Positions 1 through 64,000 of a stretch of 64,000 nt of DNA are shown piece by piece. The notes beneath the pieces were generated by a model. The model was not told the origin of the DNA. It was given only the letters and a program-made list of their open reading frames with translations, and ran no database searches. Position numbers and translations under genes: made by a program. The DNA is from an uncultured bacterium (GTDB lineage Bacteria; Abyssobacteria; SURF-5; CBDUXP01): assembly GCA_965371225.1 (NCBI GenBank), contig CBDUXP010000001.1, positions 71,883 through 135,882 of the forward strand. The letters are read 5' to 3'. Positions within the stretch are counted from its first letter, which is position 1. Each line of letters starts with the position of its first letter.

Positions 1-2516
1 GGAAACGGGAATGTCTCAAAACATGTAGTTGGTGTATAGCGAAAACCACTTTCCCGTTCCCGCAATTGGGTTCCTTGCGCACGCGCCCACACCTCATGCA
101 ATCGTGAATGCAGCACACCAAAGAAGTAGTCGTCGGACCGGGCGAAAGCTATCGTCGCCGAGTCGGGGAGTGTAGGACAATCTATTCGCACGAAAAGCCG
201 ATGTTTGGACACCCTGGGAGTACAGGTGTAGCGCTGGAATCCTAGGATTGCTGTTCGCAGCTCGCTGCGTGGCCTTGTGTGCTGCCACCATCTCTTACCA
301 CCGTGTTCACGAGCTGTAACCTGTCTACTGCCTTTTACTTTTGTTCGAAGATACTCAAAAGGGGCCTGGTACCTCGCCGCATCGGCGGACGGCATACCAA
401 CTCCAAAGTCTACGATGAAGAAGTTACGTCCCCGGGAGGTTATGTCTTTCCCGTTGACCCAAGGAACAACAACGTTAGAATTCGGAATCAGATGAGGATT
501 AGGCGCAACAAGGAAGTCAACTGCCGTTTCGAATGGAACGTCAAAAGCGCCCCCTTTCGTAGTTCCCATAAATGCGATGTCGGCAGTGGCGCTCAGCGTT
601 TGTGACTTTGTAACATCGGCAAGTGCAGTAAGGTTTGCGTTGATAGTGGCAACACTCTTGCCGTCCAACAGTCTCTCTTTTTCGCTTCCCGAATCAATGC
701 CGACCATGGACACATGAACATTTGCGCCATCCAGGATCCATGGACGATCACTCTCAGCGAAGAAGATGTTTCCTGTCTCCCTAATGCGTTTTAGTGTTTC
801 GCGACTGGCGCCGCCGCGCACCCCTTGCGTAGCCAGCAGACCTGCCCGTTTCGCCAGTCCCCGCTCAATATTGTTCCGCGCACGCTCCAACCAATAGCAG
901 CACAGGTCAGCTTCCGGGCGAACACGATCCCCCCATTGCCCGAGTAACGCATCGACGTACGCGTCCCCCAACTCCGAGCGCAGCTTCTTCCCCCCTAAGA
1001 ACGGGGGATTTCCCACGACGTAGTCGACGGCGGGCCACTCGGGTTCCTTGGGATTGTCGCGATCGGACAGGTCGAGGATGGCGTCTTTGCACTGGAAGTT
1101 CTCGGGCATCTTGCGCAGGAGGGGGGTCTCGAAGTTGCCGTAGCCGTTGGCGATGGTCCATTGAAGAAACCCGATCCACACAGTCATCTGCGCCAGTTCG
1201 CACGCGTATTCATTGATCTCGATGCCGTAGAGCTGCCACGGTCCCACGCGTGGATACAGGCCCCCGATGCCGTGATTATCCGCAAAGATGCAAACTTCCT
1301 TCTCCAAATCCTTGAGTTTCTGGAGTGACACATAGAGGAAGTTTCCCGACCCGCACGCGGGATCTAATACCTTCACCTTTCCCAAACGGTCGAGAAATCC
1401 AGTCAACGGGCCCGCCGCCTCAGCCTGCCACTTCTGCAAATCCCTGGGTCGTGGGCGCCCCTTCCCTTCCTTTTCGCGTTTTTCCAAACGCTCGTGCAAC
1501 CTTTCGACATTGCCTCGAGCCTCTCCGCGCACTTGCTCCCATTCCCGGCGCAAGGGCCACATGACCACGGGCTCCACTAGAGTCTCGATGTCCTCGCGGC
1601 TGGTGTAGTGAGCGCCAATCTGCGAGCGTTTGTCCGGGTCCATCCCGCGCTCAAACAGGGTGCCGAAGATCGACGCGTCCACGGCACTCCAATCCAGCTT
1701 GGCTGCCGCGTGAATGGCCGTGATCTCTTCCGGCGTCAACTCCAACACCGGACTGCCACTGAACAGGTCGCCATTGAAGTGTTTGATCTCCTCCGGTCCA
1801 AAGTCGCCGCCGTCCGCCATGGCCGAGAAGAGGCGCTCCACCTGTCGCTTGAACCGGGGAGGGTCGCCCTTGGCCTTATTCACCACCTCGGTGAACAGCC
1901 CCTTGGGCAGCAGCCCCACATCCTCGGCGAACAGGCAGAACACGATCCGGTCCAGAAAGCGCGCGACCTCGTGCGCGTCCAGGCCCCGCCCACGGAGCCC
2001 TTGGGCGATATCCCCAAGCCGCCGCGCCGCCTCCTCGGTGACCTCCGCGCTGGTGGTGCCCGGCCGCAGCTTCCCGGGTTCGTGGAACAGCGCGTGAAGG
2101 ACCTCCAGGTTCTGGGGTTCGCCCAATGCTTCCAGCGGAATGTCATAGGTGCGCCCGACGGTGGCGGTGAAATTCGTATGGACCACGATGCGGTCCATGT
2201 CGCTGACTACCAACAGAGGTGGGTTTTCCAGGGCTTCGCGGTACTGCCGCAGTTGTCTGTAGGCCTCGTCCAGGTCCTTATGCGGACCCTTGTACTCCCA
2301 GCCGAAACAGCCCTTTTTCCAAACGTCGGCCCAACCACCTCCACCGTCTTCTTTCGTGACCCCTTTCTCGAAGGTGAACTCGTCGCCCGTGGTATCGACC
2401 GCGGCGGGGGAGGGATGGTCCACCAACGCGCAGAGGTCCATGAAGTGCTCGTGCGACGCCGAGCGTTCGCTAAGCGTGTTGCCCCCCCACTTGGCGATGA
2501 ATTCGGAGGGGGTCAT
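1..2516 (-). CDS. MmeI-family type IIL restriction-modification enzyme (endonuclease + N6-adenine DNA methyltransferase + target-recognition domain in one polypeptide). Partial: the C-terminal target-recognition region runs off the left window edge.
   Basis: The minus-strand translation begins MTPSEFIAKWGGNTLSERSASHEHFMDLCALV. A GWEYKGPHKDLDEAYRQL segment matches the MmeI N-terminal PD-ExK region (MmeI: EMKSRGKDLDKAYDQAL). GAHYTS, MTase motif I DPACGSGNFLYV (around 1350) and motif IV NPPF are present. The frame is open to position 1. Candidate in-frame ATG starts lie at 2516, 2540 and 2564. The gene is absent from the ORF track because it has no stop inside the window. Confidence 0.75.
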   Translation of the reverse strand, partial: MTPSEFIAKWGGNTLSERSASHEHFMDLCALVDHPSPAAVDTTGDEFTFEKGVTKEDGGGGWADVWKKGCFGWEYKGPHKDLDEAYRQLRQYREALENPPLLVVSDMDRIVVHTNFTATVGRTYDIPLEALGEPQNLEVLHALFHEPGKLRPGTTSAEVTEEAARRLGDIAQGLRGRGLDAHEVARFLDRIVFCLFAEDVGLLPKGLFTEVVNKAKGDPPRFKRQVERLFSAMADGGDFGPEEIKHFNGDLFSGSPVLELTPEEITAIHAAAKLDWSAVDASIFGTLFERGMDPDKRSQIGAHYTSREDIETLVEPVVMWPLRREWEQVRGEARGNVERLHERLEKREKEGKGRPRPRDLQKWQAEAAGPLTGFLDRLGKVKVLDPACGSGNFLYVSLQKLKDLEKEVCIFADNHGIGGLYPRVGPWQLYGIEINEYACELAQMTVWIGFLQWTIANGYGNFETPLLRKMPENFQCKDAILDLSDRDNPKEPEWPAVDYVVGNPPFLGGKKLRSELGDAYVDALLGQWGDRVRPEADLCCYWLERARNNIERGLAKRAGLLATQGVRGGASRETLKRIRETGNIFFAESDRPWILDGANVHVSMVGIDSGSEKERLLDGKSVATINANLTALADVTKSQTLSATADIAFMGTTKGGAFDVPFETAVDFLVAPNPHLIPNSNVVVPWVNGKDITSRGRNFFIVDFGVGMPSADAARYQAPFEYLRTKVKGSRQVTAREHGGKRWWQHTRPRSELRTAILGFQRYTCTPRVSKHRLFVRIDCPTLPDSATIAFARSDDYFFGVLHSRLHEVWARAQGTQLRERESGFRYTPTTCFETFPF

Positions 2517-2969
2517 GGTCGCGTGCGCGTTGAGCGCCATGGTACACGCGCCGCGCCGGGGCATCACAGCACGGAACCGGGCACCCCGGGCGGACACCTG
2601 GGTCGGCCCCTCCGAACCCGAGCGCCGGGGCGAGGCGCGGACATGAAGGATCCGTGAAACGGGTTGGCGTGGTCGGTCGGCAGGTTTCGTGCTTGTATTA
2701 GGGCATGGACGACCTCAGGCGAGGCAGGCGAAAATGGCGTAAAGCCTGCTCGCACAGCGCGTTACGGCGATTTAGTGCCAAGGGAGCACAGGAATGATTT
2801 TTCCGGTTTTTACGAAACGAACCCATTGCAGGTCACGGGCGCGTATCCCGTTTTCGCGCTAGAGTTTCTGGCGGAATGGGAATTGTGCTAGGATGACCAT
2901 TCTCCCCCGCGGCACGGTGCCCCCGCCGACCCAGGGCCGGGGAGTGGGAATCGGGCAAGGAGTGAGGCT

Positions 2970-4076
2970 ATGCGCTTAGGAGTGCTCGCCAGTGTCGCGG
3001 GCGTCGCAACAATGATGACGGTGGGCTGTGCCAAGGGCCTGCCTACCGCTCGGCGGGTTCCCTTTGGTGGATCCGGTGGGTTGGTCGCCGGTCCGCGGCC
3101 GCAGCACGGTGGCTCAGGCGGGCTGGTGGCGGGACCGCGGCCGCAGCACGGTGGCTCGGGCGGGCTGGTTGCCGGGCCGCGCATCGAGCGGGGGCTGGGC
3201 GGTGATGGGTTCGTGAGTGGTCCCCGGGTACGGCTGGATCCGCGGCCGGAACGGGTGGAGTACGTGGGGCCGGACCGGGTGACGCTGCTCGATGGCACGC
3301 CGCTGTTGGGCGAACTCGCGTCCCTCGATCCTTACATGGTGCGGTTTGCCGATGGCTTGCGCGTGCCGCGCGTGATCGTGGGCGGGGTGGAGTTCGGCGA
3401 AGCGGGCGACCTGCCGGCGCTGGGCGCGCATCCGCTGCACGACATCGTGGCGCTGCGGGATGGCGAGTGGCTGGAGGGCGCGGTCATCAGCATTAACGGC
3501 GCGCGCGTGCGTGTCGCGGTCTACGGGCCGGACATGATGACCCGCGGCATTCAAGTCGTCCGGCGCGAGGACATCGCGGCGATGGCGCTGCGGGACCGGC
3601 GCGACTCTCCGTGCGCGCGGGCGGCGCTCGTGCTGGCGGATGGCGGCGAGTCGGGGCGGCTCGTGGCCGAAGTGTCGAATCTCGATATTGACGAAGTGCA
3701 GGTGTTCTGGCTCGCCGACGCGGGGGTGCCGCGACAGGACAAACTCCTGCGCTGCTTCGAGCGTGGCAGCGCGTCGAGCTGTCAGGTCGCGAGCTGGCTC
3801 GGGCCGGGCACCCAGTGTCCGAGCATGGTCGGCGGATTGGAAGTCCACGCCCTGCGCGATGACGTGGGGCACATGTCGGAGAACCGGAAGTTCTACTACG
3901 CGCTGCGCGGCGGCGAGCGGACGCTGGCCGCCTCGACGGTGGTGCAGCGGGGCGAGCGCCACCTGCACGGCATTCACCCGGCGCGGCTGAACACGGACTA
4001 CCGGGGCGAAGCGCACTATTGGGACACGTCCTGGCGGAACCGTCAGGACGACGGGATCCACGCCGTCGACAAGTAA
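2970..4076 (+). CDS. Hypothetical lipoprotein with three tandem GGSGGLVAGPRPQH repeats
   Basis: 368-aa ORF. N-terminus MRLGVLASVAGVATMMTVGCAKG is a signal peptide followed by a Cys. The repeats are Gly/Pro-rich. The remainder has no recognisable family. Confidence 0.5.
   Translation: MRLGVLASVAGVATMMTVGCAKGLPTARRVPFGGSGGLVAGPRPQHGGSGGLVAGPRPQHGGSGGLVAGPRIERGLGGDGFVSGPRVRLDPRPERVEYVGPDRVTLLDGTPLLGELASLDPYMVRFADGLRVPRVIVGGVEFGEAGDLPALGAHPLHDIVALRDGEWLEGAVISINGARVRVAVYGPDMMTRGIQVVRREDIAAMALRDRRDSPCARAALVLADGGESGRLVAEVSNLDIDEVQVFWLADAGVPRQDKLLRCFERGSASSCQVASWLGPGTQCPSMVGGLEVHALRDDVGHMSENRKFYYALRGGERTLAASTVVQRGERHLHGIHPARLNTDYRGEAHYWDTSWRNRQDDGIHAVDK
3067..3192 (+). repeat. 3 x 42-nt direct tandem repeat inside the lipoprotein CDS (GGSGGLVAGPRPQH x3; the third copy diverges after GPR)
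   Basis: ggtggatccggtgggttggtcgccggtccgcggccgcagcac, then ggtggctcaggcgggctggtggcgggaccgcggccgcagcac, then ggtggctcgggcgggctggttgccgggccgcgc. Read directly from the sequence. Confidence 0.8.
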
Positions 4077-4106
4077 CGGGCGCCGAAGCCCGCCGCGGAT
4101 CGCGCC

Positions 4107-5318
4107 TTACCCGGGACGATAGCGGAGGAGCACGTCCGCGGCGAGGCCCGTCGTCCCGTCCGACCGGATGAACGTGCCGCGCTGCACGAGGCGGTTGTCC
4201 CCCGCCGCGGTTTCGTCGACCTCTTCCGTCTCCAGAAGGATGCCCACGATGTCCAGGTCGGCCAGCGTGCGCACTTCGCTTGGGGCCACAATCCCGTCGC
4301 CGTCGAAGTCGCCGAGCACGCGCAGGTCCGCGAACACCGCGTCGCGCGGATCGATCGCGCCGTCGCCGTTCCGGTCGAACGTGGCCAGCTCCGCGAAGCC
4401 GTTCGCGGCGCCGTGCTGGTCGCCGAAGAGTTCGCGCCCGTCGTCGATGAGCCCGTTGCCGTTCCGGTCCAGCGCGAGCGCGCCGTCGTTCCCCGTCACG
4501 AACGCGGTCTGATCCGGGCGCCCGTCACCGTCCAAATCGAACCGGCGCCCGTCCGCGATGCCGGTGAGTTCGATGCCGTCGCCATCGAGATCGAGCACCA
4601 GGGGATCCCCTTCAGCCGGAGCCGTGGTGATCTCGACGCTCACGCTCGTTATCTGGATGCTGATGGATACGCTGACCTGCGCCGAGTTGGCGTGAACGTC
4701 CACGAGAAACTGAGCTACGCGCGCGCTGAGGCTGACACCGCCGGCCGTCTGCGCCGTGTCTGCAAGAAACGCGTTGGCGCCCGCCAGCCCGCCGCCGCTG
4801 AAATCGGCCAGGGTCTGCTCCACCTGCAGGAGAAACTCCGCCAGCGGACCCTCCTTCTCGGCGAAGTGGCGCAGCAGTAGCAGGAATTCCTTCAGTAGCT
4901 CGATATCGACCCCGGCCAGGTGCGTGGCTTGATCCAGAAACCGGTCGAGCGCGGTGAGGCCCACGGGCGCCTGAGGTGCCGCGAAGCGCGCGGCCAGTTC
5001 CTGGGCAAACGCCCCGAGCCCCAGCCGGACGGCGCCATCGGGCAGCCCGCGCCGCAATGCGTCCACCCGCGCGAGGAACCCCGTCGCCTGGGTGCGTCGC
5101 ACGTCCGCCAGCGGCCCGCGCACGGGAGGCGGGACCAGCGCGCCACGAGGCACGAACTGGTCTGCTGCACGCGGAGCGGTTTCCCCCGACACGTCATCAC
5201 GGCCATCCGGACTGCCACCCGCAACGCGCGCGGGCGTGTCGGCCGGCGTGCCGTGGCTACGCACAGGGGGACCGCCACCGCCCAAGGTATTGAGCAGCCG
5301 GACACCCACGGTCTGCAC
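4107..5318 (-). CDS. Calcium-binding repeat protein with dockerin/EF-hand-like DxDGDG motifs
   Basis: 403-aa ORF with high GC3. C-terminal half carries LDLDGDGIE, FDLDGDGRPD, LDRNGNGLIDDGRELFG, FDRNGDGAIDPRD and GDFDGDGIVAPSEV, all fitting the D-x-[DN]-x-D-G-x-[IV]-D pattern. No N-terminal signal peptide was seen. Confidence 0.5.
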   Translation of the reverse strand: MQTVGVRLLNTLGGGGPPVRSHGTPADTPARVAGGSPDGRDDVSGETAPRAADQFVPRGALVPPPVRGPLADVRRTQATGFLARVDALRRGLPDGAVRLGLGAFAQELAARFAAPQAPVGLTALDRFLDQATHLAGVDIELLKEFLLLLRHFAEKEGPLAEFLLQVEQTLADFSGGGLAGANAFLADTAQTAGGVSLSARVAQFLVDVHANSAQVSVSISIQITSVSVEITTAPAEGDPLVLDLDGDGIELTGIADGRRFDLDGDGRPDQTAFVTGNDGALALDRNGNGLIDDGRELFGDQHGAANGFAELATFDRNGDGAIDPRDAVFADLRVLGDFDGDGIVAPSEVRTLADLDIVGILLETEEVDETAAGDNRLVQRGTFIRSDGTTGLAADVLLRYRPG

Positions 5319-5508
5319 TCCTTCCGTTGGCGTGAAGGCCTACTAATCCGAAACTACCTATCGGCGACCGAACCGCAGTCTTGAGCCGCGCGCAATGAAG
5401 AATCTCTGTTGCCAAATGTTCGGGTGATGCGTACCATGGGGATTGGGCCGCCGTCCGAGCGAACCACCCCGATCTCCGGCCGGTTGCGCGTCGTCGCACC
5501 GTCCGCTC

Positions 5509-6270
5509 ATGCCCACCGCGACCGCGAGTCAACTGGAAAGCCTCCGCGCCGATCTCTTGGCGCATCCCCTGTACGCGGCCGTCGACTCCCTACCACGGCT
5601 GCGGCAATTCATGGCCGCGCACGTGTTCGCGGTCTGGGACTTCATGGCGCTGGCGAAACGCCTGCAGCGGGACCTCACCTGTACGACCGTGCCGTGGGTA
5701 CCGCCCGCGGACGCGCGGCTCGCGCGATTCATTAATGAAGTGGTGGTGGCGGAGGAGAGCGACCTGGGGCCGGAGGGCACGCCCATGAGCCACGTGGAAC
5801 TGTACGTGGCGGGCATGGAGGAGGTGGGAGCGGACATCGCGCCTTTCCAAGAATTCCTGCGGCGTGTGCGGACCGGGGCCGCACCGGACGACGCGCTAGC
5901 GCAGGTGGGGGCGCCGCCGCACGTTCGGGAGTTCGTCAACGCGACCCTGACCTACGCCGTGGCGGGGAGCACCGCGGAGGTGGCGGCCGTCTTTCTGTAC
6001 GGCCGCGAGGACATCATTCCGGACATGTTCCGCGCGCTCCTGCATCAGTGGGAGCGGGACCCCGGCGCTGTGCCCGCATTCGCGTACTATCTCGAGCGGC
6101 ATATCCACCTGGATGGGGACCTGCACGGCCCCGCCGCGGCCGCCATGCTGGAGGCCCTCACGCGAGACGACCCCCAACGCTGCGCGGCCGCCGATCACGC
6201 GGCGCACGCCGCCATCGCCGCGCGCATCGCCCTGTGGGACAGCGTCCTGCTGTCCCTGGACGCCGCCTGA
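5509..6270 (+). CDS. DUF3050 family protein (heme-oxygenase-like fold, MgoB-like)
   Basis: MPTATASQLESLRADLLAHPLYAAV ... FMAAHVFAVWDFMALAKRLQRDLTC ... VPWVPP ... ARFINEVVVAEESD ... SHVELYVAGMEEVGAD matches my recollection of DUF3050 signatures. The ORF-track start at 5443 is trimmed to the MPTATAS methionine. Confidence 0.5.
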   Translation: MPTATASQLESLRADLLAHPLYAAVDSLPRLRQFMAAHVFAVWDFMALAKRLQRDLTCTTVPWVPPADARLARFINEVVVAEESDLGPEGTPMSHVELYVAGMEEVGADIAPFQEFLRRVRTGAAPDDALAQVGAPPHVREFVNATLTYAVAGSTAEVAAVFLYGREDIIPDMFRALLHQWERDPGAVPAFAYYLERHIHLDGDLHGPAAAAMLEALTRDDPQRCAAADHAAHAAIAARIALWDSVLLSLDAA

Positions 6271-6324
6271 TCCGCCGGCCGCGCGCCGGAGTATTACGGC
6301 CCGATAGGCGAGGCCCCCACACTA

Positions 6325-7131
6325 GTGCCGCCCCCTGCTCCCGCACCCTCGGATGATGAGCGGGCCGCCGCGTACGCCGCCGCGCTGGCCGACGTCGCCA
6401 CGCTCGCGGCAGGCTATGGGGACGGTGCGCGGATCGCGGAAGCACCCGGGTGCTGGGCATTGCGCCTCCCTCTGCCCTACGCCTGCGCCAACCTGGGCGT
6501 GCTGCGATTGGCCGACGCGGCGTCAGTTGATGCCGCCCTCGCATTCGCCGGCGAGCAGTTCGATGACACGGCCGCCCTGGTGTGTCTTGCGCTGGATGGG
6601 CTCGGGGACCCGGACGCGGCGCGCGCAGCATTCGCCCGGACCGGGTGGCGCGTCAGCGAATCGTACCCGTACCTGCAACTCGGCGCGACGGAGGTGCCGG
6701 CGTTGGAGGACACACTGGCGATTGCCGAACTTCGCACGCCGCGGGACATGCAGCAGGCCCATGCGATCGTCGCGGCCGCCGGCCGGGGCGGAGCGATCAC
6801 CGCGCCTGAAGTGGACGAGACGCTGCGCTATACCCGGACGCAACCCGAGCACACGGTCTACGGCGCCTGGGTGGACGGGGCCATGGTGTCGACCATCCGG
6901 GCGGTTCGGCGCGCGCAACACTGTGGGTTGTATCTGGCCGCGACGGACCCCGCCCACCAGCGCCGGGGGTACGGCGGCGCGCTACTGGACCGGGCGCTCC
7001 ACGTGGAGCGGGAGCGCGGCGCATTGACCTTTCACGCGTTCGGTGGGCCCGGCCTCAGCTCGCTGTGCGAAGCGGCGGGATTCCGCACCATTGGTCAGGT
7101 GGCCTACGCGATTCGGGACGCGGCGGCCTAG
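6325..7131 (+). CDS. GNAT family N-acetyltransferase
   Basis: C-terminal LYLAATDPAHQRRGYGGALLDRAL is a GNAT motif A (Q/R-x-x-G-x-G/A). 268-aa ORF. Confidence 0.55.
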   Translation: MPPPAPAPSDDERAAAYAAALADVATLAAGYGDGARIAEAPGCWALRLPLPYACANLGVLRLADAASVDAALAFAGEQFDDTAALVCLALDGLGDPDAARAAFARTGWRVSESYPYLQLGATEVPALEDTLAIAELRTPRDMQQAHAIVAAAGRGGAITAPEVDETLRYTRTQPEHTVYGAWVDGAMVSTIRAVRRAQHCGLYLAATDPAHQRRGYGGALLDRALHVERERGALTFHAFGGPGLSSLCEAAGFRTIGQVAYAIRDAAA

Positions 7132-7158
7132 CGCGCGCCGCGTTCCCGAACGCGTGGA

Positions 7159-7776
7159 CTAGCTGTCGAGTTCGGCGGCGGCGCCCAGCAGCGTCTGCGT
7201 TTGATTCGGCATGACGCTGCCGCCTTCCAGGTACTTGAACCGGATCGTGCGCGTCGCATCGACCAGGAAGTACCCGCGCTTGGCTACGCCGCTGGCGCCG
7301 ATGCCGAGGAACACGTCATACGCCTTCGCGACGGCGGCGTCGGCGTCCGCCAACAGGGTTACGTCGGGGCTGTTCTCCGCGGCGAACCTCGCGTGAGATT
7401 CCACGGAGTCGAGGCTGATGCCCAGGATTTTGATGCCCGCGGCGGTGAACTGGTCGATGTTTTGCTGAAACTCAGCAAACTCCGCCGTTCACCCAGCGGT
7501 GAAGTCTTTCGGATAGAACGCGACGATGGCGCCCCGATGGTCGGCCAAGACCTCGGACAGGGTCACGGCGGTGCCGGTCTGGTCTTGCAGCGTGAAGTCC
7601 GGGGCGGTTTCGCCCACCTGCAGCTTCGTGTCGCGCGCCATCGAGTGGCGGGCGAAACCCACCAGCGCGATCACCACGACGACGAAGGTGGCGACGATCA
7701 GGAGCGCGATGCGCATGACCGAACGCTTGGCTGGTGGTGACGGGTTTTCAGCGGCTTCGGTCACGATCCCCTCCAT
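7159..7776 (-). CDS. Bcp/PrxQ-type peroxiredoxin, predicted selenoprotein. An in-frame TGA at 7489..7491 (minus strand) replaces the peroxidatic Cys.
   Basis: ORFs 7489..7776 and 7159..7404 are in the same frame, separated by a single TGA. The joined sequence reads ...AIVAFYPKDFTAG-U-TAEFAEFQQNIDQFTAAGIKILGISLDSVESHARFAAENSPDVTLLADADAAVAKAYDVFLGIGASGVAKRGYFLVDATRTIRFKYL. This aligns with Bcp FYPKDDTPGCTTEAC...VLGVSPDSVESH..., with U at the catalytic Cys. N-terminus (MRIALLIVATFVVVVIALVGF) is a membrane anchor or signal. A SECIS-like hairpin lies 9 nt downstream of the UGA. Confidence 0.6.
7461..7479 (-). promoter_or_regulatory. Candidate bacterial SECIS hairpin for the Sec-peroxiredoxin
   Basis: mRNA reads UGA ACGGCGGAG UUUGCUGA-GUU-UCAGCAAA. 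This is a perfect 8-bp stem beginning 9 nt after the UGA, with an apical GUU inside a GAGUU context shared with the two redoxin hairpins. Confidence 0.45.
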
Positions 7777-7930
7777 TGGCTTCGGCGGCGGCGCCGCCGA
7801 TGGTCGGGCACGTCAGTCAATCCCCGCGGAAGTCTAGCACGAATGTCCGCGGCCGCCAGTCGTGGCGCTGCGCTAGCCCGCTCCGCGCAGTGGGCGAGTG
7901 CTACACTGGATCGTGCCACCCCCGAACGCC

Positions 7931-8929
7931 ATGCGCCCGGACGAGTCCCCTACCTCCCTCACGCGCTTGCTGGACGGCTTCTTCGGCGCCCACGTGGTCC
8001 TGGCGAGTACGAAGCTGAAGGTCTATACCAAGTGCGCGGACGCGCCGCAGGACGCCGACACGCTGGCGCACCGGTGCGGGGTGGAGCCCGCGTGGATGAC
8101 GCTCCTGCTGGACGCGAACGTGGCGTTGGGCCTGCTCGTCGGCACGCCGGAGGGGTACTGCCCCTCGCCCCTGGCCGCGGCGTGCCTGAACGAACAGCAG
8201 CATGGAGCCCTCACCAACGCGTTCAAATTTGCGCTCGCGGACGAGATACCCGCGTGGGACCAGCTGGCGGACATCGTGCGTGGGCGGACGCCACGACCGG
8301 ACTTCGGGGCCGAGGAGCGCACCACCGCGACGCGCGCCCGCGCGTACGGCAAGGCGGGGTTCAATGGGCACTTCGCGGATGCGATGCGCTGCGGCGATTT
8401 TCACGACGTGCAGCGCGCGGTGGAGATCGGCAACGGGCTCGGGCCGCTGGGGCTGGCGGTGTTGAAGCAGAACGCCGACGCCCGGTTGACGGTGGTGGAT
8501 TGGCCGAGCTACGAAACGCCGCTCAAGAAAACCCTGCGCCACGCGGGCTACCGGGAGCGCACCACGTTCATCGGCGGCGATCCGGCGACCGCGACCCCGC
8601 GCGACGGGCAGGCGGACGTGGCCTTGCTCGGGGGCGTGCTCGCCCGTGCACCGGAAGCGCGGCGGCTCCCCCTGCTGCACGCGGCCTGCGCCACCGTTCG
8701 TCCCGGGGGGCGGCTGCACATGCAGGAAGTGGTGGACACGGATGCCACCGCGCCGACGGCGGCTCTGGCGCGCCTGCGGGCGGCGATGCTCTTCGGGCCC
8801 GACGGCCTGACGCCACTCACGCCGGAGCGCGTGGGCGACCTGGTGACGGAAGCGGGGTTCACGAACGTCGAGATTGCCCCGATTCCCGATTCGGACGCTT
8901 CCTGCATCCGCGCCGTCCGGGCGCAATAG
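7931..8929 (+). CDS. Class I SAM-dependent O-methyltransferase with N-terminal dimerisation domain
   Basis: N-terminal SLTRLLDGFFGAHVVLASTKLKVYTKCADAPQDADTLAHRCGVEPAWMTLLLDANVALGLL resembles an O-MTase dimerisation/winged-helix domain. VEIGNGLG resembles motif I. The ORF-track start (7898) is trimmed to MRPDESP. Confidence 0.55.
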   Translation: MRPDESPTSLTRLLDGFFGAHVVLASTKLKVYTKCADAPQDADTLAHRCGVEPAWMTLLLDANVALGLLVGTPEGYCPSPLAAACLNEQQHGALTNAFKFALADEIPAWDQLADIVRGRTPRPDFGAEERTTATRARAYGKAGFNGHFADAMRCGDFHDVQRAVEIGNGLGPLGLAVLKQNADARLTVVDWPSYETPLKKTLRHAGYRERTTFIGGDPATATPRDGQADVALLGGVLARAPEARRLPLLHAACATVRPGGRLHMQEVVDTDATAPTAALARLRAAMLFGPDGLTPLTPERVGDLVTEAGFTNVEIAPIPDSDASCIRAVRAQ

Positions 8930-8951
8930 CTGGGGCGGCGGCGCGCGGGAA

Positions 8952-9140
8952 TCAGTCGCCGCTGGAGGACAACTCGGACGCGGAGTCGAACGCGTCCAGC
9001 GCGCGCATGGCGCGGGCGACCGCACGGATGACGACGACCCCCTGCGTCACCCCGGCCGCGACGAACATGGGCGGCCACGCCAGGCCAAGCAACAAGCAGG
9101 CAATCACCCCGAGTTGACCCAGCCAGAAGGCACGTCCCAT
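8952..9140 (-). CDS. Small hydrophobic protein (62 aa), hypothetical
   Basis: GC3 by hand count is about 89%, typical of real genes here. Two hydrophobic stretches. Lies immediately downstream of the adenylate cyclase on the same strand. Confidence 0.3.
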   Translation of the reverse strand: MGRAFWLGQLGVIACLLLGLAWPPMFVAAGVTQGVVVIRAVARAMRALDAFDSASELSSSGD

Positions 9141-9182
9141 GCTCCCATTGTAAGGATAGTCTGGCCGTGAGGCAACGGGCGC

Positions 9183-10616
9183 CTAGGCCGACTCCACCGC
9201 GACGTCGGTGATTTCCACAGGCGCGGTGAAGCCCTTGACGGTGACCGGGGCCAGGCGGTTCGCCACGTACTTGTGGCCAATCCCGTCGAGCACCGAGGTG
9301 GCCGCGATCACGTGTCCGCCGGCCGCCTCCGCGCAGAGGCGGGACGCCAGATTGACCGCGTCACCGATGATGGTGTACTCCAGATGCTTCTCGCTGCCGA
9401 TGTTGCCGATGAGCACCTCCCCCACGGCAAGGCCGATCCCGGTAAGCAGCGGCGGTTGGCCCGCGTCCCGGCGCCGCGCGTTGAACGCCGCCAGGGCGAT
9501 CTGCATCTGGCACGCGGCATCCAGCGCCCGCTCGCGGTGATCATCCTGCGGGAGGGGCGCGCCGAAGTAGGCGAGCAACCCGTCCCCCATGAATTTGTCG
9601 ATGGTCCCTTCGCGTTCAATCACCACGCCCATGAGGACATCGAAGTATTCGTTCAGGGCGTGGACGAGCGCTTCCGGGTCCATCCCCTCTGCGAGCGCCG
9701 TGTAGTCGCGCACATCGGAGATCAGGACGGTCACCTGCCGGCGCTCGCCTTCCAGGTGCAGCACATCGGACAGGGCGATCAATCGTTCGGCCACTTGCGG
9801 CGCCAGGTACATGGCAAACGCAGACTTGACGCGATCGCGCTCCCGCAACCCATCGACCATCCCGTTGAACGCGGCGCTGAGCCGGGCGATTTCGTCGCTG
9901 CCGCGGACGGGGACGTGCGTGGTGTAGTCGCCGGCCTCGACGTGGTGCGTCGCGTCGACCAGCCGCTGGATGGGGCGGGTGAGGCGCCGCGCGAAGCCCG
10001 CGCCGAGCGCTCCGCCGAGCAACGCCAGGCTGCTGGAGAAGAGGATGACCCACGCCATGCGCGTCTGCAGCTCGGTGAAGTACGCATCCATGTCGTAATC
10101 CACCTTGACGACGCCCACCGTGATGCCGTCCGCCCCCATGATGGGCGCAAACGCGGAGATCCGGCCGCCGGCCGCGGCCGCGTAGGGATTCGTGTACATC
10201 ACCTCGCGCGTCAGGATCGCATACAGCAGGTAGTCGCTGGCGAGATAGAGAGCGCCGCTGGCCGGACCGTCGGGCCGGGTCGTGACCACGTATTCCAGTT
10301 GGTTCTCCACGGGTGTGGTGCGCAGCACGGCCAGCGGCAACTCGAGAGCGTACGCGCGCCGGGCCGCCGCCAGCACCTCCCGCGCCGCGCGCGCGCGTTT
10401 CCCCTCGGCAGCGGCGCCGGCCGGGATCGCGACCAGATCGCGGGCGGGTATCTGCGCCGCGGCCAGGCGGGCCGCCCCCGCCAGCCGTTCGCCGTGCAGC
10501 ACGTGTAACTCCCGGCGCAGGCTCAGGTACAGGTTCAGGGTGCCGAGCACGACGGCGAGCGCGACGAGGAGGGTCACGCCCAGGGTGATCTTCGCGGTCA
10601 AGGTGAACCGCATCAC
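9183..10616 (-). CDS. Membrane-bound class III adenylate/guanylate cyclase with periplasmic sensor and HAMP domain
   Basis: N-terminal TM, a ~170-aa extracytoplasmic region, a second TM and a HAMP-like segment (IQRLVDATHHVEAGDYTTHVPVRGSDEIARLSAAFNGM). Cyclase core RRQVTVLISDVRDYTALAE ... GTIDKFMGDGLLAYFGAP ... GIGLAVGEVLIGNIG. Confidence 0.75.
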   Translation of the reverse strand: MMRFTLTAKITLGVTLLVALAVVLGTLNLYLSLRRELHVLHGERLAGAARLAAAQIPARDLVAIPAGAAAEGKRARAAREVLAAARRAYALELPLAVLRTTPVENQLEYVVTTRPDGPASGALYLASDYLLYAILTREVMYTNPYAAAAGGRISAFAPIMGADGITVGVVKVDYDMDAYFTELQTRMAWVILFSSSLALLGGALGAGFARRLTRPIQRLVDATHHVEAGDYTTHVPVRGSDEIARLSAAFNGMVDGLRERDRVKSAFAMYLAPQVAERLIALSDVLHLEGERRQVTVLISDVRDYTALAEGMDPEALVHALNEYFDVLMGVVIEREGTIDKFMGDGLLAYFGAPLPQDDHRERALDAACQMQIALAAFNARRRDAGQPPLLTGIGLAVGEVLIGNIGSEKHLEYTIIGDAVNLASRLCAEAAGGHVIAATSVLDGIGHKYVANRLAPVTVKGFTAPVEITDVAVESA

Positions 10617-10657
10617 GCCGTGCTTCGGGGCGATCCGGCGCCGGGTCGCACAGCGCG

Positions 10658-11476
10658 CTACGCGCCGGGGCTGGCGAGCGCGATCACGCCCGCCTCATCG
10701 ATCGGCAGTCGCAACACGCCGTGCGCCGGGGTGTGCAGCGTGGCGTGGCCGGTCAAATGATAGCTGACATCCTGCCGCTTCAGGATGGCCGCGGTGGTCT
10801 GGCCCGTGGGGCCGAGGGCCACGTGCGCGGTGAGCGGCACCTGCGTTGGGCCGGTCAGCGGCACAGCGATCGCGTCCGCGCGCGCGCGCAGGATCGGGCG
10901 CCCATCAAGCGCGAGGGCACACCGCAGCCCGCGCAGTTCGAGCGTGGCGGGCGAGTTCGGCTCCAGGGCCACCTCGAGTTGCACGGTGGCTTCGTGCCAG
11001 CCCAACTGGCGCACCTGCACAGCCGCGAGGTGCACGGTCGGCGCCTGCGGGATATCGAGCATGCCCTCGTACTCCAGCGGCCCGCCGCGGTCGCCTAACT
11101 GCAACTGCAACCGGTAGGGCACGACGTCGCGGCCGCGCAGGGCGGGGGCGCGTGCCCAGATGTCCGCGAAGTGAAACGCGATGGGGATGCGCAGGCGGTT
11201 CACGTCGCCCGCCAGCACGTTGCGCAGGCGCGAGTTCTGGCCCTCCAGGACGGCGTCCTCCTGAACCGTGAGCTTCCACGAGTAGCCGTCAATGGTGCGG
11301 GGCCGCGCGGTCGTGTTGCGCACGGTGACGTGCGCGACGAGCGCCATCTCGGTAAAGGTGACATCGAGCAGTTCGACCGCGGTGAGTTCCGTCCCCGCCC
11401 GGGCCGGCAGGCGGGCGCTGGTGGCGCAGGCGCCGAGGCAGAGCACCACGCCCAGGATGCCGTACCGCCCCCTCAC
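10658..11476 (-). CDS. LEA14-like (WHy/LEA_2 domain) lipoprotein, two repeats
   Basis: Signal plus lipobox (VVLCLGAC). Two beta-rich repeats of the late-embryogenesis-abundant LEA_2 type (TVRNTTARPRTIDGYSWKLTVQEDAVLEG...). Start ATG overlaps the stop of the downstream GGDEF gene (ATGA). Confidence 0.45.
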   Translation of the reverse strand: MRGRYGILGVVLCLGACATSARLPARAGTELTAVELLDVTFTEMALVAHVTVRNTTARPRTIDGYSWKLTVQEDAVLEGQNSRLRNVLAGDVNRLRIPIAFHFADIWARAPALRGRDVVPYRLQLQLGDRGGPLEYEGMLDIPQAPTVHLAAVQVRQLGWHEATVQLEVALEPNSPATLELRGLRCALALDGRPILRARADAIAVPLTGPTQVPLTAHVALGPTGQTTAAILKRQDVSYHLTGHATLHTPAHGVLRLPIDEAGVIALASPGA

Positions 11477-12477
11477 GGCGCGTCCTCCTCCGGCCGGTCC
11501 GCCGATGCGGGATACGGCCCGCCGCGCCGGTCCATGACGTACACGCTGCCCGGCTGCTGCTTGCCGCGCCGCTTCAGTTCCGCGGCGATGGCGGCGGCCT
11601 CACCATAGTGGGTGAGCCGGGCGTCCGTGTTCGGGACGACGGCGAGGGTGAGCGACATGAGCGGGTAGCGGGTGGCGACGCCCTTCCGATCTTTGCCGTC
11701 GATGTAGCCGCGAGTGCGGTCTTCTTCGTTGTAGAACGTCGGCACGATCAGGTCGAAGTTCCCGAGCACCTGCGCGCAGGTGCCTTCCGCCTCGCTCAGG
11801 GGCACGATGAGCACAAAATCGTCGCCCCCCACGTGGCCCACATAGCCACCCCTGTCGCGCAAGGGCCGGATCGTATTGACGAGCACACGCGCGATCATCC
11901 GCAACACCTCGTCGCCTCGGGAGAAGCCATACGTGTCGTTGAACGCCTTGAAATTATCCACGTCCACGTAGACGAGTGCAAACGGGTCGCGCTCGGCGAT
12001 GCGCCGCTGGATTTCGGTGATGATGGAATCGTTGCCGGGCAGGCGGGTCAGCGGGTTGGACCCCAACTCCCGCTGCACGCGCGCGAGGGTGAACGCCATG
12101 CGCCGGACGAGGGCCTGGGTGTCCAGCGGCAGCAGCACATAATCGTCCACCGGCAAGGCCGCCCAATCGAGGCCACTGTTCGCAATCGATTCGGGCAGGA
12201 GGAGCACGAGCGGCAAGTGGCTGAACACATTGTCGCTTTTGAGATCGGTCGCGAATGCCTCGGCGGAGAGGCCCGGGGATGCGTGATGCAACAGGATGGC
12301 GTTGGGCGGCTCGTTGTAGATCACGTCAAAGGCGTGCTGGGCATCCTCGCGGATGTAGGTCACGTATCCCGCCGCCTCGAGCGCCGCCTCAATCGTGCTG
12401 TTCTGGGTCGCATCGGGCCCGACGATCAGGATGCGCGGGCGGGGCGGCGTGGGTTGGTCATCGGCCACGGCTGCCAC
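11473..12477 (-). CDS. Response-regulator receiver + GGDEF-domain protein (PleD-like). Signature motif is GGDDF rather than GG[DE]EF.
   Basis: Receiver domain: RILIVGPD ... AILLHHASPGLS ... LPLVLLLPE. GGDEF domain: FALVYVDVDNFKAFNDTYGFSRGDEVLRMIARVL ... GGYVGHVGGDDFVLIVPL. Confidence 0.75.
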   Translation of the reverse strand: MAAVADDQPTPPRPRILIVGPDATQNSTIEAALEAAGYVTYIREDAQHAFDVIYNEPPNAILLHHASPGLSAEAFATDLKSDNVFSHLPLVLLLPESIANSGLDWAALPVDDYVLLPLDTQALVRRMAFTLARVQRELGSNPLTRLPGNDSIITEIQRRIAERDPFALVYVDVDNFKAFNDTYGFSRGDEVLRMIARVLVNTIRPLRDRGGYVGHVGGDDFVLIVPLSEAEGTCAQVLGNFDLIVPTFYNEEDRTRGYIDGKDRKGVATRYPLMSLTLAVVPNTDARLTHYGEAAAIAAELKRRGKQQPGSVYVMDRRGGPYPASADRPEEDAP

Positions 12478-12488
12478 CCGGCGCCCCG

Positions 12489-13328
12489 TCAGCCGAAGTC
12501 GATATCGCCGACGAGATCCAGTTCGTTGTCATACTCGCGGGCCAGTTCACGGACGTCCGCCATGGTCAAACCCAGCACGTCCCACGCATCCGGGTCCAGG
12601 GGCGGAATGTAGGCGTCCCCACCGTTGCCGAATCCGCGGGCGCGGGCGAAGATATCGCCCAGATGCACCATGGCCGTCTGCCGCGGCGCCACTTTCGCCA
12701 AGTGCGGTTGGTGGTGGTAGATGACGGCCTCGGTCAGGATGGGCGGCAAATTCCACTGGTCGATGAGCCAGTAGGCGATGCGCGTGTGATTCACGCCCAG
12801 CACCTTCTCTTCGGCCTCCGCGATCAGGCACTCGTCCGCGGCGACCGTGTCCATCACCTCGGTGAACAGGTCGGGCAGCTGTACGCCGAGCGCCACTTTG
12901 CCCAAGTCGTGCAGCAAGCCGCCGGTGGCCACCTCCTCCGGGTCCGCTTCCCCCAGGCGGCGGGCGATGAGGCCGGACGCCACCGCCGTGCCGAGGGAAT
13001 GTTCCCACAGGCCGACCATGCTCTCCTTCATCAAGTCGTAGACCGTAGCGCTGAGGATCAGCCCTTTGACGACATTGAACCCGAGCAAGACCAGGGCGTG
13101 CGTCACGGTAGTAATGCGCCCGGGAAAACCGTAGAAGCCGGAGTTGATCAGCTTGAGCACTTTGGCCGAGAGCACCTGATCCATGGAGATCACTTTGCCC
13201 ACGTCGGCGATCGACGTGTCCGGGCTATCGACGAGCAGGTTCAGCTTCTCCACGACCCCGGCGAGCGTGGGGAGGCTGGAGAGCGCCTCGATCCGCTTGC
13301 GCAGCGCCTTGCGATCGACCGGGGCCAT
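12489..13328 (-). CDS. HDOD domain protein (HD-related output domain signalling protein)
   Basis: LPTLAGVVEKLNLLVDSPDTSIADVGKVISMDQVLSAKVLKLINSGFYGF ... LWEHSLGTAVASGLIARRLG ... GLLHDLGKVAL is HDOD architecture. Confidence 0.7.
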   Translation of the reverse strand: MAPVDRKALRKRIEALSSLPTLAGVVEKLNLLVDSPDTSIADVGKVISMDQVLSAKVLKLINSGFYGFPGRITTVTHALVLLGFNVVKGLILSATVYDLMKESMVGLWEHSLGTAVASGLIARRLGEADPEEVATGGLLHDLGKVALGVQLPDLFTEVMDTVAADECLIAEAEEKVLGVNHTRIAYWLIDQWNLPPILTEAVIYHHQPHLAKVAPRQTAMVHLGDIFARARGFGNGGDAYIPPLDPDAWDVLGLTMADVRELAREYDNELDLVGDIDFG

Positions 13329-13330
13329 GC

Positions 13331-13681
13331 CTACTCGGGCGGGGGCGCGCCGCCCGCCTCGCCGGGCGCCAGCTCTTGCATGCGCTCGTGCAACTGCTCG
13401 CGAAACACCCCCTTCAACTCCATCATGAGGGAATTGTCCTCCAGGTGCGAAAAGCGCGTATCCAGTTCCGCCTCGAGGTCCGCGAGGGACTTGTCCTCCC
13501 CGGCTTTCTTGACCGGGTGGCCCTCCACCGTAACCCGGGCCACCCCGAAGCGTTCGAGCCGGCCGATCAAGTTCTCGGTCAGTTCGGTGCCGGGGCCGCA
13601 GATAGTGGTGCCCTGCTCGCTGGTGGCCGGCTCGGCCAGCACCATGCCTGCCTTGGCTTGGGGAAGGGTAATGCGCTGCAT
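13331..13681 (-). CDS. Hypothetical protein (116 aa), first gene of the HDOD/GGDEF operon
   Basis: ORF with RBS-compatible context, separated by 2 nt from the HDOD gene. No recognisable family. Confidence 0.35.
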   Translation of the reverse strand: MQRITLPQAKAGMVLAEPATSEQGTTICGPGTELTENLIGRLERFGVARVTVEGHPVKKAGEDKSLADLEAELDTRFSHLEDNSLMMELKGVFREQLHERMQELAPGEAGGAPPPE

Positions 13682-13831
13682 CGGGGACCGCCGGCGGTGG
13701 TGTTCGGGTGACGCACGGCGGTGTGCGATCCTGTCACCGCAGAATCAGCTTATTCTACTGCCAACGCCACGGCACCGTCAATTTGCTCAATATGCGGGGG
13801 CGCCGCGGACCGGGGCCACCACGGACGGTGG

Positions 13832-13860
13832 TTGACGCAGCGGACATGGTCGGCTACCCT
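13832..13860 (+). promoter_or_regulatory. Candidate sigma70-type promoter (TTGACG-N17-TACCCT) driving the MATE leader
   Basis: TTGACG at 13832..13837, 17-nt spacer, TACCCT at 13855..13860. Found by eye, not statistically validated. Confidence 0.25.
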
Positions 13861-14000
13861 GTGGCCTGGTTGGAAGAGAGACGCACGCATGTCGGCAGGG
13901 GACACCATCACCGCGGAAGGCACGGGCGCGCAGCCGTTGGGCGGCGTGTGTCCGGCGACCAGGTCGTGAAGCTCTAGATAGCGTTCCATAAGAGATTCCA

Positions 14001-14032
14001 CCCTGGCTCGCCGCGGCGATCCAGGGTTTTTT
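14001..14032 (+). terminator. Intrinsic terminator / attenuator hairpin in the 5' leader, 24 nt upstream of the MATE start codon
   Basis: CCCTGG-CTCGCCGCGGCGAT-CCAGGG followed by TTTTTT. The inner TCGCCGCGGCGA is itself palindromic. There is no plus-strand gene upstream to terminate. The 13700..14055 interval has low GC3 in every frame and is likely non-coding. Confidence 0.5.
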
Positions 14033-14055
14033 CATTCTCTAGACTACGAACGGAC

Positions 14056-15486
14056 ATGCAGACCATGAACATCGATACGAGTTACCGGCGCATCGCGCTG
14101 CTGACTTACCCCGTCGTCATCGCGCAGACGAGCCACGTCTTCATGGGCGTGATGGACACGGTCATGGTCGGCCGCCTCGGCGTCAGTGAATTGGGCGCCG
14201 TGGGCTTCGCGGGCATGGTCACGTGGTGTTTCCTCTCCGTGCTGTTCGGCCTGTTCAGCAGCGTGAACACGGTCGTGGCGCAAGCGTACGGGGCGGGGGA
14301 CGACCGCGCGTGCGGCGTGGCGTTCTGGCAGGGCATGTACCTCGCCGCCATCGGCGCCGTCGCCTTGGCGGGGCTGTGGGTGCTCATCCCCACGATCTAT
14401 CGCGTCAGCGGCGCCTCGGCCGAGGTCCAGCAGTTCGCCACGAGTTACGTGCGCATTCGCCTGCTCAGCGGCGTGGGGTTCGGCATGCTCGTGGTGGCGG
14501 ACAACTTCTACCGCGGTCTGGGCCGGACGATCGTGCCCATGTGGTTCGGCATCCTCCAGTGCGTGCTGAACATGATCCTGAACTACGGCCTGATCTTTGG
14601 GCACTTCGGCCTGCCCGCACTGGGGACGGACGGCGCGGCCCTGGGCACGGTCATTGCGCTCACCATTTCCGGTGCCCTGCTGTTCGCCACCATCCTCCTC
14701 AGCCCGGAGGTGCGGCGCCGCTACCAGATCACGACCACGTGGCGCTTCGATGCTGCCGTGTTCCGGCGATTGCTGCACATCGGGTGGCCCACGGGCGTGC
14801 AGTCGTTCTTTGATATGGCCTCGATCAACGTGTTCGCCGCTTGCATCGCACGCCTGGGCGACGCGGAACTCGCCGCCACCAACGCGGGCATCCAGGCGTG
14901 GGTGATGGCGATGGTGCCCACCATCGCACTGAGCGTCAGCGCCACAACGCTGGTCGGCCACTGCGTCGGCGCGGGACAGTACGCCGATGCGCACCGCATC
15001 GTGCAGCGCCTGCTCCGGCTGGGGTATCTGATGTTATTGGGGTTCGCAGCCGTGTACTTGCTCGCGCCCGGCCAGATCATGGCGATATTCCTCAAGGCCG
15101 AGGACTTGCCACTGGTGCTGCCGTATGCGCGGCCGCTCTTCTTCATCGTCGTCCTGTGCATGGCGTTCGAGATGCAGTTCAACGTGGGGTCGGGCGCGCT
15201 GCGCGGCGCGGGCGATACCCTCTTCCCCGCCGCCCTCGCCATCGGTGTGTCCTGGCTCGTGTTCGTGCCGCTGACCATCGTGGTCACGCCCCGGTTTGGG
15301 CTGCTCGGCGCCTGGTCGGGGCTCTTCGTGTGGTGCGTCATGATTGCCGGCGGGGTGATGCTGCGCCTGCGCGGCACCCGCTGGCTCGAACGCGCCGGCG
15401 CCCATCCCGAGGACGTGGTGCGCGCCGCAGCGCCCGGGGATCCCTCCGCGCTCGGGGCGGGCCGGCTGACGGTGCGGGTGAAGTAG
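14056..15486 (+). CDS. MATE family multidrug/sodium efflux transporter (NorM-like)
   Basis: 476 aa, 12 predicted hydrophobic segments. MATE N-terminal signature YRRIALLTYPVVIAQTSHVFMGVMDTVMVGRLG. Confidence 0.8.
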   Translation: MQTMNIDTSYRRIALLTYPVVIAQTSHVFMGVMDTVMVGRLGVSELGAVGFAGMVTWCFLSVLFGLFSSVNTVVAQAYGAGDDRACGVAFWQGMYLAAIGAVALAGLWVLIPTIYRVSGASAEVQQFATSYVRIRLLSGVGFGMLVVADNFYRGLGRTIVPMWFGILQCVLNMILNYGLIFGHFGLPALGTDGAALGTVIALTISGALLFATILLSPEVRRRYQITTTWRFDAAVFRRLLHIGWPTGVQSFFDMASINVFAACIARLGDAELAATNAGIQAWVMAMVPTIALSVSATTLVGHCVGAGQYADAHRIVQRLLRLGYLMLLGFAAVYLLAPGQIMAIFLKAEDLPLVLPYARPLFFIVVLCMAFEMQFNVGSGALRGAGDTLFPAALAIGVSWLVFVPLTIVVTPRFGLLGAWSGLFVWCVMIAGGVMLRLRGTRWLERAGAHPEDVVRAAAPGDPSALGAGRLTVRVK

Positions 15487-15620
15487 CGGCCGGCGCGGAA
15501 GCAGCCCGGTTGACCCTCCGCGCAGGGGGCACGTAGCATACGCGCGGTATCGGGGGCGGAGGCACGGCTTCCGGCAGGCGCCGCGGACTGGGGCGCCGGA
15601 CGACCGCAGGAGGAAAGCGC

Positions 15621-17180
15621 ATGATGTTTCTTGGGGATCTGATTCGTCATAACTGTGTCCGGCAGGTGGACGTACCCGCCCTCACGTACGAGGGCCGCAG
15701 CTACACGTACGCGGAGTTCAGCGCCGAGATGCATCGGATGAGCCACGCGCTGGTGGCCGCGGGCGTGCAGCACCAGAACCACGTCGCGGTACTCAGCAAA
15801 AACTGTCCGGAATACCTGATGGCGTATTTCGGCTGCGCGGGCGCGGGCGCGATCATCACCTGCGTCAACTATCGGTTGGCGGACCGCGAGTTCACGTACG
15901 TCATCACCAACTCGGAAGCACAGCTCTTGCTGCTGGACGCTGAGTTCGTGGACACGTGGGAGCGGATCAAGGGCGATTGCGCGAACATCACGCGCGTGGT
16001 GATCCTCTGCGGCACGGCGCCGGAGGGGTACGAGTCCTATGCCGACTTCGTCGCGGGGCAGCCGACGACGCCGCCCACGGTGCCGCTGGACGAAAACGAC
16101 GTGGCCCTGCAGATGTACACGAGCGGAACCACCGGCGTCCCCAAGGGCGCCATGCTCACCCATCGCAACCTGGTGGCGAACAGCATGGGCTGCGCGTTCG
16201 AAACCGACACGAGCCCGGGAGACGTGAACCTCGTCAGTGCGCCCCTGTACCACATGGCCGCGGGGATCAACTCCCTCACCACCCTCCTGTCGGGCGGGAC
16301 GATCCTGCTCCACCGCGAGTTCAACCCGGTGCAGTTGCTCGACGATTTGGAGAACGCGGAGGTGACGCACACGCTGATGATTCCGGCGATGATCCTGTTC
16401 CTGCTCCAGATGCCGGGGGTGGAGGAGCGCGCCTACCCCACGCTCAAACAGATCACGTATGGCGCATCGCCCATCCCCTTGGAGGTGCTCACCAAGGCCA
16501 TGGGGGTCTTCAAGTGCGAATTTCTGCAGGGCTACGGGCAGACCGAATGCACCGCCGTCTTCACAATCCTCGGGCCGCAGGATCACACGGCCGGCGGTGA
16601 CCGGGGCGATCGACTCCTCAAGTCCGCGGGCCGGGAGATCATCGGCTGCGAGGTGAAGGTGGTGCACGAAGACGCGACGGAGTGCGAGCGCGGCCAGTGG
16701 GGCGAGATCATCGGCCGCGGCCCGAACATCATGAAGGGGTACTGGAAGATGCCGGAGGCCACCGCCAAGGCGGTCCGCGACGGGTGGCTCTGGACGGGCG
16801 ACATCGGCTACATGGATGAGGAGGGGTACGTCTACATCGTGGACCGGTCCAAGGACATGATCATCTCCGGCGGCGAGAACATCTACCCCCGCGAGATCGA
16901 GGAAATCCTGTTCACGCATCCCGACATCGCCGACGCGGCCGTGATCGGCATTCCGAATCCGCAATGGGGCGAAGAGGTGAAGGCCTGTGTGGTGGTCAAG
17001 GAGGGGCAGAACCTGTCCGAGTCGGCGATTCTCGATTTCTGCCGCGAGAACCTGGCGCACTACAAGTGCCCCAAGACCGTGGACCTCATCGACGAGATCC
17101 CGCGGAACCTCAGCGGGAAGGTGCTGAAGAAAGACTTGCGCGCGCCGTACTGGGAGGGGCAAGAGCGGTTGGTCCACTAG
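15621..17180 (+). CDS. AMP-dependent acyl-CoA synthetase/ligase (long-chain-fatty-acid--CoA ligase family)
   Basis: MYTSGTTGVPKGAMLTH (AMP-binding motif), YGQTECTA, WLWTGDIGYMDEEGYVYIVDRSKDMIISGGENIYPREIEE, LSGKVLKKDL. RBS GGAGGAAAGCGC precedes the ATG. Confidence 0.8.
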   Translation: MMFLGDLIRHNCVRQVDVPALTYEGRSYTYAEFSAEMHRMSHALVAAGVQHQNHVAVLSKNCPEYLMAYFGCAGAGAIITCVNYRLADREFTYVITNSEAQLLLLDAEFVDTWERIKGDCANITRVVILCGTAPEGYESYADFVAGQPTTPPTVPLDENDVALQMYTSGTTGVPKGAMLTHRNLVANSMGCAFETDTSPGDVNLVSAPLYHMAAGINSLTTLLSGGTILLHREFNPVQLLDDLENAEVTHTLMIPAMILFLLQMPGVEERAYPTLKQITYGASPIPLEVLTKAMGVFKCEFLQGYGQTECTAVFTILGPQDHTAGGDRGDRLLKSAGREIIGCEVKVVHEDATECERGQWGEIIGRGPNIMKGYWKMPEATAKAVRDGWLWTGDIGYMDEEGYVYIVDRSKDMIISGGENIYPREIEEILFTHPDIADAAVIGIPNPQWGEEVKACVVVKEGQNLSESAILDFCRENLAHYKCPKTVDLIDEIPRNLSGKVLKKDLRAPYWEGQERLVH

Positions 17181-17202
17181 CCCGCGGCGGCCCCGCGACC
17201 CC

Positions 17203-18729
17203 ATGACGCCGATGCGCACCATGCCGCCACCGATTGATCTCGTGGCGTTTCCTGACGCGGTCACCGACTGGGCCACGCGCCTGAGCGCGGAGCACTTCGC
17301 GTTCGGCTCCGGGCAGAAGCCCGACCTGGCCCTCGCCCCGATCTACGCCGATCACGCCGACTGGTTCACCGCCGCCCGCCTGCGCGCCTGGGACGAGCAC
17401 TGGTCCGCGAGCACGCCCGAAGAAGCGCACCGGTTCCGCCGCGGGTTGCAGTGGGCAGCCGAAGGGTACCTCGCCGCCGCCGTCCAAGCGCTCACCACGC
17501 GCATCGCCGAAGCGGAGGCCGCGCTCACGGTCACCTGGGACGGGGCGGACGTCACCGTGTACCAGGCCCAGACCGTCCTGGCCGGAGAAGCCGAGCCGGG
17601 GCGCCGGCGCGATTTGCACGAGCGATGTGTCGCCGCACTCGTCACCCTCACGCCGCTGCGGGAAGAACGGCTGCGTACGCGGCATGCAGCGGCCCGCGCC
17701 GCCGGGTATTCCAGCTATCGGGCGCTGCACGAGCGCGTGTACGGCGTGCAGTACGTCGGGCTCGCGGCGCGCACGCAGCGCCTGCTGAGCGAGTCCGCCG
17801 CGCCGTACGCCGCGCACCTGGACCGCTTCCTGCGCACCCACGCGGGCACGACGCTGGACGACGCGCACCGGAGCGATGCGACATTCCTCATCGCGTTCAC
17901 CGTGCCCGGCTACGATTTTCCCGCCGATGCCATTACGGGAGCCCTGGACCGGACGCTCACGAATTTCGGGCTGGCACCGCTGGCCGAACTCCCGATCACC
18001 CTCGACCTGGAGCCCCGCCCCGCGAAGCATCCCCGCGCGTTCTGCTGCGGCATCGACATTCCCCACGACGTGCGCCTGTGCCACGCTCCCGTGGGCGGCG
18101 TGGAGGATTACGTCGCGACCTTTCACGAGATGGGGCACGCCCTGCACTTCGCACACGCGCGCGAGACGCTGCCGCCCGAGGACCGGTACATCGGCGATCG
18201 CGCGCTGACGGAGACGTACGCCTTCTTCATGCAAGCGTTCGTGACCGACCCGCTCTGGCTGACGGAAGTGCTCGGGATCGCGGATCCCGAACCGCTCGTG
18301 GAGCATGCCCGCTTGACGAAGCTGTACTTCGTGCGGCGCTACGTGGCGAAATTGGACTACGAGATCGCGCTGCACGACCTGCCGCCTGACGCGGACTTGG
18401 CCGGCGCGCGCGCGGCCTACGCCGAACGCATGTCCGAGGCCACGGGCCTGTCCACCGACGGGCGGCTCGCACTGCGCGACCTGGACGACGGTTTCTACTG
18501 CGCCGACTACCTCCGCGCCTGGTGCCTGGACGCGCAGATTCGCGAACGCCTGCGGCTGCAATTCGGCCCGCGCTGGTTCCACGAACCCGCCGTGGGCGCG
18601 CTGCTGCGGACCTGGTGGTGCGAGGGGTTCCGGTGGAGCGCTGACGATCTGGCCGCGGCGGCGGGCGTGGGCCTCATCCGGCCGGACGCGCTCATGACCG
18701 AACTCTGCGGCGCCGATCGCGGCGCCTGA
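17203..18729 (+). CDS. M3 family metallopeptidase (oligoendopeptidase F-like)
   Basis: HEXXH zinc motif FHEMGHALH with downstream E. ~500 aa, M3/PepF-like length and organisation. Confidence 0.65.
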   Translation: MTPMRTMPPPIDLVAFPDAVTDWATRLSAEHFAFGSGQKPDLALAPIYADHADWFTAARLRAWDEHWSASTPEEAHRFRRGLQWAAEGYLAAAVQALTTRIAEAEAALTVTWDGADVTVYQAQTVLAGEAEPGRRRDLHERCVAALVTLTPLREERLRTRHAAARAAGYSSYRALHERVYGVQYVGLAARTQRLLSESAAPYAAHLDRFLRTHAGTTLDDAHRSDATFLIAFTVPGYDFPADAITGALDRTLTNFGLAPLAELPITLDLEPRPAKHPRAFCCGIDIPHDVRLCHAPVGGVEDYVATFHEMGHALHFAHARETLPPEDRYIGDRALTETYAFFMQAFVTDPLWLTEVLGIADPEPLVEHARLTKLYFVRRYVAKLDYEIALHDLPPDADLAGARAAYAERMSEATGLSTDGRLALRDLDDGFYCADYLRAWCLDAQIRERLRLQFGPRWFHEPAVGALLRTWWCEGFRWSADDLAAAAGVGLIRPDALMTELCGADRGA

Positions 18730-18752
18730 CGCTGCCGGCCGCGCGCCGGCGG

Positions 18753-19553
18753 CTACAGGTGGTCGGGGACGGGGAGCGTCAGGGCGTCCAGGTTCGGGAA
18801 CGGGCGGCCGTCGTCGCCCGTGCGGTGCAGGCTGAACGCCGTCCCGTCCCACACGGCGTAACTGAAGTGCTCGTGCCAATCGCCGCAGTTCACGTACGTC
18901 CGCGCCTGCCCGTTCCGCTGGACACGGACGATTTCCGGCACGTGGCAATGCCCGCAGATGACCACCTCTGCCCCGCGATCGAACTGCCGCAGCGCATACA
19001 GGTGGAGCCACGACCGCTCCACTGGATTGCCCGCTTGCATCTTGTCCTCTTGCACCTTGCGGCTGTAGCGCGAGAAGAGCCGGCCCAGGGCGAAGACCCA
19101 ATCCGGGTGCACCTGCCGGAGCAGCCACTGGGGGAGCCGGCGGCGGAGGAACCACTTGAGGAACAGGTAGCCCCGGTCCGTGGGATTCACGCCGTCGCCG
19201 TGAAACAGGTGCACCGTCCGTCCGTCCAGGTCGATGTCGCCGCCGTCCGCATACACGGTCATGCCCAACGTCTCTCGCAGAAACGGGCCGGTCCATTGGT
19301 CGTGATTGCCGGGGACGAAATGGAGGCGCACCCCGCCGTCCCGCGCCCGCGCCAGGGCGTGCAGGAACGGGAAGTACGCCGACAGGATGACGGAGCGGTA
19401 CTCGAACCAGAAATCGAAAATGTCGCCCAGCAGGTAGATGTCGCTCCACTCGGCCGGATCGAGGCCGTGCAGTAATGCCAGGAGCCGCGCCTGCTTCTCG
19501 TCCTCCCGCAGGCCGGAGTTCAAGTGGATGTCGCTGAGGAACAGGCGCTTCAC
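18753..19553 (-). CDS. LpxH-family metallophosphoesterase (UDP-2,3-diacylglucosamine diphosphatase-like)
   Basis: MKRLFLSDIHLNSG ... YLLGDIFDFWFEY ... FVPGNHDQW ... VICGHCHVPE are calcineurin-like phosphoesterase motifs in LpxH order. GTG start overlaps the glnE stop (GTGA). Confidence 0.55.
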   Translation of the reverse strand: MKRLFLSDIHLNSGLREDEKQARLLALLHGLDPAEWSDIYLLGDIFDFWFEYRSVILSAYFPFLHALARARDGGVRLHFVPGNHDQWTGPFLRETLGMTVYADGGDIDLDGRTVHLFHGDGVNPTDRGYLFLKWFLRRRLPQWLLRQVHPDWVFALGRLFSRYSRKVQEDKMQAGNPVERSWLHLYALRQFDRGAEVVICGHCHVPEIVRVQRNGQARTYVNCGDWHEHFSYAVWDGTAFSLHRTGDDGRPFPNLDALTLPVPDHL

Positions 19554-22500
19554 AGGGCCTCCGCGCGCAACCGGGTCACGGTGCGTTCATAGATGGCGTG
19601 CACGCGATGGAACGAAGAGCGGATGGTTTCCTCCAACACTTGGCCCGCCGGCAGGTCGCTGTGGCTGTCCAGCCCGAGGCGCGCCGCGAGGCGGTCCCGG
19701 GCGGCTGGGTCGGCCGGCAGTTCCGCGGCTTCCCGCCCGTACATGATACGTAAGCGGTTCTCCGTATGCCGGAGAAATTCGTAGGCCGTTGCCAGCGCGC
19801 GGGCATCGCCGGACGGCAGCGCCTCTACCAGCTCCAGCGCCGCCAGGGCGTGCAGCGTGTTTGGCTCCCGCACCGCTGGGTGCGCCGCCCCGTAGCGCAG
19901 CATGAGCACCTGCACCAGGAATTCCACCTCCAATATCCCGCCCACCTCATTTTTCAGCGCCAACCCCGCGGCGCGCTCCGTCCGGTGCGCCTGCACCTTG
20001 TGCAGCATGGTGTCCGCGCGGTCGACCAAGTCCGTCCGCCAGAACCCCGGCGCGAACACGAGCTGGTGCACCGCCTCGATCAGCTGCCGGCCCAACACGC
20101 GATTGCCCGCCACGGGGCGGAGGCGCAGGAGCGCTTGGTGTTCCCAGGGAGCGGCCTTGGTCCGATAGTACGTGAGGAATTCTTCGGCGGACAACGCGAG
20201 GCTCCCCTGCCCCCCGTACGGCCGCAGCCGCGCGTCGATCTTATACAGGACCCCGTACGGAGACGTCGCGGTGGCGTGCCGGGTCACCCGCTGCGCGAGC
20301 TTCAGAAAGTACTCCTGATTCGTAATCGGCGCGTCCACCTCCCCCGCCGTCTCCCCCGGCGCGGAGTACACGAACACCACGTCCAGGTCGGAGGTGTAGT
20401 TCAACTCCTGGCCGCCGAACTTGCCCAGCCCGAGCACCACGCTCTCGGCCAGCGCGTGGCTGTCCGCCTCGAGCGGCGATCCGTACTGCTTCGTCAACTC
20501 AGCCGCTTCGTGCGCCCACAGGTGATCGATGACCGTCGCGGCCACCGCGCTCAACTCCGCGGTCACCTCGCGGCTCGGCGCCAACTCCAGCATGTCCCGC
20601 AGGCCGATCCGCAGCAACTCGCCATTCCGGAAGCGCCGCAACGCGATCTGGAAATCCGGATTGATCTCCAGGAACTGGTCGAGGGCGCGCTTGATATGCC
20701 GCGGCTCCGCGGCATGCTGCAGTTGCGAATCCCGGATGAGGAAATCGAGCATGCCCGGATCGCGCAGGAGGATCCGGATCAGGGTCTCGCTGAAGGATGC
20801 GAGGGTGACGAACACTTCGATCGCGCGCGGGTGCTGCAACAGCAGGTTGTAGAACGCGCCCGGCGCGCCGAACACGTCCAGGCAGGTGCGCACGTTGGCC
20901 AGCGCGTGATCCGGGTCCGGCGTGGCGGCCAGGTGCTGCAGCATCCGCGGGCAGAGTTGCCGGAAGGCGTCGCGCGCGGCCGAGGTGAGCGGCGCAGCGG
21001 GCGGCCCGAAAGCCAGGTGCTCGATATGCGCCCACGCCGCCGCCGGATCGCGCAGCCCGTACGGCGCGAGCACGCGCGCGGCCGCCTCCGCCTCCGGTTG
21101 GGGTACCCGCAGCAGCGCCACCACCGGCGCCTGCACGGGCGCCTCGTCGTAAGCGTCGCCCAGGACCACGTTGAACACCTTGCGCACCACGCCCGTGTGC
21201 CGCTGGTAGGCCGCATCGAACGCGTCCCACGCGCCGGCCCCGCGCGTCGCCGCGTAACCGAGCCCCACCGCAAACGCCTCCTGGGCATCGGTGGCGGTCG
21301 GCAGCCGATGCACCTGCCGGTCCGCCCAGAGTTGCAGACGGTTCTCCACGCGCCGCAAAAACCGGTACGCCGCCGCCAGCTCGGTAGCGTCTTTCCCGGT
21401 CAGCAGCTCCGCGTCGGCCGCGGCCGCGATGGCCGCGAGGGTGTTGCCGGTCCGAAGCGCGGGCCGGCGCCCGCCATTCAGGAGTTGGAGAAACTGGATG
21501 GCAAACTCGATGTCCCGAATGCCGCCGGGCCCCAGCTTCACATCGACGCCCGCGTCACCCGCCCGGTCCGCCTGCTGTTCGATGGTGCGCTTCAGGCCGT
21601 GCACGTCGCGGATGGCCTTGAGATCGAGATACTTGGGATAGATGAACGGCCGCAATTCCTGCAGCAGCGCCGCGCCCAATTCCAGGTCCCCCGCCACAGG
21701 CCGCGCCTTGATCAACATCTGCCGCTCCCACGTGCGGCCCCAGCTTTCGTAGTACTCCAGCAGGGCCGCGCGCGAGCAGACCAGCGCCCCCTTGGTCCCC
21801 TGCGGCCGCAGGCGCATGTCGATGCGGAACACCCGGCCGCCTCCCTCGTGCGACGCGAGCAGGTTGATGAACTGCTCGCCCACCTTCGTAAAAAACTCCG
21901 CGTTGGTAATCGGCGTTCCTCCCGCCGGCGGGCGGGTCTCGCCTGCGGCGCTGTAACAGAAGATGAGGTCGATGTCGGAACTGTAGTTCAACTCCGCGCC
22001 CCCACACTTTCCCAGCGCCAGGACCGTGAAGGTGGCGGCGGCACCGGACGCCTCCCCTGGCGGGCCGTATCGCGAGGCGACCGCGGCGTAGGCCGCGTCG
22101 TACGCCACCCGCAGACAGCAGTCCGCGTAGGCCGTCATCCCAGCAAGTTCCTGATCCACCGTGCTGACACCCAACACGTCCTGCACGCCGAGCTGCGCGA
22201 GGATGCGCCGTTTGTAGCGCCGGAGCGCCGCGTGCACGGCGGGCAGATCGCTCCCGTTCGCTGCCGTGGCTTGCCACAGGCGTGCGAAGTCCTCCGTCTG
22301 CAGCGGCGCGTCCCACCCCTCGTCCAGCAGCAGTTGCTCCGCGACCGCCGGTGCCGCCACAAAGGCCTCGCCCAGAAACTCACTGGCGGCGAACACCCGC
22401 AGCAGGCGGCGCAAACCCTGCGGATCGGCCGTCAGCCGCGCGGCCAGCGCCGGCCGGTCCCGGGCCGTCCCCACCAGGCGTTCCAGACTGTTCAGTGCCC

Positions 22501-22711
22501 GGTCGGGCGCCGGCAGGCCCGCCAGCGCCCCTTCGAGCGCGGCATAAAACGCCGCCCCCTGCCCGCCCGGCGGCACTTCCCCCCCGAGGCGGCGCAGGTT
22601 GGTGCAGGCGCGCACCGGCTCCCGAAAGCCGAGAGCGGCCAGGGCGTCGACACAAGCTGGATCGGCGGGATCGCCGGTGGCCGCGACCGCGGCTAGAGCC
22701 AAGTGGGTCAC
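19550..22711 (-). CDS. glnE: Bifunctional glutamine synthetase adenylyltransferase / adenylyl-removing enzyme
   Basis: Two nucleotidyltransferase domains with LALGKCGGAELNYSSDIDLIF and LGLGKFGGQELNYTSDLDVVF, each followed by RIDMRLRP / KIDARLRP. The ORF-track ORF (1453 aa) over-extends antisense into pfkA. The start is placed at the GTG at 22709..22711 and is uncertain by roughly 100 nt. Confidence 0.75.
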   Translation of the reverse strand: MTHLALAAVAATGDPADPACVDALAALGFREPVRACTNLRRLGGEVPPGGQGAAFYAALEGALAGLPAPDRALNSLERLVGTARDRPALAARLTADPQGLRRLLRVFAASEFLGEAFVAAPAVAEQLLLDEGWDAPLQTEDFARLWQATAANGSDLPAVHAALRRYKRRILAQLGVQDVLGVSTVDQELAGMTAYADCCLRVAYDAAYAAVASRYGPPGEASGAAATFTVLALGKCGGAELNYSSDIDLIFCYSAAGETRPPAGGTPITNAEFFTKVGEQFINLLASHEGGGRVFRIDMRLRPQGTKGALVCSRAALLEYYESWGRTWERQMLIKARPVAGDLELGAALLQELRPFIYPKYLDLKAIRDVHGLKRTIEQQADRAGDAGVDVKLGPGGIRDIEFAIQFLQLLNGGRRPALRTGNTLAAIAAAADAELLTGKDATELAAAYRFLRRVENRLQLWADRQVHRLPTATDAQEAFAVGLGYAATRGAGAWDAFDAAYQRHTGVVRKVFNVVLGDAYDEAPVQAPVVALLRVPQPEAEAAARVLAPYGLRDPAAAWAHIEHLAFGPPAAPLTSAARDAFRQLCPRMLQHLAATPDPDHALANVRTCLDVFGAPGAFYNLLLQHPRAIEVFVTLASFSETLIRILLRDPGMLDFLIRDSQLQHAAEPRHIKRALDQFLEINPDFQIALRRFRNGELLRIGLRDMLELAPSREVTAELSAVAATVIDHLWAHEAAELTKQYGSPLEADSHALAESVVLGLGKFGGQELNYTSDLDVVFVYSAPGETAGEVDAPITNQEYFLKLAQRVTRHATATSPYGVLYKIDARLRPYGGQGSLALSAEEFLTYYRTKAAPWEHQALLRLRPVAGNRVLGRQLIEAVHQLVFAPGFWRTDLVDRADTMLHKVQAHRTERAAGLALKNEVGGILEVEFLVQVLMLRYGAAHPAVREPNTLHALAALELVEALPSGDARALATAYEFLRHTENRLRIMYGREAAELPADPAARDRLAARLGLDSHSDLPAGQVLEETIRSSFHRVHAIYERTVTRLRAEAL

Positions 22712-22861
22712 GATGGCGGGTGCGATCGGGTGGAGTATAGCACCGCCGTGCCGCGGCCCCGGTTGCCCCGTCGCGATGGCTCCGCTACGATGATCGCCGC
22801 GCGCCGGCTGGGGGATCACCGCAGGGTGCCGGCCGTGGCACGCACGAGGAGAAGCCGCCTG

Positions 22862-23896
22862 ATGCGAATTGGCGTACTCACGGGCGGCGGGGACGCGCCC
22901 GGGCTCAATGCCGTCATCCGCGGCCTCGTCGTCACGGCGGACGAGCACGGGCATAGCGTGATCGGCCTGCTGGACGGGTGGGCCGGGATGCTGCCGAAGG
23001 GCAAGAGCCGGAACCTGACGCTCGCCGACGTGGAGAACCTCCAGGCGGTCGGGGGGACGATCCTTGGCAGCTCGCGGACGAACCCGTACAAGCGCCCGGA
23101 CGGAGAGGCGCAGGTGCGGGCCGCGTGGAAGCGCCACAAGCTCGACGCGCTGGTGGCCTGCGGGGGTGACGATACCCTCGGCGTCGCGGCCAAGTTGCAC
23201 AAGGCCGGCCTCGATATCGTCGGCGTCCCAAAGACGATCGATAACGACCTGGAGGCCACCGACGTGACGTTCGGGTTCGACACGTCCATCAACATCTCCA
23301 TGGAGGCGCTGGACCGGCTGCACACGACCGCCCGGTCGCACCATCGGGTGCTCGTGGTGGAGATCATGGGCCGCTACGCGGGCTGGCTGACGGCGTACGC
23401 GGGGCTGGCCGGCGGGGCCCACGTCATCGCGCTCCCGGAAGAGCCGTTCGACGCGGACGAGATTTGCGACGTCCTCAAGAAGCGGCGCAAGGCGGGCCGG
23501 GGCTACAGCATCGTCGCCATCAGCGAAGGGGCGCGGCCGAAAACGCGTGCGGAGTTCATTACGCAAGACGATAAGGTGGACGAATTCGGCCACGTGAAGC
23601 TGGGCGGCATCGCCAAGCGGTTGGCCGACGTCATCGAGAAACGAACCGGACAGGAAACCCGCCACGTGGTGCTCGGCCATTTGCAGCGGGGCGGCCCCCC
23701 CTCGGCAGCGGACCGCGTGCTCGGCCTGCGTCTGGGCGGCCACGCGGCGGAGTTGGTGCATGAGAAGCGTTTCGGCAAGATGGTCAGCGTGAAAGGCACC
23801 AAACTGACCGAAGTGCCCCTGACCAAAGCGACGGGCAAGCAGCGGCTGGTACCGAAGGCGTTCCGCGCCGAAGTCCGGCGCTACTGGGGGAAGTAG
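22862..23896 (+). CDS. pfkA: 6-phosphofructokinase (ATP- or PPi-dependent)
   Basis: MRIGVLTGGGDAPGLNAVIRG ... ACGGDDTLGVA ... GVPKTIDNDL ... MGRYAGWL. RBS GAGGAG lies upstream of the ATG at 22862. Confidence 0.8.
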   Translation: MRIGVLTGGGDAPGLNAVIRGLVVTADEHGHSVIGLLDGWAGMLPKGKSRNLTLADVENLQAVGGTILGSSRTNPYKRPDGEAQVRAAWKRHKLDALVACGGDDTLGVAAKLHKAGLDIVGVPKTIDNDLEATDVTFGFDTSINISMEALDRLHTTARSHHRVLVVEIMGRYAGWLTAYAGLAGGAHVIALPEEPFDADEICDVLKKRRKAGRGYSIVAISEGARPKTRAEFITQDDKVDEFGHVKLGGIAKRLADVIEKRTGQETRHVVLGHLQRGGPPSAADRVLGLRLGGHAAELVHEKRFGKMVSVKGTKLTEVPLTKATGKQRLVPKAFRAEVRRYWGK

Positions 23897-23934
23897 CCCC
23901 GCGCATCGCACCGCGGCGGACCACGTACCACATT

Positions 23935-26900
23935 ATGACCGTGAGCAAACCACCGGCCCCACCCAGTTGGACGGCCCTGGATGGCGCCAGCCATCCCACC
24001 GTGCAGGAGGCCCTCACCCATCTCAGCCGGCAAGTGCCGGCGCAGGAGGCGGACCGGCTGCGGGCGCTGGCGCAGGAATTCTTCCGCCGCGCAGCGTGGC
24101 GGTACTTGGAGCATCACGGGAAGGATGAACTGGTCGGCGTGCTGGTCGCCGCGCAACGGCTCATCGACGACAAGACCCCCGACGACATCCGGGTGCGGGT
24201 GTTTACCCTGACCGCCGATCACCGGAAGTGGGAGGCCTCCACCTCCGTCGTCATTGCGACGGTCAGCGACCGGCCATTCGTCTACGACAGCGTGTCTGGC
24301 TACCTGGTCGCGGCCGGCTGCACCATCCGGGCGACGCTGCACCCCGTCTTGGGCGTGGAGCGCGAGAACGGGCGCGCCCTTATCGGTCCGCCCCGGGACG
24401 CGACGAATCGAGAGTCGTGCCTCGTCTTCGAAATTGACCGCGTGTCGCCCGAACGGGGCGCGGAGTTGGCCGCTGGGGTGGAGGGCGTGTTGGCAAAAGT
24501 GGTGCCCGCCACCACGGATTATCACGCGATGCTCGAGCGCGTGGCGAGCCTCGTAGACTCGCTGCGGGAGGAGGCGGCCACGCTGCCGGAGCAGCAGGAG
24601 GAACTGGGCGAGGCCATCGCGTTTCTGGAGTGGCTGCAGCACAAGCATTTTGTGTGCTTGGGCTACCGCGAGTACGACCTGGTGGGGACGGGCGATGCGC
24701 GCGCGCTGACCGTGCGCGCGGGCACGGGGCTGGGCATCCTGCGCGACGAGGCGGGCTCCAGTGTCGCCACGCCCGTCCCGCTCCAGCAGTTGGACCCGGA
24801 CCTGCGGAGCTTCCTCACGGAAGGCCCCGTGCTGACCGTGGCGAAGTCCAACAACAACAGCGTGGTGCACCGCCGCACGCGCATGGACTACATCGGGATC
24901 AAGCGGCGGAACGCGCAGGGGGAGATCATCGGGGAAGCGCGGCTGCTGGGCTTATTCACGGCGGCGGCGCTCAGCAGTGCGGCGAGTGAGATTCCCATCC
25001 TGCGGCGCAAGCTCCGGACCTTGCTCGACCGGACCGGCCTGCCCCCGGGCTCGCACGATTACAAGCTCTTGGTGGAACTTTTCGAGGGGCTGCCGAAGGA
25101 CGATTTGTTCCTGGCATCCGTGGACGAATTGCAGACCTCGATCGACGCCATGGCCGTGGCCGACCCGGACTCGACGATCCGTACTGTCGTGCGCCACGAC
25201 TTCCGCGCGGGCGCCGTGGCGGTGACCGTCATCCTGCCGCGCGACAAGTATCACGTGGGGGTCCGCCACAAGGTGCAGGCGCTCCTGGCCGAGCGGTTCC
25301 ACGGATCGGTGACCGACTCCAAGCTGGTGCTCGGGGACGCGTACACGGCGAGGCTGCATTTCTACTTGGCGTGCGATGGGGGGGACACGCCGGACGTGCC
25401 GCGCAGCGAATTGGAACAGGCGATCGCGCGCGCGATCGAATCCTGGGAGGACCGGCTGCGGGCGGCGCTGCACGCCACGTATCCCGCCGCCGAGGCCGAG
25501 GCACTGGGGAACGCGTGGGCGGACGGGCTGCCCGAGGGGTACCAGGAACTCACGAAACCCGCGGAGGCGGGGGCGGACGTGCAGGCGCTGCACACGGCGG
25601 CGACCGATAACCAGACCGTCGTCCGCCTGCACGCGCCGCAGAGCCGCGCGGACGGAACGCTCACGCGACTTAAGCTCTACACCCCGGACACGCGCCTCGT
25701 CCTCAGTGACGTGCTGCCCATCCTCGAGGCGCTCGGGTTGCGCGTCATCGACGAACAGCCGACGGAAGCGCTGGCGGCGGACGGGCGCGCATGTTTCATC
25801 CACAACTTCGGCGTCGCCGACGCGGCGAGCGGCCAGCAGCTCGACGTGCCGGCGGTCCAGGACCGCCTCCCCAGCGCGGTGCTCCGGATTCTGGACGGCG
25901 TAGCGCAGAGCGACTCCCTCAACGCGCTCGTGACGCGCGCGGGCATGACTTGGCGGGAGGTGACACTGCTCCGCACGTACCTGCAGTACTTCCGGCAGCT
26001 CGGCACGCTCCTGACGCCCCAGTATGTGAACGAGGTGCTCGTGCGGCATGCGGACATCTGTCGCGCCATGCTGGCGTACTTCACGGCGAAGTTCCGGCCG
26101 GACGCGGCCACCCCGCCGGACGCGCGGGAGCAGGACACGCTCCCGCCTTTGCGGGACGCGGTGGTCGCGGGGATCGCGGCGGTGGAGAGCCTGGACGAAG
26201 ACCGTATCCTGACCGCCGTGCTGAACCTCATGGATAGCACCGTGCGCACGAACTACTTCGGGGACGGCGGCACGCGGACGCACATCTCCATGAAGGTGCG
26301 CTCGGGCGACGTGCTCCAGATGCCCGACCCGCGCCCGCTCTTCGAAATCTTCGTGTCGAGCCCCAGCATGGAGGGCATCCACCTGCGCGGGGGCATGATC
26401 GCCCGCGGAGGCCTCCGGTGGTCCGACCGGCCGGAGGACTACCGGACGGAAGTGCTGGGGCTGATGAAGACGCAGATGACAAAGAACGCGCTCATCGTGC
26501 CCGTCGGCTCCAAGGGCGGTTTCATCATCCGGCGCCCTGTGGCGGACCGCGCGGCGCTCGCCACGCAGTTGGAGACGGAGTACCAAACGTTCATCCGCGG
26601 GCTGCTCGACCTGACCGACAACATCGTGGACGGGACCGTGGTCCGGCCCGCGGATGTGGTCGCGTACGACGGGGACGATCCGTATCTCGTGGTCGCCGCG
26701 GACAAGGGCACCGCCCACCTGAGCGATACGGCGAACACCGTCGCCCAGGCATTCGGCTACTGGCTCAGCGACGCGTTTGCCTCCGGCGGCAGTGCGGGCT
26801 ACGACCACAAGAAGGAAGGGATCACGGCGCGGGGCGCGTGGGAATCCGGAAAACGCCACTTCCGCGAACTCGGCAAGGACATTCAGACCGAACCGTTCAC

Positions 26901-28785
26901 CGTGGTCGCCATCGGTGACATGGGTGGCGATGTGTTCGGGAACGGCATGCTGCAGTCCAAGGCCACGAAGCTCGTCGCGGCATTCAACCACCTGCACATT
27001 TTCCTGGACCCGGATCCGGACCCGGCGATCTCTTGGGGCGAGCGCAAGCGGTTGTTCGACCTGCCCCGGTCCAGTTGGACAGACTACGACCCCGCGCTGC
27101 TGTCCGCGGGCGGCGCGGTCTTCGACCGCCGGGCCAAGCGCATTCCCCTGTCGCCGGAGGTGCAGCAGTTGCTGAAGGTGGACGCGCCCGAACTGCCGGG
27201 ACCGGACGTGGTGCGGGCGATTCTGCGGGCGCCGGTGGAGATGCTGTACAACGGCGGCATTGGCACGTATGTCAAGCACAGTGAGGAATCCCATGCGGAC
27301 GTGGGCGACAAAGCCAACGACGGGGTGCGCGTGGACGCGCCTGAGGTGCGCGCGCAAGTCGTCGTGGAAGGGGGCAACCTCGGGTTCACCCAGCGCGGCC
27401 GGATCGAAATGGGGCAAAACGGGGTGCGCCTCAACGCGGACGCCATTGACAATTCCGGCGGCGTGGACATGTCGGATCACGAGGTCAATCTTAAAATCCT
27501 GCTCGCCCAGGCGATCCTCGACGGGGAGCTGGACGCCGCGGACCGGGATACCCTACTCGGGGAGATGACCGACACCGTGTCCGCGCACGTCTTGCACAAC
27601 AACTACCTGCAATCGCTGGTCCTGAGCCAGGACGAACGCGCAGCCCGCGAACAACCGGGGGAGTTTCACGCGGTCCTGCAGACGTTGACGGAACGGGGCG
27701 GGCTCGACCGTGCGACGGAGTTCCTGCCGGAAGATGCGGACCTCGAAGAGCGCGAGGCGGCCGGGGGCGGCCTCACCCGGCCGGAACTGGCCGTCATGCT
27801 GGGGTACGTCAAGAACTGGCTGACCGAGGTGGTGCTGCAGAGTCAGCTGCCGGACGATCCGCACTTGCACCAGTACGTCGAGGCGTATTTCCCCCCGCAG
27901 GTGACGCGGGGGTACGCCGGCCCGATTCAGCGGCACCGGCTCCGGCGTGAGCTGCTGGCCATGCTCATCGCCAACCGCGTGGTCAATCAGGCGGGCATTA
28001 CGTTCGTCCAGCGCATGACGGATGAGGCCGAGGTCGAGCCAGTGGAGGCGGTGTGGGCGTATCTGGTGAGCAACGAAATTTTCCGCGCGGACGATCTACG
28101 CGCGGAGCTGTTCAGCCTGGACGGTACCCTCCCGACCGCGGGCCAGTATCAGGCCCTGCGCGACCTGGAGGAGCTGTTGGAGGACGTGGCGCAGTGGGTG
28201 CTGCAGAACATTCCGCCCCTGACCGCGCTCAGCGAGGTGCTCACCCGCTTCCGGTCCCACGCGGAAGCCACGACGGAAGTCCTGCTCGGCCTCTACGCCC
28301 AGCTGGAAGGGGCGGACGTGGAGGCGACGCGCACGGCGTATCGCGAACAGGGCTTGTCCGAGGCGGTCGTCGACCAGTTCGTACTCCTCCCGGTGTTGCG
28401 GGCGGTGCTCGACGTGCTGGTTATCGCCGAACGGCTGGACGTGCCTGAGGGTGACGTGGCATTCGTTTACATGCACAGCGCCCATCTGCTGCGCATCCCG
28501 TGGCTGATCGAGAATCTGCAAGAGTTATCGACCGAGGACCGGTGGGAGCGTCTCGCCCTCCACGGCGTGCAAGAGGAGATTCAGGATTGCCATCGGCACG
28601 TCGTGTACGCCGTCCTGCGTCAGCGTCATCCGCAGGAAGCGGCCGGGGAGATGCTGCGGCGGTACCTGGACGCCCGCGGCCGACGGATCAACCGCTATCT
28701 TGCGACCGTGGCGCAGATGCGCGGCCCCGGCGACCTCACCCTCGCCGTGCTCAACGTGATCACCCGGCAGTTGCGCCAGGTCTAA
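23935..28785 (+). CDS. gdhB: NAD-specific glutamate dehydrogenase, large (~1600 aa) GdhB/Bac_GDH family
   Basis: 1616-aa single ORF. Central catalytic region: MKTQMTKNALIVPVGSKGGF, DKGTAHLSD, NSGGVDMSDHEVNLKIL. Flanked by the long N- and C-terminal domains of the 180-kDa NAD-GDH family. Confidence 0.85.
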   Translation: MTVSKPPAPPSWTALDGASHPTVQEALTHLSRQVPAQEADRLRALAQEFFRRAAWRYLEHHGKDELVGVLVAAQRLIDDKTPDDIRVRVFTLTADHRKWEASTSVVIATVSDRPFVYDSVSGYLVAAGCTIRATLHPVLGVERENGRALIGPPRDATNRESCLVFEIDRVSPERGAELAAGVEGVLAKVVPATTDYHAMLERVASLVDSLREEAATLPEQQEELGEAIAFLEWLQHKHFVCLGYREYDLVGTGDARALTVRAGTGLGILRDEAGSSVATPVPLQQLDPDLRSFLTEGPVLTVAKSNNNSVVHRRTRMDYIGIKRRNAQGEIIGEARLLGLFTAAALSSAASEIPILRRKLRTLLDRTGLPPGSHDYKLLVELFEGLPKDDLFLASVDELQTSIDAMAVADPDSTIRTVVRHDFRAGAVAVTVILPRDKYHVGVRHKVQALLAERFHGSVTDSKLVLGDAYTARLHFYLACDGGDTPDVPRSELEQAIARAIESWEDRLRAALHATYPAAEAEALGNAWADGLPEGYQELTKPAEAGADVQALHTAATDNQTVVRLHAPQSRADGTLTRLKLYTPDTRLVLSDVLPILEALGLRVIDEQPTEALAADGRACFIHNFGVADAASGQQLDVPAVQDRLPSAVLRILDGVAQSDSLNALVTRAGMTWREVTLLRTYLQYFRQLGTLLTPQYVNEVLVRHADICRAMLAYFTAKFRPDAATPPDAREQDTLPPLRDAVVAGIAAVESLDEDRILTAVLNLMDSTVRTNYFGDGGTRTHISMKVRSGDVLQMPDPRPLFEIFVSSPSMEGIHLRGGMIARGGLRWSDRPEDYRTEVLGLMKTQMTKNALIVPVGSKGGFIIRRPVADRAALATQLETEYQTFIRGLLDLTDNIVDGTVVRPADVVAYDGDDPYLVVAADKGTAHLSDTANTVAQAFGYWLSDAFASGGSAGYDHKKEGITARGAWESGKRHFRELGKDIQTEPFTVVAIGDMGGDVFGNGMLQSKATKLVAAFNHLHIFLDPDPDPAISWGERKRLFDLPRSSWTDYDPALLSAGGAVFDRRAKRIPLSPEVQQLLKVDAPELPGPDVVRAILRAPVEMLYNGGIGTYVKHSEESHADVGDKANDGVRVDAPEVRAQVVVEGGNLGFTQRGRIEMGQNGVRLNADAIDNSGGVDMSDHEVNLKILLAQAILDGELDAADRDTLLGEMTDTVSAHVLHNNYLQSLVLSQDERAAREQPGEFHAVLQTLTERGGLDRATEFLPEDADLEEREAAGGGLTRPELAVMLGYVKNWLTEVVLQSQLPDDPHLHQYVEAYFPPQVTRGYAGPIQRHRLRRELLAMLIANRVVNQAGITFVQRMTDEAEVEPVEAVWAYLVSNEIFRADDLRAELFSLDGTLPTAGQYQALRDLEELLEDVAQWVLQNIPPLTALSEVLTRFRSHAEATTEVLLGLYAQLEGADVEATRTAYREQGLSEAVVDQFVLLPVLRAVLDVLVIAERLDVPEGDVAFVYMHSAHLLRIPWLIENLQELSTEDRWERLALHGVQEEIQDCHRHVVYAVLRQRHPQEAAGEMLRRYLDARGRRINRYLATVAQMRGPGDLTLAVLNVITRQLRQV

Positions 28786-30236
28786 CGGGGGCCGCGACCG
28801 GCCTGCCACTGGGCCGGCGGCACGGGCCGCACCCCGCCGGCTTTCGCCAGCCGCCGCGTGGCGGCGCGGAGCGCGGCGCGGACCTGCCGCTTCGCCGTCC
28901 CGCCCGGATTCGACCGCGCCTCTACCGCCGCCGCGACCGTGAAGCGCCCGATCGCGTCCGCCTGGAACTTGCGCGAATACCTGCGGAGCGCCTGCAGGTC
29001 CAAGTCCTCCAACCGCGTCCCCGCCTTGAGGCATGCGGTGACGATGGCGCCGACGATGTCGTGCGCCTCGCGGAAGGGGACCCCCTTCGTCACCAGGTAG
29101 TCGGCCACATCCGTCGCCGCGAGAAAGCCGTCCGCACAGGCCGCTTCGAGCGCCGCCGAGGACCAGGCCATGTCCGCGAGCATCGGGGGAAACACGTCCA
29201 GGGTCCCATTCAGCGCATCAATAGTGTCGAACAGCGGCTGCTTGTCCTCTTGCAGGTCGCGGTTGTAGGCGAGCGGCAAGCCCTTGAGCGTGGTCAGCAG
29301 GGCGACGAGTGCGCCGTAGGCCCGGCCCGTCTTGCCGCGCGCGAGTTCGGCCATGTCCGGATTTTGTTTTTGCGGCATCATGCTGCTGCCCGTGGTGAAG
29401 GCCTCTGGCAACGTGATGTACCCGAATTCGCTAGTGGACCAGAGCACCAGCTCCTCGCTCAACCGCGACAGGTGCATCATGGTGAGGGCCGCGGCGGCGG
29501 CCGATTCGACGGCCACGTCCCGGTCCGCCACGGCGGCCATGGAGTTGGGCAGGACCTCGGAAAAGCCGAGTGCTTCGGCCACCCCCGCCGCGTCGATGGG
29601 AAAGGTGGTGCCTGCCAGCGCGCCGCTGCCCAGGGGCAGCCGCCGCACGTCCGCCGCCACGCGCGCGATCCGGCCCGCGTCCCCAGCAAACATCTCCACG
29701 TACGCGAGCAGATGGTGGGCCACGCGGACGGGCTGGGCGTGCTGCAGGTGCGTCATCCCCGGCATGATGAGGTCGATGGTGGCCTCCGCCTGCTCGAGCA
29801 GCGCGCCCTGCAGGTTGCGCAGCCCGATGCCGATCCGCTCCAACTCGTCCATCAGGTACAGGCGCAGGTCAGTAGCCACCTGGTCGTTGCGCGACCGGCC
29901 GGTGTGCAGCCGGCCCGCCACGTCCGGTCCACAGATGGCCCGCAACCGCACCTCGATGTTCGTGTGGATGTCCTCCAGGTCCGTGCGAAAGGTAAACGTT
30001 CCCGCTTCGATCTCTTTGCGCACCTGTTTCAGCCCGCGGACGAGCGCGGCGGCCGCCTTTTTCGGAATGATGCCCTGCCGGCCAAGCATGCGCGCGTGCG
30101 CGATGCTGCCCGCGATGTCGTACGGATACAACCGCCAGTCGAAGCTGATGGACTCGCTATAGGCGAGGGCGCGGGGGTCGAGCGGGGTGCGGAACCGGCC
30201 GCCCCACTGCTTCCCGGCGCCGGAGGCGGGCGCCAT
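28782..30236 (-). CDS. argH: Argininosuccinate lyase
   Basis: [15 protein letters not shown] ... GRSRNDQVATDLRLY ... GTTFPIDAA ... GSSMMPQKQNPD. Start ATG overlaps the argG stop. Stop codon overlaps the gdhB stop (convergent CTAA). Confidence 0.85.
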   Translation of the reverse strand: MAPASGAGKQWGGRFRTPLDPRALAYSESISFDWRLYPYDIAGSIAHARMLGRQGIIPKKAAAALVRGLKQVRKEIEAGTFTFRTDLEDIHTNIEVRLRAICGPDVAGRLHTGRSRNDQVATDLRLYLMDELERIGIGLRNLQGALLEQAEATIDLIMPGMTHLQHAQPVRVAHHLLAYVEMFAGDAGRIARVAADVRRLPLGSGALAGTTFPIDAAGVAEALGFSEVLPNSMAAVADRDVAVESAAAAALTMMHLSRLSEELVLWSTSEFGYITLPEAFTTGSSMMPQKQNPDMAELARGKTGRAYGALVALLTTLKGLPLAYNRDLQEDKQPLFDTIDALNGTLDVFPPMLADMAWSSAALEAACADGFLAATDVADYLVTKGVPFREAHDIVGAIVTACLKAGTRLEDLDLQALRRYSRKFQADAIGRFTVAAAVEARSNPGGTAKRQVRAALRAATRRLAKAGGVRPVPPAQWQAGRGPR

Positions 30237-31447
30237 CAGGGGGTGGGCCCCTGCCCCGCCAACGCGCGAATGCGAAGGCGCAGGGCGTTGAGCCGAATGA
30301 ACCCCCCCGCGTCCGCCTGGTCGTAGACGTCGTCCGCCTCGAAGGTGACGAAGTCTTCCCGATACAGGGACCGGTCGGATTTCCGGCCTTCCACGATCGT
30401 GTTGCCCTTGTACAGCTTCAGCCGTACCACGCCGGAGACGCCGCGCTGCGATTCCTGCACGAGCGACCGCAGCAGCGCGCCCTCGGGCGCGTACCAGAAC
30501 CCGTTGTAAATCATCTGGGCGAAGCGCGGGATGAGCGAGTCGCGCAGGTTCATCACCTCCCGGTCCATGGTGATCGACTCGATGGCCCGGTGCGCGACGT
30601 GCAGCACGGTGCCGCCGGGCGTTTCGTACACGCCACGGGATTTCACCCCGACGAACCGATTCTCCACGATGTCGATCCGGCCGATGCCGTTCGCGCCGGC
30701 CACCGCGTTCAACCGTTCCAGCAACGCCACCGGGGCCAGCGTCTCCCCATCGATCGCGACCGGCACCCCATCGGTAAAGGTCACCTCCAGCCACGTGGGC
30801 GAATCGGGCGCCGCCTCGGGTGCAACCGTCAACTCGAACATCTCGGCGTCCGGCGCGCGCCACGGATCCTCCAGAATCCCCCCTTCATAGCTACAGTGGA
30901 AGAGATTCCGGTCCATGCTGTACGGCTTCTCCGCGGTCGCGGTCACCGGGATCGCGCAATCCTGCGCGTACGCGAGCAGGTCGGTCCGGCCTTTGAACTG
31001 CCAGGTCCGCCAGGGCGCGATGATTTGCAAGTCCGGCGCCAGCGCCTGGTACGTCAGTTCGAACCGCACTTGGTCGTTGCCCTTGCCCGTGGCGCCGTGG
31101 CAGACCGCATCCGCCCCGGCCGCCCGGGCAATCTCTACTTGCCGCTTCGCGATAAGCGGCCGCGCGATGGACGTGCCCAACAAATAGGTGCCTTCGTAGA
31201 TCGCGTTCGCCTGCACGGTGGGAAAGACGAAATCGCGCACGAATTCTTCCCGCAGGTCCGCCAGCTCGAATGTGCTGGCACCGGTGGCCAACGCCTTCTC
31301 ATGCAGCGGCGCCAGCTCCTCCCCCTGCCCCACGTCGGCGGCGTACGCGATGACCTCGGCGTTGAACTCATTGATGAGCCACCGCAGCATGACGGAGGTA
31401 TCGAGCCCGCCGGAGTACGCGAGCACGATCTTCTGTTGCGTGCCCAT
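30236..31447 (-). CDS. argG: Argininosuccinate synthase
   Basis: [14 protein letters not shown] ... [13 protein letters not shown] ... [19 protein letters not shown]. 403 aa. Confidence 0.9.
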
Positions 31448-31451
31448 GGTC

Positions 31452-32381
31452 CTAGACTCCGAGCAGCAGCGTCAACACGCCTTTTTGCGCGTGCAGCCGA
31501 TTCTCCGCCTGCTCGAGCACGATGGAGTGCGCGCCGTCGATCACGGCGTCGGTAATCTCTTCGCCCCGATGCGCGGGCAGGCAATGCATCACCACGGTGT
31601 CCGCCCGCGCCTCCTGCATGAGCGCCTCATTCACCTGGTATTCGGCGAACGCCACCCGCCGCTCTTCCCACTCGGCTTCCTGCCCCATGCTGATCCAGGT
31701 ATCCGTGTAGATGACGTCCGCCTCCCGCGCGGGGCTGACGAGATCGTGCGTGACCGTGATCCGACCGGGCCCGGCCTCCGCCTGCGCAGCGGCGAGAATG
31801 GCCTCGTCCGGATGATACCTCTCGGGACACGCGGCGGTGAAGCGGATCCCCAGCCGCGCGGCGGCCACCAGCCAAGACTGGCAGACGTTGTTGCCGTCCC
31901 CGACCCACAGCACGTGCAAGTCGTCCGTCTCACCGAACCGCTCCCGCAGGGTGAGCACGTCCGCCAGGACTTGACACGGGTGGTACCGGTCGGTCAGCCC
32001 GTTGATCACGGGGACCGTGGCGTTGGCCGCAAGTTCCTGCACGGTCCCGTGCGCGTACGTCCGCGCCATCACCGCATCCACCCACCGGCTCAAATTGCGC
32101 GCGGCATCCGCCGGGGTCTCGCGCTTGCCCAGGCCGATGCTCTCCGGGCCGAGGTAGATGGCCAGCCCGCCCAACTGGAACATGCCCGTCTCGAACGTGA
32201 CGCGGGTGCGCAGGCTCGGCTTCTCGAAGATCATGGCGAGCACCTTGCCCGCCAGCGGGCGGTCGGTCATGCCCGCCTTGAGCGCCGATTTCAAGCCCGC
32301 CGCCCGGTCGAGAATCTCTTCGATCTCGTCCCGCGTGCAATCGGCCAGGGAAATCAGATGCCGCACTGTGCGCGTGGTCAT
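31452..32381 (-). CDS. argF: Ornithine carbamoyltransferase
   Basis: STRTR carbamoyl-phosphate-binding motif (FEKPSLRTR) and [10 protein letters not shown] ornithine-binding motif. Start trimmed to MTTRTVRHL. Confidence 0.85.
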
Positions 32382-33595
32382 GCCGCACCCCCGAGCACGG
32401 TCGCGAGCGCATCCACCACCCGGTCGCAATCCGCGGGCGTCGTAATGAGGGGCGGCAGCAGCCGGAGCACTTCCGGCCCCGCACTCCCCACGAGAATGCC
32501 GTGCTCCACCTGGAGCGCCTCAACCCAGTCCGCTACGGGCCGGTCGGCGACCATCCCGAGCAGGAATCCCGCGCCCCGAATTTCCCGCACGCACGGCAAG
32601 GGGGCCACGGCCGCGTCGAGCCGATTCCACAGATGACGAGCCGTCTCCCGGGCCGCATCCAGAAATCCGTCCGCCGTTACCACGTCGAGCGTCGCGTTGG
32701 CCGCGGCGGTCACGAGCGGATTGCCCCCGAAGGTGCTCGCGTGATCGCTCACCTGCATGGCGCTCGCGACGCGGTCCGTGGCGAGCATCACGCCGATGGG
32801 CAGGCCACCGCCGAGCGCCTTGGCGAGCGTCATGATGTCCGGCGTGATCCCGGCGAGTTCGTGGCCCCACAGCGGGCCGCAGCGCCCGACGCCCGTCTGC
32901 ACCTCATCGAGGACGAGCAGCACGCCCCGCTCGTCGCAAAGGCGGCGGACGCCCCGGAGGTAGTCGGCTTCCGCGGGAATGACGCCGCCCTCGGCCTGCA
33001 CCGGTTCCAGCATGACGGCGCACGTGGTGGGCGTCACCGCGGCGCGTAGCGCATCCAAATCGTTCAGCGGCACGTGGGAGAACCCCCCGGGCAGCGGGTG
33101 GAAATTGCGCTGGTACTTCTCTTGCCCGGTGGCCGTAATCGTGGCCAGGGTGCGGCCGTGAAACGCGCCCCACATGCAGATGATGTCGCTGCCGCCCGGG
33201 CCTTGGGTCAGGCCCCACTTGCGCGCGAGCTTGATGGCCGCTTCGTTCGCCTCCGCACCCGAGTTGCAGAAGAAGACTTTCTCGGCAAACGAGTGCTCCG
33301 TGAGCCGTTCGGCCAGATGGACCTGCGGTTCGATGTAGTACAGGTTGGACACGTGCAGGAGCGTTTCCGCCTGCTGCTGCACCGCGCCGACCACGGCCGG
33401 ATGGCAATGGCCCAGGCCGTTGACCGCCAACCCGCTCAAAAAGTCGAGGTACTCGCGCCCGTCCGCGTCCCACACGCGCAGGCCCTCACCCCGCACCAGC
33501 GCCAGGGTCCGGCCCTGGCCGTACGTGTCGAGCACGTGGGCGTGGTTGAGCGCCCGGATATCCGCCGCGGCGGTGGGAGTGGTGGACGTGGACAT
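32378..33595 (-). CDS. argD: Acetylornithine aminotransferase (class III PLP aminotransferase)
   Basis: LDFLSGLAVNGLGHCHP ... LDEVQTGVGRCG ... TLAKALGGGLPIGV. Immediately upstream of argF in the arg operon. Confidence 0.85.
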   Translation of the reverse strand: MSTSTTPTAAADIRALNHAHVLDTYGQGRTLALVRGEGLRVWDADGREYLDFLSGLAVNGLGHCHPAVVGAVQQQAETLLHVSNLYYIEPQVHLAERLTEHSFAEKVFFCNSGAEANEAAIKLARKWGLTQGPGGSDIICMWGAFHGRTLATITATGQEKYQRNFHPLPGGFSHVPLNDLDALRAAVTPTTCAVMLEPVQAEGGVIPAEADYLRGVRRLCDERGVLLVLDEVQTGVGRCGPLWGHELAGITPDIMTLAKALGGGLPIGVMLATDRVASAMQVSDHASTFGGNPLVTAAANATLDVVTADGFLDAARETARHLWNRLDAAVAPLPCVREIRGAGFLLGMVADRPVADWVEALQVEHGILVGSAGPEVLRLLPPLITTPADCDRVVDALATVLGGAA

Positions 33596-33613
33596 GGGCG
33601 AGGCGCGAAACGC

Positions 33614-33967
33614 TCAGTCGGCGCCGGTGCTACCGGTGGACTTCGTCTGCTTCCCGTTGCCGGCCTTGGATTTCGGCTTGGACTTGGCCTTCGTCTCGGA
33701 TTTCGTCGCGGCTTTCCCGTCGCCGGTAGAGGAGTCCGAGCCGGACGGCTTGGCCGAGTCAGCCTTCGCCTTGGACTTGTACGCCTCGGACCGATAGTCG
33801 GTCTCGTAAAAGCCGGAGCCCTTGAAGATGATGCCCGCGCCGGTCCCGATGAGCTTGCGCATGCCGCCCTTGCACTTGGGACACTTCACCCGCGGTTTCT
33901 CCAGCATGCCGTGAAAAACCTCGGTCTGGTTGCCACACTTCCGGCATTCGTAATCGTACGTCGGCAC
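33614..33967 (-). CDS. FmdB-family zinc-ribbon protein with Lys/Ser-rich C-terminal tail
   Basis: (V/M)PTYDYECRKCGNQTEVFHGMLEKPRVKCPKCKGGMRKL carries the two CxxC pairs of the FmdB family. Start placed at the GTG at 33965..33967. An upstream ATG at 34024 is the alternative. Confidence 0.55.
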   Translation of the reverse strand: MPTYDYECRKCGNQTEVFHGMLEKPRVKCPKCKGGMRKLIGTGAGIIFKGSGFYETDYRSEAYKSKAKADSAKPSGSDSSTGDGKAATKSETKAKSKPKSKAGNGKQTKSTGSTGAD

Positions 33968-34144
33968 TTGTCCGGCTCCTTGAGCCCCCGGGGCCGCAGC
34001 CCAGAAAAACTCTGACTGTAGCATAGGGCGACAGGGCCAGCAATTTTCACCAGCCGGGGAGGCGTGTCCGTGACACACCCCGGTGTCGAGGGGGAACCCG
34101 GCCCAGGCGGCGGCCCCGCCCGGCGCGGCCCGCGACGAGGGCGG

Positions 34145-34477
34145 CTACGGGGTCGGCGGCTCCGCGTGCATCAGCATACGGACGCGCACCCGCGGGGGCG
34201 GGTCGCGGTAGAGGGTGCGTTCCACCCACCACCAGCCGGACGCGCCGGCCCAGTACAGGGGCGCGAATCCCGCGTCGAGCACGTGGGCCGCCGAGTCGCC
34301 GACGGGGTGGCGCGTCACGAGCCACGGGCGAGCCGGGGCCGGAGGCATGTCGGCCGGGGCGGGGTCAGTCCCAGCAGTCTCGGGTGGGGCCATCGAATCG
34401 GCCGCGGCCGCCGGACCCGCCAGCGTCACGCCGAGCAGGACCAGAGCCATCGCGGTGGGGATACCACGTCGCATCAT
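34145..34477 (-). CDS. Small secreted hypothetical protein (~110 aa)
   Basis: MMRRGIPTAMALVLLGVTLAGPAAAADS is a signal peptide. C-terminal WWW motif (YWAGASGWWWVERTLY). Start trimmed from the ORF-track ORF. Confidence 0.3.
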   Translation of the reverse strand: MMRRGIPTAMALVLLGVTLAGPAAAADSMAPPETAGTDPAPADMPPAPARPWLVTRHPVGDSAAHVLDAGFAPLYWAGASGWWWVERTLYRDPPPRVRVRMLMHAEPPTP

Positions 34478-35160
34478 TCCGTCTCCTCGCGTTGGACGCG
34501 CGCACGCGCTTCCATGACGTCCTCCGCCCCGAGCCAGCCGAGCAGCTCGACGCGGTCGAACCGTTTTTCGCGCATCGCCCCCTTCGTCACCATGTGGAAG
34601 GGGAGGTCGGCGGACAGGATCCACTTTTCGATCGTGTCGGGCGTGGCGGACAGAATGCGCGCCGCCTCCTCCTCGTCCACCAATTCCAGATGTTCGTGAT
34701 CCTCCTGCCGGCGCAGCCACACGCGGCGTGGGGCCAGGCGGCGGTCGTCCGGCTCCCGGTGCGGCACGCCGCCGGGTTGGTCCTCCGCGCGGCGCAATCG
34801 TTCCCGCCGCTGTCCCTGCCGGCGGTCCCCTTTCAAGAGCGCGGGGGCGCTCAGGTCAAAAGGGCCGGAGGCAAACACATTCGGATGCGGGCCGGCCGCG
34901 CCGCCACGGTACACGCCGTCCGCGTCCCGCTGGGCCGGGATGCTGGGCACGCTGGGGAGGGCGGGACTCTCCAGCGCGTTCATATCCAGGTATTCCGGAT
35001 CCGCGTCCGCCTCCGAGTCCGGGGCGGCCGCCCCCGGCGCATCAGCCCCAGCCGGGCTGAGCGCGCCTGCCGGAGCAACCGGCGCGAGGCGGGCATTGAT
35101 CAACAGCACGTAGTAAATGTAGAGGAGGATGGAAAAGAAGAGAATCCAGAAAAGAATCAT
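34474..35160 (-). CDS. Membrane-anchored protein with C-terminal excisionase/MerR-like helix-turn-helix domain
   Basis: N-terminal TM MILFWILFFSILLYIYYVLLI, a Pro/Ala-rich linker, then ARILSATPDTIEKWILSADLPFHMVTKGAMREKRFDRVELLGWL, which resembles HTH_17. Lies directly downstream of kinase 1. Confidence 0.45.
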   Translation of the reverse strand: MILFWILFFSILLYIYYVLLINARLAPVAPAGALSPAGADAPGAAAPDSEADADPEYLDMNALESPALPSVPSIPAQRDADGVYRGGAAGPHPNVFASGPFDLSAPALLKGDRRQGQRRERLRRAEDQPGGVPHREPDDRRLAPRRVWLRRQEDHEHLELVDEEEAARILSATPDTIEKWILSADLPFHMVTKGAMREKRFDRVELLGWLGAEDVMEARARVQREETE

Positions 35161-35228
35161 GTGCGCAAGGTGTGCATCCCCGGATCCCTAGTACGCAGTG
35201 TAGCGGTCCGCTCGACGCGCCCGCAACC

Positions 35229-37763
35229 CTAGGGGTCGATGCCGTACACCTGCAAGTGCGTGAATCGCGTCACGAAGGTGCTGGTCCCCGCGCGCTCCCG
35301 AAAGTGCACCAGGCGCACCCCGGTGAGCGTCACCGGATCCGTCCCGGCGCGTGCCCAGTCCGCGGCGAGCGGCAAGGTCACCGTGCGCCACGCGCCCGGC
35401 TCGCCTGCGAGGAGGCCGGCCCGCTCGATGAGCGGCACCGGCTGGGCCTGTCCCGCAGGCCAGGAGCCGACGGCGCCGCCCGTGCTGTAGAGCAGGTACG
35501 CCAGGGGCGGGCGCGCCGTCCCCTCCACTTCGATCCAGCAGGCCAGCACCCCGCCCGGTGGCACGCGGTCGCTCTCCACCTGCACGGTCACCTCGAGCCG
35601 GGCGGCGCCGGCCACGGTCAACCCCTTCCGGGACACGTGCGGCGCGCACCGTTGCCATCCGAGGTCGGTGGCACTCGCCAGGACAAGATTCGCGTCCTCG
35701 ACTTCCACCTGCAAGTTGGGCGCGCACTCCGTCGCCACCCGCCAGGGACCGTCCTCCAACACGGGCCCATCAAACGCTTCTTCCCACAGCACAATGGCAG
35801 TCGGCGGGGGCGCGTCGGCGAAGCCCTCGAGCGGCGGCGCGGGGGCCGGCTCTGCAGTCGGCGGGGCAGCTGACGGTTCGGGCGGGGCGGCGGCGAGTGC
35901 GAGCGCCGCGACCGCTTCCCCATGGCGCGCTTGGGCCGCGGCGAACCCCTGCTGTTGCTCCTCCACGTGTTGCTTGGCGAGCGCGATGCGAGCGCGATGG
36001 GTCCTGAGGGAATCGCGGGCCTGGTCTGCCGCGGCCGCGGCCTGCCCGTACGCGCGCTCGAAATGCCGGAGCTCAGTGAACGGAATGCGCATGCGGCCGC
36101 CCTCCGGTAACTGCACTCGCAGGGTTTCCATATCGCTCTCGGCATCCAGAATGCGGCAGACCAACTCCCGCCCGCTGGTGAAGACGACGCGGTCGGGAAA
36201 CTGCAAGCTCGCATCCGGCGGGGCACTGCGCTGTTGCGTCAGGGCAACCTGGGCCGCAGCGTTCGCCTCACGCGCCGCGCGCCATTCGGCGCTCGCGGCC
36301 GCCAGCGTGCGCAACTCAGGCCCGTAGGCGGGGGGCGGCACGGGCGGGAGATACGCGGCGGCGTCTTCCATCAGGGGGGGCATCTCCTCCCTGCGCACGA
36401 AATCCACCTGGTGGTCGAGCTTCCACGTATCGAACACATCCCGCGCCCATGCCCGAGCAATTTGGCGATCCTGGGCCGTGGCCGCGGTGGTCGCCCGGGG
36501 GCGGAGCGGGGTGTCCTCGGCCAGCGCCGAAGCGGGCAGGAACACGGGACCCATGTCCGGGTAGGTCAGGACGGCGCCACCGTCCTGCGCGTGCGCGTCC
36601 GGGGCGGGGAGGATGCCCCCGTTGCGAAGGTGCACGCTCACGCGCGCCTGCGCCGCCCCTATCTCCGCCTGGGCGTCGTACAGGCTCAGCAACCCAGCGA
36701 GTGCTTCCATGTCGGGCACGCGATGCACCACGGGGGGGCGCATCGGCGCGGCGGGCTCTTGCGCGGGGCGCAGCAAGATCAGCGCGAGTGCGGTCGCGGT
36801 GGCGGCCAGCCCCCCGGCTCCCAGCAGCATGGCCCACCGGGTGGTCGCCGGCGTGGGGGCCGGCCGGAGCTGACCCGGTGCCCCGGTGGACTGCACCTCT
36901 TGGGCGGAGCTGCTCGTCGCGTCCCCCTTGACGATGAGGCGCAAGTCCGCGATCACGTCGGCGCAGCTCTGGTAGCGACCTTCGGGCTCCTTGGCGAGCA
37001 TCTTCAACACCACCCGTTCGACCGGGATAGGCACATCCGCGTTCAGTTCGCTTGGCGGACGCGGCTCATCGAACTGATGTTGTTGGAGGGTGACCAACGC
37101 ATCCTTATTGTCGAAGGGCACTCCGCCGGTGAGCATCTCGTAGAACACGATCCCGAGACTGTAAATGTCGCTCTGTGGCGTCGTGGTCTTCCCCGACGCC
37201 TGCTCCGGGGACATGTATTCGGGCGTGCCGACGATGGTGCCCAAAGTGGTCAACCGCTCGGCGGTCCCGTGCAGGGCGATGCCGAAGTCCGTCAATTTCG
37301 CATTGCCCCGCCGGTCAAACAGAATGTTCGCGGGTTTGATATCGCGGTGGATAATGCCGGCTTCATGCGCAGCGTGCAGGCCCCGGCAGACTTGGACGAC
37401 CGAGCGCACGGCATCGGTCACGTTCAGGTGCTGCTTGCGGAAGATCCGGTCGTCCAGCGTCTCGCCTTCGACCAACTCCATGGCATAGTAGTGCGCGCCG
37501 TCCTGCTCGCCGATGTCGTACACCTGGACAATGTTCGGGTGGTTGAGCTGCGCGATGGCGCGCGCCTCGCGCCGGAAGCGGCGGACGAAGGCCTCGTCGA
37601 TGGTGAACTGGGGCGGCAGGAGTTTCAGCGCCACCCGGCGATCCAGCTCCACCTGGCGCGCCAGGTACACCACGCCCATCCCCCCCTTGCCGAGCTCTCC
37701 TTCGATTCGGTAGCCGCCCAGACGTTTGCCGATGAGCGAACTCACGCGCCCAGTGTAGCGCAC
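35229..37763 (-). CDS. Hanks-type Ser/Thr protein kinase with TM segment and large extracytoplasmic domain (kinase 1 of 3)
   Basis: GELGKGGMGVVYLA ... VALKLL ... IIHRDIKPANILF ... DFGIA ... GTPEYMSPEQ. TM helix MLLGAGGLAATATALALILL. ~480-aa C-terminal domain. Confidence 0.8.
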   Translation of the reverse strand: MRYTGRVSSLIGKRLGGYRIEGELGKGGMGVVYLARQVELDRRVALKLLPPQFTIDEAFVRRFRREARAIAQLNHPNIVQVYDIGEQDGAHYYAMELVEGETLDDRIFRKQHLNVTDAVRSVVQVCRGLHAAHEAGIIHRDIKPANILFDRRGNAKLTDFGIALHGTAERLTTLGTIVGTPEYMSPEQASGKTTTPQSDIYSLGIVFYEMLTGGVPFDNKDALVTLQQHQFDEPRPPSELNADVPIPVERVVLKMLAKEPEGRYQSCADVIADLRLIVKGDATSSSAQEVQSTGAPGQLRPAPTPATTRWAMLLGAGGLAATATALALILLRPAQEPAAPMRPPVVHRVPDMEALAGLLSLYDAQAEIGAAQARVSVHLRNGGILPAPDAHAQDGGAVLTYPDMGPVFLPASALAEDTPLRPRATTAATAQDRQIARAWARDVFDTWKLDHQVDFVRREEMPPLMEDAAAYLPPVPPPAYGPELRTLAAASAEWRAAREANAAAQVALTQQRSAPPDASLQFPDRVVFTSGRELVCRILDAESDMETLRVQLPEGGRMRIPFTELRHFERAYGQAAAAADQARDSLRTHRARIALAKQHVEEQQQGFAAAQARHGEAVAALALAAAPPEPSAAPPTAEPAPAPPLEGFADAPPPTAIVLWEEAFDGPVLEDGPWRVATECAPNLQVEVEDANLVLASATDLGWQRCAPHVSRKGLTVAGAARLEVTVQVESDRVPPGGVLACWIEVEGTARPPLAYLLYSTGGAVGSWPAGQAQPVPLIERAGLLAGEPGAWRTVTLPLAADWARAGTDPVTLTGVRLVHFRERAGTSTFVTRFTHLQVYGIDP

Positions 37764-37793
37764 GGGACGGCCGCGGCCCGCGACGCGCGCCGG

Positions 37794-39464
37794 TTACCGA
37801 GGCGGCTTGGTGCTCGCCATCAGGAGGCGGACGGCTTCCTCATACCCGGCCACCGCTGCGGTGGCGTCGTCCCCCGCCTCGCGGGCAGCCTCGACCGCGC
37901 GCCACCGTTTCGCCACCTGCCGTAATTCCGCGCGGCTGCGAATTTCCGGCGGCGGCGGCAGGTCCCGCTGCCCCTGTTCCAACATGCGACGCAGGCCCAA
38001 GAGCGGCAAGCCGCCGCCTTCCAGCATGCCCCCGTGTGCGGGATTGTTGTTTTTCCATTGGATGTAGTACCGCCGCGCCCACGTGTCCCCCTGGCTCTTG
38101 AACGCCGCCGGCGTGTAGGCCTTCAGGGAGCCGGGAGTCACGGCGCTGTCGGGCAGGCGGACCTCGCCGCGCACCCGGGGCACCCGCAACACCACCCCCG
38201 CGTCTTCCCGCCGCCCGTCCGCGCCCGTCAAGATCGCGCCATTGGCCAGCGTCAGCGTCATCGGGGTGCCGCGGGGCTTGGCCAGAAACTTCTCCTGGTA
38301 ACAGTGGCGCTTGGCCGCGTACAACTCGATCATGTAGCTGTGGGCAATCGGAAAGGGGACGGGGCTCTGCTCCAGGGTGGGGACTTCCACCAGTGGCCGG
38401 CTGCACGGGGTCCGGCTCCGATAGACGGCAAGTCCCACGGCGAGCACGGCCACCGCGGCCAAGGGGATGCGATACGGGCGCACGACCTCGACCAAGGCCG
38501 CACCGACCTCGCCGGCGGCGGCGCCGCCACGGCCGACCAGCCGCTGGACGGTGTGCATGGTGGTTGGGCGCGGCACGGCGCCCGTGCCGGTGGGCGGAAC
38601 GGTGACCCCAGCCTGCAGGCCCGTGCCGGTGGTCGGGCTCCCGCCGGTGGCCGTGCGCACGAGGGAGCGCAGGTCCGCCACCACGGCGGCACACGTCGCG
38701 TAGCGGTCCGCCGGGTCCTTCGCCAGCATCTTCAACACCATGCGCTCCAGCGGCGCCGGAATCTCCGGCGCCAAGTCGCTCGGCGCTCGCGGCGCCTCGT
38801 GCTGGTGCTGCTGCAGGATGATCAGCCGGTTCTCGTGTTGGAAGGGGACGGTGCCCGTGAGCATCTCGTAGAACACGATGCCGAGGCTATAGATGTCGCT
38901 CTGGAGCGTGATGGTCTTGGCGCCGGCCTGCTCCGGTGACATGTACTCCGGCGTGCCGATGATGCCCCCGGTGCGCGTGAGCCGTTCAGCGGTCAGGTCC
39001 AGCGCGATGCCAAAGTCCATGACCTTCGGCAGGCCTTCCTTGTCGATGACGATGTTGGCCGGTTTAATATCCCGGTGGATGATCCCGGCCCCGTGCGCCG
39101 CCTGCAGGGCGCGGCACACGTGCGCCACGATGCGCACCGCTTCCTTCCACGACAGGCGCTTCTTCCGGGCGATCCGCTGGTCCAGCGACTCGCCGTCCAC
39201 CAGTTCCATGACGTAGTAGTACGTGCCGTCCTGCTGGCCGCTGTCGTAAATGTGCACGATGCGCGCGTGATTCAGTTGCGCGACCGCGCGCGCCTCCCGC
39301 AGGAAGCGCTGCACGAACGAGGCGTCGTCCGTGAGCGTCTTGGCCAGCACCTTGAGCGCGACCGGCCGGTCCAGATCCACCTGCCGCGCCTTGTAGACGG
39401 TCCCCATCCCGCCGGAGCCGAGTTCCTCCTCGACCACGTACTCGCCGAACTGCTTTCCGATCAT
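37794..39464 (-). CDS. Hanks-type Ser/Thr protein kinase with TM segment and extracytoplasmic domain (kinase 2 of 3)
   Basis: GSGGMGTVYKA ... VALKVL ... IIHRDIKPANIVI ... DFGIAL ... GTPEYMSPEQ. TM helix. ~200-aa C-terminal domain. Confidence 0.8.
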   Translation of the reverse strand: MIGKQFGEYVVEEELGSGGMGTVYKARQVDLDRPVALKVLAKTLTDDASFVQRFLREARAVAQLNHARIVHIYDSGQQDGTYYYVMELVDGESLDQRIARKKRLSWKEAVRIVAHVCRALQAAHGAGIIHRDIKPANIVIDKEGLPKVMDFGIALDLTAERLTRTGGIIGTPEYMSPEQAGAKTITLQSDIYSLGIVFYEMLTGTVPFQHENRLIILQQHQHEAPRAPSDLAPEIPAPLERMVLKMLAKDPADRYATCAAVVADLRSLVRTATGGSPTTGTGLQAGVTVPPTGTGAVPRPTTMHTVQRLVGRGGAAAGEVGAALVEVVRPYRIPLAAVAVLAVGLAVYRSRTPCSRPLVEVPTLEQSPVPFPIAHSYMIELYAAKRHCYQEKFLAKPRGTPMTLTLANGAILTGADGRREDAGVVLRVPRVRGEVRLPDSAVTPGSLKAYTPAAFKSQGDTWARRYYIQWKNNNPAHGGMLEGGGLPLLGLRRMLEQGQRDLPPPPEIRSRAELRQVAKRWRAVEAAREAGDDATAAVAGYEEAVRLLMASTKPPR

Positions 39465-39562
39465 TGCCGCCGTCCTCCCGCCGGACCGTCCGCGATCTCA
39501 GCCGTCGCCGCTCCCCCGGCGACCGCCGATCTCCGAGCCTGCTGAGTGGGGTCTCGCGAGCG

Positions 39563-41452
39563 CTATTGTACCGGGTCGCGCGGTCGGGTCCTGGCCAGCG
39601 CGGCGAGTACCGCCTCCACCGCCGCGTCATACGCGGCCTCCGCCGCGGCCACGCGCTGTTCGGCCGCGTGGATGTCCGCGTCCTGTGCGGCGTCCGGCAC
39701 CGCCGTGTCCTCGCGCGCCCAAGCCGCAGACTGAATTTCAGTGAACCGCAAGCGGGTTTCGTGTCCGTCGGCCTTGCGCACGCGCAGGGAGTCGCGCTGC
39801 TGTTCGAGAATGGTGCACGGGATCACCCGTCCGCTGCCCAGGCGGATGAGGTCTGCGAACGCGTCGGCCGCCGGCCGCGGGGCATCCGGAGGGGGCACGG
39901 CCCGCAGGATGCACTGCACTTCGGCCACCGGAATACGGACCCGCCGCCCGTCGGCGCGCTCCACCCAGAGGGAACTCGGCTTCTCCACCTCGATGCGACA
40001 CTGCACCGCCGGGCCCATGCGCATGATGAGCCGATCCGGATACGTCTGGTGCGTTTCCACCATCATCGTGCCGGCCTCGGTCCGCCGGCCACCGCGCCGC
40101 AGCACCGCCAGGTCCTGGCGTTCGGCGCGCACGGCGGCCCAGCCTTCGGCCAACGCGCGCACCTCCGGTAGCGGTGGCGCGACCGCGGGCGCCGGCAACG
40201 CGGTCGCGGCCTCCGCCAGCAGGGTCGGGATCGAATCGGGGCCGGCCGCCGGTCCATGGTGCGCGACCCACTGCGCGTAGTACGCCCGGGCCCACTGGTC
40301 GCTCTCCGCACGCAGCACGGTATCGTCCAGTCCGAACCCATAGGGTTCCGGGTCGAGCACGGCCAACGGGAGCGCGATCTCCCCCACCTCCGCCACGGTG
40401 AGCAGGGCCTTGTCCCCTTCGAAATGCCCCGCGCTCCCACAGAGTTCCCCCCCATTGCGACAGCAGAGGATCACGCGCCGCTGCCGCGCGGACTCCAATA
40501 GCCGCGTGTAGGCCAGGTCCGTGAGGGCCGCCAGCGGATCGTCCACCGGCGGGGCCGTGTCCGCCGGGGGCCTGAACCCCCTGCCCACCGCACCGGTCGT
40601 GCGCGTGCCGCGGGCGGAACTGCGCTCCCCGTGCCCCTTCGCCACCGCCCGCAGGTCGGCCACCACCTCCGCGCACGTGGCGTATCGCTCCGCGGGCGCC
40701 TTAGCGAGCATCTGGAGCACGATCTCCTCGATCCCCACGGGAATCTCCGGCACCAGCGTGCGCGGCGCTGCCGGCTCGTCCCACTGGTGCTGTTGCAAGA
40801 GTACGAGCAGGTCGGGATGATCAAAGGGCAGGGCCCCGGTCAGCAACTCGTAGAACACCACGCCCAAGGAATACACATCGCTCGCGGGCGTCGCCTGCCG
40901 GCCCGCGGCCTGTTCGGGGGACATGAAGGCCGGCGTGCCCACGAGGGTGCCGCTCGAGGTGAGACCGACCTCGTCGGCGTCTTGCTGGCGCGCCACGCCG
41001 AAGTCCATGACCTTGACCCGCCCGTTCGAGTCGAGGGCCAAGTTTTCGGGCTTGAGATCGCGATGCACGACTCCCGCCTCGTGCGCGGCGTGGACGCCCT
41101 GACAGGCTTGGGCCATCACGCGCAGGGCGCTGCGTGGGGAAAAGCGCCCATCCCGCTCCAAGCGTTCCTTGATCGTGCGGTCGTTCACCAATTCCATGGC
41201 GAAGTAGTGGGCGCGCTCATGTTCGCCGATGCCGAGGATGCGCACGATGTTCGGGTGGTTGAGTTTCGCGATCCCGCGCGCTTCGCGGCGGAAGCGCTCA
41301 ATGAACGTCGCGTCATCGGAGAGATGCGCGTGCAGGACTTTGACGGCCACCGGCCGGTCCAGACTGACCTGGCGCGCCTGGTAGACCGTGCCCATTGCTC
41401 CGCGGCCCAGCTCCCGTTCCACGATGAACCCCCCGAGCTGGACGCCGATCAT
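39563..41452 (-). CDS. Hanks-type Ser/Thr protein kinase with extracytoplasmic domain (kinase 3 of 3)
   Basis: GRGAMGTVYQA ... VAVKVL ... VVHRDLKPENLAL ... DFGVA ... GTPAFMSPEQ. ~330-aa C-terminal domain. Confidence 0.8.
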   Translation of the reverse strand: MIGVQLGGFIVERELGRGAMGTVYQARQVSLDRPVAVKVLHAHLSDDATFIERFRREARGIAKLNHPNIVRILGIGEHERAHYFAMELVNDRTIKERLERDGRFSPRSALRVMAQACQGVHAAHEAGVVHRDLKPENLALDSNGRVKVMDFGVARQQDADEVGLTSSGTLVGTPAFMSPEQAAGRQATPASDVYSLGVVFYELLTGALPFDHPDLLVLLQQHQWDEPAAPRTLVPEIPVGIEEIVLQMLAKAPAERYATCAEVVADLRAVAKGHGERSSARGTRTTGAVGRGFRPPADTAPPVDDPLAALTDLAYTRLLESARQRRVILCCRNGGELCGSAGHFEGDKALLTVAEVGEIALPLAVLDPEPYGFGLDDTVLRAESDQWARAYYAQWVAHHGPAAGPDSIPTLLAEAATALPAPAVAPPLPEVRALAEGWAAVRAERQDLAVLRRGGRRTEAGTMMVETHQTYPDRLIMRMGPAVQCRIEVEKPSSLWVERADGRRVRIPVAEVQCILRAVPPPDAPRPAADAFADLIRLGSGRVIPCTILEQQRDSLRVRKADGHETRLRFTEIQSAAWAREDTAVPDAAQDADIHAAEQRVAAAEAAYDAAVEAVLAALARTRPRDPVQ

Positions 41453-41462
41453 CGTGCGCGGC

Positions 41463-42302
41463 TCACGGGGCCGCCGCGTCGGACGGGCCTACGACGTAGC
41501 TCAGCGCCTGCACCGGGTCGCCCCGCGCCACGAGCAGGCGCTCGAGCCGTTTGCGCGCCTTCACCACCAGGACATTGATCCGCTCGGTGACGGCGTCCCC
41601 GTTGGCGCGCACCGCGTCCGCATCCGCCGTCGCGGTACTGACCTGCCCCTTGAGCACCGCGATCTGTCTCGACCGCTCCTCCATTCGCTCCAGGTCCGGC
41701 TCCCGCGGCACCATCATGCGCGCCGTCTCAATCTTCCGGGTGAGGAGTCCGATTTCCTGTTGCAGGACAACGAGTTCCGCCTGGTACGCACGCAACCGGT
41801 CTTCTTTCCCCAGGACGGCCTGATAGGTGGCCGGCGTCATCCAGACCCCGTAGTAAAACTGGTGTCCGGCAGCGGCTTCTTCGCGACTCAGGGTAACGGC
41901 AGCGCGACGTGCGACGGCCTTCGCCGTGATGCGGGCCTCCCGCTCTTCGGGCGTTATCCATTCGCCCTCGTATGCGATCAAGCCGAGGGCCTCCCGCTGC
42001 AAACGTTCCACCTGCGTGCGCCGTTCGCGCGCGCGGGCGCGGGCCCCCTCGGCGGCTCGGGCCGCTTGCCACCGCTTGCGATGCTGCTGGTTCGTCTCCT
42101 CGGGCTCGCGGCTGATGGCGACGACTTTGTGGCGCGGCAGTGAGGCGCGTCCCATCTCGGTTTCGAAGGTCACCCACTCCTCGGTGACCTCGAGAATCAC
42201 GCACTCCTGCGACATGGCGGTGTCGAGATGGATGACGTCCGCGGACGCGGGCCCCGCGCCGGCCAGCAGCCCGATCCAGAGCGCCCAGGGCCCGAGACGC
42301 AT
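41463..42302 (-). CDS. Secreted coiled-coil protein, hypothetical
   Basis: Start trimmed to MRLGPWALWIGLLAGAGPASADV, a signal peptide. The rest is heptad-rich and charged (ERRTQVERLQREAL..., VLQQEIGLLTRKIETARMM). Immediately downstream of kinase 3. Confidence 0.45.
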   Translation of the reverse strand: MRLGPWALWIGLLAGAGPASADVIHLDTAMSQECVILEVTEEWVTFETEMGRASLPRHKVVAISREPEETNQQHRKRWQAARAAEGARARARERRTQVERLQREALGLIAYEGEWITPEEREARITAKAVARRAAVTLSREEAAAGHQFYYGVWMTPATYQAVLGKEDRLRAYQAELVVLQQEIGLLTRKIETARMMVPREPDLERMEERSRQIAVLKGQVSTATADADAVRANGDAVTERINVLVVKARKRLERLLVARGDPVQALSYVVGPSDAAAP

Positions 42303-42603
42303 GGTCAGGCGCTCGGGTCGGCGCGCTCCTGCGGGGCCGCCACGCCGGATTGACTGAAATCGCGCACGCGCAGCAGGGTGTCGAATATGGCGCCCGGCAC
42401 AAGGAGGCAAAAGAGGCCGTGGACGCGGCGGCCTCGGCGCTCCGTGGATTTCGGTGCGGTCATGCGTGCCCAACGCCTCCAGGCATGCCCAAGCCCCGCA
42501 TACCCCGCCGGATTATACCACCGGCGGTGGTGCCCACAGATGGCCCTGCGGCTGCGCTGCAGGCCCCAGTTGCGTGCGGCGCGAGCCCCGCCCGGCCGTG
42601 AGG

Positions 42604-43890
42604 TCAACCAGGGGCGCCTGAGGTCGGGGGCGCGCCGCCGGGCTCCGCGGTTCCCGGGCCGGTAGCCCCGGGGACGAAGTAGTTGATCATATACACCCCC
42701 GGGGGGCCTTCCGCGCGATATTGGCGCAGCATCGCCGCGCTCTGGGAGACGGGGTACGTGAGCCACACCGCGGCCAACACCAGCGCACCCGCCCGGCACG
42801 TTCGGGACATGTGGAAGCGGGCACCCACCCACGCGACGGCCTCATCGGCCAGCCCAACCAGGGTAAGCACCGCGAACACATAGCCCGGGGAGGCCAGACG
42901 CATGCGGATGGGGTTGTAACTCGCCAGCCGCGACACAACCAGTAACAGGGCCATGAACATGAGGACGGCGAGCGGCGGCACCAGGGTGGCGGCGCCCGTG
43001 CCGTGGCGCCAGCTGCGCCACACGGCCACCATCGCCAGGCTCAACACACCGGTACCGATCGCGCATTGCACCAGAGGCGGCCCGAGCATGCACCACTCGC
43101 CCATCGCCCCGGCCGCCAGGGCGGCGTCTTGCAGCAGCGTGCGCTCGGGCGGGAATCGCAACCCCGTCCACATGCCGGACACCAGGTAGTTGCGGATCAG
43201 CCAAAGCGTCAGCGGCACGAGGCTCAGCAAGAGGAACCCGCTCGCCTGCAAGAACCGGCGGCGAGCACCCGTGCCAGCCGTGGGGGCGAGTAGCACGAGG
43301 GCGCCGGTGCCGACCACCGCGACTCCCATGTAGCGTTCCACGCAGGCCAGGGCCGCGCCGAGTACGGCGACGCCGAACCAGGCGGGATGTCCGCGACGCC
43401 GGAATTCCACGATGCCGGCCAGCGTCACGAGCGCGAGCAAGATGAAGAGCGGTTCCGCGGTGACCTGCGCCGCCACGAACAGGAGCGGGTGCCCCAGGGC
43501 CACCCACAGGATGCACACCAGCACGGCGCCGACGGACCGCCGGCTCGCGCGACACAGTGCGGCACACAGGGGAACGCTCAAGCCCAGACTGAGCGCGTTG
43601 AGCGTGCGCGCGGCAGTCACGGGGTCGAACCCCATCGCGCCGAAGGCGGCCAAGCTCGCGGGATACAGGGGCGGCCACAGGGTCAGCGGCATCCCCGGCT
43701 GCACTTCCAGGCCGCGGCCTTCCAGCAGACTGGCGGCCGTATAGGTGTACAGGACGGAGTCCTGATAACCCCCGATCCCGTGGGGGGCCGTGGCCAACCA
43801 GACCAAGAGCATGACCGCCACGCCGCCGAGGCCGGCGCCGACCGCCACGATGGCTGCGCCGCGGCCTGGCGCGCCCGTGTCCTCAGTCAC
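42604..43890 (-). CDS. Polytopic membrane glycosyltransferase, GT39/ArnT/PMT-like
   Basis: 428 aa with ~10 hydrophobic helices. General resemblance to the dolichyl/undecaprenyl-phosphate-sugar-dependent GT-C fold. No rigorous motif match was made. Confidence 0.45.
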   Translation of the reverse strand: MTEDTGAPGRGAAIVAVGAGLGGVAVMLLVWLATAPHGIGGYQDSVLYTYTAASLLEGRGLEVQPGMPLTLWPPLYPASLAAFGAMGFDPVTAARTLNALSLGLSVPLCAALCRASRRSVGAVLVCILWVALGHPLLFVAAQVTAEPLFILLALVTLAGIVEFRRRGHPAWFGVAVLGAALACVERYMGVAVVGTGALVLLAPTAGTGARRRFLQASGFLLLSLVPLTLWLIRNYLVSGMWTGLRFPPERTLLQDAALAAGAMGEWCMLGPPLVQCAIGTGVLSLAMVAVWRSWRHGTGAATLVPPLAVLMFMALLLVVSRLASYNPIRMRLASPGYVFAVLTLVGLADEAVAWVGARFHMSRTCRAGALVLAAVWLTYPVSQSAAMLRQYRAEGPPGVYMINYFVPGATGPGTAEPGGAPPTSGAPG

Positions 43891-44464
43891 CGCCGGGCGA
43901 ACCGCGGCGCGCCATACGCGAACACGGTGCTCCGCACGCTGGGGTCAGATCCGCCCGTGACCACGCCCTCGCCACCGTGTGATCCAGGCTTGCGGCGAAG
44001 TGACGCGCGCGACCAACGCGCGCGCACGACCGAGGGGGCCGGTGGGTCGTGCCGGCTGCGCGTGTTCGGCGAGCCCGCTCCGGATGGCGGCGGCGAACTG
44101 GCGGAGCGCCCGTTGCCGTTGCGCGGATTCGGCCCGCCGGCGCGGGGAGGGCAGGCGAGCGCCGCGGCGGGCGTGGTAGTGCGCAGTTGCTTCGGCCCAA
44201 GCGATGACGTCGGCAGCGGACGCGGCCAGATTCGGCCGTGGCGGCACGGTCCCCGCTGGCGCCTCGGCGGCTTCGGCGATCAGCGCGGTGACAGGATCAG
44301 GCCCAGCGCCGGCCCGCGCGCACCACTGGCGCACGTAGCGCCGGTAGCCGGCGGCGACGGCCGGGTCGAGGGTCGGCGGCAGCGACACGCGCAACCGCCA
44401 CCCGCCTAGCGCTTGAGCGCCTCCGTCTGGACGGTCGTCGCGTGCGGCACGGGCGGGGTCGGGC

Positions 44465-44671
44465 TCACGCACTCCTCTTATTATGAACCCGGTCTGCGTC
44501 GTAGTCCATCCACTTGCCGGCCAGCGTGGACAAGACGTCCACGAGGCCGCTGACCACGACGTTGCCGGGCCCATCGTCCGGCTTGTCCTGTGCCGACCGG
44601 GGGGACCCGGTCTTGTTTTCGAGCCCCTCGGCCCATTTTTTGGTCCGACGTTCCGGATTGCGGTTCGTCAT
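44465..44671 (-). CDS. Small basic hypothetical protein (68 aa)
   Basis: Strong RBS GGAGAGGAG 7 nt upstream of the ATG (MTNRNPERRTKKWAEGLENKTGSP...). GC3 is about 81%. Confidence 0.35.
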   Translation of the reverse strand: MTNRNPERRTKKWAEGLENKTGSPRSAQDKPDDGPGNVVVSGLVDVLSTLAGKWMDYDADRVHNKRSA

Positions 44672-44844
44672 GTTGGTGCTCCTCTCCAAAACCTTCACCC
44701 ATGAAGACGGGCACGAAGCATGCCGACGTGTCGGTACGCGGAAGCGGTTGCGGCCCAGGAGGTTCGGGCCGATGCGTCAGGTGTCGGCGGGGGCCAACGG
44801 CAGATTCCGGCCCCCCAGGGGCAGCCTTTGCCGGTCGCGGCGGG

Positions 44845-46017
44845 TCACGCCACCGGCGCGGCGACCGGGTCGACCGCCCCGAGCCCTCGCTGGGGCCAGA
44901 GGGCGCCGACGATTACGCCGTAGAGGCCGCCGACGGGCACCAGCTTCCACGTGTGGTAGAGGATGAGCTGCCCGTGCGTCCAGTGGGGCGTGGGATTGGT
45001 GCGCCGGCCGATTTCGGGCAGGTCGAGGAACACGAACAGCGATGGCAGTGCGAGCCACACGAACAGGACGAGCAGGCGCGGGCGCGGCTCGCGAAGGTAC
45101 AGCAGCACCACCACGGGGACCAGCAGCAGGTAATGATGCTCCCACACGAACGTCTGGACGAAGTAGAACGTGCAGATCCAGAGGCCCACGTACAGGCGCA
45201 AATCGCGCGACCGGCTCAGAAACGTGAGCATGATCCCGAACGCGAGGCAGAAGTAGCCCACCATGCGCGGTAGCACCTGGCCGCCCGTCAGGTGGTACAG
45301 CAGGACTTTGAGCCCGTGATTCCCACTGGTCAGCGCCAGGGGGGAGACGTCGCGCGCGGCCGCCCAGTCCATGAAGAACCGCCAGTCCGCCGGATGTGCG
45401 ATGGCAAAGTAGGGCACGAAGGTCGCCAGCAGGCCGGCGGCGCACAGCCCGAGCGGCCACCACTGCCGAAACTTCACCAGCAGGGGCCCGAACAGGAGCG
45501 GGAACAGCTTGATCACCGTCAGCACGGTGAAGAGGCCGGCCGCGGGCCAGGCGCGGTCGCGCTCGAACGCGCGCACGAGCGCGAACACGCCGACGGCCAT
45601 GAGCACGTTGATCTGCCCCATGTACACGTCCACGTACCAGGGGGAATAGGCGAACCACATGGCGGCCGCGACGCAGCCGACGTCGCGCGCGTCCGCGAGG
45701 CGATACGTCCACCAGGCGGCGCCCCACGTGAGGAGGGTCATGCCGCCCACCCACACCGCGTAGGCCGTCCACGGCCGGAGCAGGGTGAGGGGAATCCCGA
45801 TGGCGTACGCGACGAAGGGCGGGTAGTGATTCCCGTACTGGTACGGCACCACCAGCCCCGCCGGGGCGTCCGGCGTCCGCGCCTGGTAAATGCTCCAGCC
45901 CTGCCGGGCGTCGTACCCACTCTGGTAAAACTGGAAGAAGTCCGCCCCCATGCCGAGGGTGTGCATCGAATCGTTGAACAGGCGGTCGAGCCCGACCGGC
46001 CCCGTGCCGCGTTGCAC
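44845..46017 (-). CDS. GT87/DUF2029-family membrane mannosyltransferase-like protein (PimE-like)
   Basis: 390 aa, 9-10 TM helices, W/Y-rich loops typical of DUF2029. The frame stays open upstream to 46185 and includes a further TM helix, so the true start may be a non-ATG/GTG codon upstream of 46017. Confidence 0.5.
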   Translation of the reverse strand: MQRGTGPVGLDRLFNDSMHTLGMGADFFQFYQSGYDARQGWSIYQARTPDAPAGLVVPYQYGNHYPPFVAYAIGIPLTLLRPWTAYAVWVGGMTLLTWGAAWWTYRLADARDVGCVAAAMWFAYSPWYVDVYMGQINVLMAVGVFALVRAFERDRAWPAAGLFTVLTVIKLFPLLFGPLLVKFRQWWPLGLCAAGLLATFVPYFAIAHPADWRFFMDWAAARDVSPLALTSGNHGLKVLLYHLTGGQVLPRMVGYFCLAFGIMLTFLSRSRDLRLYVGLWICTFYFVQTFVWEHHYLLLVPVVVLLYLREPRPRLLVLFVWLALPSLFVFLDLPEIGRRTNPTPHWTHGQLILYHTWKLVPVGGLYGVIVGALWPQRGLGAVDPVAAPVA

Positions 46018-46185
46018 GCCGCGAAACGCGCCAAACAGGTTCGCCAGGAACAGGAGGTGGATGAGGATGGCGGCGCCAAGGACGGCGCGGGCCAGAGTCA
46101 GGTGGCGCGGTGGAATAGCGCTGGGCGCGACGACCCCCGCAATCCGCTCAGCCGGCGCGCCGGCGCACGCGGACGCCGGCGGTTC

Positions 46186-46908
46186 TCACGCCCGCTCCGC
46201 GTGCCATTTGCGGTACGGCTTCACGAGCAGGTAGTACCACACGACCTTGCCGACGCGCAGGGAATCGCGCACGGGGCCGAAATTCGATGCGCGTTCCGCA
46301 TCGGGATTGTAGATCGTGCTGATCGGGGCGCCGATGATCTGGTAGCCGAGACGGGAGGCGACGATCAGGAACGCCGTTTCCGTTTCGTACCGGCCTGCGC
46401 GCAAGTACGGGAGAATCGCTTCCATGGTCTCGCGCGTGAACAGCCGGAACCCCGACTGCGTATCGGAGATCGGCTGGCGACACGCGATGCTGATTAAGTA
46501 CGTGCTGAGCCAGTTGCCAAAGCGCCGGCGGAATTTGATGTCGCTGCGCAACACGTTGCGCGAGCCGATGACCACGCACTTCACCTCGCCCCGGTAGTAC
46601 TGCTGCAGCTTGAAGAGTTCGCGCGGCTGATGCTGGCCGTCCGCATCCAACGTGACCACCATGTCCACGTCGGCGTAGGCGGGGTCCGTGGCGATGGTCC
46701 GGAACGCGGACAGCAGCGCGGCACCCTTGCCCTGGTTTCGCTCGTGCGTGATCACATGGGCGGGTGTTCCGGACAGGACCGCCGCGGTGGCATCGGTCGA
46801 CCCGTCATCCACCACCAGGACCCGGTCCACATACTGGGCGGTTTCTTGAATGATGGGTTCGCACAGGTCGCCCACGTTGTAACACGGGATGACAGCACAT
46901 GTGGCCAT
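46186..46908 (-). CDS. GT2 family glycosyltransferase (polyprenol-phosphate mannose/glucose synthase, Ppm1/DPM1-like)
   Basis: MATCAVIPCYNVGD ... VLVVDDGSTD ... TLDADGQH ... QSGFRLF. Start trimmed to MATCAVIP at 46908. Confidence 0.75.
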   Translation of the reverse strand: MATCAVIPCYNVGDLCEPIIQETAQYVDRVLVVDDGSTDATAAVLSGTPAHVITHERNQGKGAALLSAFRTIATDPAYADVDMVVTLDADGQHQPRELFKLQQYYRGEVKCVVIGSRNVLRSDIKFRRRFGNWLSTYLISIACRQPISDTQSGFRLFTRETMEAILPYLRAGRYETETAFLIVASRLGYQIIGAPISTIYNPDAERASNFGPVRDSLRVGKVVWYYLLVKPYRKWHAERA

Positions 46909-47265
46909 AGTCTGCGGCTCCTCAGTGCGCACACCGCCCAAGAACCGGGGGAGGATCGGCGGCCGGCACAAGCCCGAATTATACCGAAATTGCCGCCTGG
47001 AACGGAGGGCCCTGCCCCCGCGGTAGGGGAAGATGCCCCGAAGCACGGGGGTTCGGCGTCCCGCTGCGCCGCGGCCAGGCCCGGCACAACGCTCACGCGC
47101 AGCAGGACGCAGGCGCCCGCGCGGGACCCATGGGGGCGGGAGTGGGCAGGGGCGTGGCAAAAGTGTGAACCGGCCTACATTAAGCCGGGGCACGCGCCGG
47201 TTTAGACTATCCCGCGTTCAGGGCTCGGCCGGGCCCGCAGCAGACGACCACGGACGGGGGTCACA

Positions 47266-48027
47266 ATGACGGCGACGACGGGATTCTGGTTGGCAGTGCT
47301 CGGTTTCGGATTGGCAGCGGGCAATTGGGCGGTCTACTGGCCCAAGATCAAGGCGATGCGCGTTCCCCTGCGGCCCGTGGGGCACCAGGCGGTCATGGTC
47401 GCGGTGCTGGTGCTCGCGGTCCTCGCGTTCGCCAACGGTCCAGGCCTGCTCGGCGGCATCCTGGCAGGGTTGGCGATCCCGCTGGCGGGCATGTTTCTGT
47501 TCTTCACACTGCGAAGCACCATGCCCAAGAATATTCCGGCGGTGGCGGTCGGGAAGCCGATCCTCGATTTCACCGCAAAGCGGGCGGACGGGCAGGACTT
47601 CGCCCTGGGCTCCCTGCGCGGCGCCCCCTTTCTGCTGAAGTTCTTCCGCGGCCACTGGTGACCGTACTGCGTCGCTGAGTTGCAGCGATGGGAAGCGTTC
47701 AAGGGCCAGTTCGAAGCCAAGGGGGTGCGCATGGTCGCCATCAGCCCGGACACGCACGCGGAGACGGCGGAGGCGGTCGCGAAGCACGGCTTCACGATGA
47801 CGATGCTGAGCGATGAGCCACTCACGGTAGTCGACCAATACAACCTGCGCCACGACCGGGCGATCGCGCCCAAGCCCGGGCGGCCGATGGTGCGGGCGCT
47901 GGCGGTGCCCACTACGTTCCTGGTGGACAGCGCGGGGGTGGTGAAATGGATCGACCAGGCTGAGGATTACCGCGTGCGCTCCGACGCGGACCGCGTGTTG
48001 GCCGCGATCCAGGAACACCTGCCTTGA
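47266..48027 (+). CDS. Membrane-anchored AhpC/TSA-redoxin-family thiol:disulfide oxidoreductase, predicted selenoprotein. UxxC motif with in-frame TGA at 47659..47661.
   Basis: ORFs 47266..47661 and 47680..48027 share a frame and are split only by TGA. The junction reads ...[48 protein letters not shown]..., with Sec where the first Cys of WCPYC belongs. Three N-terminal TM helices. A SECIS-like hairpin begins 8 nt after the UGA. Confidence 0.6.
47670..47690 (+). promoter_or_regulatory. Candidate SECIS hairpin for Sec-redoxin 1
   Basis: CGUCGCUG-AGUUG-CAGCGAUG. 8-bp stem including one G-U pair. Loop AGUUG is identical to that of the paralog. Confidence 0.5.
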
Positions 48028-48860
48028 ACGGGCGCGGGCGCTGCGGCGCCGCACGGCGGGCATTAGTGCTGGCCCTGGTCCTCGCCGGCGGCATGGGCTG
48101 TGGGGGCGATGCCCGGGCCGTCGCGCAACCGGTTCCGGCGGACGTGCCGCGGGTGGCCGTCGGCGATCCGTACATCGACTTCACGGCCCCGGATGCGGAC
48201 GGGAACGCCTTCACCCTGTCCTCGCTTGACGGCACCCCCATCCTGCTGAAGTTCTTCCGCGGCCACTGGTGACCCTACTGCGTCTCCGAGTTGCGGAGTT
48301 GGGAAGAGCTGCGGGGCGACTTCGACGCGCTGGGCATCGCGCGGATCGGAATCAGCTCGGACACGGTGGATCAGGCCGCCGGCATGGCGGAGAAGTACGG
48401 GTTCAGTATCCGGTTGTTGAACGACGCGGACCTGACCGTAACGGACCGCTACAACCTGCGGTACACCGATAACAAGACGCCAATCGCGACCACGTTGTTC
48501 ATCACCGCGGACGGTATCGTACGTTGGATCGACGTGGCGCCCGATTACCGCAAGCGCACGGAAGGCGTACAGGTACTGGCGGCGGTGCGGCGTGCCCTGG
48601 CGACCGGTTCAGAGGCCGCCGAGTCGACCGTAGAACCGGTTGCGACGAGCTTCGGCGTCGTGCTCGTGGATCCGGGCAAGAACAAACTGCAGGTCATCAA
48701 GGCAGTGCGGACGATCACGGGGCTGGGACTGGCTGACGCCAAGGCGCTCGTGGAGGACGCTGCGGAATTCATCCAGCAGGGTCTGACACAGGCGGAAGCG
48801 GACGGGATCGCCGCCCGGCTCGTACAGGCTGGCGCGACGGTCGAGATTCGGCCAGGGTGA
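48024..48860 (+). CDS. Secreted AhpC/TSA-redoxin-family selenoprotein (UxxC, TGA at 48270..48272) fused to a C-terminal ribosomal-protein-bL12 (L7/L12) C-terminal-domain-like module
   Basis: ORFs 48024..48272 and 48291..48860 share a frame and are split only by TGA: ...[48 protein letters not shown]... N-terminal signal peptide ([16 protein letters not shown]). The C-terminal 65 aa, [68 protein letters not shown], aligns closely with E. coli bL12 CTD, [68 protein letters not shown]. Putative TTG start overlaps the stop of the preceding gene. Confidence 0.6.
48284..48298 (+). promoter_or_regulatory. Candidate SECIS hairpin for Sec-redoxin 2
   Basis: CUCCG-AGUUG-CGGAG. Same loop and GAGUUGC context as paralog 1, with compensatory stem changes. 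Confidence 0.5.
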
Positions 48861-48935
48861 TGCATTGTGGGGCCCGGGTCCCTTTGGTATACTCGGGCGG
48901 TCGCGGCGGGGTGGACGGACCCCGCCCGCGCTTTT

Positions 48936-49012
<77 letters not shown>

Positions 49013-49048
49013 CCAGCCCGCCCAGCCCGGCGGTTTGCGCGTACGGTG

Positions 49049-49077
49049 TTGACGCCCCGGGCGGGCAGGGCTAGGCT
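49049..49077 (+). promoter_or_regulatory. Candidate sigma70-type promoter TTGACG-N17-TAGGCT, 12 nt upstream of the 49089 ATG (near-leaderless transcript)
   Basis: TTGACG at 49049..49054, 17-nt spacer, TAGGCT at 49072..49077. Found by eye. Confidence 0.3.
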
Positions 49078-49088
49078 GCGCACTTAGC

Positions 49089-50144
49089 ATGTGGGATGAC
49101 TATCTGGAAGTCCCGTTTTCGCCCGAGTGTGTGGATGAATGCCGGGATGCGTGTAGCGCCGCGTTCGAGCTGCAGCGCGAGCACATGCAGATGCTCATGT
49201 CCACCCTCAAGCCGCGGGGGATTGCATGCTTGGGCGCGGGCGTCCTGAATGACATCCCCATCGACAGCTTCATCGTGGGCGGGGCGCAGGTCTACCTGGT
49301 CGATTGGATCCCGGACGTGTCCCGGGAAGGGTTCCGCGGGCGCCTCATCGCTGAAGACGGGGATGGCTACGACTGCCTCTTGTGCGAGGAACGCTGCGCG
49401 TCCGGAAACTTCTGCGCGGCGTTCCAGCCCCCGGTACACCCCGTCCATCGGGTGTGCCACAATTTCGTACTGGCCGAGGGGGCGCATCCGCGATGCGAGA
49501 ACTACGCGCCGGGGCCAGAGCCCCATTTCGTGACGGGGGACGTCACGGGGGGCCGCGCGCAACGGTTTGCGGAATCGCTGCCGGACATCGTGCGCGAAGC
49601 GAAAACCCCCGCCCGGGCGTTCCGCAAAGCCATCAGCCACTGCCAACGCTGCGCCACCGTGAACGAGCGGCTCGATATCGAGGCGGGGTCCCAGGACCTG
49701 GTGACGTCGTCCATGATGGTGTCGCAATTCGAGCACGAGCCCTACACGTTCTTCGCGAAGCTGATGGAGGAACACTTCGGGCGCAAATCGATCGAGGAAA
49801 AGACCGCCGAGTTGACGCCGCTGTTGGAGCAGTTGCGCTCGGACCTGTTCCAAGTGCAGATGGACGGGCATGTGCGGGAACTCTACCGCCTGGTGGACAA
49901 GGACCGTGGGAAGGTGTACTTCTCCGTGGAGCTGTTCCACGCCCGGCCGGCGGACGACAAGTACTTCCTGCTGCACGAGAGCCCCGCGGTCCTGGACACG
50001 CTGAGCAAGTACTTCCACTTCGACTTCTCGTTCATCCCCCCCCAAGAGTCGCTCAAGGAAGTCACCACGGGGCAGCGGCCCTCCATCGTCCAATCGTTCG
50101 TCCTCCATCCCATCGAGAACCTGGAGAAAGCCGCCGCGTTCTGA
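49089..50144 (+). CDS. Hypothetical Cys-rich protein with class-I-methyltransferase-like N-terminal motifs
   Basis: 351 aa. GIACLGAGVLNDIP (GxGxG-like) and VYLVDWIPD (acidic end of beta-2) suggest a Rossmann SAM-binding fold. Cys clusters present (CVDECRDAC; CLLCEERCASGNFC; CHNF...C; CQRC). No confident family assignment. Confidence 0.45.
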   Translation: MWDDYLEVPFSPECVDECRDACSAAFELQREHMQMLMSTLKPRGIACLGAGVLNDIPIDSFIVGGAQVYLVDWIPDVSREGFRGRLIAEDGDGYDCLLCEERCASGNFCAAFQPPVHPVHRVCHNFVLAEGAHPRCENYAPGPEPHFVTGDVTGGRAQRFAESLPDIVREAKTPARAFRKAISHCQRCATVNERLDIEAGSQDLVTSSMMVSQFEHEPYTFFAKLMEEHFGRKSIEEKTAELTPLLEQLRSDLFQVQMDGHVRELYRLVDKDRGKVYFSVELFHARPADDKYFLLHESPAVLDTLSKYFHFDFSFIPPQESLKEVTTGQRPSIVQSFVLHPIENLEKAAAF

Positions 50145-50265
50145 CCGCGGGCCTCGCCCCGTCGGACGGGGCCGGGCTTCACTCCCCGACCGCCGGGGGT
50201 GCCATCGCGCCGGGTCGGCGACCCGCGTAGCGCCACGGGCGTAGCACTGGTAGGAGACGCGTGGA

Positions 50266-50730
50266 ATGGAAACTGGGATGACTGCGAGATACGTCCACAC
50301 GAATCTCATCGCGCGCGACATTGCAGCCCTCGCTGCGTTCTACGAGCGCGTCTTCGGATGCACGCCCATCGGCCCGGAACAGCATCTCGCCGGGAAATGG
50401 GTTGAAGACATCACGGGCGTGGCCGGCGCCGCGATTCGGGTGATGCACTTGCGAATGCCGGGCTGCGGTGAGGACGGCCCGACGCTGGAGGTCATTCAGT
50501 ACGACACTCAACCGGCACGAGTCACCACAACACCGAACGCCCCCGGATTCGGGCACATCGCCTTCGCCGTTGAAGATGTGCCAGCGGCTCGCGACGCGGT
50601 CATTGCGGCTGGGGGTGGCCGCGTCGGCGAAGTCGTCTCCGTGGACATTCCCGGGCGCGGGCACCTGACGGAAACGTATGTCACCGACCCTGAGGGGAAT
50701 GTCGTTGAACTGCAGCACTGGTCGGATTGA
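50266..50730 (+). CDS. VOC-family (glyoxalase/bleomycin-resistance/dioxygenase fold) protein
   Basis: Two beta-alpha-beta-beta-beta modules. HTNLIARDIAALAAFYERVFG and GFGHIAFAVEDVPAARDAVIAAGG resemble glyoxalase-I-like metal-binding segments. Confidence 0.65.
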   Translation: METGMTARYVHTNLIARDIAALAAFYERVFGCTPIGPEQHLAGKWVEDITGVAGAAIRVMHLRMPGCGEDGPTLEVIQYDTQPARVTTTPNAPGFGHIAFAVEDVPAARDAVIAAGGGRVGEVVSVDIPGRGHLTETYVTDPEGNVVELQHWSD

Positions 50731-50833
50731 CGGGAAGTCCCGCGCATGGCAGGGGTGAACGGGACACGGTAGAGTAGAAGGCGCTGCGGCGTCGCCCGGC
50801 CTGCACCTCCCGGGCGCCGCAGGTGTTCCACTC

Positions 50834-53239
50834 ATGGCCCCCTCGTCCCGGCAGGTCGACCCCGACGATCCAACAGTGGTTTCGTCGCGGGGCACACCGG
50901 CGCAAGACACCACCGTTCGGGGCGACCGGCCCCTCCCACCGGCGGACCAGAGGCCCGATCCGGATGCGACCCTCCCGACGGAGGGCATGTCCGTCGCCAT
51001 GCCGCAGACGGATGAGGACACCCTCGCGAGCCAGGGGTTGTACTCGCGCGGGGAGGAGATTGGCCGCGGGGGCATGGGCCGCGTGTCCATGGCGTGGGAC
51101 CACAACCTCCAACGCTCCGTGGCGGTGAAGGAAATGTTACCCGCACACCAGGGCGTGGCGGAAGCGGGCGAGCGGTTCTTGCGCGAGGCGTTCCTGACCG
51201 GCGGGCTGGAGCATCCCGGCGTGGTGCCCGTCCACCATTTCGGTGTCAACGGCGAGGGCCTGCCCTTCTACACCATGAAGTACATTGCGGGGCAGACGCT
51301 GGAAGAAGCTATCCGCGGGTTGGAGGAACTCCCCGCGCCGGAGGCAGACTACCAGCGCCTCCTCCTGTTGCAGCGTGCACAGCAGGCGTGTCAGGCCATC
51401 GCGTTCGCGCACACGCAGGGCGTGATCCATCGCGACATCAAGCCGAGCAACATCATGCTCGGCGAGTACGGCGAAACGGTCGTGCTGGATTGGGGCGTGG
51501 CCAAGAAGATCGAAGACGCATCGCAAGTGCCCGCACCATGTCCTGACGAGGTCCCACCGCCCCCAGGCAGCGTGCCGACGAGCGGCGCACGGATCCCACC
51601 CCTCCCGGCTGACGAGCAGCCCGCGCCGGCCGCGCCCGCGCACTCGACGCCGCCTTCCTCGGGCGTGAGCGGTGGGCGCGCCCCCATGGGGGGGTCGAGT
51701 ACCCAAGCCGGGGCGGTGATCGGGACGCCGGCGTACATGGCGCCCGAGCAGGCGCGAGGCGACGTGGAGCAGCTGGGTCCGAGCGCGGACGTGTTCAGTC
51801 TGGGCGCCACCCTGTACTGCCTCGTGACGGGCCGGGCGCCGTATGCGGGGATTCCGCCGGACCGCATCCTCGAGGCGGCGCGCACCGCGCAGTTCCCGCG
51901 CCCGAGCGGCCTGGTTCCCACCGTCCCCCGGGCGCTGGAAACGATCATCCTGCGGGCCATGGCGCAGGCACCGGCCGATCGGTACGGCACCGCGTGCGAA
52001 CTCGCGACGGACCTGGAGCGCTTTCTCACCGGCCAACTGGTGGAGGCGCATCAGTACACCCTGTTGGAGAAAGCCGTGAACTGGTATCGGCATCATCGCG
52101 TGGCGGTGTTGACCATGCTGCTGCTGGGGATCGCCACGAACGTGGTGGCGCTGGTGGTCGCGGGCCTGCACCTGACGCAGACGCTCACGGGCACGTTACT
52201 GTGGATCGCGGACGCGCAGGTTCGCCAGAGCCTGGTGTTGACCGAGGAATGGCTCGCGCCCGCTGCGGGCGCGTTGGGGCTCGTGGAAGATGTGGCGCGC
52301 CGCTATGGCACCGACCGGGAGCCGGCCGAGCGCGCGCTCCACCTACTCAAGCAGTCCATCGACAACGTGGAGCTGGTGTACTACGCCATCGACGACAAAC
52401 GGCACCCACCGGTCAACCTGGGGAGTGATCCGACGCGCGAGTTCCCGGCGGACGTGGACACGCGCACCCGCCCGTGGTACACAGGCGCGCTCGCGGCGGA
52501 GGGGGCCGTCGCCATTACCGACCCGTATACGGAAGTGATTACCGGCCTGACGTGCGTGTCCGTATCCCGACACCTGCGGCTGGAAGGCAATCCCCCGGCT
52601 GACCTCGTGGTCGCCGCGGACATCTTTCTGATGCCCATGATCGAGTTCCTGCGGCCGCGCAACTTCCCGCAGGACGGCGCCGCCGTGTTGTTGAGCGCCG
52701 TGGATCCCAGGGCGCCGCACCCCGCACGCTGGCAGACCGCCAAGCCCATCCTGATAGCGAGCACGCTGGACCCGGCCGTGTTCGACGCCCCGATGCTGGT
52801 GACGGGCACGATCGATCCGACGGCGTTCGACACCGCCACGCAAGCGGCGGCGCAGCGCATGGTCGAGGCCATCCGCGCGGGCAGCAGGCGCGACGCCACC
52901 ATCGACGTGCAGGCGCTGCTGCCGAATCTTGGCGAGGCACAGGCCGTGCCCATGACGGTGCACGCGGCCATGCTCGTCGATCTCGCGGGCCGTCCGCACG
53001 CGGTCTTCACCGCCCCGGTCCCGGACGTGCCATGGGAAGTGAGCGTCATCATTCCCATGGCGCTGCTCACCAGTCCATTCGTCGACGCGGGCCGCGTCCT
53101 GCTGCGCACGTCCGGCATCGGGTTGTTGATCGCCCTCCTGGGGTTGCTGCTCTATTACGCGGTGCGTACCCGGCGGGACCGGCGGCTGCCCGCGGTCGGG
53201 TATGCGCCCGCAAGCACACCACCCCACTCCCGCACGTAA
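50834..53239 (+). CDS. Hanks-type Ser/Thr protein kinase with Pro-rich linker, TM helix and extracytoplasmic Cache-like sensor domain
   Basis: Kinase domain: IGRGGMGRVSMA ... AVKEM ... VIHRDIKPSNIML ... DWGVAKK ... GTPAYMAPEQ. TM helix VAVLTMLLLGIATNVVALVVAGL. Ectodomain carries RPWYTGALAAEGAVAITDPYTEVITG (Cache-like R-P-W-Y ... D-P-Y). A second C-terminal TM follows. Confidence 0.75.
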   Translation: MAPSSRQVDPDDPTVVSSRGTPAQDTTVRGDRPLPPADQRPDPDATLPTEGMSVAMPQTDEDTLASQGLYSRGEEIGRGGMGRVSMAWDHNLQRSVAVKEMLPAHQGVAEAGERFLREAFLTGGLEHPGVVPVHHFGVNGEGLPFYTMKYIAGQTLEEAIRGLEELPAPEADYQRLLLLQRAQQACQAIAFAHTQGVIHRDIKPSNIMLGEYGETVVLDWGVAKKIEDASQVPAPCPDEVPPPPGSVPTSGARIPPLPADEQPAPAAPAHSTPPSSGVSGGRAPMGGSSTQAGAVIGTPAYMAPEQARGDVEQLGPSADVFSLGATLYCLVTGRAPYAGIPPDRILEAARTAQFPRPSGLVPTVPRALETIILRAMAQAPADRYGTACELATDLERFLTGQLVEAHQYTLLEKAVNWYRHHRVAVLTMLLLGIATNVVALVVAGLHLTQTLTGTLLWIADAQVRQSLVLTEEWLAPAAGALGLVEDVARRYGTDREPAERALHLLKQSIDNVELVYYAIDDKRHPPVNLGSDPTREFPADVDTRTRPWYTGALAAEGAVAITDPYTEVITGLTCVSVSRHLRLEGNPPADLVVAADIFLMPMIEFLRPRNFPQDGAAVLLSAVDPRAPHPARWQTAKPILIASTLDPAVFDAPMLVTGTIDPTAFDTATQAAAQRMVEAIRAGSRRDATIDVQALLPNLGEAQAVPMTVHAAMLVDLAGRPHAVFTAPVPDVPWEVSVIIPMALLTSPFVDAGRVLLRTSGIGLLIALLGLLLYYAVRTRRDRRLPAVGYAPASTPPHSRT

Positions 53240-53246
53240 TCCGCCC

Positions 53247-53870
53247 ATGCCCCGTCTCACCCTCCCCAGCGGCACGTCCATGGCGTACGAAGAGACCGGC
53301 GACGGGAGCCCGGTCCTCGTGTTGCACGATGCCGACCAGGCGCCCCAGGACCTGCACCCCCTGACGGACGCCCTGCGACCCACGGCCCGGGTCATTGTTC
53401 CGCACCTCGCGCAGCCCACAGACCCGGCCGCGGTGGGGGCGGATGCTGCCGCCCTCCTCACCGCAAGCGCCGCGGCGCCGGCGAGCGTGATCGGCATCGG
53501 CGCGGGGGCCAGCGTAGCGTTGGTCATGGCGGCCGACCACGCGGCCGTGGTGCACCGGGTAATCGCCGACAGTCCGGCGCTCCCGCTGACCCCGGAGGAT
53601 AGGCTGGGGGACATCATGTGCCACGTACTCCTGGTGTGGGGCGAGGGGGACACCCGCATCCCCCAGACCGACCGCGTCCGCATTGCGCTGCAGGTGCCGC
53701 GCGTCTTGCGCGTGGGTTACCCCTGTGCGGGGGGCGCGTTCGCCAGTCATCGGGACGCGTTTCTCGCGGACCTGCGGGACTGGCTGCACCGAGATCCCGC
53801 GCCGGCGCGCCTGCCCATGAATGAGGAGCGCGCGACGGGGAAGCGGGGACCCGTCCTCTTCGACATTTGA
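53247..53870 (+). CDS. Alpha/beta-hydrolase-fold protein
   Basis: SPVLVLHDADQAPQDL ... VIGIGAGASVAL (nucleophile elbow G-x-G-x-G variant) ... VLLVWGEGDTRIP. Start trimmed to MPRLTLPSG. Confidence 0.5.
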   Translation: MPRLTLPSGTSMAYEETGDGSPVLVLHDADQAPQDLHPLTDALRPTARVIVPHLAQPTDPAAVGADAAALLTASAAAPASVIGIGAGASVALVMAADHAAVVHRVIADSPALPLTPEDRLGDIMCHVLLVWGEGDTRIPQTDRVRIALQVPRVLRVGYPCAGGAFASHRDAFLADLRDWLHRDPAPARLPMNEERATGKRGPVLFDI

Positions 53871-54013
53871 CGGGGGCGCGCGTCAACCGGCGGAGGGCCC
53901 TGCGGCGCAGGAATTGCGCCGGTCCCGCGGTGGGGCGTAGAATGCGCCGCTGCGCCTCCGCAACCAGGGTTGCCCGCGGCCCCTTTTTGTTATCCGGCTG
54001 AAGGCCGCCCCCC

Positions 54014-55129
54014 ATGGCAAAACGCGACTACTACGAGGTGCTCGGCATCGGCCGCGATGCGGACGGCGCCACCATCAAGAAGGCCTATCGGCAGGCTGCG
54101 ATCCAGCACCACCCGGATAAGAACCCGGGCGACCCCCAGGCCGAAGAGCAGTTCAAGGAGGCGTCCGAAGCGTACGAGGTCCTCTCCGATGCCGAGAAGC
54201 GGCAGGTGTACGACCGCTTTGGGCACGAGGGGTTGGACCAGCGCGGGTTCCATCACGGGTTCGGCGCGACCGAAGATATCTTCAGCGCGTTCGGCTCCAT
54301 TTTCGACGACCTGTTCGGCTTTGGCGGCGGCCGGCGGGGGGGCCGGCACTCCCGCGGCGCCGACCTGCAGGTGGAACTCTCCGTGACGCTGGAGGAGGTG
54401 CTGGAAGGCGCCAAGCGATCGCTCAGCGTGGAGTATCGCGAACTCTGCTCCGCGTGCGGCGGCTCGCGGAGCGCGCCCGGCTCTGCACCGGAAACGTGCC
54501 GGACGTGCGCCGGGCGCGGGCAGGTGGTGCGCGCCCAAGGCTTCTTTTCGATCAGTACCACGTGCCCCGCCTGCGGTGGCAGCGGGCAGGTCATCGTCCG
54601 CCCCTGTCCCCGGTGTCGCGGCGCAGGGGTGGAGCCGGTGCCCAAGACGGTCACGGTCACCGTGCCCCCCGGGGCCGACACGGGCACGCGGTTGCGGTTG
54701 CGCGGCTTGGGGGATTCCGGGCCCAGCGGCGGTGCCCCGGGCGACCTGTACGTGCTGATCGTGGTAGAGCGCCACGCGGTGTTCGAGCGCGAGGGCGGCC
54801 ACCTGGTCTGTCAGGTGCCCATCACCTTCGCGCAAGCGGCCCTGGGCGCCCACATCGAGGTGCCGACGCTCGGGGAACCTGAAAAGCTGCGGGTGCCGGC
54901 TGGGACGCCGACCCACACCGTGTTCCAGCTCAAGGGCAAGGGCCTCCCCCACCTGCAGCATCGTGGCCATGGCGACCTCGTGGTGCAGGTCATCGTGGAG
55001 GTGCCCAAGAAGCTGACCCGGGAGCAGCGCCGCCTGTTGGAAGAATTCGATGGGCAAGGCTCGGGCGGCAAACACGCTCCCGATCTGTTGGAACGCATCA
55101 AGCAATTCCGCGACAGCCTGAATCTGTAG
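54014..55129 (+). CDS. dnaJ: Molecular chaperone DnaJ (Hsp40)
   Basis: J-domain DYYEVLGIGRDADGATIKKAYRQAAIQHHPDKN, G/F-rich region, four CxxCxGxG zinc-finger repeats, C-terminal substrate-binding domains. Confidence 0.9.
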   Translation: MAKRDYYEVLGIGRDADGATIKKAYRQAAIQHHPDKNPGDPQAEEQFKEASEAYEVLSDAEKRQVYDRFGHEGLDQRGFHHGFGATEDIFSAFGSIFDDLFGFGGGRRGGRHSRGADLQVELSVTLEEVLEGAKRSLSVEYRELCSACGGSRSAPGSAPETCRTCAGRGQVVRAQGFFSISTTCPACGGSGQVIVRPCPRCRGAGVEPVPKTVTVTVPPGADTGTRLRLRGLGDSGPSGGAPGDLYVLIVVERHAVFEREGGHLVCQVPITFAQAALGAHIEVPTLGEPEKLRVPAGTPTHTVFQLKGKGLPHLQHRGHGDLVVQVIVEVPKKLTREQRRLLEEFDGQGSGGKHAPDLLERIKQFRDSLNL

Positions 55130-55465
55130 TCGGCGTCAGTCCGCGCCTCTCCACGCCGGGGAGATATCGCTCTTTTTCCAGTGTCTTATTATCAATGTTA
55201 TTCGGGTATTAGACACCGAAATTCACCCCTCGTGGCTCCGGACCCGGACCACTCCAGCTGAGGATCTGGAAGCATCGGATCGTACGTAATTACTGATGAT
55301 AGTTGTATTTATGCTGAATCTGGCGTAGACTCTATGATGGCGAACTACGGAAGTTCGGACCTGGGCATAGGGAGGGTCAGAGAGGGTCCCTGCCCGAGGG
55401 AACGTCGTCCCTCCCCAGCGGTGTGATACGAGTCGTCCGGTCGTAGGTGCGAGGAGCATAAGCCA

Positions 55466-58102
55466 ATGATGGTCACCATCGTCGCGTGTGCGACGGCCCT
55501 GGTGTGCCTGGGCATCATCGCGCGCACCGCCTCGCCCCCCCAAGTAGATACCTCCGACCCGCGCGTGGGCCGCCGGGCCCTGAGCCTCGGGGGATTCTGC
55601 GTGATGGGCTTCTACCTCATCCGCCTCGGCCGCGTCTTCATCACGGACCCTCCCCTGGTGATTCTCGCCTCTCGCGTGGAATCGCTCTTCATCGCGGTAT
55701 TCCTGGGCTTGATGTGCTTTGGGTTCCACGTGCAGGCCCGCGCGCCCATGACGAGGAACTGGCGCGAATGGCGCACGCATACCTGGCAGGAGCCGCGCGG
55801 AGACCTGTATGGCATCCTCGCCTTTCTCCTCGCGGCAGCCCTGCTACTGGTGTTCAGCCCCGCGGACGCAGGCGAAGGCCGGATGCCCGTGCTTTACGCG
55901 CCGGGCGTCCAGGTGGCCATCGGCGCCATCGTTCTTCCCCTGATCGGCTGGATGGGGCTCATGGCGCTGGCCACGGGGCGGCAGGCCAAGCTCAGTCCCC
56001 GCGGGCGCATGCAGCTCCGAGGGGTCATCCTGGTCACCGTCATTTGGCTCACGAACCGGTGCATATTCGAACTGTTCCTCGCCCCCCTCTGGCGCGGGTG
56101 GATGCCGGTGGGGCTGCTCGTCGATATGGTCCTGCTCATGGGGCTCACGGTGGTCTTGGCGGCGCGCCGCGGCACCCTGCAGATCGTGGATGCCATCGAC
56201 AAGTTCGGCGCGGCCTACCTTTCACACAACATGGCCGAGGGGATGGTGGCGGTGGACACCGAGGGGATCGTGCGGGCCGTGAACCTCCCGGCGGAGCGCA
56301 GCATCGGCCGGCCCGCCCGTGATTTGGTGGGCCGCTCCGCCGCCGACGTGTTGGACTCGAACCAGTGGGTGCTCGGCAATCCCGAGCAGTGGCACGGGGC
56401 CCCCGTCGAGGATGAGGTCGTGCTGCAGTTCGCCGGGCCCGACGGCCAGCCCGTCTACACGGCCTCGCGCACCGCCATCCTGGCGGACACCATGGGCCTC
56501 GACGTGGGCCGCGTGGAAATCCGGCAAGACATCACGGCCTACCGCCAGGCCCAGGAACGGCTCTGGCAGTACTCCCACGAACTCGAGGAGCGCATTGCCG
56601 AGCGGTCCCGGGCACTCGCCGAATCGGAGGCGCGCTACCGGGGGCTCGTGGATCATTTGGCGGACAGCCTGCTGATCGTGCAAGACCAGACCGTGCGGTT
56701 CGCGAATCCCGCCGCGGAGGCCCTCTGGCGGGGCACCGGAGTGCCCTTGGTGGGCATGAACGTGGACGCCCTGTGGGATACGGGAGTCACGTCCAGCTGG
56801 TTGGAATTGCGCGCCCACCTGGCCGAGCACCCCCAGGTGGCGTGGCGAGGTGAGATGGAATGGCGCGGCGGGCCGGACGCGGCGCGCGGTTTCCTGGTGA
56901 CCGCCAGCATCGCGCGCTGGGAAGAAGAACCCGCCGTGCTGCTCGTGGGTACGGATAACACCGAGCGCCGCGAACTCCAAGCGTCGTTTGACCGGGTGCG
57001 CCGGCTCCAAGCGCTGGGGACGCTCACGGGTGGGATCGCCCACGATTTCAACAACTATCTCACGAGCATCATGGGCCGGTTAGCCATGCTGCAAGAGCTG
57101 ACCGAGGAAGCGGGGCCGGCGCACTTGCAGGTCACCGGCGCCTTGGAAGCAGCGGAGAAGGGGCGCGCGCTGATCAGCCGGCTGATGCGCTTCTCTCGGA
57201 CGAACGACGACGGCCGCCAGCCCACGGACCTGACCCAACTGCTGCGCGAAACCGAACCCCTCTTAGTCAGCCTCCTTCGGGAGGACATCCGCCTCGAGTG
57301 GCAGCTCCCGACCGCTCCGCTGTGGGCCGAGGTCGATCCAGCGGCGATTCAGGAAATCCTGCTCAACCTGGCCAAGAACGCGGAGGACGCCATGGAGGAC
57401 GCGTCGGGCGTGCTCGTGATCCGGGCCCGCGCACCGGAGGGCCTGAACCCGCCCATGGCGCAAATTCTCGTGACCGATACGGGGTCCGGCATCACCCAGG
57501 AGGTGTGCGAGCGGCTGTTCGAGCCCTTCTTCACCACGAAGCCCGAGGGGCAGGGGCACGGCCTGGGCCTGGCGCTGGCGCACCAAATCATGCAGGAGCA
57601 TGAGGGCGTCATCGACGTGCAATCCATGCCGGACCGTGGCGCCACGTTTACGCTCACGCTCCCGCAGTGTGCCCCCCCCGAATCTCCCCCCGCCCCCCGC
57701 GCGGGAACGGCCATGATCGAAGGCGCGGGCGAGTTGGTCTTGGTGGTCGACGACGACGCCGGCGTGCGCCAGACGGCTTGCGACATGCTCGGCCGGCTCG
57801 GCTACGAGATCACCACCGCCGAACACGGCCGCGCGGCGCTGGACGTGGTGGCCCAAGAGGACGGCATCGCGGCGGTGCTCATGGATCTGGTCATGCCGGA
57901 AATGAACGGCGTGGACTGCGCGCTGGAACTCAAAGAGCGCGGCTTCCGGGCACCGATCATCTTCATGACCGGTTACGACCCCGATCCCCAGCGCCTACGG
58001 CAACTGGGGCCGAATGTGGTGGCCATCCGCAAGCCGTTCCGCCTGAAAGAACTCAGCGCCATCCTGCGCGACGAGATCGCCGGCGCCCAGGCCCACGCCT
58101 GA
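55466..58102 (+). CDS. Hybrid sensor histidine kinase: multi-TM N-terminal domain, two PAS domains, HisKA/HATPase core, C-terminal receiver
   Basis: H-box GIAHDFNNYLTSIMG. N/G-boxes LNLAKNAEDAM ... VTDTGSGI ... GLGLALA. Receiver LVLVVDDDAGVRQ ... VLMDLVMPEMNG ... IIFMTGY. Confidence 0.8.
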   Translation: MMVTIVACATALVCLGIIARTASPPQVDTSDPRVGRRALSLGGFCVMGFYLIRLGRVFITDPPLVILASRVESLFIAVFLGLMCFGFHVQARAPMTRNWREWRTHTWQEPRGDLYGILAFLLAAALLLVFSPADAGEGRMPVLYAPGVQVAIGAIVLPLIGWMGLMALATGRQAKLSPRGRMQLRGVILVTVIWLTNRCIFELFLAPLWRGWMPVGLLVDMVLLMGLTVVLAARRGTLQIVDAIDKFGAAYLSHNMAEGMVAVDTEGIVRAVNLPAERSIGRPARDLVGRSAADVLDSNQWVLGNPEQWHGAPVEDEVVLQFAGPDGQPVYTASRTAILADTMGLDVGRVEIRQDITAYRQAQERLWQYSHELEERIAERSRALAESEARYRGLVDHLADSLLIVQDQTVRFANPAAEALWRGTGVPLVGMNVDALWDTGVTSSWLELRAHLAEHPQVAWRGEMEWRGGPDAARGFLVTASIARWEEEPAVLLVGTDNTERRELQASFDRVRRLQALGTLTGGIAHDFNNYLTSIMGRLAMLQELTEEAGPAHLQVTGALEAAEKGRALISRLMRFSRTNDDGRQPTDLTQLLRETEPLLVSLLREDIRLEWQLPTAPLWAEVDPAAIQEILLNLAKNAEDAMEDASGVLVIRARAPEGLNPPMAQILVTDTGSGITQEVCERLFEPFFTTKPEGQGHGLGLALAHQIMQEHEGVIDVQSMPDRGATFTLTLPQCAPPESPPAPRAGTAMIEGAGELVLVVDDDAGVRQTACDMLGRLGYEITTAEHGRAALDVVAQEDGIAAVLMDLVMPEMNGVDCALELKERGFRAPIIFMTGYDPDPQRLRQLGPNVVAIRKPFRLKELSAILRDEIAGAQAHA

Positions 58103-58223
58103 TCGCAGCAGAGCGCGGGCGCCCCGCTGCGGGGACTCCCACCAGCGACCGCGGGGGGCGAGCGACTATACTAGGGCGCCATTGCCGTGACACCAGGCGA
58201 TGGGACTATCGGGAGGGGGAGAG

Positions 58224-59823
58224 CGTGTTGCGCATTCGAGTGAGTGGTCTGGCCGCGGGGGGACTCGCAGTGCTGATCCTAGCTGGCGTGCCCACCGCCG
58301 CGGCGGCGCAGGACCGGGTCACCGTCGCGGTCCTCGACTTTCACGAGCAGGCCGGGGTGGAGCCCGGTACCGGAGCGCTCCTCGCCGACTTGGTCCGCGG
58401 GGAGTTGTACCTGAGCAAGCACGTGGCCTTGGTGGACCGCGCCAACATCGACCGCATAATCTCAGAGCAACGCCTGGCGCTCGGCGGCCTGACGGAGTCC
58501 GCGGAACTGACGGCGCAGGTCGGGAAGCTGCTCGGGGTCCCCTTCGTCTGGACCGGCAGCGTCGGCCGGCTGGGCCGCACCTTCCTTATCACCCTGCGCA
58601 CGATCAACGTCAGCACGGCGGAAGTAGAACGCTTCACGCAGATCAAGGGCCGCTCGCTGGATGAACTAGCTGGCGCGTTGCCGCGCGCCACGCGCGAGTT
58701 GCTGGCGGGCGACCCGTACCGGACGCAGCGCCTCGTCCAAGAGGGGCAGGCGCTCATCGCGAGCGGGCGGTACGCCGAAGCGGTCCGGGCCTTTGAAGAG
58801 GCGGTGGCCCTCAGCCCGGAGGACCCGGACGCGCGGCGCCACCTGGACCGCGCGCGGGCGCTCGTGCGCAGCCCGCAACAACCGCCGCCGCGGGCCCGCG
58901 CTCCCGAACCGTTCAGCCCCCCACCCGTGTACGTCTCCCCCGGCTCCATCGAGGGGTTGGGGCTCGGCGCGGAACCGGCGCGCCCCTGGTGGGATCCACC
59001 GACCTCGCAGCAGCACTATGCGGCCGCGGCGGGACTGTCCGTCGCCATTACCAGCGGCCTGGGCCAACGGTTCACGCTAATCCCGCCGGGCACGTTTCTC
59101 ATGGGCAGTGCGCGGACGGAACGCGCGCGCGAAGATGATGAGGAGCCCCGGCATCCCATCGAACTGCCCTATGCGTTCTACATGGCGGCGACCGAGGTGA
59201 CGAACGCCGTCTACGACGCGTTCCTGGAGGACGCGGGATACGAAGGGAACGCCCACGCCGACCCCGACTATCTGCGGCACCACCGGGACTGGCGGCAAAC
59301 CGCGTCCCCCGGCGAACGGTATCCCGTGGTGGGCGTCTCGTGGTACAACGCGGTCCAGTTCTGCCGGTGGCTGACGGAAACGGAGCGTAGCGCCGGCCGC
59401 CTGGGCCCATACGAGGAGTACCGCTTGCCGACCGAGGCGGAGTGGGAGTACGCCTGCCGCGCGGGGAGCAATGCAGCGTGGTCCTACGGGATCGAGTCGC
59501 GCAACCTGGGGCGTTACGCCGCTTTCAAGGGCAATTCCCGGGGCACGCGCACCACGGGTCGCCGCCGCCCGAATGCCTGGGGCCTGTTCGATCTGCACGG
59601 GAACGTGCAGGAGTGGTGTCAAAGCTTGAAGCGCCCGTATCCCTACCGGGCGGATGACGGACGCGAGAACCTGAGCGAAGCGAGCAAGCGGACGGTGCGC
59701 GGCGGCGGGTGGAAGGACGCCGGCCGCTACACGCGCTCGGCGCATCGCTTGGGCGATTTCCCGCGCCGAGCGTCCATTGACCGCGGCTTCCGCTTCATCC
59801 GCGTAGTCGCCCTCGCGCCCTGA
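58224..59823 (+). CDS. Secreted two-domain protein: N-terminal CsgG/LpoB-like domain, TPR-like linker, C-terminal formylglycine-generating-enzyme (FGE-sulfatase/SUMF1) domain
   Basis: GTG start at 58224 preceded by RBS GGGAGGGGGAG. Signal peptide [30 protein letters not shown]-domain: [11 protein letters not shown] ... [22 protein letters not shown]-domain: [17 protein letters not shown] ... [14 protein letters not shown] ... VRGGGW. The ORF-track 718-aa ORF over-extends upstream into the histidine kinase frame. Confidence 0.6.
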
Positions 59824-59861
59824 CCGGCCGGGCCCTGCCCGCGGCCCTGCAACCGCGCACG

Positions 59862-60512
59862 ATGGGATATGCTCGGGCGCGCCCGGCCGCCCTGGAATTC
59901 GAGGAGCATCGCGTGCCACGGATCGTCTGTCTGGATTTGGAAGGAGTGCTCGTCCCGGAGGTGTGGATCGCCTTCGCGGAAAAGACGGGGATCGATGCCC
60001 TCCGACGCACCACCCGCGACGAACCGGATTACGACCGGCTCATGGCGGGCCGCCTCCACATTCTAGATGAACAGGGCTTCACGCTCGCCGACATCCAGGA
60101 GGTGATCGCCACCCTGAGGCCGCTGGACGGGGCGCGCGACTTTCTGGATCGCCTCCGCGCGCAGGAGCAGGTGCTCATCCTCAGCGACACTTTCTATCAG
60201 TTCGCGGAACCCCTCATGCAGCAGTTGGGGCGGCCGACGCTCTTCTGCCACGAGTTGCTTGTGGATGCCGCGAACCGCGTGACGGGATATCGCCTGCGCA
60301 TTCCTGACGGGAAGCGCCAAGCCGTGTCGCACCTGAAGGCACTGGGGTTCGCGGTACACGCGGCCGGCGACAGCTACAACGATACGACCATGCTCTGCGA
60401 AGCGGACCGGGGCGTGTTGTTCCGCTGCCCGGACACTGTTGCGGCGGAATTCCCGCAGTTTCCCCGCACCGCAACGTACGACGAACTCTGGCACGCGCTT
60501 TTGAACGACTGA
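59862..60512 (+). CDS. thrH: ThrH-family HAD phosphatase (phosphoserine phosphatase / homoserine phosphotransferase)
   Basis: Near-colinear match to my recollection of P. aeruginosa ThrH: [68 protein letters not shown] ... [18 protein letters not shown] ... [11 protein letters not shown]. True start is probably the GTG at 59913 (VPRIVCLD). Confidence 0.65.
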
Positions 60513-60539
60513 CGGGCGGTGCGGCGCGCGGCGGGAACG

Positions 60540-62233
60540 TTAGAGCGACAGCGACTGCGCGCGCAGGAACTCGCCGAGGGTTTTCGCCTGGGGGTCGGGC
60601 TGGAGGCTTGAGCCCACGCCGTCGCCCAGGAATCCCTCCAGCACGAAGTTGCGGCCGAGCAGGTTCGCGAAATCGTACGTGGCGATCCGGTCGATGGGGT
60701 GTCCCGTCGCCTCCGCGACGAAGGCCGCGTCGATTGCGTGCAGGACGGCGAGGTCCGCCTCGGACCGCACCCACACGCCCAGGTTGGCGTCGCCCCCCTT
60801 GTCCCCGGAGCGCGTCCCGATTACGTCGGCCAGCACCACGGGACCGGACCGCGGCGGGGCTACCGGTAACGCCGCCGGCGCGGCTAACTCCGTCGCGTCG
60901 TGTGCGGGGTGCGGCACCTGGATGGTGCGGTCGTCCGCCGCGAATTTCACGGTGGCGCTGACCGCGTCCCTGGCCACGTACGCGCTGCGGCACCGGAGCA
61001 CCGGCGACCCGCCGCGTGGCGACCCGAGGAGCGTCATGCCCGGCACCGAGCGCAGCGCCAACTGGACGATGGCGTTGGCGAATCCCCGGCCCACTTTCCG
61101 TTCGTCGGTGGAGCGGACGCCGAAGTAGACATCCACCAGGTTCGCCGCCTTGGAGTCTGCCACCGGCCCGCCGCCGATGCGGTATTCGGTCCAGTCGTCG
61201 AATTGGTCGGTTCCGCCGACCGCGGCCCACACCTGCTTGGACAGAAGCGCGATCTTCTCGTCGACGTTCGGCCCGCACGTGCGCACGCCGACCACGTGCC
61301 GGTGCCCGGCGGGCTCCGTGCAGCAGACTTTCAGGGTCGCCGGGGGCGCGCCGCCGCGCACGCCGCTGATGCGCACGCGGTCCCCTCCGAGGTCCTGCAG
61401 TTGCACCGTGTCGAGACGGGCGATCACGTCGGGGTTCAGGTATTCGTGCCCCCCAATCTCGTAGAACAGCTGCGCCTTGATCGTGTCGACGGTCACGACG
61501 CCCCCCGTCCCGGCCGGTTTCGCGATCGCGCAGGACCCGTCCGCCTCAAACTCCGCGATGGGGAACCCGATGTTCTCGAACGTGGAGATCTCCTGGAAGA
61601 ACGCGTAGTTCCCGCCGGTGGCCTGCCCACCGCACTCGATGATGTGGCCGGCGACCAACGCACCGGCGAGGCGGTCGTAGTCCGTTGGGGACCAACTGTA
61701 GTGCCACGCCGCGGCAGCCATAACGGGGGACGCGTCCGTGCACCGGCCGGTCACCACCACGTCGGCGCCTGCCTTCAACGCTTCCACCATGGGCCAGCAC
61801 CCGAAGTACGCGTTCGCCGTGGTCACCGCCTGTCCGTCGAGTTCGTGCTCGCACCGCACCTGGCCGGCGCTCAGCATGTCGGCAAACCGCGGGCGCAAGT
61901 CATCCCCCTCCACCCACGCAATCGTCGCCGCCACGTCTTGCTCGGCCGCGATGCGCGCCACCTCGCGCGCGCATCGTTCCGGCTGCAAACCGCCCGCGTT
62001 GACCAGGATCTTGACGCCCTGCTCCATGGCTGTGCGCAACGCTCCCGCCTCGAGCTGTTGCACGAAGTTGCGGGCGTAGCCGTAGCCCCGCGGCTCGGTG
62101 AACGAGAGGATCCCCATGGTCAGTTCGGCAAGGTAATCCCCCGTGAGAACGTCCACCTGCCCAAGCGATAACTGCTGCTCCATGGCGGGAAACCAATCCG
62201 GATAGAACCCGGAAACATTCGCGACGCGATACA
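60540..62233 (-). CDS. AtuA-family (DUF1446) acyclic-terpene-utilisation protein
   Basis: MYRVANVSGFYPD ... LTGDYLAELTM ... GRCTDASPVMAAAAWHYSW ... HIIECGGQATGGNY matches AtuA-family features. Start trimmed to MYRVANV. Confidence 0.65.
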
Positions 62234-62253
62234 TGGATGTCTCCTCCCCGGCG

Positions 62254-64000
62254 TTACTCGACGGTTTCGTCTCCCGGACGGTACTCGCGCTCCAGGTGCG
62301 CGCGGATCTCGTCTTCATCCATCCACACGGGCTTCAACTGCCGCTTGACGAACAGCGGCGCTTGGTCAGCGTAGTGGGGCGACGTTTCGTCGAGGGTCGC
62401 GCTGCCGAACTGGTGAATGCTTTGGGACTTGACGCCGTCCTCACCCCATTCCACGAGGAACACCAAGGTGTCCCCGGCCTGCGCCGTCAACCGGCCGTCA
62501 TCGGGCTCGCCCCCGTAGACGGCGTGCAGGATGTCCGGCCCGCCGCCAATGCCCAGGTCCACGTCGCCCCGCCGCAGCCGGTTTACTTCCTGCCACGGCA
62601 CGTCGATCCGCCCAAAGGTGTCTTTCAGCATGTGCGCGCGTTCGGTCAGGATCGTCACGGGATCGGGCGGGTCCGTGCCCTGAATCCGCGCGACCACTAG
62701 CGGCTGGACCGTCAACACACCGATGGCCGCGGCGGTGTTCTCGGGGTTCGTGCGCAGGTCCCAGCCCCGCAGTACCTCCAACGCCTCCTGCACCACGGGG
62801 TCGTCCCCCGGCGCCATGGCCACGAGTTCGCGCACGACCGCGGCCGGCTCGGACGCCGGCGAGTACTGCATGTCGAATTTGTACCGGTAAAACTCCTCGG
62901 CGGTGATCGACTCGTCCCCGCCGAACAATTCCAGGGCCCGCAGGCTGCGATTCGTCATGGTCGTCTCGATGCCGAAGGTGGGCGAGTAATCTTCTTCCCG
63001 GGGATTCTCCGGGCCGACCGTAGCGCGAAACGGGCTGTTGTTGCTGTTGCTCACGAAACCGGAGGCGGGATTCTTCACTTGCGGCAACCGGTCGAACGGC
63101 AGGGACTCGGTCCACACGGTCGCGGACGTGTCGCCCGGCAGGTACTGCGTCCAATCGTACCCTTCGGCGCGCAGGGGCAGGAGGCCGTTGTACAGGTAAT
63201 AGATGTTGCCCTCCCGGTCGGCGTACACCGCATTGGACATGGGCACGGCCAGCAGGCGCGAGGCCTCGAGCCACTCATCGAACGTGTGCGCCTTGTTCAT
63301 CCGGTACCACTGCTCCACCTGCCGGACCTCGCCCATCCCCGCGTACCGGATCGCGTAGGTGCCGTGCGGCCGCCGCACGACCGGCCCGTGGTGCGGCGAC
63401 CAGAGCACTTCCCGCTTCACGGTCCACGAGAACGGCCCCCAGAGCTTGACCCGAATTCGCGCGGTGCGGACCTCCAGATCGTGCCACGCGCCGTCGAAGC
63501 GGTACCGGTACTCGTTCGCGGGATCCACGTCCAGCACGTACACATCGATCAAGTCCGGACTATTCGCGGTGTTCGCCCACCCGAGGTCGCGGTTGTGACC
63601 GTGCAAGATGACCGGGCTCCCGGGGAACACGCCTCCAGCCATGTCCCACCCGTCTTCACTATGCAGGTGGACTTCATACCAGGACACCGGCCCCGTGTAC
63701 GGTTGGTGCGAGTTGATAGCGAGGCGCGTCTTCCCGTCGGCGGAGCGGCTGGGCGCGACGGCGATGGCGTTCGATCCGGTCGGCAGCTTGGGCGCGTCGA
63801 TCAAGCGGAAGGCTTCGTCGGTGGAACGGACGGCCAAGTGCCGCTGGCGCTCCGGCGCGAACAACTCTTGCAAGGCGCCGTCCAAGCCGAAAAACAGCGG
63901 TACCTTGTGCACGAATCCGGCCACGATATCCTTGCCGCGAACCGGCAACAGCCCGGGCACGACCTCGTCGGGATGCATCGCGGCATAGTGATTGAACCCG
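62254..64000 (-). CDS. Penicillin-acylase/Ntn-hydrolase S45 family protein (penicillin amidase or AHL-acylase-like). Partial: the N-terminus lies beyond the right window edge.
   Basis: TGSNAIAVAPSRSADGKTRL is the beta-subunit N-terminal nucleophile Ser with the SNA[WI]AV motif. Long downstream beta-subunit region. Fewer than 80 aa precede the nucleophile, so the alpha subunit must lie outside the window. Confidence 0.65.
   Translation of the reverse strand, partial: GFNHYAAMHPDEVVPGLLPVRGKDIVAGFVHKVPLFFGLDGALQELFAPERQRHLAVRSTDEAFRLIDAPKLPTGSNAIAVAPSRSADGKTRLAINSHQPYTGPVSWYEVHLHSEDGWDMAGGVFPGSPVILHGHNRDLGWANTANSPDLIDVYVLDVDPANEYRYRFDGAWHDLEVRTARIRVKLWGPFSWTVKREVLWSPHHGPVVRRPHGTYAIRYAGMGEVRQVEQWYRMNKAHTFDEWLEASRLLAVPMSNAVYADREGNIYYLYNGLLPLRAEGYDWTQYLPGDTSATVWTESLPFDRLPQVKNPASGFVSNSNNSPFRATVGPENPREEDYSPTFGIETTMTNRSLRALELFGGDESITAEEFYRYKFDMQYSPASEPAAVVRELVAMAPGDDPVVQEALEVLRGWDLRTNPENTAAAIGVLTVQPLVVARIQGTDPPDPVTILTERAHMLKDTFGRIDVPWQEVNRLRRGDVDLGIGGGPDILHAVYGGEPDDGRLTAQAGDTLVFLVEWGEDGVKSQSIHQFGSATLDETSPHYADQAPLFVKRQLKPVWMDEDEIRAHLEREYRPGDETVE

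What the first reader, a model, noticed from the sequence alone, without database searches (positions are those of the whole stretch)
13700..14055. Long non-coding leader with strong intrinsic terminator directly upstream of the MATE efflux gene: candidate riboswitch or attenuator
- About 360 nt between divergent genes contain no convincing ORF; GC3 is low in all frames.
- A promoter-like TTGACG-N17-TACCCT sits at 13832..13860.
- A textbook terminator, CCCUGG-N14-CCAGGG followed by UUUUUU, ends only 24 nt before the MATE ATG.
- A terminator placed inside a 5' leader just before the start codon is the classic expression platform of a transcription-attenuating riboswitch, or of a ligand- or peptide-controlled attenuator.
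- Efflux pumps are frequent riboswitch targets, for example the guanidine-responsive classes.
- I could not match the upstream ~130 nt to a known aptamer by eye.
Basis: partly seen in the sequence, partly recalled or inferred. Interest (0 to 1): 0.55.

Follow-up and report, generated by a model that had tools for sequence, protein, structure and literature searches.

The report
Leader-peptide attenuator before MATE efflux gene
The stretch in front of this drug-efflux (MATE) gene holds a promoter, a tiny 26-codon reading frame and a transcription stop signal, an arrangement conserved in related bacteria that most likely lets ribosome speed on the tiny frame decide whether the pump gene is transcribed; this is a known kind of switch, not a riboswitch.

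Summary
The promoter-like site (13832-13860) and the terminator (hairpin 14001-14026, T6 14027-14032) are real. This hairpin is the only canonical intrinsic terminator in the 64-kb window.

A 26-codon ORF (13889-13969, local GC3 0.88, SD-like GGAAGAGAGA upstream) lies between promoter and terminator.

Seventeen further MATE orthologue loci (44-59% protein identity; those with a named source are Thermoanaerobaculia/Acidobacteriota MAGs) carry the same layout:
- TTGACN-N17/18-TAnnnT promoter
- an ATG uORF of 20-49 codons
- 28-50 nt of spacer
- a terminator with a CCCYGG/CCRGGG stem
- the MATE gene, with no promoter-like site in between

The peptides are not conserved, but the reading frame is kept, including across an in-frame 15-nt indel.

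The best-conserved leader parts are the last ~20 nt of the uORF and the terminator. These two can pair (13952-13963 with 14002-13), which would block the terminator. A ribosome at the uORF stop codon would cover that strand.

No Rfam family matches, and no aptamer-like conserved block exists.

Verdict: a ribosome-dependent (leader-peptide) transcription attenuator. It is a new member of a known kind. The sensed signal, probably slowed translation such as from ribosome-targeting toxins, is inferred only.

The parts
13832..13837 (+). -35 box TTGACG of the leader promoter
   Evidence: Read directly. The same TTGACN box sits 17-18 nt before a TAnnnT box in 13 of 14 orthologous leaders.
13855..13860 (+). 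-10 box TACCCT (TAnnnT); the transcription start is inferred near 13866-13870
   Evidence: The T-A-n-n-n-T positions are conserved between the window and L001 although the spacer has diverged. The transcription start itself is inferred, not mapped.
13872..13881 (+). Shine-Dalgarno-like purine run GGAAGAGAGA, ending 7 nt before the uORF ATG
   Evidence: SD-like GGAG/GAGG/AGGA motifs lie 6-11 nt before the uORF ATG in most orthologous leaders.
13889..13969 (+). uORF (leader peptide): 26 codons plus TGA, MSAGDTITAEGTGAQPLGGVCPATRS
   Evidence: Local GC3 is 0.88. A same-length 26-codon uORF sits at the same place in syntenic L001. All 14 complete leaders analysed carry a uORF that ends 28-50 nt before the terminator, whereas shuffled leaders do so with P = 0.03-0.18 each. 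The frame is preserved by an in-frame 15-nt indel in L169 versus L170.
13952..13963 (+). Antiterminator 5' strand CCGGCGACCAGG, inside the last codons of the uORF; it ends 3 nt before the stop codon
   Evidence: It pairs with 14002-14013 in the MFE fold of the nascent RNA. The duplex dG is -23.0 against -19.2 for the terminator hairpin. The uORF's last 21 nt are 81% identical to L001, against 53% for the rest of the uORF. Complementarity across leaders gives a combined Z of -4.4.
13970..13999 (+). 30-nt spacer between the uORF stop and the terminator
   Evidence: Its length is constrained to 28-50 nt (median about 33) across leaders. It is 95-97% identical in close pairs but unalignable between distant ones.
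14000..14032 (+). Intrinsic terminator: hairpin ACCCUGGcUCGC-cgcg-GCGAuCCAGGGU plus U6 (14027-14032). The 5' arm at 14002-14013 doubles as the antiterminator 3' strand.
   Evidence: The stem is conserved with compensatory changes (U-A to C-G) in 14 leaders; 6 of 10 pairs show double changes.
14033..14064 (+). Short tail between the terminator and the MATE start; too short for a promoter
   Evidence: No TTGNNN-N16-18-TANNNT site occurs in the tail of any of the 14 leaders.
14065..15486 (+). Regulated gene: MATE family efflux transporter (an alternative start is at 14056)
   Evidence: TIGR00797 matE at E = 5e-72, with NorM-like models as the next best. Pfam PF01554 is present in all homologues.

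Best explanation
This is a ribosome-dependent (leader-peptide) transcription attenuator that controls the MATE efflux gene.

Proposed mechanism:
1. Transcription starts at the conserved promoter (13832-13860).
2. A ribosome loads on the 26-codon uORF (13889-13969).
3. The last codons of the uORF (13952-13963) are complementary to the 5' arm of the terminator (14002-14013).
4. If that strand is free when the 5' arm emerges from RNA polymerase, the two pair. This antiterminator prevents the terminator hairpin from forming, and the MATE gene is transcribed.
5. If the leading ribosome keeps pace and is at or near the uORF stop codon (13967-13969), its footprint covers the strand. The terminator (14000-14032) then forms and transcription stops about 33 nt before the MATE start.
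6. The pump would therefore be switched on whenever translation of the leader lags behind transcription. The likeliest cause is ribosome-targeting antibiotics or toxins that the pump may export, or general translational stress.

What is shown:
- the parts themselves
- their conservation
- preservation of the reading frame
- the complementarity between uORF end and terminator arm
- the lack of a second promoter

What is inferred:
- that the uORF is translated
- the direction of the switch
- the nature of the signal
For: (1) Terminator
- It is real and unusual. It is the only canonical intrinsic terminator in 64 kb, with dG -21.5 and z -3.9.

(2) Conserved architecture
- The same layout occurs in the window plus 17 orthologous loci from different genomic neighbourhoods.
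- The layout is promoter TTGACN-N17/18-TAnnnT, then an SD-like motif and ATG uORF of 20-49 codons, then 28-50 nt, then a terminator with a CCCYGG/CCRGGG stem, then MATE.
- Shuffled leaders contain such an ORF with P = 0.03-0.18 each, while 14 of 14 real leaders do.
- Among 124 distant MATE loci, only 3 have a strong upstream terminator and only 1 also has such a uORF.

(3) The frame is kept while the peptide drifts
- Window and L001 both have 26 codons, although the uORF body is only 53% identical.
- L169 and L170 differ by an in-frame 15-nt indel, giving 44 versus 49 codons.
- L167 and L168 both have 27 codons, with 3 synonymous and 8 non-synonymous changes.
- In-frame amino-acid composition is protein-like. 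Ile, Met, Thr and Val are enriched and Arg is depleted relative to shuffles and to the off-frames.

(4) Antiterminator
- In the nascent-RNA MFE fold, 13952-13963 pairs with 14002-14013.
- The duplex is -23.0 kcal/mol against -19.2 for the hairpin.
- Equivalent duplexes of -17 to -30 kcal/mol occur in L001, L004, L087, L089, L167/168 and L169/170. All end 0-5 nt from the end of the stop codon.
- The 5' arm pairs with the uORF 3' end in the nascent MFE fold of 7 of 14 leaders.
- Complementarity between the uORF end and the arm exceeds shuffles, with a Stouffer Z of -4.4 over 14 leaders.
- Between the window and L001, an A-to-C change in the uORF strand is matched by a C-to-G change in the arm.
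- The U-to-C and C-to-U changes between L167 and L168 keep the pairing.

(5) Conservation gradient
- It peaks exactly at the two partner strands. For window versus L001, identities are 0.53 (uORF body), 0.81 (last 21 nt), 0.51 (spacer), 0.81 (terminator) and 0.69 (MATE CDS).

(6) No second promoter
- No promoter-like site lies between the terminator and MATE in any leader. MATE must therefore be read through the terminator.

(7) Precedent
- Experimentally established precedents of the same logic exist for drug-export genes, namely bmrB-bmrCD (PMC4191407) and mef(E)/mel (PMC4335068).
Against: - Translation of the uORF is not demonstrated.
- In a 68% GC genome, open frames are common. The off-frames of the window uORF also lack stop codons.
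- The complementarity statistic is modest for any single leader. The window alone gives p = 0.057.
- An unrestricted duplex search finds other, equally good partners for the arm in several leaders.
- In 7 of 14 leaders, the nascent MFE fold does not pair the arm with the uORF end.
- The criteria of the uORF shuffle test were chosen after seeing the data.
- No regulatory codon run or conserved arrest motif identifies the signal.
- The full-length leader thermodynamically prefers the terminator (-66.4 against -54.1 kcal/mol), so the outcome depends on kinetics that cannot be computed here.
- Twelve orthologues lack the leader: Ca. Multivorans and relatives, L009, and L171/L172. The leader is therefore dispensable for the pump.
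- No upstream 'segment 1' (anti-antiterminator) could be assigned with confidence. The candidate at 13863-13873 may lie upstream of the transcription start.
Confidence: 0.65

Rival explanations
1. A metabolite- or ion-sensing riboswitch. An aptamer in the roughly 130 nt upstream of the terminator would bind a ligand, such as guanidine or a pump substrate, and switch between terminator and antiterminator. The ORF would be incidental.
For: - A terminator sits in a 5' leader just before the start codon, with an alternative pairing available.
- Efflux genes are known riboswitch targets (general knowledge).
- The spacer between the uORF and the terminator is 95-97% conserved in close pairs.
Against: - No Rfam family reaches threshold in the window or in 13 homologous loci. 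With permissive E-values, only noise appears in 13600-14150.
- Across 14 leaders, only the terminator is a shared structure and no conserved sequence block exists upstream.
- The window and L001 are at about 0.5 identity everywhere except the uORF end and the terminator.
- The leader fold is no more stable than shuffles (z -0.56).
- The 5' UTR before the ATG is only about 10-35 nt.
- The ORF's start, frame and distance to the terminator are conserved, which a riboswitch does not require.
Confidence: 0.06
2. An independent small gene, either a micro-protein or a roughly 165-nt sRNA, with its own promoter and terminator that happens to sit upstream of MATE. MATE would be expressed by constitutive leak-through or from an unrecognised promoter, and there would be no conditional switch.
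For: - Promoter plus short transcript plus strong terminator is the anatomy of an sRNA or small-protein gene.
- Gene callers annotated the uORF as a 44- or 49-aa gene in L169 and L170.
- Within one subclade the peptides are recognisably similar.
- In some leaders the tail after the terminator is 118-162 nt long.
Against: - Peptide sequences are unrelated between subclades, and in a close pair they change 8 non-synonymous to 3 synonymous.
- The unit travels with MATE through different neighbourhoods: an HDOD/GGDEF operon, Ada/Ogt, an S41 peptidase, DUF72 and FeoB.
- It is absent upstream of 124 distant MATE genes.
- No promoter-like site occurs in any tail, and the window tail is only 28-33 nt.
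- The uORF end is complementary to the terminator arm, and the stop-to-terminator distance is constrained.
Confidence: 0.12
3. Protein-mediated attenuation. An RNA-binding protein of the TRAP, PyrR or BglG kind, or a trans-acting sRNA, would bind the conserved CCCYGGG box or the spacer and decide between terminator and antiterminator. uORF translation would be secondary.
For: - The stem sequence (A/G)CCCYGGG is conserved in sequence, not only in pairing, across distant leaders.
- A similar box recurs at the uORF end.
- The spacer is highly conserved within subclades.
Against: - No candidate regulator gene is linked to the unit, since the neighbours differ at every locus.
- No repeated binding-site pattern was seen in the leaders.
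- This model does not explain the conserved ATG, SD, frame and stop position.
Confidence: 0.07
4. The same leader-peptide attenuator, but sensing amino-acid supply in the manner of trp, thr or ilv leaders rather than translation inhibitors. Stalling would occur at Thr, Ile or Val codons when charged tRNA is scarce.
For: - Ile, Thr, Val and Met are over-represented in the uORFs (z = 3.9, 2.5, 2.1 and 3.3).
- The window peptide contains D-T-I-T.
- The geometry, with the terminator about 30 nt after the stop codon, is like that of trpL (own knowledge).
Against: - No runs of a given codon occur. Thr is absent from L004 and L019.
- The regulated gene is an efflux transporter, not a biosynthetic operon.
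- The neighbours are not amino-acid genes.
Confidence: 0.08

Closest known systems
bmrB-bmrCD ribosome-mediated transcriptional attenuator of Bacillus subtilis (PMC4191407)
   Same: - A small translated ORF between the promoter and a multidrug-exporter gene.
- An intrinsic terminator with an alternative antiterminator.
- Efficient leader translation favours termination, while slowed translation (lincomycin, chloramphenicol, erythromycin) favours read-through.
- The leader peptide acts as a sensor without needing a conserved function in trans.
   Different: - bmrB has 53 codons and its terminator lies inside the coding region. Here the uORF has 20-49 codons and stops 28-50 nt before the terminator.
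- The regulated pump is an ABC transporter there and a MATE transporter here.
- The phylum is Firmicutes there and Acidobacteriota here.
- There is no sequence similarity.
- bmrB is experimentally proven, whereas this one is only predicted.
Classical amino-acid leader-peptide attenuators (E. coli trpL type; own knowledge and the discussion in PMC4191407)
   Same: - Order of parts: promoter, short 5' UTR, leader ORF, stop codon a few tens of nt before the terminator.
- A strand near the ORF end can pair with the terminator 5' arm (the 2:3 antiterminator) and is masked by a ribosome at the stop codon.
   Different: - There are no tandem regulatory codons.
- No convincing segment 1 (anti-antiterminator) was found.
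- The antiterminator strand lies inside the ORF rather than just after it.
- The target is an efflux pump, not a biosynthetic operon.
mef(E)/mel and msr(D) macrolide-inducible leader-peptide attenuators (PMC4335068; bioRxiv 10.1101/2021.11.29.470318, listed)
   Same: Transcription attenuation of efflux or resistance genes by a leader peptide and terminator that respond to a ribosome-bound drug.
   Different: - Those leaders encode short, conserved arrest peptides specific for macrolides. Here the peptide sequence is not conserved between subclades.
- They sit on mobile elements of Gram-positive bacteria, whereas this one is chromosomal.
Guanidine-I (ykkC) and other riboswitches upstream of efflux genes (Rfam)
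   Same: A terminator-type expression platform located in the leader of a transporter gene.
   Different: There is no match to any Rfam model and no conserved aptamer. A conserved uORF occupies the space where an aptamer would be.

Membership tests
Ribosome-dependent (leader-peptide) transcription attenuator | An intrinsic terminator (GC-rich hairpin plus U-tract) lies in the 5' leader, between the promoter and the regulated gene, with no promoter in between | tested here: met
   The hairpin is at 14000-14027 with U6 following. The promoter is at 13832-13860. No promoter-like site occurs in the tails of 14 leaders. The terminator is conserved with compensatory changes.
Ribosome-dependent (leader-peptide) transcription attenuator | A short ORF with a start codon and ribosome-binding site lies within the leader and is maintained in evolution as an open frame | tested here: met
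   The uORF is at 13889-13969 with an SD-like motif. All 14 complete orthologous leaders analysed have one, against P = 0.03-0.18 for shuffles. Equal length is kept despite 47% divergence. An in-frame 15-nt indel is seen.
Ribosome-dependent (leader-peptide) transcription attenuator | The leader ORF is actually translated | not testable with these tools
   This needs ribosome profiling, toeprinting or a translational fusion. The only indirect support is SD-like motifs, GC3 of 0.88 and protein-like composition.
Ribosome-dependent (leader-peptide) transcription attenuator | An antiterminator structure exists that is mutually exclusive with the terminator, and its formation depends on ribosome position on the leader ORF | tested here: met
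   Window: 13952-13963 pairs with 14002-14013 in the nascent MFE fold, and the strand ends 3 nt before the stop codon. Family level: Z = -4.4. Clear duplexes occur in 9 leaders, but only 7 of 14 show the pairing by nascent MFE. The feature is therefore met for the window and only moderately supported for the family.
Ribosome-dependent (leader-peptide) transcription attenuator | An identifiable stalling determinant (regulatory codons or an arrest motif) names the signal | tested here: not met
   No codon runs or shared arrest motif were found, and the peptides are unrelated between subclades. This does not exclude sequence-independent sensing of translation speed, as proposed for bmrB.
Ribosome-dependent (leader-peptide) transcription attenuator | Conditional termination and read-through occur in vivo | not testable with these tools
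   This requires Term-seq, Northern blots or reporter assays.
Riboswitch (any Rfam class, e.g. guanidine-I/ykkC) | A significant match to the family covariance model | tested here: not met
   There were no hits at gathering threshold in the window or in 13 loci. In 13600-14150 the best E-values are 0.16-9, to unrelated families and mostly on the wrong strand.
Riboswitch (novel class) | A conserved, structured aptamer with invariant nucleotides lies upstream of the expression platform | tested here: not met
   RNAalifold finds only the terminator. The leader fold has z = -0.56. Identity outside the uORF end and terminator is about 0.5 between the window and L001.
Drug-specific nascent arrest peptides (ErmBL/ErmCL/MsrDL type) | A conserved peptide arrest motif | tested here: not met
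   The peptides are not alignable across subclades. In a 91%-identical pair, the changes are 8 non-synonymous to 3 synonymous.

The most novel reading that the evidence does not exclude
The leader would be a sequence-independent 'translation-speed meter'. Because only the act of reaching the stop codon in step with RNA polymerase matters, any compound or stress that makes ribosomes lag would switch on the MATE pump. This would give a poorly known phylum (Acidobacteriota, class Thermoanaerobaculia) a generic antibiotic sensor and its first attenuator with an assigned function. In addition, the terminated leader RNA of about 165 nt might act in trans, as rnTrpL does in Sinorhizobium.
Probability: 0.3. 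Interest if true: 0.6.

Novelty: new member of a known kind. Interest (0 to 1): 0.45.

Why it matters
- The library searches returned ribosome-mediated attenuation of drug exporters only for ABC and MFS/ABC-F systems of Firmicutes and for the MexXY regulator in Pseudomonas.
- Those searches turned up no such element for a MATE pump or for Acidobacteriota.
- If confirmed, this leader would define a new, uncatalogued (non-Rfam) cis-regulatory family.
- It would explain how uncultured soil and sediment bacteria induce an efflux pump without a dedicated transcription factor.
- It would supply a compact, peptide-independent sensor part with a clear set of testable mutations.
- It also shows that intrinsic terminators, rare in this genome, are kept where they are used for regulation.

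Tried and rejected
(1) Riboswitch or known RNA
- Rfam was run at gathering threshold on the window and on 13 loci, and with permissive E-values on 13600-14150.
- Nothing credible was found.

(2) Close relatives
- A single-protein scan of GTDB genomes found none. A profile scan was needed.
- The window's own protein (P0001) is on no retrievable contig and carries no name or accession. The organism is therefore inferred only from the nearest named relatives (Thermoanaerobaculia).

(3) Unrestricted search for the best partner of the terminator 5' arm
- It was not significant for individual leaders, and the partners were scattered.
- Only the position-specific test at the uORF end gave a signal.

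(4) Consensus structure of the stop-to-terminator region
- The spacers are unalignable across subclades, and only the terminator emerges.
- A shared spacer hairpin seen by eye in several leaders (L004, L005, L018, L020) could not be generalised.

(5) Anti-antiterminator (segment 1)
- GGCCUGGUUG at 13863-13872 pairs with the uORF end in a fold started at 13860.
- It probably lies at or before the transcription start, so it was left unassigned.

(6) Minus-strand ORFs across the spacer (13750-14001 and 13787-14035)
- Their GC3 is low.
- No equivalent gene was called in L001.
- The region is not conserved there.

(7) Sigma-54 promoter
- GGCAC...TTGC at about 13772-13790 has the wrong spacing by inspection, so this was rejected.

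(8) Third close pair (L171/L172)
- These orthologues have no terminator-type leader at all.

(9) Arrest motifs (R/K-x-R/K, poly-Pro)
- They are present in some uORFs but not in the window peptide, and they are expected by chance in GC-rich frames.
Full report
**Observation**

The region 13682-14055 separates a minus-strand gene (13331-13681) from a plus-strand MATE efflux gene. The minus-strand gene encodes 116 aa and is followed by HDOD and GGDEF genes.

- TTGACG at 13832-13837
- a 17-nt spacer
- TACCCT at 13855-13860
- CCCTGG at 14001-14006, then N14, then CCAGGG at 14021-14026
- T6 at 14027-14032

The N14 adds four more pairs around a CGCG loop. The hairpin folds at -21.5 kcal/mol, with z = -3.9 and none of 200 shuffles folding as well.

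A census of hairpin plus T-run sites on both strands shows this is the only canonical intrinsic terminator in the whole 64-kb window. The generic scanner missed it only because of its loop-length rule.

The window is 68% GC, and genes have GC3 of about 0.9.

Averaged over the spacer, no frame is gene-like. Between the promoter and the terminator, however, lies a 26-codon ATG ORF at 13889-13969, encoding MSAGDTITAEGTGAQPLGGVCPATRS.
- Its local GC3 is 0.88.
- A purine-rich, SD-like GGAAGAGAGA ends 7 nt upstream of the ATG.
- No in-frame start codon lies between the predicted transcription start and this ATG (read).

**Relatives**

The MATE protein has no close relative among GTDB species genomes. 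Its best database hits are 59% and then at most 54% identical.

The 59% hit lies on a 255-kb metagenomic contig (L001) with the same gene order: GGDEF, HDOD and a small gene on one strand, MATE and an acyl-CoA ligase on the other. In L001 the following are all conserved:
- the minus-strand promoter
- the plus-strand TTGACG-N17-TAnnnT
- the terminator
- a uORF of exactly 26 codons

Further orthologues (44-54% identity) came from ENA/Logan contigs, a GTDB profile scan and a JGI scan. Those with a named source are Thermoanaerobaculia/Acidobacteriota MAGs.

Seventeen loci besides the window show the same layout. L088 is only partial, and L007 and L169 carry the same leader. The layout is:
- promoter TTGACN-N17/18-TAnnnT
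- 17-41 nt
- an SD-like motif and an ATG uORF of 20-49 codons
- a stop codon
- 28-50 nt of spacer (median about 33)
- a hairpin with a (A/G)CCCYGG...CCRGGG stem plus a T-run
- 28-160 nt
- the MATE gene

The genes upstream of this unit differ from locus to locus: the HDOD operon, Ada/Ogt, an S41 peptidase, DUF72 and FeoB. The unit therefore travels with the MATE gene.

Twelve orthologues lack it:
- Ca. Multivorans and relatives, where MATE directly follows a DUF72 gene
- L009
- L171/L172

As a control, 124 distant MATE loci (26-36% identity, many phyla) were scanned. Only 3 have a strong terminator within 330 nt upstream, and only 1 also has such a uORF.

**Is the uORF real?**

- Dinucleotide-shuffled leaders contain an ATG ORF of at least 18 codons ending 25-55 nt before the terminator with probability 0.03-0.18. 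All 14 complete leaders have one. The thresholds were set after seeing the data, so the product of about 1e-16 is optimistic, but the effect is large.
- The frame is kept while the peptide drifts:
  - Window and L001 both have 26 codons, with only 53% nucleotide identity in the uORF body.
  - L169 and L170 differ by an in-frame 15-nt indel, 44 versus 49 codons.
  - L167 and L168 both have 27 codons, with 3 synonymous and 8 non-synonymous changes, which is close to neutral.
- In-frame composition is protein-like compared with shuffles and off-frames. Ile, Met, Thr and Val are up, and Arg and Leu are down.
- Peptides of different subclades are unrelated apart from a frequent M-[KR]-[IT] start.

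This is the signature of a regulatory leader peptide, not of a functional micro-protein.

**Is there an aptamer?**

- No Rfam family matches the window or 13 homologous loci.
- The whole leader is no more stable than shuffles, with z = -0.56.
- RNAalifold on the stop-to-terminator segment of 14 leaders recovers only the terminator. In it, 6 of 10 pairs carry compensatory double changes, for example U-A to C-G.
- The 5' UTR before the ATG is too short to hold an aptamer.

**The switch**

In each of three pairwise comparisons, identity in the uORF body is lower than in the last 21 nt of the uORF and in the terminator.

| Pair | uORF body | Last 21 nt of uORF | Spacer | Terminator | MATE CDS |
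|---|---|---|---|---|---|
| Window vs L001 | 0.53 | 0.81 | 0.51 | 0.81 | 0.69 |
| L167 vs L168 | 0.83 | 0.90 | 0.95 | 0.98 | 0.91 |
| L169 vs L170 | 0.77 | 0.86 | 0.97 | 0.93 | 0.89 |

(All values.)

For the distant pair (window versus L001), the spacer drops to random level, so the uORF end and the terminator are the two conserved islands. They are complementary. In the window, CCGGCGACCAGG (13952-13963) pairs with CCUGG-c-UCGCCG (14002-14013).
- This helix appears in the MFE fold of the nascent transcript that ends before the 3' arm.
- As a duplex it is worth -23.0 kcal/mol, against -19.2 for the hairpin.
- Equivalent duplexes of -17 to -30 kcal/mol exist in L001, L004, L087, L089, L167/168 and L169/170. 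All end 0-5 nt from the end of the stop codon.
- The differences between the window and L001 (A-to-C in the uORF strand, C-to-G in the arm) keep ten pairs, as do those between L167 and L168.
- Over 14 leaders, the last 18 nt of the uORF are more complementary to the 5' arm than shuffles, with a Stouffer Z of -4.4.

The support is not uniform. An unrestricted partner search is not significant per leader. Only 7 of 14 nascent MFE folds show this pairing.

A ribosome with the stop codon 13967-13969 in its A site would cover 13952-13963 completely. This follows from the known footprint size. The constrained stop-to-terminator distance fits such a steric and kinetic coupling.

No promoter-like site lies between the terminator and MATE in any leader. 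The window tail is only 28-33 nt.

**Most likely mechanism**

This is a ribosome-dependent transcription attenuator.
- When the leading ribosome keeps up with RNA polymerase and reaches the uORF stop, the antiterminator strand is masked, the terminator forms and MATE is not transcribed.
- When ribosomes lag or stall earlier, the strand pairs with the emerging 5' arm and polymerase reads into MATE.
- The signal is therefore probably slowed translation, most plausibly from ribosome-targeting compounds. This matches the experimentally shown bmrB-bmrCD attenuator of B. subtilis (PMC4191407) and the mef(E)/mel leader (PMC4335068).

Steps shown here:
- the parts
- their conservation
- frame maintenance
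- the complementarity
- the absence of a second promoter

Steps inferred:
- translation of the uORF
- the direction of the switch
- the signal

Thermodynamically, the complete leader prefers the terminator (-66.4 against -54.1 kcal/mol), so the decision must be kinetic.

**Comparison and novelty**

The element works like the trpL and bmrB classes, but it shares no sequence with them. The differences are:
- The terminator lies after the uORF, not inside it as in bmrB.
- There are no regulatory codon runs, unlike trpL.
- There is no conserved arrest peptide, unlike the Erm and Msr leaders.

Three literature searches found no such element described for MATE pumps or for Acidobacteriota. A survey noted that attenuators predicted in Acidobacteria almost all lack assigned functions (PMC2965389).

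I file it as a new member of a known kind, with moderate interest.

Noticed in passing
window 13732-13781 (minus strand): A divergent sigma-70-like promoter, TTGACG-18-TAGAAT (13781..13752), serves the 116-aa/HDOD/GGDEF operon. A 27-nt block at 13732-13758 covers the -10 box and the first ~20 nt of the transcript (AAGCTGATTCTGCGGTGACA on the minus strand). This block is almost identical in L001, although the proteins are only about 59% identical. It may be an operator or a 5'-UTR element of the c-di-GMP-related operon.
   Followed up: partly
window 14056 vs 14065: The MATE gene has two in-frame ATGs. The database protein (P0001, 473 aa) and the alignment with L001 favour 14065 (MNIDT...) over the first ATG at 14056.
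   Followed up: partly
whole window, both strands: Canonical intrinsic terminators are nearly absent from this 64-kb, 68% GC window. The single convincing one is the regulatory terminator in the MATE leader, which suggests that ordinary gene ends here use other termination modes.
   Followed up: partly
window 13972-13978 and 14037-14043: A 7-nt direct repeat, CTCTAGA, flanks the spacer-terminator segment. It contains the self-complementary TCTAGA. It could form a helix enclosing the terminator, but it is not conserved in L001.
   Followed up: no
L008, L010, L012-L016, L090, L091 (about 1000-1500 in each locus): In Ca. Multivorans and related MAGs, the orthologous MATE gene has no leader. It follows a DUF72-family gene by only 8-100 nt. 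In L020, L167 and L168 the same DUF72 gene is upstream but the leader is present. The leader was therefore apparently lost, or replaced by co-transcription, in one lineage.
   Followed up: partly
L169 725-859; L170 711-860: Automatic gene callers annotated the leader uORFs of these two loci as 44-aa and 49-aa hypothetical genes with no Pfam hit. Such leader peptides may therefore already sit unnoticed in protein databases.
   Followed up: no
window 48936-49009 (+): A tRNA gene is the only Rfam hit in the window (63.6 bits).
   Followed up: no
terminator 5' flanks in L004, L005, L007, L011, L017, L018, L023: Most orthologous terminators have an A-rich run (AAAAG, GAAG, CAAAG) just before the stem. 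This run can pair with the U-tract. The window and L001 lack it (UUCCA/UUGCA).
   Followed up: no

Follow-up and report, generated by a model that had tools for sequence, protein, structure and literature searches.

Lists of selenoprotein families have included the UxxC "Prx-like" proteins (PF00578) since 2005-2008 (PMC1088965, PMC1794560, PMC2398784). The family "Prx-like 1" (PF00578, UxxC) was described by Zhang, Gladyshev and co-workers (PMC1088965, PMC1794560, PMC2398784), and it is rated "predicted with high confidence" (PMC13188914). The UxxC family is defined in Table 2 of PMC2398784 and in the table of PMC13188914. The bacterial SECIS (bSECIS) consensus sets the loop at 3-9 nt and the stem at 4-16 bp, with a G in loop position 1 or 2 (PMC13188914). 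The distance from UGA to the loop is 16-37 nt, and the minimum free energy (MFE) is -7.5 kcal/mol or lower (PMC13188914).

Two adjacent genes (genes 1 and 2) in the window, the whole 64-kb stretch of DNA analysed here, are very probably tandem selenocysteine (Sec) redoxins of the UxxC type, whose UGA is recoded through a SECIS hairpin. Because UxxC Prx-like proteins are already listed, genes 1 and 2 belong to an established selenoprotein type. Their assignment to Prx-like 1, a family with WP_010940744.1 among its published reference members, is by the PF00578 domain and the UxxC motif. The findings leave the knowledge of Sec decoding unchanged, and the protein family was already known as bacterial selenoproteins. 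The genes, their predicted Sec codons and the N-terminal region of gene 1 are as follows.

47266..48027, plus strand: gene 1, membrane-anchored AhpC/TSA-family (Prx-like, TlpA/ResA-like) thiol:disulfide oxidoreductase, from translation, Pfam, homologs and the orthologous locus L132
47281..47511, plus strand: N-terminal hydrophobic region of gene 1 with three predicted membrane segments (about aa 6-82), read from the translation
47659..47661, plus strand: predicted Sec codon (UGA) of gene 1, in frame and aligned with the first Cys of WCPYC in homologs
48024..48860, plus strand: gene 2, paralogous Sec redoxin with a signal-peptide-like N-terminus and a C-terminal bL12-CTD-like domain, from translation and Pfam
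48270..48272, plus strand: predicted Sec codon (UGA) of gene 2, in frame and aligned with the Cys of homologs

Gene 1 has 253 codons including Sec, and its active site is U-P-Y-C. The TTG start of gene 2 overlaps the stop of gene 1 (TTGA). Each gene contains one in-frame TGA, inside FFRGHW-TGA-PYC. The initial annotation had placed this TGA at the position of the first Cys and had the frame resume with redoxin sequence behind it. Sequence and translations agree with the first point in both genes, and the second is borne out by a frame that stays open for 121 codons (gene 1) and 195 codons (gene 2) after the TGA, and by Pfam domains that span it. The AhpC-TSA matches across the TGA have E-values of 4.6e-27 (gene 1) and 1.1e-25 (gene 2), both above the gathering score, and the Redoxin match of gene 1 (E 6.3e-22) also spans the TGA. 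GC3 is 0.87-0.90 both upstream and downstream of the TGA in the two genes. Termination at the TGA would yield N-terminal products of 131 aa (gene 1) and 82 aa (gene 2). The two proteins share 43% identity across 202 residues. Long ORFs antisense to the locus (e.g., 47218-48063, minus strand) were rejected as high-GC artefacts, the Pfam matches and the GC3 signal being on the plus strand. The inspection of same-strand neighbours of the family loci gave mostly spurious high-GC antisense ORFs and no recurrent operon partner.

Genes 1 and 2 would be paralogous selenoprotein genes whose translation is coupled. The encoded proteins are predicted to be thioredoxin-fold thiol:disulfide oxidoreductases of the AhpC/TSA family, "Prx-like, UxxC" type. 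The product of gene 1 is likely to be held in the membrane by its three N-terminal hydrophobic segments, which are also kept in the Cys homologs; the orientation of these segments is a prediction from the translation alone. The product of gene 2, with its signal-peptide or lipoprotein-like N-terminus, is probably exported. Sec would be the N-terminal, nucleophilic residue of the CxxC motif and would cycle between the selenol/thiol and the selenenylsulfide states.

Like Prx-like 1, genes 1 and 2 have an AhpC/TSA domain, a UxxC motif that opens with Sec, abundant Cys homologs and a bacterial SECIS within the coding sequence right after UGA. They differ from it in the three N-terminal membrane segments of gene 1, the signal peptide of gene 2, the tandem arrangement of Sec paralogs with overlapping stop and start, and the bL12-CTD module on gene 2. 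In NCBIfam, no model reaches its cut-off for the proteins of genes 1, 2 or 3 (gene 3 is described below).

Among solved structures, WCxxC thioredoxin-family, ResA and TlpA proteins come closest to genes 1 and 2, and U aligns to their first, nucleophilic Cys. TlpA/ResA/CcmG (DsbE) proteins resemble genes 1 and 2 in the thioredoxin fold, the W-C-x-x-C site and the membrane-anchored or exported location. The relationship is a distant one (PDB E 6e-7 to 1e-3), and Sec replaces Cys. The NCBIfam scores are all below the cut-offs: 48 and 41.7 bits against 170 for ResA, 26 against 230 for TlpA, and 24 against 359 for DsbE. No cytochrome c maturation genes are found near genes 1 and 2.

Sec peroxiredoxins (Prx, TxxU) and BCP/PrxQ proteins share the Pfam family with genes 1 and 2, and gene 3 is of this type. 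In comparison with canonical Prx, the Sec of genes 1 and 2 lies nearer the N-terminus by three residues and takes the place of the catalytic Thr of Prx. FYPKDFTAGU (gene 3/BCP) aligns with FFRGHWUPYC, in which Arg stands for Pro, Sec stands for Thr, and the second Cys is at the peroxidatic position. Because the Pro and Thr of PxxxTxxC are absent, genes 1 and 2 encode CxxC-type redoxins, not canonical peroxiredoxins.

A SECIS-like hairpin follows the UGA in each gene.

47670..47690, plus strand: SECIS hairpin of gene 1, 8-bp stem CGUCGCUG/CAGCGAUG, loop AGUUG, from fold energy, L132, covariation and covariance-model matches
48281..48301, plus strand: SECIS hairpin of gene 2, 5-bp core stem CUCCG/CGGAG, loop AGUUG, from the register of gene 1, compensatory changes and L132

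The arms of the gene 1 hairpin are at 47670-47677 (CGUCGCUG) and 47683-47690 (CAGCGAUG). The fold energy is -12.7 kcal/mol (z = -2.6). The stem begins 8 nt past UGA, as the initial annotation had it; its distance of 13 nt for the second paralog is not correct, as the 5-bp stem there starts at 11 nt. The core arms of gene 2 are at 48284-48288 and 48294-48298, and beyond the core are a U-U mismatch and two pairs. In the register of gene 1, this is a helix of eight positions with one U-U mismatch. Because gene 2 shares the register of gene 1, both apical loops begin exactly 16 nt past UGA. The apical loop AGUUG, reported earlier to be identical in the two paralogs and in the same GAGUUGC context, is read at 47678-47682 and at 48289-48293. 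The compensatory stem changes reported with it are also real: G-C to U-A and U-A to C-G between gene 1 and gene 2. These changes bring amino-acid substitutions along.

The hairpin of gene 2 alone is thermodynamically marginal (-7.6 kcal/mol, z = -0.7). Folded within 52 or 91 nt of sequence, it is not part of the MFE structure and the z-scores are weak; it is recovered only by the fixed-register and comparative analyses. Searches with Rfam at the gathering threshold over the whole window matched a tRNA-Pro and no SECIS family. Over 47600-48400, with E up to 10, the matches were at chance level and included no SECIS family. Like the E. coli fdhF-type SECIS (bSECISearch consensus), the hairpins are directly 3' of UGA inside the ORF, with G and U at loop positions 2 and 3 and a spacing at the lower bound of 16-37 nt. 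They differ from it in the shorter helix (5-8 bp) without a conserved bulged U.

L132 is a syntenic locus from a related organism in an independent assembly, and its DnaJ is 76% identical to that of the window. The gene order is alike. Whether an orthologous locus would show a conserved hairpin or only true stops had been raised with the initial annotation as a test, and L132 retains both TGAs and both hairpins. The SECIS of gene 1 is identical in L132, and the core stem and loop of gene 2 are retained. The ortholog of gene 2 has a GTGA start/stop overlap. Among the changed codons between gene 1 and L132, 32 of 73 upstream of the TGA and 25 of 64 downstream are synonymous; the corresponding counts for gene 2 are 23 of 54 and 35 of 69. 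The covariance model R1 matches the two L132 sites, which are outside its training set, with E-values of 8.6e-17 and 2e-10.

The proposal that the TGA is a Sec codon gained support from L132, from the covariation, and from the homologs with Cys or TGA in the same column. Twenty-four sequences, the two window proteins and 22 homologs, were aligned. At the U column, 21 of the 22 full-length Cys-type homologs carry the initial Cys of FFRGHWCPYC, and P0002 has Ser. The Cys-form genomic loci (L001-L010) have TGY at the Sec-equivalent codon. A scan of genome contigs with a Cys-based back-translated pattern returned only Cys-form relatives. In metagenomes, FRGHW-TGA-PYC is present in at least 120 loci with the frame open on both sides; the chance expectation for this recurrence is below 1 in a back-of-envelope estimate with an assumed collection size.

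The 23 sequences of the closest subfamily have 92.9% of the helix cells paired, with double compensatory changes at three base pairs. The covariation score was reached by none of 500 shuffles, and RNAalifold independently predicts the same helix. The Leu codon is UUR in 22 of 23 Sec forms versus 1 of 10 Cys forms (Fisher p 2.5e-6), and the Arg codon is CGA in 17 of 23 versus 0 of 10 (Fisher p 8.7e-5), where the sequences in both tests are not phylogenetically independent. Since the codons for the peptide AELRR make up a partial palindrome, 5-7 of the 8 helix pairs are also present in this stretch of the Cys homologs. The Cys-form stretch folds at -7.5 to -13 kcal/mol, except for L010 at -0.1 kcal/mol. 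Thus, part of the helix is not SECIS-specific. Judged from these comparisons, the Sec-specific signal is the Leu UUR and Arg CGA codons together with the compensatory changes. The coding-derived "proto-hairpin" of the Cys homologs may have eased the switch from Cys to Sec. One TGA-containing family member, L107, is without this helix.

A third selenoprotein gene candidate is present on the other strand, ~40 kb from genes 1 and 2.

7159..7776, minus strand: gene 3, membrane-anchored BCP/PrxQ-type peroxiredoxin, FYPKDFTAG-U-TAEF (TxxU), from the in-frame TGA scan, Pfam and PDB
7461..7479, minus strand: SECIS hairpin of gene 3, 7-bp stem UUUGCUG/CAGCAAA, loop AGUUU, from the pattern scan and fold energy

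The UGA of gene 3 is at 7491-7489 (minus strand), which places Sec at the peroxidatic position. The protein matches Pfam AhpC-TSA (E 2.7e-33) and the BCP structure 2cx3 in PDB (E 1.9e-18), where U falls on the peroxidatic Cys. The loop begins 16 nt past UGA, and the fold energy is -8.8 kcal/mol (z = -3.3). Model R1 gives a weak partial match to this hairpin (10.6 bits, E 0.31). The stem is not homologous to the stems of genes 1 and 2, yet the loop type and spacing are alike. The GC3 scan gave two more in-frame TGA candidates, which were rejected: that at 46186 (minus strand) is an ordinary stop between GT2 and GT87 genes, and that at 35871 (plus strand) is in a non-coding-like frame.

Both strands of the 64 kb were scanned for a TGA followed, after 13-21 nt, by an AGTTN loop within a stem of at least 5 bp. 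Exactly three sites were found, each with a spacing of 16 and each at the in-frame TGA of an AhpC/TSA ORF. The same scan on shuffled sequence gave 0.18 sites on average. The three SECIS elements thus share the loop AGUU(N) and the fixed 16-nt spacing: for genes 1, 2 and 3, the loops are AGUUG, AGUUG and AGUUU and the stems are 8, 5 (+2) and 7 bp. All three hairpins are within the consensus of PMC13188914, with gene 2 borderline on energy.

Established knowledge of bacterial Sec insertion implies the following recoding steps. When the ribosome arrives, the mRNA just past UGA would fold into the short hairpin, and the apical loop A-G-U-U-G would be presented from 16 nt after UGA. SelB-GTP with Sec-tRNA(Sec) would bind the bacterial SECIS and bring Sec to the A site in place of release factor 2. 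For genes 1 and 2, the sequences show the recoded frames, the U/C column, hairpins that are conserved and covary, and their retention in L132; from these we infer SelB dependence, selenium incorporation, substrates and membrane topology. The initial annotation saw no selA, selB, selC or selD in the window, and the tRNA and Pfam scans of the 64 kb gave the same result. The tRNA search found tRNA-Pro only and no selC, and there are no SelA, SelB or SelD domains among the Pfam-scannable ORFs of the window. That the organism has the Sec machinery would be supported only indirectly, by the three recoded genes in the window. In the metagenome locus L012, from a different organism, a tRNA-Sec adjoins a Sec family member.

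It is extremely improbable that the TGAs are true stops, with pseudogenes or separate short proteins on either side. Gene callers do split the genes in this way; of gene 2, the database has just the 189-aa ORF downstream of the TGA (P0121), and L132 is also called as four fragments. However, such fragments would break the thioredoxin fold at the active site, and Pfam domains cross each TGA. The same catalytic-column TGA recurs in the metagenomic loci with both flanks open, and both TGAs are kept in L132 with many synonymous changes on either side. The recurrence also bears on the idea that the TGAs are sequencing or assembly errors for TGC or TGT. The source is a single metagenome-derived contig, but one window contains three of these sites, they recur in the independent assembly of the related organism, and the motif is found in at least 120 further metagenomic loci; the probability of such errors is negligible.

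Near-cognate decoding or a reassigned code could insert a different residue at UGA, for instance Cys or Trp. Sec machinery is not observed in the window, and Cys would be functionally adequate at this position. TGA is, however, the normal stop in 12 of the 29 Pfam-supported ORFs of the window, genes 1 and 2 among these; therefore, the code is not reassigned. A structured element with Sec-specific codons and compensatory changes, at a fixed 16-nt spacing after each UGA, is needed by SelB-dependent recoding and not by plain read-through, and the family is a published selenoprotein family. Decoding as another amino acid is thus highly unlikely, and the same low probability is given to the possibility that the hairpin is a coding by-product of C-V-A-E-L-R/Q-R-W with no RNA function, Sec insertion, if any, being otherwise driven. 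The pairing and folding of the Cys-form stretch speak for a by-product. Against this, the Sec forms fix the otherwise rare UUR Leu and CGA Arg codons that the Cys forms avoid, at three base pairs an amino-acid change is accompanied by a compensating change in the other arm, and the non-homologous stem of gene 3 has the same loop type and spacing.

Standard gene callers break the three genes into truncated ORFs, both in this genome and in its relative, and the pieces of each should be joined and labelled as one selenoprotein gene. The nearest DnaJ to that of the window is 76% identical, and all others are at most 57% identical. The three genes suggest that a poorly sampled, high-GC lineage uses Sec in membrane-associated thiol redox enzymes.

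The bL12 C-terminal domain (CTD) is a ribosomal module that recruits translational GTPases. The fusion of such a domain to gene 2 is the oddest feature of the locus.

48651..48848, plus strand: bL12 (L7/L12) CTD-like module of gene 2, aa 210-275, from Pfam PF00542 and PDB

The module matches PF00542 (Ribosomal_L12) over 66 of 67 profile positions (E 5.4e-22) and bL12 C-terminal domains in PDB (E 4e-13), and it retains the signature VIKAVRxxTGLGLxxAKxLVE. Gene 2 has no bL12 N-terminal dimerisation/bL10-binding domain, and TIGR00855 scores 71 bits, under its cut-off of 84.4. Because of these two points, the module is considered bL12-CTD-like and not a ribosomal protein. The pLDDT of this region in a single-sequence AlphaFold model is 58. 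The module is missing from the gene 2 ortholog in L132, and tblastn for the L12-CTD across the fetched family loci gave no match. A literature search on non-ribosomal L12-CTD proteins returned nothing relevant. The fusion of redoxin and bL12-CTD is the sole element of the locus without precedent in the databases searched. It is very doubtful, though conceivable, that the bL12-CTD of gene 2 is functional and might tether some or all of the selenoprotein to a translational GTPase (for example SelB or EF-Tu) or to another partner; such docking would link a selenoprotein to translation-factor binding. The nearest relatives of the module are non-ribosomal multi-copy L12-CTD proteins, of which thousands were seen, and these could form an unrecognised system of interaction modules.

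Gene 1 and gene 2 are each broken by a single in-frame TGA, and they overlap at TTGA, where the TTG start codon of the second runs into the TGA stop codon of the first.

Features of the tandem redoxin genes
47266-48027, + strand, gene 1; in-frame TGA at 47659-47661
47670-47677 / 47683-47690, + strand, hairpin of gene 1; 8-bp stem, -12.7 kcal/mol, z = -2.6
48024-48860, + strand, gene 2; in-frame TGA at 48270-48272
48284-48288 / 48294-48298, + strand, hairpin of gene 2; 5-bp core, a U-U mismatch and two more pairs, -7.6 kcal/mol, z = -0.7
48651-48848, + strand, Ribosomal_L12 C-terminal domain of gene 2 (aa 210-275); complete, E = 5.4e-22

When Cys is put for the TGA, the Pfam AhpC-TSA match spans the TGA in both genes (E = 4.6e-27 for gene 1 and 1.1e-25 for gene 2), as does the Redoxin match. 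GC3 is 0.87-0.90 on either side of each TGA. Identity between the proteins is 43% over 202 residues, and both contain one 16-residue stretch around the TGA. The search of 5.8 billion proteins yielded 140 full-length relatives, named "peroxiredoxin family protein" at the source, with the same N-terminal membrane region. Read by eye, the N-terminus of gene 1 contains three hydrophobic segments, and that of gene 2 is signal-peptide or lipoprotein-like. The TGA column corresponds to the first Cys of an otherwise conserved 13-residue block in 21 of 22 aligned homologs; the other has Ser. The initial annotation, which described two paralogous redoxins with TGA at the first Cys of WCPYC, is thus borne out.

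The closest solved structures are thioredoxin-family proteins, ResA and TlpA, all with W-C-x-x-C, and their first, nucleophilic Cys is matched by selenocysteine (U). In an alignment to a canonical BCP-type peroxiredoxin, U takes the place of the catalytic Thr, and the peroxidatic position is occupied by the second Cys. Therefore, the two proteins are not true peroxiredoxins but CxxC-type redoxins of the AhpC/TSA family.

It is very likely that both are genuine SECIS-dependent selenoprotein genes. The proposal that UGA encodes selenocysteine here is supported by the U/C column, the abundance of TGA-form loci, the covarying hairpin and the conservation at a syntenic locus. A reassigned genetic code is excluded, as TGA is the ordinary stop of 12 of the 29 Pfam-supported ORFs, gene 1 and gene 2 included.

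Metagenome contigs were scanned with TTYMGNGGNCAYTGGTGACCNTAYTGY, which codes for F-R-G-H-W-TGA-P-Y-C. At least 120 loci match; chance expectation is roughly estimated at about 1e-13 per position, or less than one match overall for an assumed collection size. In all 120 loci examined, redoxin sequence lies in open frame on both sides of the TGA. Among the matches listed, the TGA forms split into several subfamilies, and about twenty loci (PYCVAELRRWEEL...) group with the window genes. One metagenome locus of a different Sec subfamily (L052) has two redoxin copies, at 177-611 and 1729-2136, about 1 kb apart, indicating that local duplication of such genes is not unique to the window. On another metagenome contig (L012), a tRNA-SeC with anticodon TCA (822-917, - strand) adjoins the TGA site (531-557) of a Sec-containing redoxin from a sister subfamily (PYCKAELYALQ).

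In both genes the first nucleotide of the apical loop AGUUG lies exactly 16 nt past the UGA. The loop had been reported for both paralogs from the start, and this stands; the distance of 13 nt given for the hairpin of gene 2 is corrected to 11 nt. In the bacterial SECIS consensus, the loop is 3-9 nt long and the stem 4-16 bp, a G lies within loop positions 1-2, the UGA-to-loop distance is 16-37 nt and the minimum free energy is -7.5 kcal/mol or lower (PMC13188914). Both hairpins satisfy it, that of gene 2 barely. No Rfam family matched them.

The hairpin was compared among 23 Sec sequences of the window-gene subfamily. The codons past the UGA are nearly frozen (GUC GCC GAG UUR CGG CGA UGG), and 92.9% of the cells of the 8-pair helix are paired. 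Two-sided changes are seen at three pairs: U-A to C-G or G-C, G-C to U-A, and C-G to U-A. The covariation score was reached by none of 500 column shuffles, pairing falls to 26-76% when the 3' partner is slid, and RNAalifold, run independently, yields the same helix. Several of the compensatory changes also replace an amino acid. V becomes T or C where CGA becomes CGG or CGC, A becomes S where R becomes S, and R becomes Q alongside a synonymous GCC-to-GCU change. Such stem covariation with forced amino-acid substitutions had first been inferred from the two paralogs.

The ten Cys-form genomic loci pair 5-7 of the 8 helix positions, because AELRR codes for a partial palindrome. Their Leu codon is CUG or CUC, except for one UUR among the ten; of the 23 Sec forms, 22 have UUR. 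At the second Arg, CGA occurs in 17 of 23 Sec forms and in none of the ten Cys forms, so that pair 11-27 is always broken in the latter. Partial pairing and these codon differences indicate that the hairpin is in part a by-product of coding, sharpened in Sec forms. A partial "proto-SECIS" in Cys forms may have eased the Cys-to-Sec switch in this family. One TGA-bearing locus of the subfamily, L107, lacks the consensus helix (3 of 8 pairs; GUG GCC GAG CUU AAA CGC). Its post-TGA region folds into another small hairpin, and the gene may either use a different SECIS or be in decay.

For the window DnaJ, a single close relative was found (76% identity), every other being at most 57% identical. The contig of this relative (L132; ENA ERZ26661914 NODE_9) has the syntenic order kinase, GT87, GT2, gene 1, gene 2, tRNA-Pro, kinase, DnaJ and hybrid histidine kinase. 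Inspection of this orthologous locus, a check of the kind proposed at the outset, showed that both TGAs and both AGUUG hairpin cores are kept: the SECIS region of gene 1 is identical to that of the window, and gene 2 retains the 5-bp core and the loop. The subfamily covariance model, whose training set does not include L132, finds the two sites with E = 8.6e-17 and 2e-10. Changed codons are synonymous in 32/73 upstream and 25/64 downstream of the TGA in gene 1, and in 23/54 and 35/69 in gene 2. Both halves of each gene are thus under purifying selection in the same frame. The tandem Sec/Sec pair was already present before the two organisms diverged.

When in-frame TGAs were sought whose flanks both have coding-like GC3, a third selenoprotein gene came to light, absent from the initial annotation.

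Features of the third gene
7159-7776, - strand, membrane-anchored BCP/PrxQ-type peroxiredoxin; FYPKDFTAG-TGA-TAEF, UGA at 7491-7489
7461-7479, - strand, SECIS hairpin UUUGCUG-AGUUU-CAGCAAA; loop from 16 nt past the UGA, -8.8 kcal/mol, z = -3.3

It matches AhpC-TSA (E = 2.7e-33) and belongs to the known TxxU Sec-Prx type; in the match to PDB 2cx3 (E = 1.9e-18), U aligns to the peroxidatic Cys. A pattern scan of the window (TGA, 13-21 nt, stem of at least 5 bp, AGTTN loop) gave exactly three sites, those of gene 1, gene 2 and the third gene, with 0.18 expected. Three recoded genes with the same loop type and spacing argue indirectly for a working SelB system in the organism. As noted at first reading, the window itself has no selA, selB, selC or selD: tRNA-Pro is its sole tRNA, and no SelA, SelB or SelD domain was found in the ORFs scanned.

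The family is already known, and the window genes are new members of it. The GOS survey counted 225 Sec sequences of "Prx-like 1" (pfam00578, UxxC; PMC2398784), and a "Prx-like thiol:disulfide oxidoreductase" was recorded in Geobacter, Syntrophus and other genomes (PMC1794560). The latter is among the selenoproteins "predicted with high confidence" in a 2026 review (PMC13188914). Selenoprotein genes next to one another are also on record. No NCBIfam model scored above cut-off for the window genes. They are of the same kind as the Prx-like (UxxC) selenoproteins, but are distinguished by belonging to a membrane-anchored subfamily, by lying as a Sec/Sec pair in tandem whose stop and start codons overlap, and by the fusion of gene 2 to a ribosomal protein L7/L12 C-terminal domain (bL12-CTD).

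Over its full length, this module aligns to bL12 C-terminal domains of known structure (E = 4e-13), and it retains VIKAVRxxTGLGLxxAKxLVE. Unlike ribosomal bL12, it comes without the bL12 N-terminal domain and scores under the TIGR00855 cut-off. An exhaustive phmmer search gave 7081 matches; the best 150 are nearly all non-ribosomal proteins with 2-21 tandem domain copies, some also carrying LRV/HEAT repeats or KAP NTPase. Our literature search found nothing on the function of such proteins. Among these 150 and the family loci, the window protein alone fuses the domain to a redoxin. No bL12-CTD was found in other redoxin family loci, including the L132 ortholog of gene 2, which ends directly past the redoxin domain. 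Thus, the module is a recent addition, and the tRNA-Pro promoter follows shortly after it. Should the gene 2 protein be exported, the domain would lie outside the cytoplasm.

Around the locus, 18 kb contain four genes for Ser/Thr protein kinases (35229-41488, - strand; 50759-53239, + strand). The source seems to belong to a poorly sampled lineage that is rich in kinases and has 68% GC. Directly past tRNA-Pro (48936-49012), a 351-aa ORF (49089-50144, + strand) shows a strong coding signal (GC3 0.85) and no Pfam match. It is absent from L132, where the kinase gene is directly 3' of tRNA-Pro, and may be a small insertion beside the tRNA gene.

Follow-up and report, generated by a model that had tools for sequence, protein, structure and literature searches.

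A predicted exported selenocysteine redoxin fused in frame to a bL12-type C-terminal domain

Why would an oxidoreductase that carries selenocysteine (Sec) and an apparent export signal end in the C-terminal domain (CTD) of ribosomal protein bL12? The question is raised by the second of two adjacent redoxin genes (gene 2) in a 64,000-nucleotide stretch of DNA from an uncultured bacterium of the Abyssobacteria lineage, which we call the window. The explanation we favor, to which we assign a probability of roughly 0.55 as a whole, is that gene 2 represents a real, lineage-specific fusion of an exported Sec redoxin to a single bL12 CTD of dispersed type. In this explanation the CTD comes from a large and little-studied pool of non-ribosomal bL12-CTD ('L12/ClpS') domains, and does not serve as a working piece of the ribosomal stalk. 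The features on which the argument depends are collected in Table 1.

Table 1. Positions of features at the tandem redoxin locus (window coordinates).
Feature	Position	Strand	Description or basis
Gene 1, upstream paralogue	47266..48027	+	AhpC/TSA redoxin with W-U-P-Y-C; TGA at 47659-47661; no CTD
Gene 1 SECIS-like hairpin, loop AGUUG	47671..47689	+	Begins 12 nt after the U of UGA
Gene 2, fusion gene	48024..48860	+	278 codons, one of them UGA (Sec83); encodes, in this order, signal peptide, redoxin, linker and bL12-CTD-like module
Gene 2 predicted export signal, [26 protein letters not shown]	48024..48101	+	Sequence reading and crude hydrophobicity/lipobox heuristic
Gene 2 redoxin domain, AhpC/TSA (thioredoxin-fold), residues 46-168, site W-U-P-Y-C	48159..48527	+	Pfam
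In-frame UGA read as selenocysteine, first position of UxxC in gene 2	48270..48272	+	Same motif in homologues
Gene 2 SECIS-like hairpin GUCUCCG-AGUUG-CGGAGUU	48282..48300	+	Covariation
Linker, ~23 residues, [20 protein letters not shown]	48579..48647	+	AF2 pLDDT; comparison with L001 and L084 tails
bL12-CTD-like module (70 residues) and stop codon	48648..48860	+	Pfam, AF2, PDB search, Foldseek; missing from relatives
Promoter-like block TTGTGG, 17 nt, TATACT	48865..48893	+	Conserved in window, L001 and L084; directly past gene 2 stop, upstream of tRNA-Pro
tRNA-Pro (CGG)	48936..49012	+	ARAGORN; Rfam 63.6 bits; downstream anchor of collinearity

The reading frame of gene 2 is open throughout except for one TGA triplet. 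Its start codon is a TTG that overlaps the stop codon of gene 1 (TTGA, 48024-48027), and the orthologue on a related contig (L001) begins with an equivalent GTGA overlap. A preliminary description of this DNA, made from the sequence alone, had the gene begin at 48273, but this position is merely the first base past the UGA, and the gene starts at 48024. The C-terminal sequence quoted there is an exact match to the last 70 residues of the gene 2 product (48648-48857). An n-region rich in Arg, a hydrophobic core and the lipobox-like sequence GMGC can be read at the N-terminus of the protein by eye and with a crude heuristic, an ARA|V signal-peptidase I site being the alternative. An equivalent N-terminus (...ALLASALAC) is present in the L001 orthologue. 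From these features we infer that the gene 2 protein is exported, and is probably lipid-anchored or periplasmic. The N-terminus of the gene 1 protein is hydrophobic, with approximately three predicted membrane helices.

The W-UGA-P-Y-C motif recurs in six genes on four contigs, comprising genes 1 and 2 of the window, genes 1 and 2 of L001, and homologues on L084 and L083. In gene 2, the Sec residue would be decoded via the SECIS hairpin located just downstream of the UGA. The SECIS-like stem spans 5-7 bp. Across an alignment of the six sequences, pairing is kept in 30 of 30 cells for the five inner pairs, and two of these five show double changes. Specifically, the gene 2 hairpin differs from that of gene 1 by compensatory changes from GC to UA and from UA to CG. 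The covariation score was reached by 2 of 500 shuffles, and slid controls are 26-67% paired versus 88% for the hairpin alignment. For gene 1, the minimum free energy (MFE) fold stacks eight pairs around the AGUUG loop, and seven of them are pairs that were tested for covariation. When the gene 2 region is folded alone, the MFE prefers another structure, and thus support for this element comes from covariation and not from energy. The energy z-scores of the hairpins (+0.27 and -0.95) are not significant, and an Rfam scan detected tRNA only, with no SECIS or other RNA family. No selA, selB, selC or selD gene was found in the 64-kb window.

The N-terminal part of the gene 2 protein matches the Pfam families AhpC-TSA (1e-25) and Redoxin (5e-18), and gene 1 matches the same families (4.6e-27 and 6e-22). 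Peroxiredoxins proper (Prx/BCP/PrxQ) carry the peroxidatic motif PxxxT/SxxC(U). Gene 2 is not one of these, given that its active site reads F-F-R-G-H-W-U-P-Y-C with no Thr or Ser three residues ahead of the Sec, and that its scores against the NCBIfam Prx equivalogs are far under their cut-offs. Weak NCBIfam matches to ResA, Bcp and PrxU are observed, and the matches by sequence in the PDB are 5epf, 1lu4 (MPT53) and ResA. By analogy with its family, the core would function as a 'Prx-like' thiol-disulfide oxidoreductase with selenocysteine as the attacking residue (UxxC). Such UxxC 'Prx-like' selenoproteins form a described family (Zhang and Gladyshev, PMC1088965). This family and the exported oxidoreductases of the TlpA/ResA type resemble gene 2 in their AhpC/TSA-Redoxin Pfam match, in a thioredoxin-like W-U-x-x-C in place of the peroxiredoxin TxxC/TxxU, in a SECIS hairpin right after the UGA, and in a (for gene 2, predicted) export signal or membrane anchor, features that make gene 2 a candidate member. 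Unlike gene 2, they have no C-terminal domain of the bL12 type.

The C-terminal segment of gene 2 covers the whole Pfam profile PF00542 (Ribosomal_L12 C-terminal domain), positions 1-67 of 67, with 82.7 bits (E=2.3e-23), where the gathering threshold is 25.9 bits, and so the fusion to a bL12 CTD reported in the preliminary description is borne out by the profile. Among solved structures, the best matches by sequence are bL12 chains (1dd3, 4.5e-13; 1ctf, 1.5e-11). A single-sequence AF2 model reached a pLDDT of 38 and was replaced by an alignment-based model, in which the redoxin part is truncated and of low confidence, and in which the CTD has a pLDDT of 81-92 and the order beta-alpha-alpha-beta-alpha-beta. 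The expected superposition on the bL12 CTD was likewise obtained, with Foldseek placing the CTD model on 1CTF with a target TM of 0.94 and an rmsd of 0.9 Å over 67 columns at 46% identity. Homology to ribosomal bL12 therefore extends across the whole domain, with the same fold. Identity to genuine bL12 CTDs is 51-60%, and the helix 4/5 motif VIKAVRxxTGLGLxxAKxLVE is kept. The N-degron adaptor ClpS has a fold in common with the bL12 CTD, but its chains rank after those of bL12 (target TM 0.62-0.71), with 11-18% identity and deviations of 2.3-3.9 Å in compact alignments versus ~1 Å for bL12. The CTD sequence is unambiguously of the bL12 type and not of the ClpS type, and the C-terminal segment of gene 2 is confirmed to be truly homologous to the bL12 CTD and to continue the frame of the Sec redoxin.

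Could this arrangement nonetheless be an artefact, in which assembly or binning brought a CTD segment of a different molecule or organism into the contig, or in which a sequencing error conceals a stop or frameshift, so that no such protein is made? The source is a metagenome-type contig of 210 kb present in one copy. Records of the fused protein exist in NCBI and ENA, whereas the independent Logan assemblies contain three neighbouring genes but not this one. However, other genes of the contig are also missing from Logan, and the locus can be compared with two relatives. Positions 9012-10257 of L001 align with 47308-48565 of the window, and blastn pairs L001 10333-10482 with window 48862-49011 at 84.7% identity. 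Similarly, L084 has the same order of redoxin, promoter-like block and tRNA-Pro. In both relatives the redoxin stops 8-10 residues past the conserved core and is followed by tRNA-Pro, with no CTD. The extra DNA in the window relative to L001 and L084 amounts to ~212-220 bp (~215), which corresponds to one CTD plus a stop codon. The flanks are collinear with two relatives and the extra DNA equals exactly one domain and its stop, which speaks for a genuine lineage-specific insertion and against a mis-join. An artefact would have required two precise in-frame joins within 300 bp. The codon-position GC of the CTD is 0.75/0.44/0.79 (66% overall, GC3 about 0.80), which is typical of coding sequence in the gene 2 frame, and its GC3 and codon usage fall within the host range, at the 10th-13th percentile of host windows. 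Moreover, the bL12 genes closest to the segment belong to unrelated lineages, with 60% identity or less. No bL12 in any collection matches the CTD segment, and thus no plausible source for a chimera was found. We therefore regard an artefact as quite improbable.

In the favored explanation, the fusion would have arisen when a ~215-bp piece of DNA, carrying one bL12-CTD module and its own stop, landed at the 3′ end of gene 2, before the promoter of tRNA-Pro. The old C-terminal tail of the redoxin would thereby have been turned into a flexible linker. The first part of the linker is the counterpart of the native C-terminal tail of L001 and L084, and its last ~7 residues probably derive from the hinge of the donor. 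The linker is disordered in the AF2 model (pLDDT < 50, residues 98-118 of P0001). The conserved block downstream of the gene 2 stop is presumably a promoter; a strict consensus promoter scan did not call it. No att-like direct repeats that would mark integration scars were found around tRNA-Pro.

How old the fusion is, and where the CTD came from, are harder to establish. The preliminary description noted that the upstream paralogue lacks the module, which is correct for gene 1, and suggested that this may mean a recent fusion. A recent fusion cannot be shown because no donor with more than 60% identity is present in any collection searched. Specifically, no CTD more than 60% identical to that of gene 2 occurs among ~15 billion proteins, the GTDB species genomes and a metagenome scan, and the latter yielded neither a second copy of the fusion nor any close CTD relative above 55%. 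Among ~5.8 billion protein clusters the redoxin-CTD fusion is a singleton. It is lineage-specific, being absent from L001 and L084. Selection on the CTD is not measurable because the fusion is known as one protein on one contig, with no fused orthologue. A search with ArgG shows only four close relatives (81-90%), followed by matches of 73% or less across many phyla. A foreign origin of the CTD on the basis of composition was considered and ruled out by its codon usage (13th percentile of host windows).

If the CTD was acquired, does it belong to the ribosomal or to the dispersed type? A Pfam search of gene 2 for the ribosomal N-terminal domain (PF16320) gave none, with only AhpC-TSA/Redoxin and PF00542 being present. 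The bL12 equivalog model TIGR00855 scores 71.0 bits with the full gene 2 protein and 68.1 bits with the CTD alone, below its cut-off of 84.4. Genes for bL12 are ordinarily found in the cluster rplK-rplA-rplJ-rplL-rpoB. Gene 2 is outside a cluster of this type, and its neighbours are GT87, GT2, the paralogous redoxin, tRNA-Pro, an unknown ORF, a glyoxalase and a Ser/Thr kinase. Gene 2 thus differs from ribosomal bL12 in the missing N-terminal dimerisation/bL10-binding domain, in the missing rplJ-rplL-rpoB context, and in its attachment to an apparently exported redoxin. No second CTD was detected by tblastn in the 64-kb window.

Profile scores are consistent with this distinction. With a ribosomal-CTD HMM, the gene 2 CTD obtains 93.3 bits versus at least 111.7 for true bL12 CTDs. 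The ribosomal minus the non-ribosomal HMM score is -3.3, such that the CTD scores slightly better on the dispersed profile, whereas true bL12 CTDs score at least +5.9 and dispersed domains have a median of -17.5 and a maximum of +9.4; this contrast is intermediate and not decisive, and the two reference sets were both picked as matches to the gene 2 CTD itself. By profile, the CTD is outside the ribosomal range and at the ribosomal-like edge of the dispersed range, most dispersed CTDs being farther from the ribosomal consensus. The CTD carries L66, A81 and D82 (E. coli numbering), variants that are over-represented among dispersed and exported domains. It could also descend from a ribosomal donor and have diverged since, because its closest sequences in plain identity are genuine bL12 proteins (up to 58-60%), slightly above the best dispersed domains (56-57%). 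Outside bL12, the top match for a single domain is P0195 (56% identity), a protein of 146 residues that consists of a signal peptide and two CTDs.

The preliminary description had supposed that the domain is otherwise found only in the ribosomal protein, which is wrong. An exhaustive HMMER search with the CTD recovered 6394 cluster representatives at E<=0.001 and 429 at E<=1e-10, genuine bL12 included, and the ribosomal N-terminal domain is missing from 140 of the 145 best matches (of the 6394) that were scanned. The partners in these non-ribosomal proteins include TIR, protein kinase, KAP NTPase, LRV, caspase, PNP_UDP_1 and others. By a crude heuristic, 54 of the 149 top representatives have signal-peptide-like N-termini, and nine of these have lipobox-like sequences. 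There is also precedent in the literature, where the 'L12/ClpS' domain has been described in proteins of conflict systems (PMC7159879), in a cyanobacterial orthocaspase (PMC8283722) and in Streptomyces phage genes (PMC12509530). These reports and a further one (bioRxiv 10.1101/2025.01.14.632903) cover proteins with multiple copies of the CTD as well as fusions to TIR, kinase, KAP NTPase, LRV, caspase and vWA-MoxR components. Mentions of the dispersed domain turn up under the Pfam name or 'ClpS', and not under 'L12-like domain'.

The dispersed proteins resemble gene 2 in that the CTD is an accessory module joined to an unrelated domain without the ribosomal N-terminal domain, and in that many of them begin with signal peptides or lipoboxes. 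They differ in that the top matches carry 2-8 tandem CTDs whereas gene 2 carries a single one, and in that a partner like that of gene 2, an AhpC/TSA redoxin that is also a selenoprotein, was seen in no other protein. The bL12 CTD is therefore not confined to the ribosome, and the sequence clusters that reuse it number from many hundreds into the thousands. Given that non-ribosomal CTDs are widespread and that many look secreted, the gene 2 fusion is much less surprising than it first appears. The architecture is a one-off that combines a UxxC selenoprotein redoxin with a promiscuous bL12-CTD module, both of them known, and is a data point rather than a new principle.

What might the CTD do in this setting? 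The preliminary description drew attention to the translational GTPases that the domain recruits in the ribosome. In such a scheme, the gene 2 CTD would keep its ribosomal job and bind EF-Tu, EF-G, IF2, RF3 and possibly SelB, to provide a regulatory or moonlighting link to translation or Sec decoding. The factor-contact residues of bL12 are presumably those of helix 4/5 in the E. coli protein, which we assigned after Diaconu 2005 and Helgstrand 2007. Six of them (K65, I69, K70, R73, L80 and K84) are identical in the gene 2 CTD and two changes (V66L and E82D) are conservative, and gene 2 is itself a selenoprotein gene that adjoins a second one. However, the same contact residues are 66-94% conserved in 396 non-ribosomal domains, and similarly so in 100 domains from proteins with export signals. 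Contact residues are therefore not diagnostic. At several surface positions, basic or acidic residues that are near-invariant in bL12 are neutralised (K81A, KEG to QQG, KK to AA, EE to VQ). The CTD also cannot assist the decoding of its own Sec codon, because it is translated after the UGA. Finally, the protein has a predicted signal peptide, and it would not be a piece of the ribosomal stalk because it is without the dimerisation and bL10-binding domain and would reside on the wrong side of the membrane for EF-Tu, EF-G, IF2, RF3 and SelB. Recruitment of translation GTPases or SelB by the gene 2 CTD is thus unsupported and, from the predicted topology, unlikely; as a full account of the fusion we consider it very improbable.

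Within the favored explanation, our best guess for the role of the CTD, which we hold only tentatively, is that it may be an independently folded, tethered periplasmic appendage for protein docking or scaffolding. The main alternative to a docking role is a near-neutral passenger. According to this alternative, a stray CTD-coding fragment came to lie at the 3′ end of gene 2 by accident and is translated as a harmless, functionless tail, while the redoxin works as it does in relatives. Such an accident is possible, if somewhat doubtful. It would fit a singleton fusion whose two syntenic relatives have no CTD, with the domain hanging from a disordered linker at the very end of the protein, the place where an addition disrupts least, and with no conserved partner or operon change alongside it. 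In contrast, the CTD is complete across its profile and confidently folded, and its codon usage has the character of the host. Furthermore, the lack of any sampled sequence with more than 60% identity indicates that it is not a fresh copy of any sampled sequence, and a long neutral stay should have eroded it, an argument that is weak if the donor is unsampled.

A more ambitious version of the docking role is a long shot. In this version, the CTD would be a functional extracytoplasmic docking domain representing a large secreted class of bL12 CTDs with a 'factor-binding' face, and would bring the Sec oxidoreductase to a specific periplasmic partner. In a more radical variant, the CTD would act before export on the ribosome or SelB, favouring Sec decoding of the tandem UGA genes. 

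About one third of the best-scoring CTD representatives look exported, and these copies still conserve the face with which the ribosomal domain contacts translation factors. Because gene 2 joins the domain to an enzyme whose chemistry can be assayed, it could be a convenient entry point to the role of this face outside the cytoplasm, and if the CTD is indeed an extracytoplasmic docking domain, redox activity would provide the first functional handle on the secreted class. The public record of the gene 2 protein consists only of the 189-residue fragment past the UGA, an example of the way in which standard gene callers split the genes of selenoproteins.

Two adjacent genes, each with a single in-frame TGA at an F-F-R-G-H-W-[TGA]-P-Y-C motif, encode proteins assigned by Pfam to AhpC-TSA/Redoxin (5e-27 for gene 1, the upstream paralogue, and 1e-25 for gene 2). 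The stop codon of gene 1 is overlapped by the TTG start codon of gene 2 (TTGA), and the orthologous pair on the related contig L001 shows the same kind of overlap (GTGA). Only the gene 2 protein also matches Ribosomal_L12 (PF00542), the C-terminal domain (CTD) of ribosomal protein bL12, at residues 210-275. When isolated, the 70-residue module covers the full 67-position profile with an E value of 2.3e-23, and the gene 2 protein scores 71 bits against the NCBIfam bL12 equivalog, under its 84.4-bit cut-off. In a PDB sequence search, residues ~180-276 are matched best by bL12 chains, and residues ~45-170 by chains of peroxiredoxin, MPT53 and ResA. An alignment-based AlphaFold2 model assigns the module a pLDDT of 81-92 and the ~20 residues before it less than 50. 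Foldseek places the modelled module on the E. coli CTD crystal structure 1CTF with a target TM of 0.94 at 0.9 Å, with ClpS chains far behind bL12. The preliminary description had proposed, from a quoted peptide and its bL12 alignment, that a bL12 CTD homologue is fused to a selenocysteine (Sec) redoxin and is lacking in the upstream paralogue. The Pfam and NCBIfam matches establish that this alignment is real and far beyond chance, and both proposals are confirmed.

Coordinates of the genes, blocks and neighbouring features
Feature	Sequence	Position	Strand	Remark
Gene 1	window	47266-48027	+	in-frame TGA at 47659
Gene 2	window	48024-48860	+	in-frame TGA at 48270
CTD module	window	48648-48857		70 residues
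Tandem selenoprotein genes	window	47266-48860		split at UGA by public gene callers
Tandem selenoprotein genes	L001	9015-10321		split at UGA by public gene callers
Upstream collinear block	window; L001	47308-48565; 9012-10257
Downstream collinear block	window; L001	48862-49011; 10333-10482
TTGTG(G/A)-17 nt-TATACT block	window; L001; L084	48865-48893; ~10336-10365; ~498-527		probable tRNA promoter
Gene 1-type selenoprotein	L083	3596-4351		membrane region and UxxC redoxin
Three tandem paralogous Ser/Thr protein kinase genes	window	35229-41452	-	844, 556 and 629 residues; order identical in L001
Fourth kinase	window	50834-53239		dCache-like region
Segment missing in L001	window	49013-50978		~2 kb, directly 3' of tRNA-Pro
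ORF, 351 residues	window	49089-50144		no Pfam or NCBIfam match
Glyoxalase-family gene	window	50266-50730		GC3 0.73 vs 0.87

The UGA lies within W-U-P-Y-C in six genes on four contigs, namely genes 1 and 2 of the window and of L001, together with L084 (a second syntenic relative) and L083 (a more distant contig). A hairpin with an invariant AGUUG loop lies 12 nt 3' of the U of UGA. All six sequences keep its five inner pairs intact, two of which change on both sides (GC/UA in 3/6 and CG/UA in 2/6). This covariation is reached by only 2 of 500 column shuffles, and sliding the 3' arm as a control lowers pairing from 88% to 26-67%. The folding energy by itself is not significant, no Rfam family fits the hairpin, and no Sec machinery was found within the 64-kb window. 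Selenoproteins termed 'Prx-like', whose UxxC motif resembles that of thioredoxins, are on record as a family (PMC1088965). Since the active-site motif of the window redoxins lacks the Thr/Ser of true peroxiredoxins, we read the gene 2 redoxin as a thiol-disulfide oxidoreductase of this kind.

Public gene callers split the tandem genes at UGA, into pieces of 131 and 115 residues for one gene and 82 and 189 residues for the other. The gene 2 record is the 189-residue fragment (P0001). Thus, databases hold fragments only, and the fusion protein is on record without its predicted signal peptide and its active site. The selenoprotein on L083, which also carries the AGUUG SECIS loop, has other neighbours (nitroreductase, phosphodiesterase, DUF1003 and lysyl-phosphatidylglycerol synthase), such that the Sec redoxin family reaches beyond the locus of this lineage.

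The N-terminus of the gene 2 protein comprises a basic n-region, a hydrophobic core and a lipobox-like Cys, with cleavage between ARA and V as an alternative, and its L001 orthologue is of equivalent make-up. These features predict that the protein is exported. Gene 1 instead begins with about three hydrophobic helices.

L001, a 255-kb contig from another sample with an ArgG 90% identical to that of the window, is syntenic across most of the window, sharing the order three kinases, GT87, GT2, redoxin 1, redoxin 2, tRNA-Pro, a kinase, DnaJ and more. Its redoxin 2 ends in '...AAVRTVLDAAGANTPE*', and 11 bases past the stop codon comes the conserved block GCATTGTG...TATACT, followed by tRNA-Pro. 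The layout is the same in L084, where the redoxin terminates '...AALAAAEPPGSS*'. From the conserved GATTACCGC to ATTGTG the distance is 320 bp in the window versus 100 bp and 108 bp in L001 and L084, respectively, which amounts to a net gain of ~212-220 bp, or one CTD (210 bp) plus a stop codon. A contig mis-join as the source of the fusion is unlikely because the insert has collinear DNA on both sides and keeps the reading frame, with codon-position GC values (0.75/0.44/0.79) typical of coding DNA and codon usage within the host range (13th percentile of host windows). The insertion ends one base before the TTGTG(G/A)...TATACT block, which lies directly past the redoxin stop codon, about 43 nt 5' of tRNA-Pro.

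In a 5.8-billion-cluster collection, PF00578 and PF00542 occur in one protein in P0001 alone, and the CTD is missing from the redoxins most closely related to it, at 70%, 64% and 46-50% identity. No CTD more than 60% identical to that of the window was found in any collection searched. The best identity is 60% among 185,579 species genomes, in which two Planctomycetota rplL genes reach 50-51%; it is 55% in metagenomes, and bL12 proteins are 51-58% identical. The fusion is specific to this lineage, L001 and L084 being without the CTD and no second fusion occurring in the cluster collection. 'Recent', as suggested earlier, is a relative term when the closest CTD in the collections searched is at most 60% identical.

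To place the CTD, we used two profiles, built from 54 genuine bL12 CTDs and from 391 domains excised from non-ribosomal proteins ('dispersed' domains). Because both reference sets are matches to the window CTD query, the following contrast is indicative only: the window CTD scores 93.3 bits with the ribosomal profile and -3.3 bits for ribosomal minus non-ribosomal, genuine bL12 CTDs score at least 111.7 and at least +5.9 bits, and dispersed domains have medians of 68.9 and -17.5 bits and maxima of 120.3 and +9.4 bits. With query-selected references, these values suggest that the window CTD lies beyond the range of the ribosomal CTDs, on the side of the dispersed class that is most ribosome-like. 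We take K65, V66, I69, K70, R73, L80 and E82 of E. coli bL12 to be its contacts to EF-Tu, EF-G, IF2 and RF3, an assignment that reportedly goes back to Diaconu et al. in 2005 and Helgstrand et al. in 2007. At these positions the window CTD has retained residues or conservative changes. Factor-contact residues are 66-94% conserved over 396 non-ribosomal domains, and likewise in 100 domains of exported-looking proteins, so their retention is uninformative on ribosomal function. L66, A81 and D82, the variants of the window CTD, are the ones for which both the dispersed and the exported set are enriched, and several charged positions that are near-invariant in bL12 are neutralised.

The claim that the domain is otherwise confined to the ribosomal protein proved wrong. 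When 1.84 billion cluster representatives were searched exhaustively by HMMER for the 70-residue module, 6394 matched at E<=0.001, and nearly all of the best 150 have 120-1600 residues and 2-8 CTD copies. All 145 scanned members carry PF00542, and just five carry the ribosomal N-terminal domain. Partner domains among the 145 include TIR (nine members), protein kinase (three), LRV, KAP NTPase, PNP_UDP_1 with pentapeptide repeats, caspase, FGE-sulfatase, fn3, Sel1, PASTA and HSP70. A crude test of N-terminal hydrophobicity finds signal-peptide- or anchor-like N-termini in 54 of the 149 best representatives and lipobox-like Cys motifs in nine. The best single-domain match to the window CTD outside bL12 (P0195; 56% identity, 146 residues) consists of two CTDs placed right behind a signal peptide. 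Published examples include vWA-MoxR conflict-system proteins into which an 'L12/ClpS domain' is inserted (PMC7159879), HTH proteins that are fused to this domain and encoded beside Lipocone genes (bioRxiv 10.1101/2025.01.14.632903), a cyanobacterial orthocaspase with a Ribosomal_L12 accessory domain (PMC8283722), and 'L7/L12 C-terminus domain' genes of Streptomyces phage Riptide (PMC12509530).

As the representatives P0121-P0269 show, non-ribosomal proteins with 2-8 tandem CTD copies form a very large set, and about one third have predicted signal-peptide- or lipobox-like N-termini. Even in exported-looking CTD proteins, K65, I69, K70, R73, L80, E82 and K84 (helix 4/5, factor-binding in the ribosome) are 59-93% conserved. 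Among the CTD-repeat representatives, EF-Tu domains 2 and 3 occur in one and a Ribosomal_L10 domain in another, which may reflect either true fusions of stalk or factor partners or gene-calling read-throughs.

Given how common exported CTD proteins are, gene 2 is most simply read as having captured, at its 3' end, one exported-type module or else a diverged piece of rplL. By family membership, the redoxin would act outside the cytoplasm, using Sec for thiol-disulfide or hydroperoxide chemistry, with the CTD tethered by a flexible linker of about 23 residues. The captured CTD might now be a small docking or scaffolding domain, or be merely tolerated. A place in the ribosomal stalk is ruled out, there being no bL10-binding domain. 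The GTPase- or SelB-type role suggested previously is improbable, because a CTD exported as predicted cannot meet translation factors and is made after the UGA has been decoded. The preliminary description was partly right, in that the homologue is true and the fusion lineage-specific, and wrong in its central novelty claim and functional suggestion. Gene 2 joins parts of two kinds already known into a unique architecture. Its own interest is modest, but it is a pointer to an under-studied class of exported bL12-CTD proteins.

The window is otherwise ordinary chromosome, with argG, argF, argD, GlnE, a large NAD-GDH, MatE, acyl-CoA ligase, GGDEF/HDOD, three tandem Ser/Thr kinases, GT87/GT2, DnaJ and a PAS histidine kinase. 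In L001 the kinase gene adjoins the tRNA, and the segment present there in the window may be a small tRNA-adjacent insertion, although no att-like repeat was found for it beside tRNA-Pro. After the L001 ArgG (90%), identities of ArgG relatives are 85, 84 and 81%, and beyond these four no more than 73%, to proteins from several candidate phyla and from Planctomycetota; by this measure, the lineage is one with few samples on record. Every window protein looked up is a singleton cluster.
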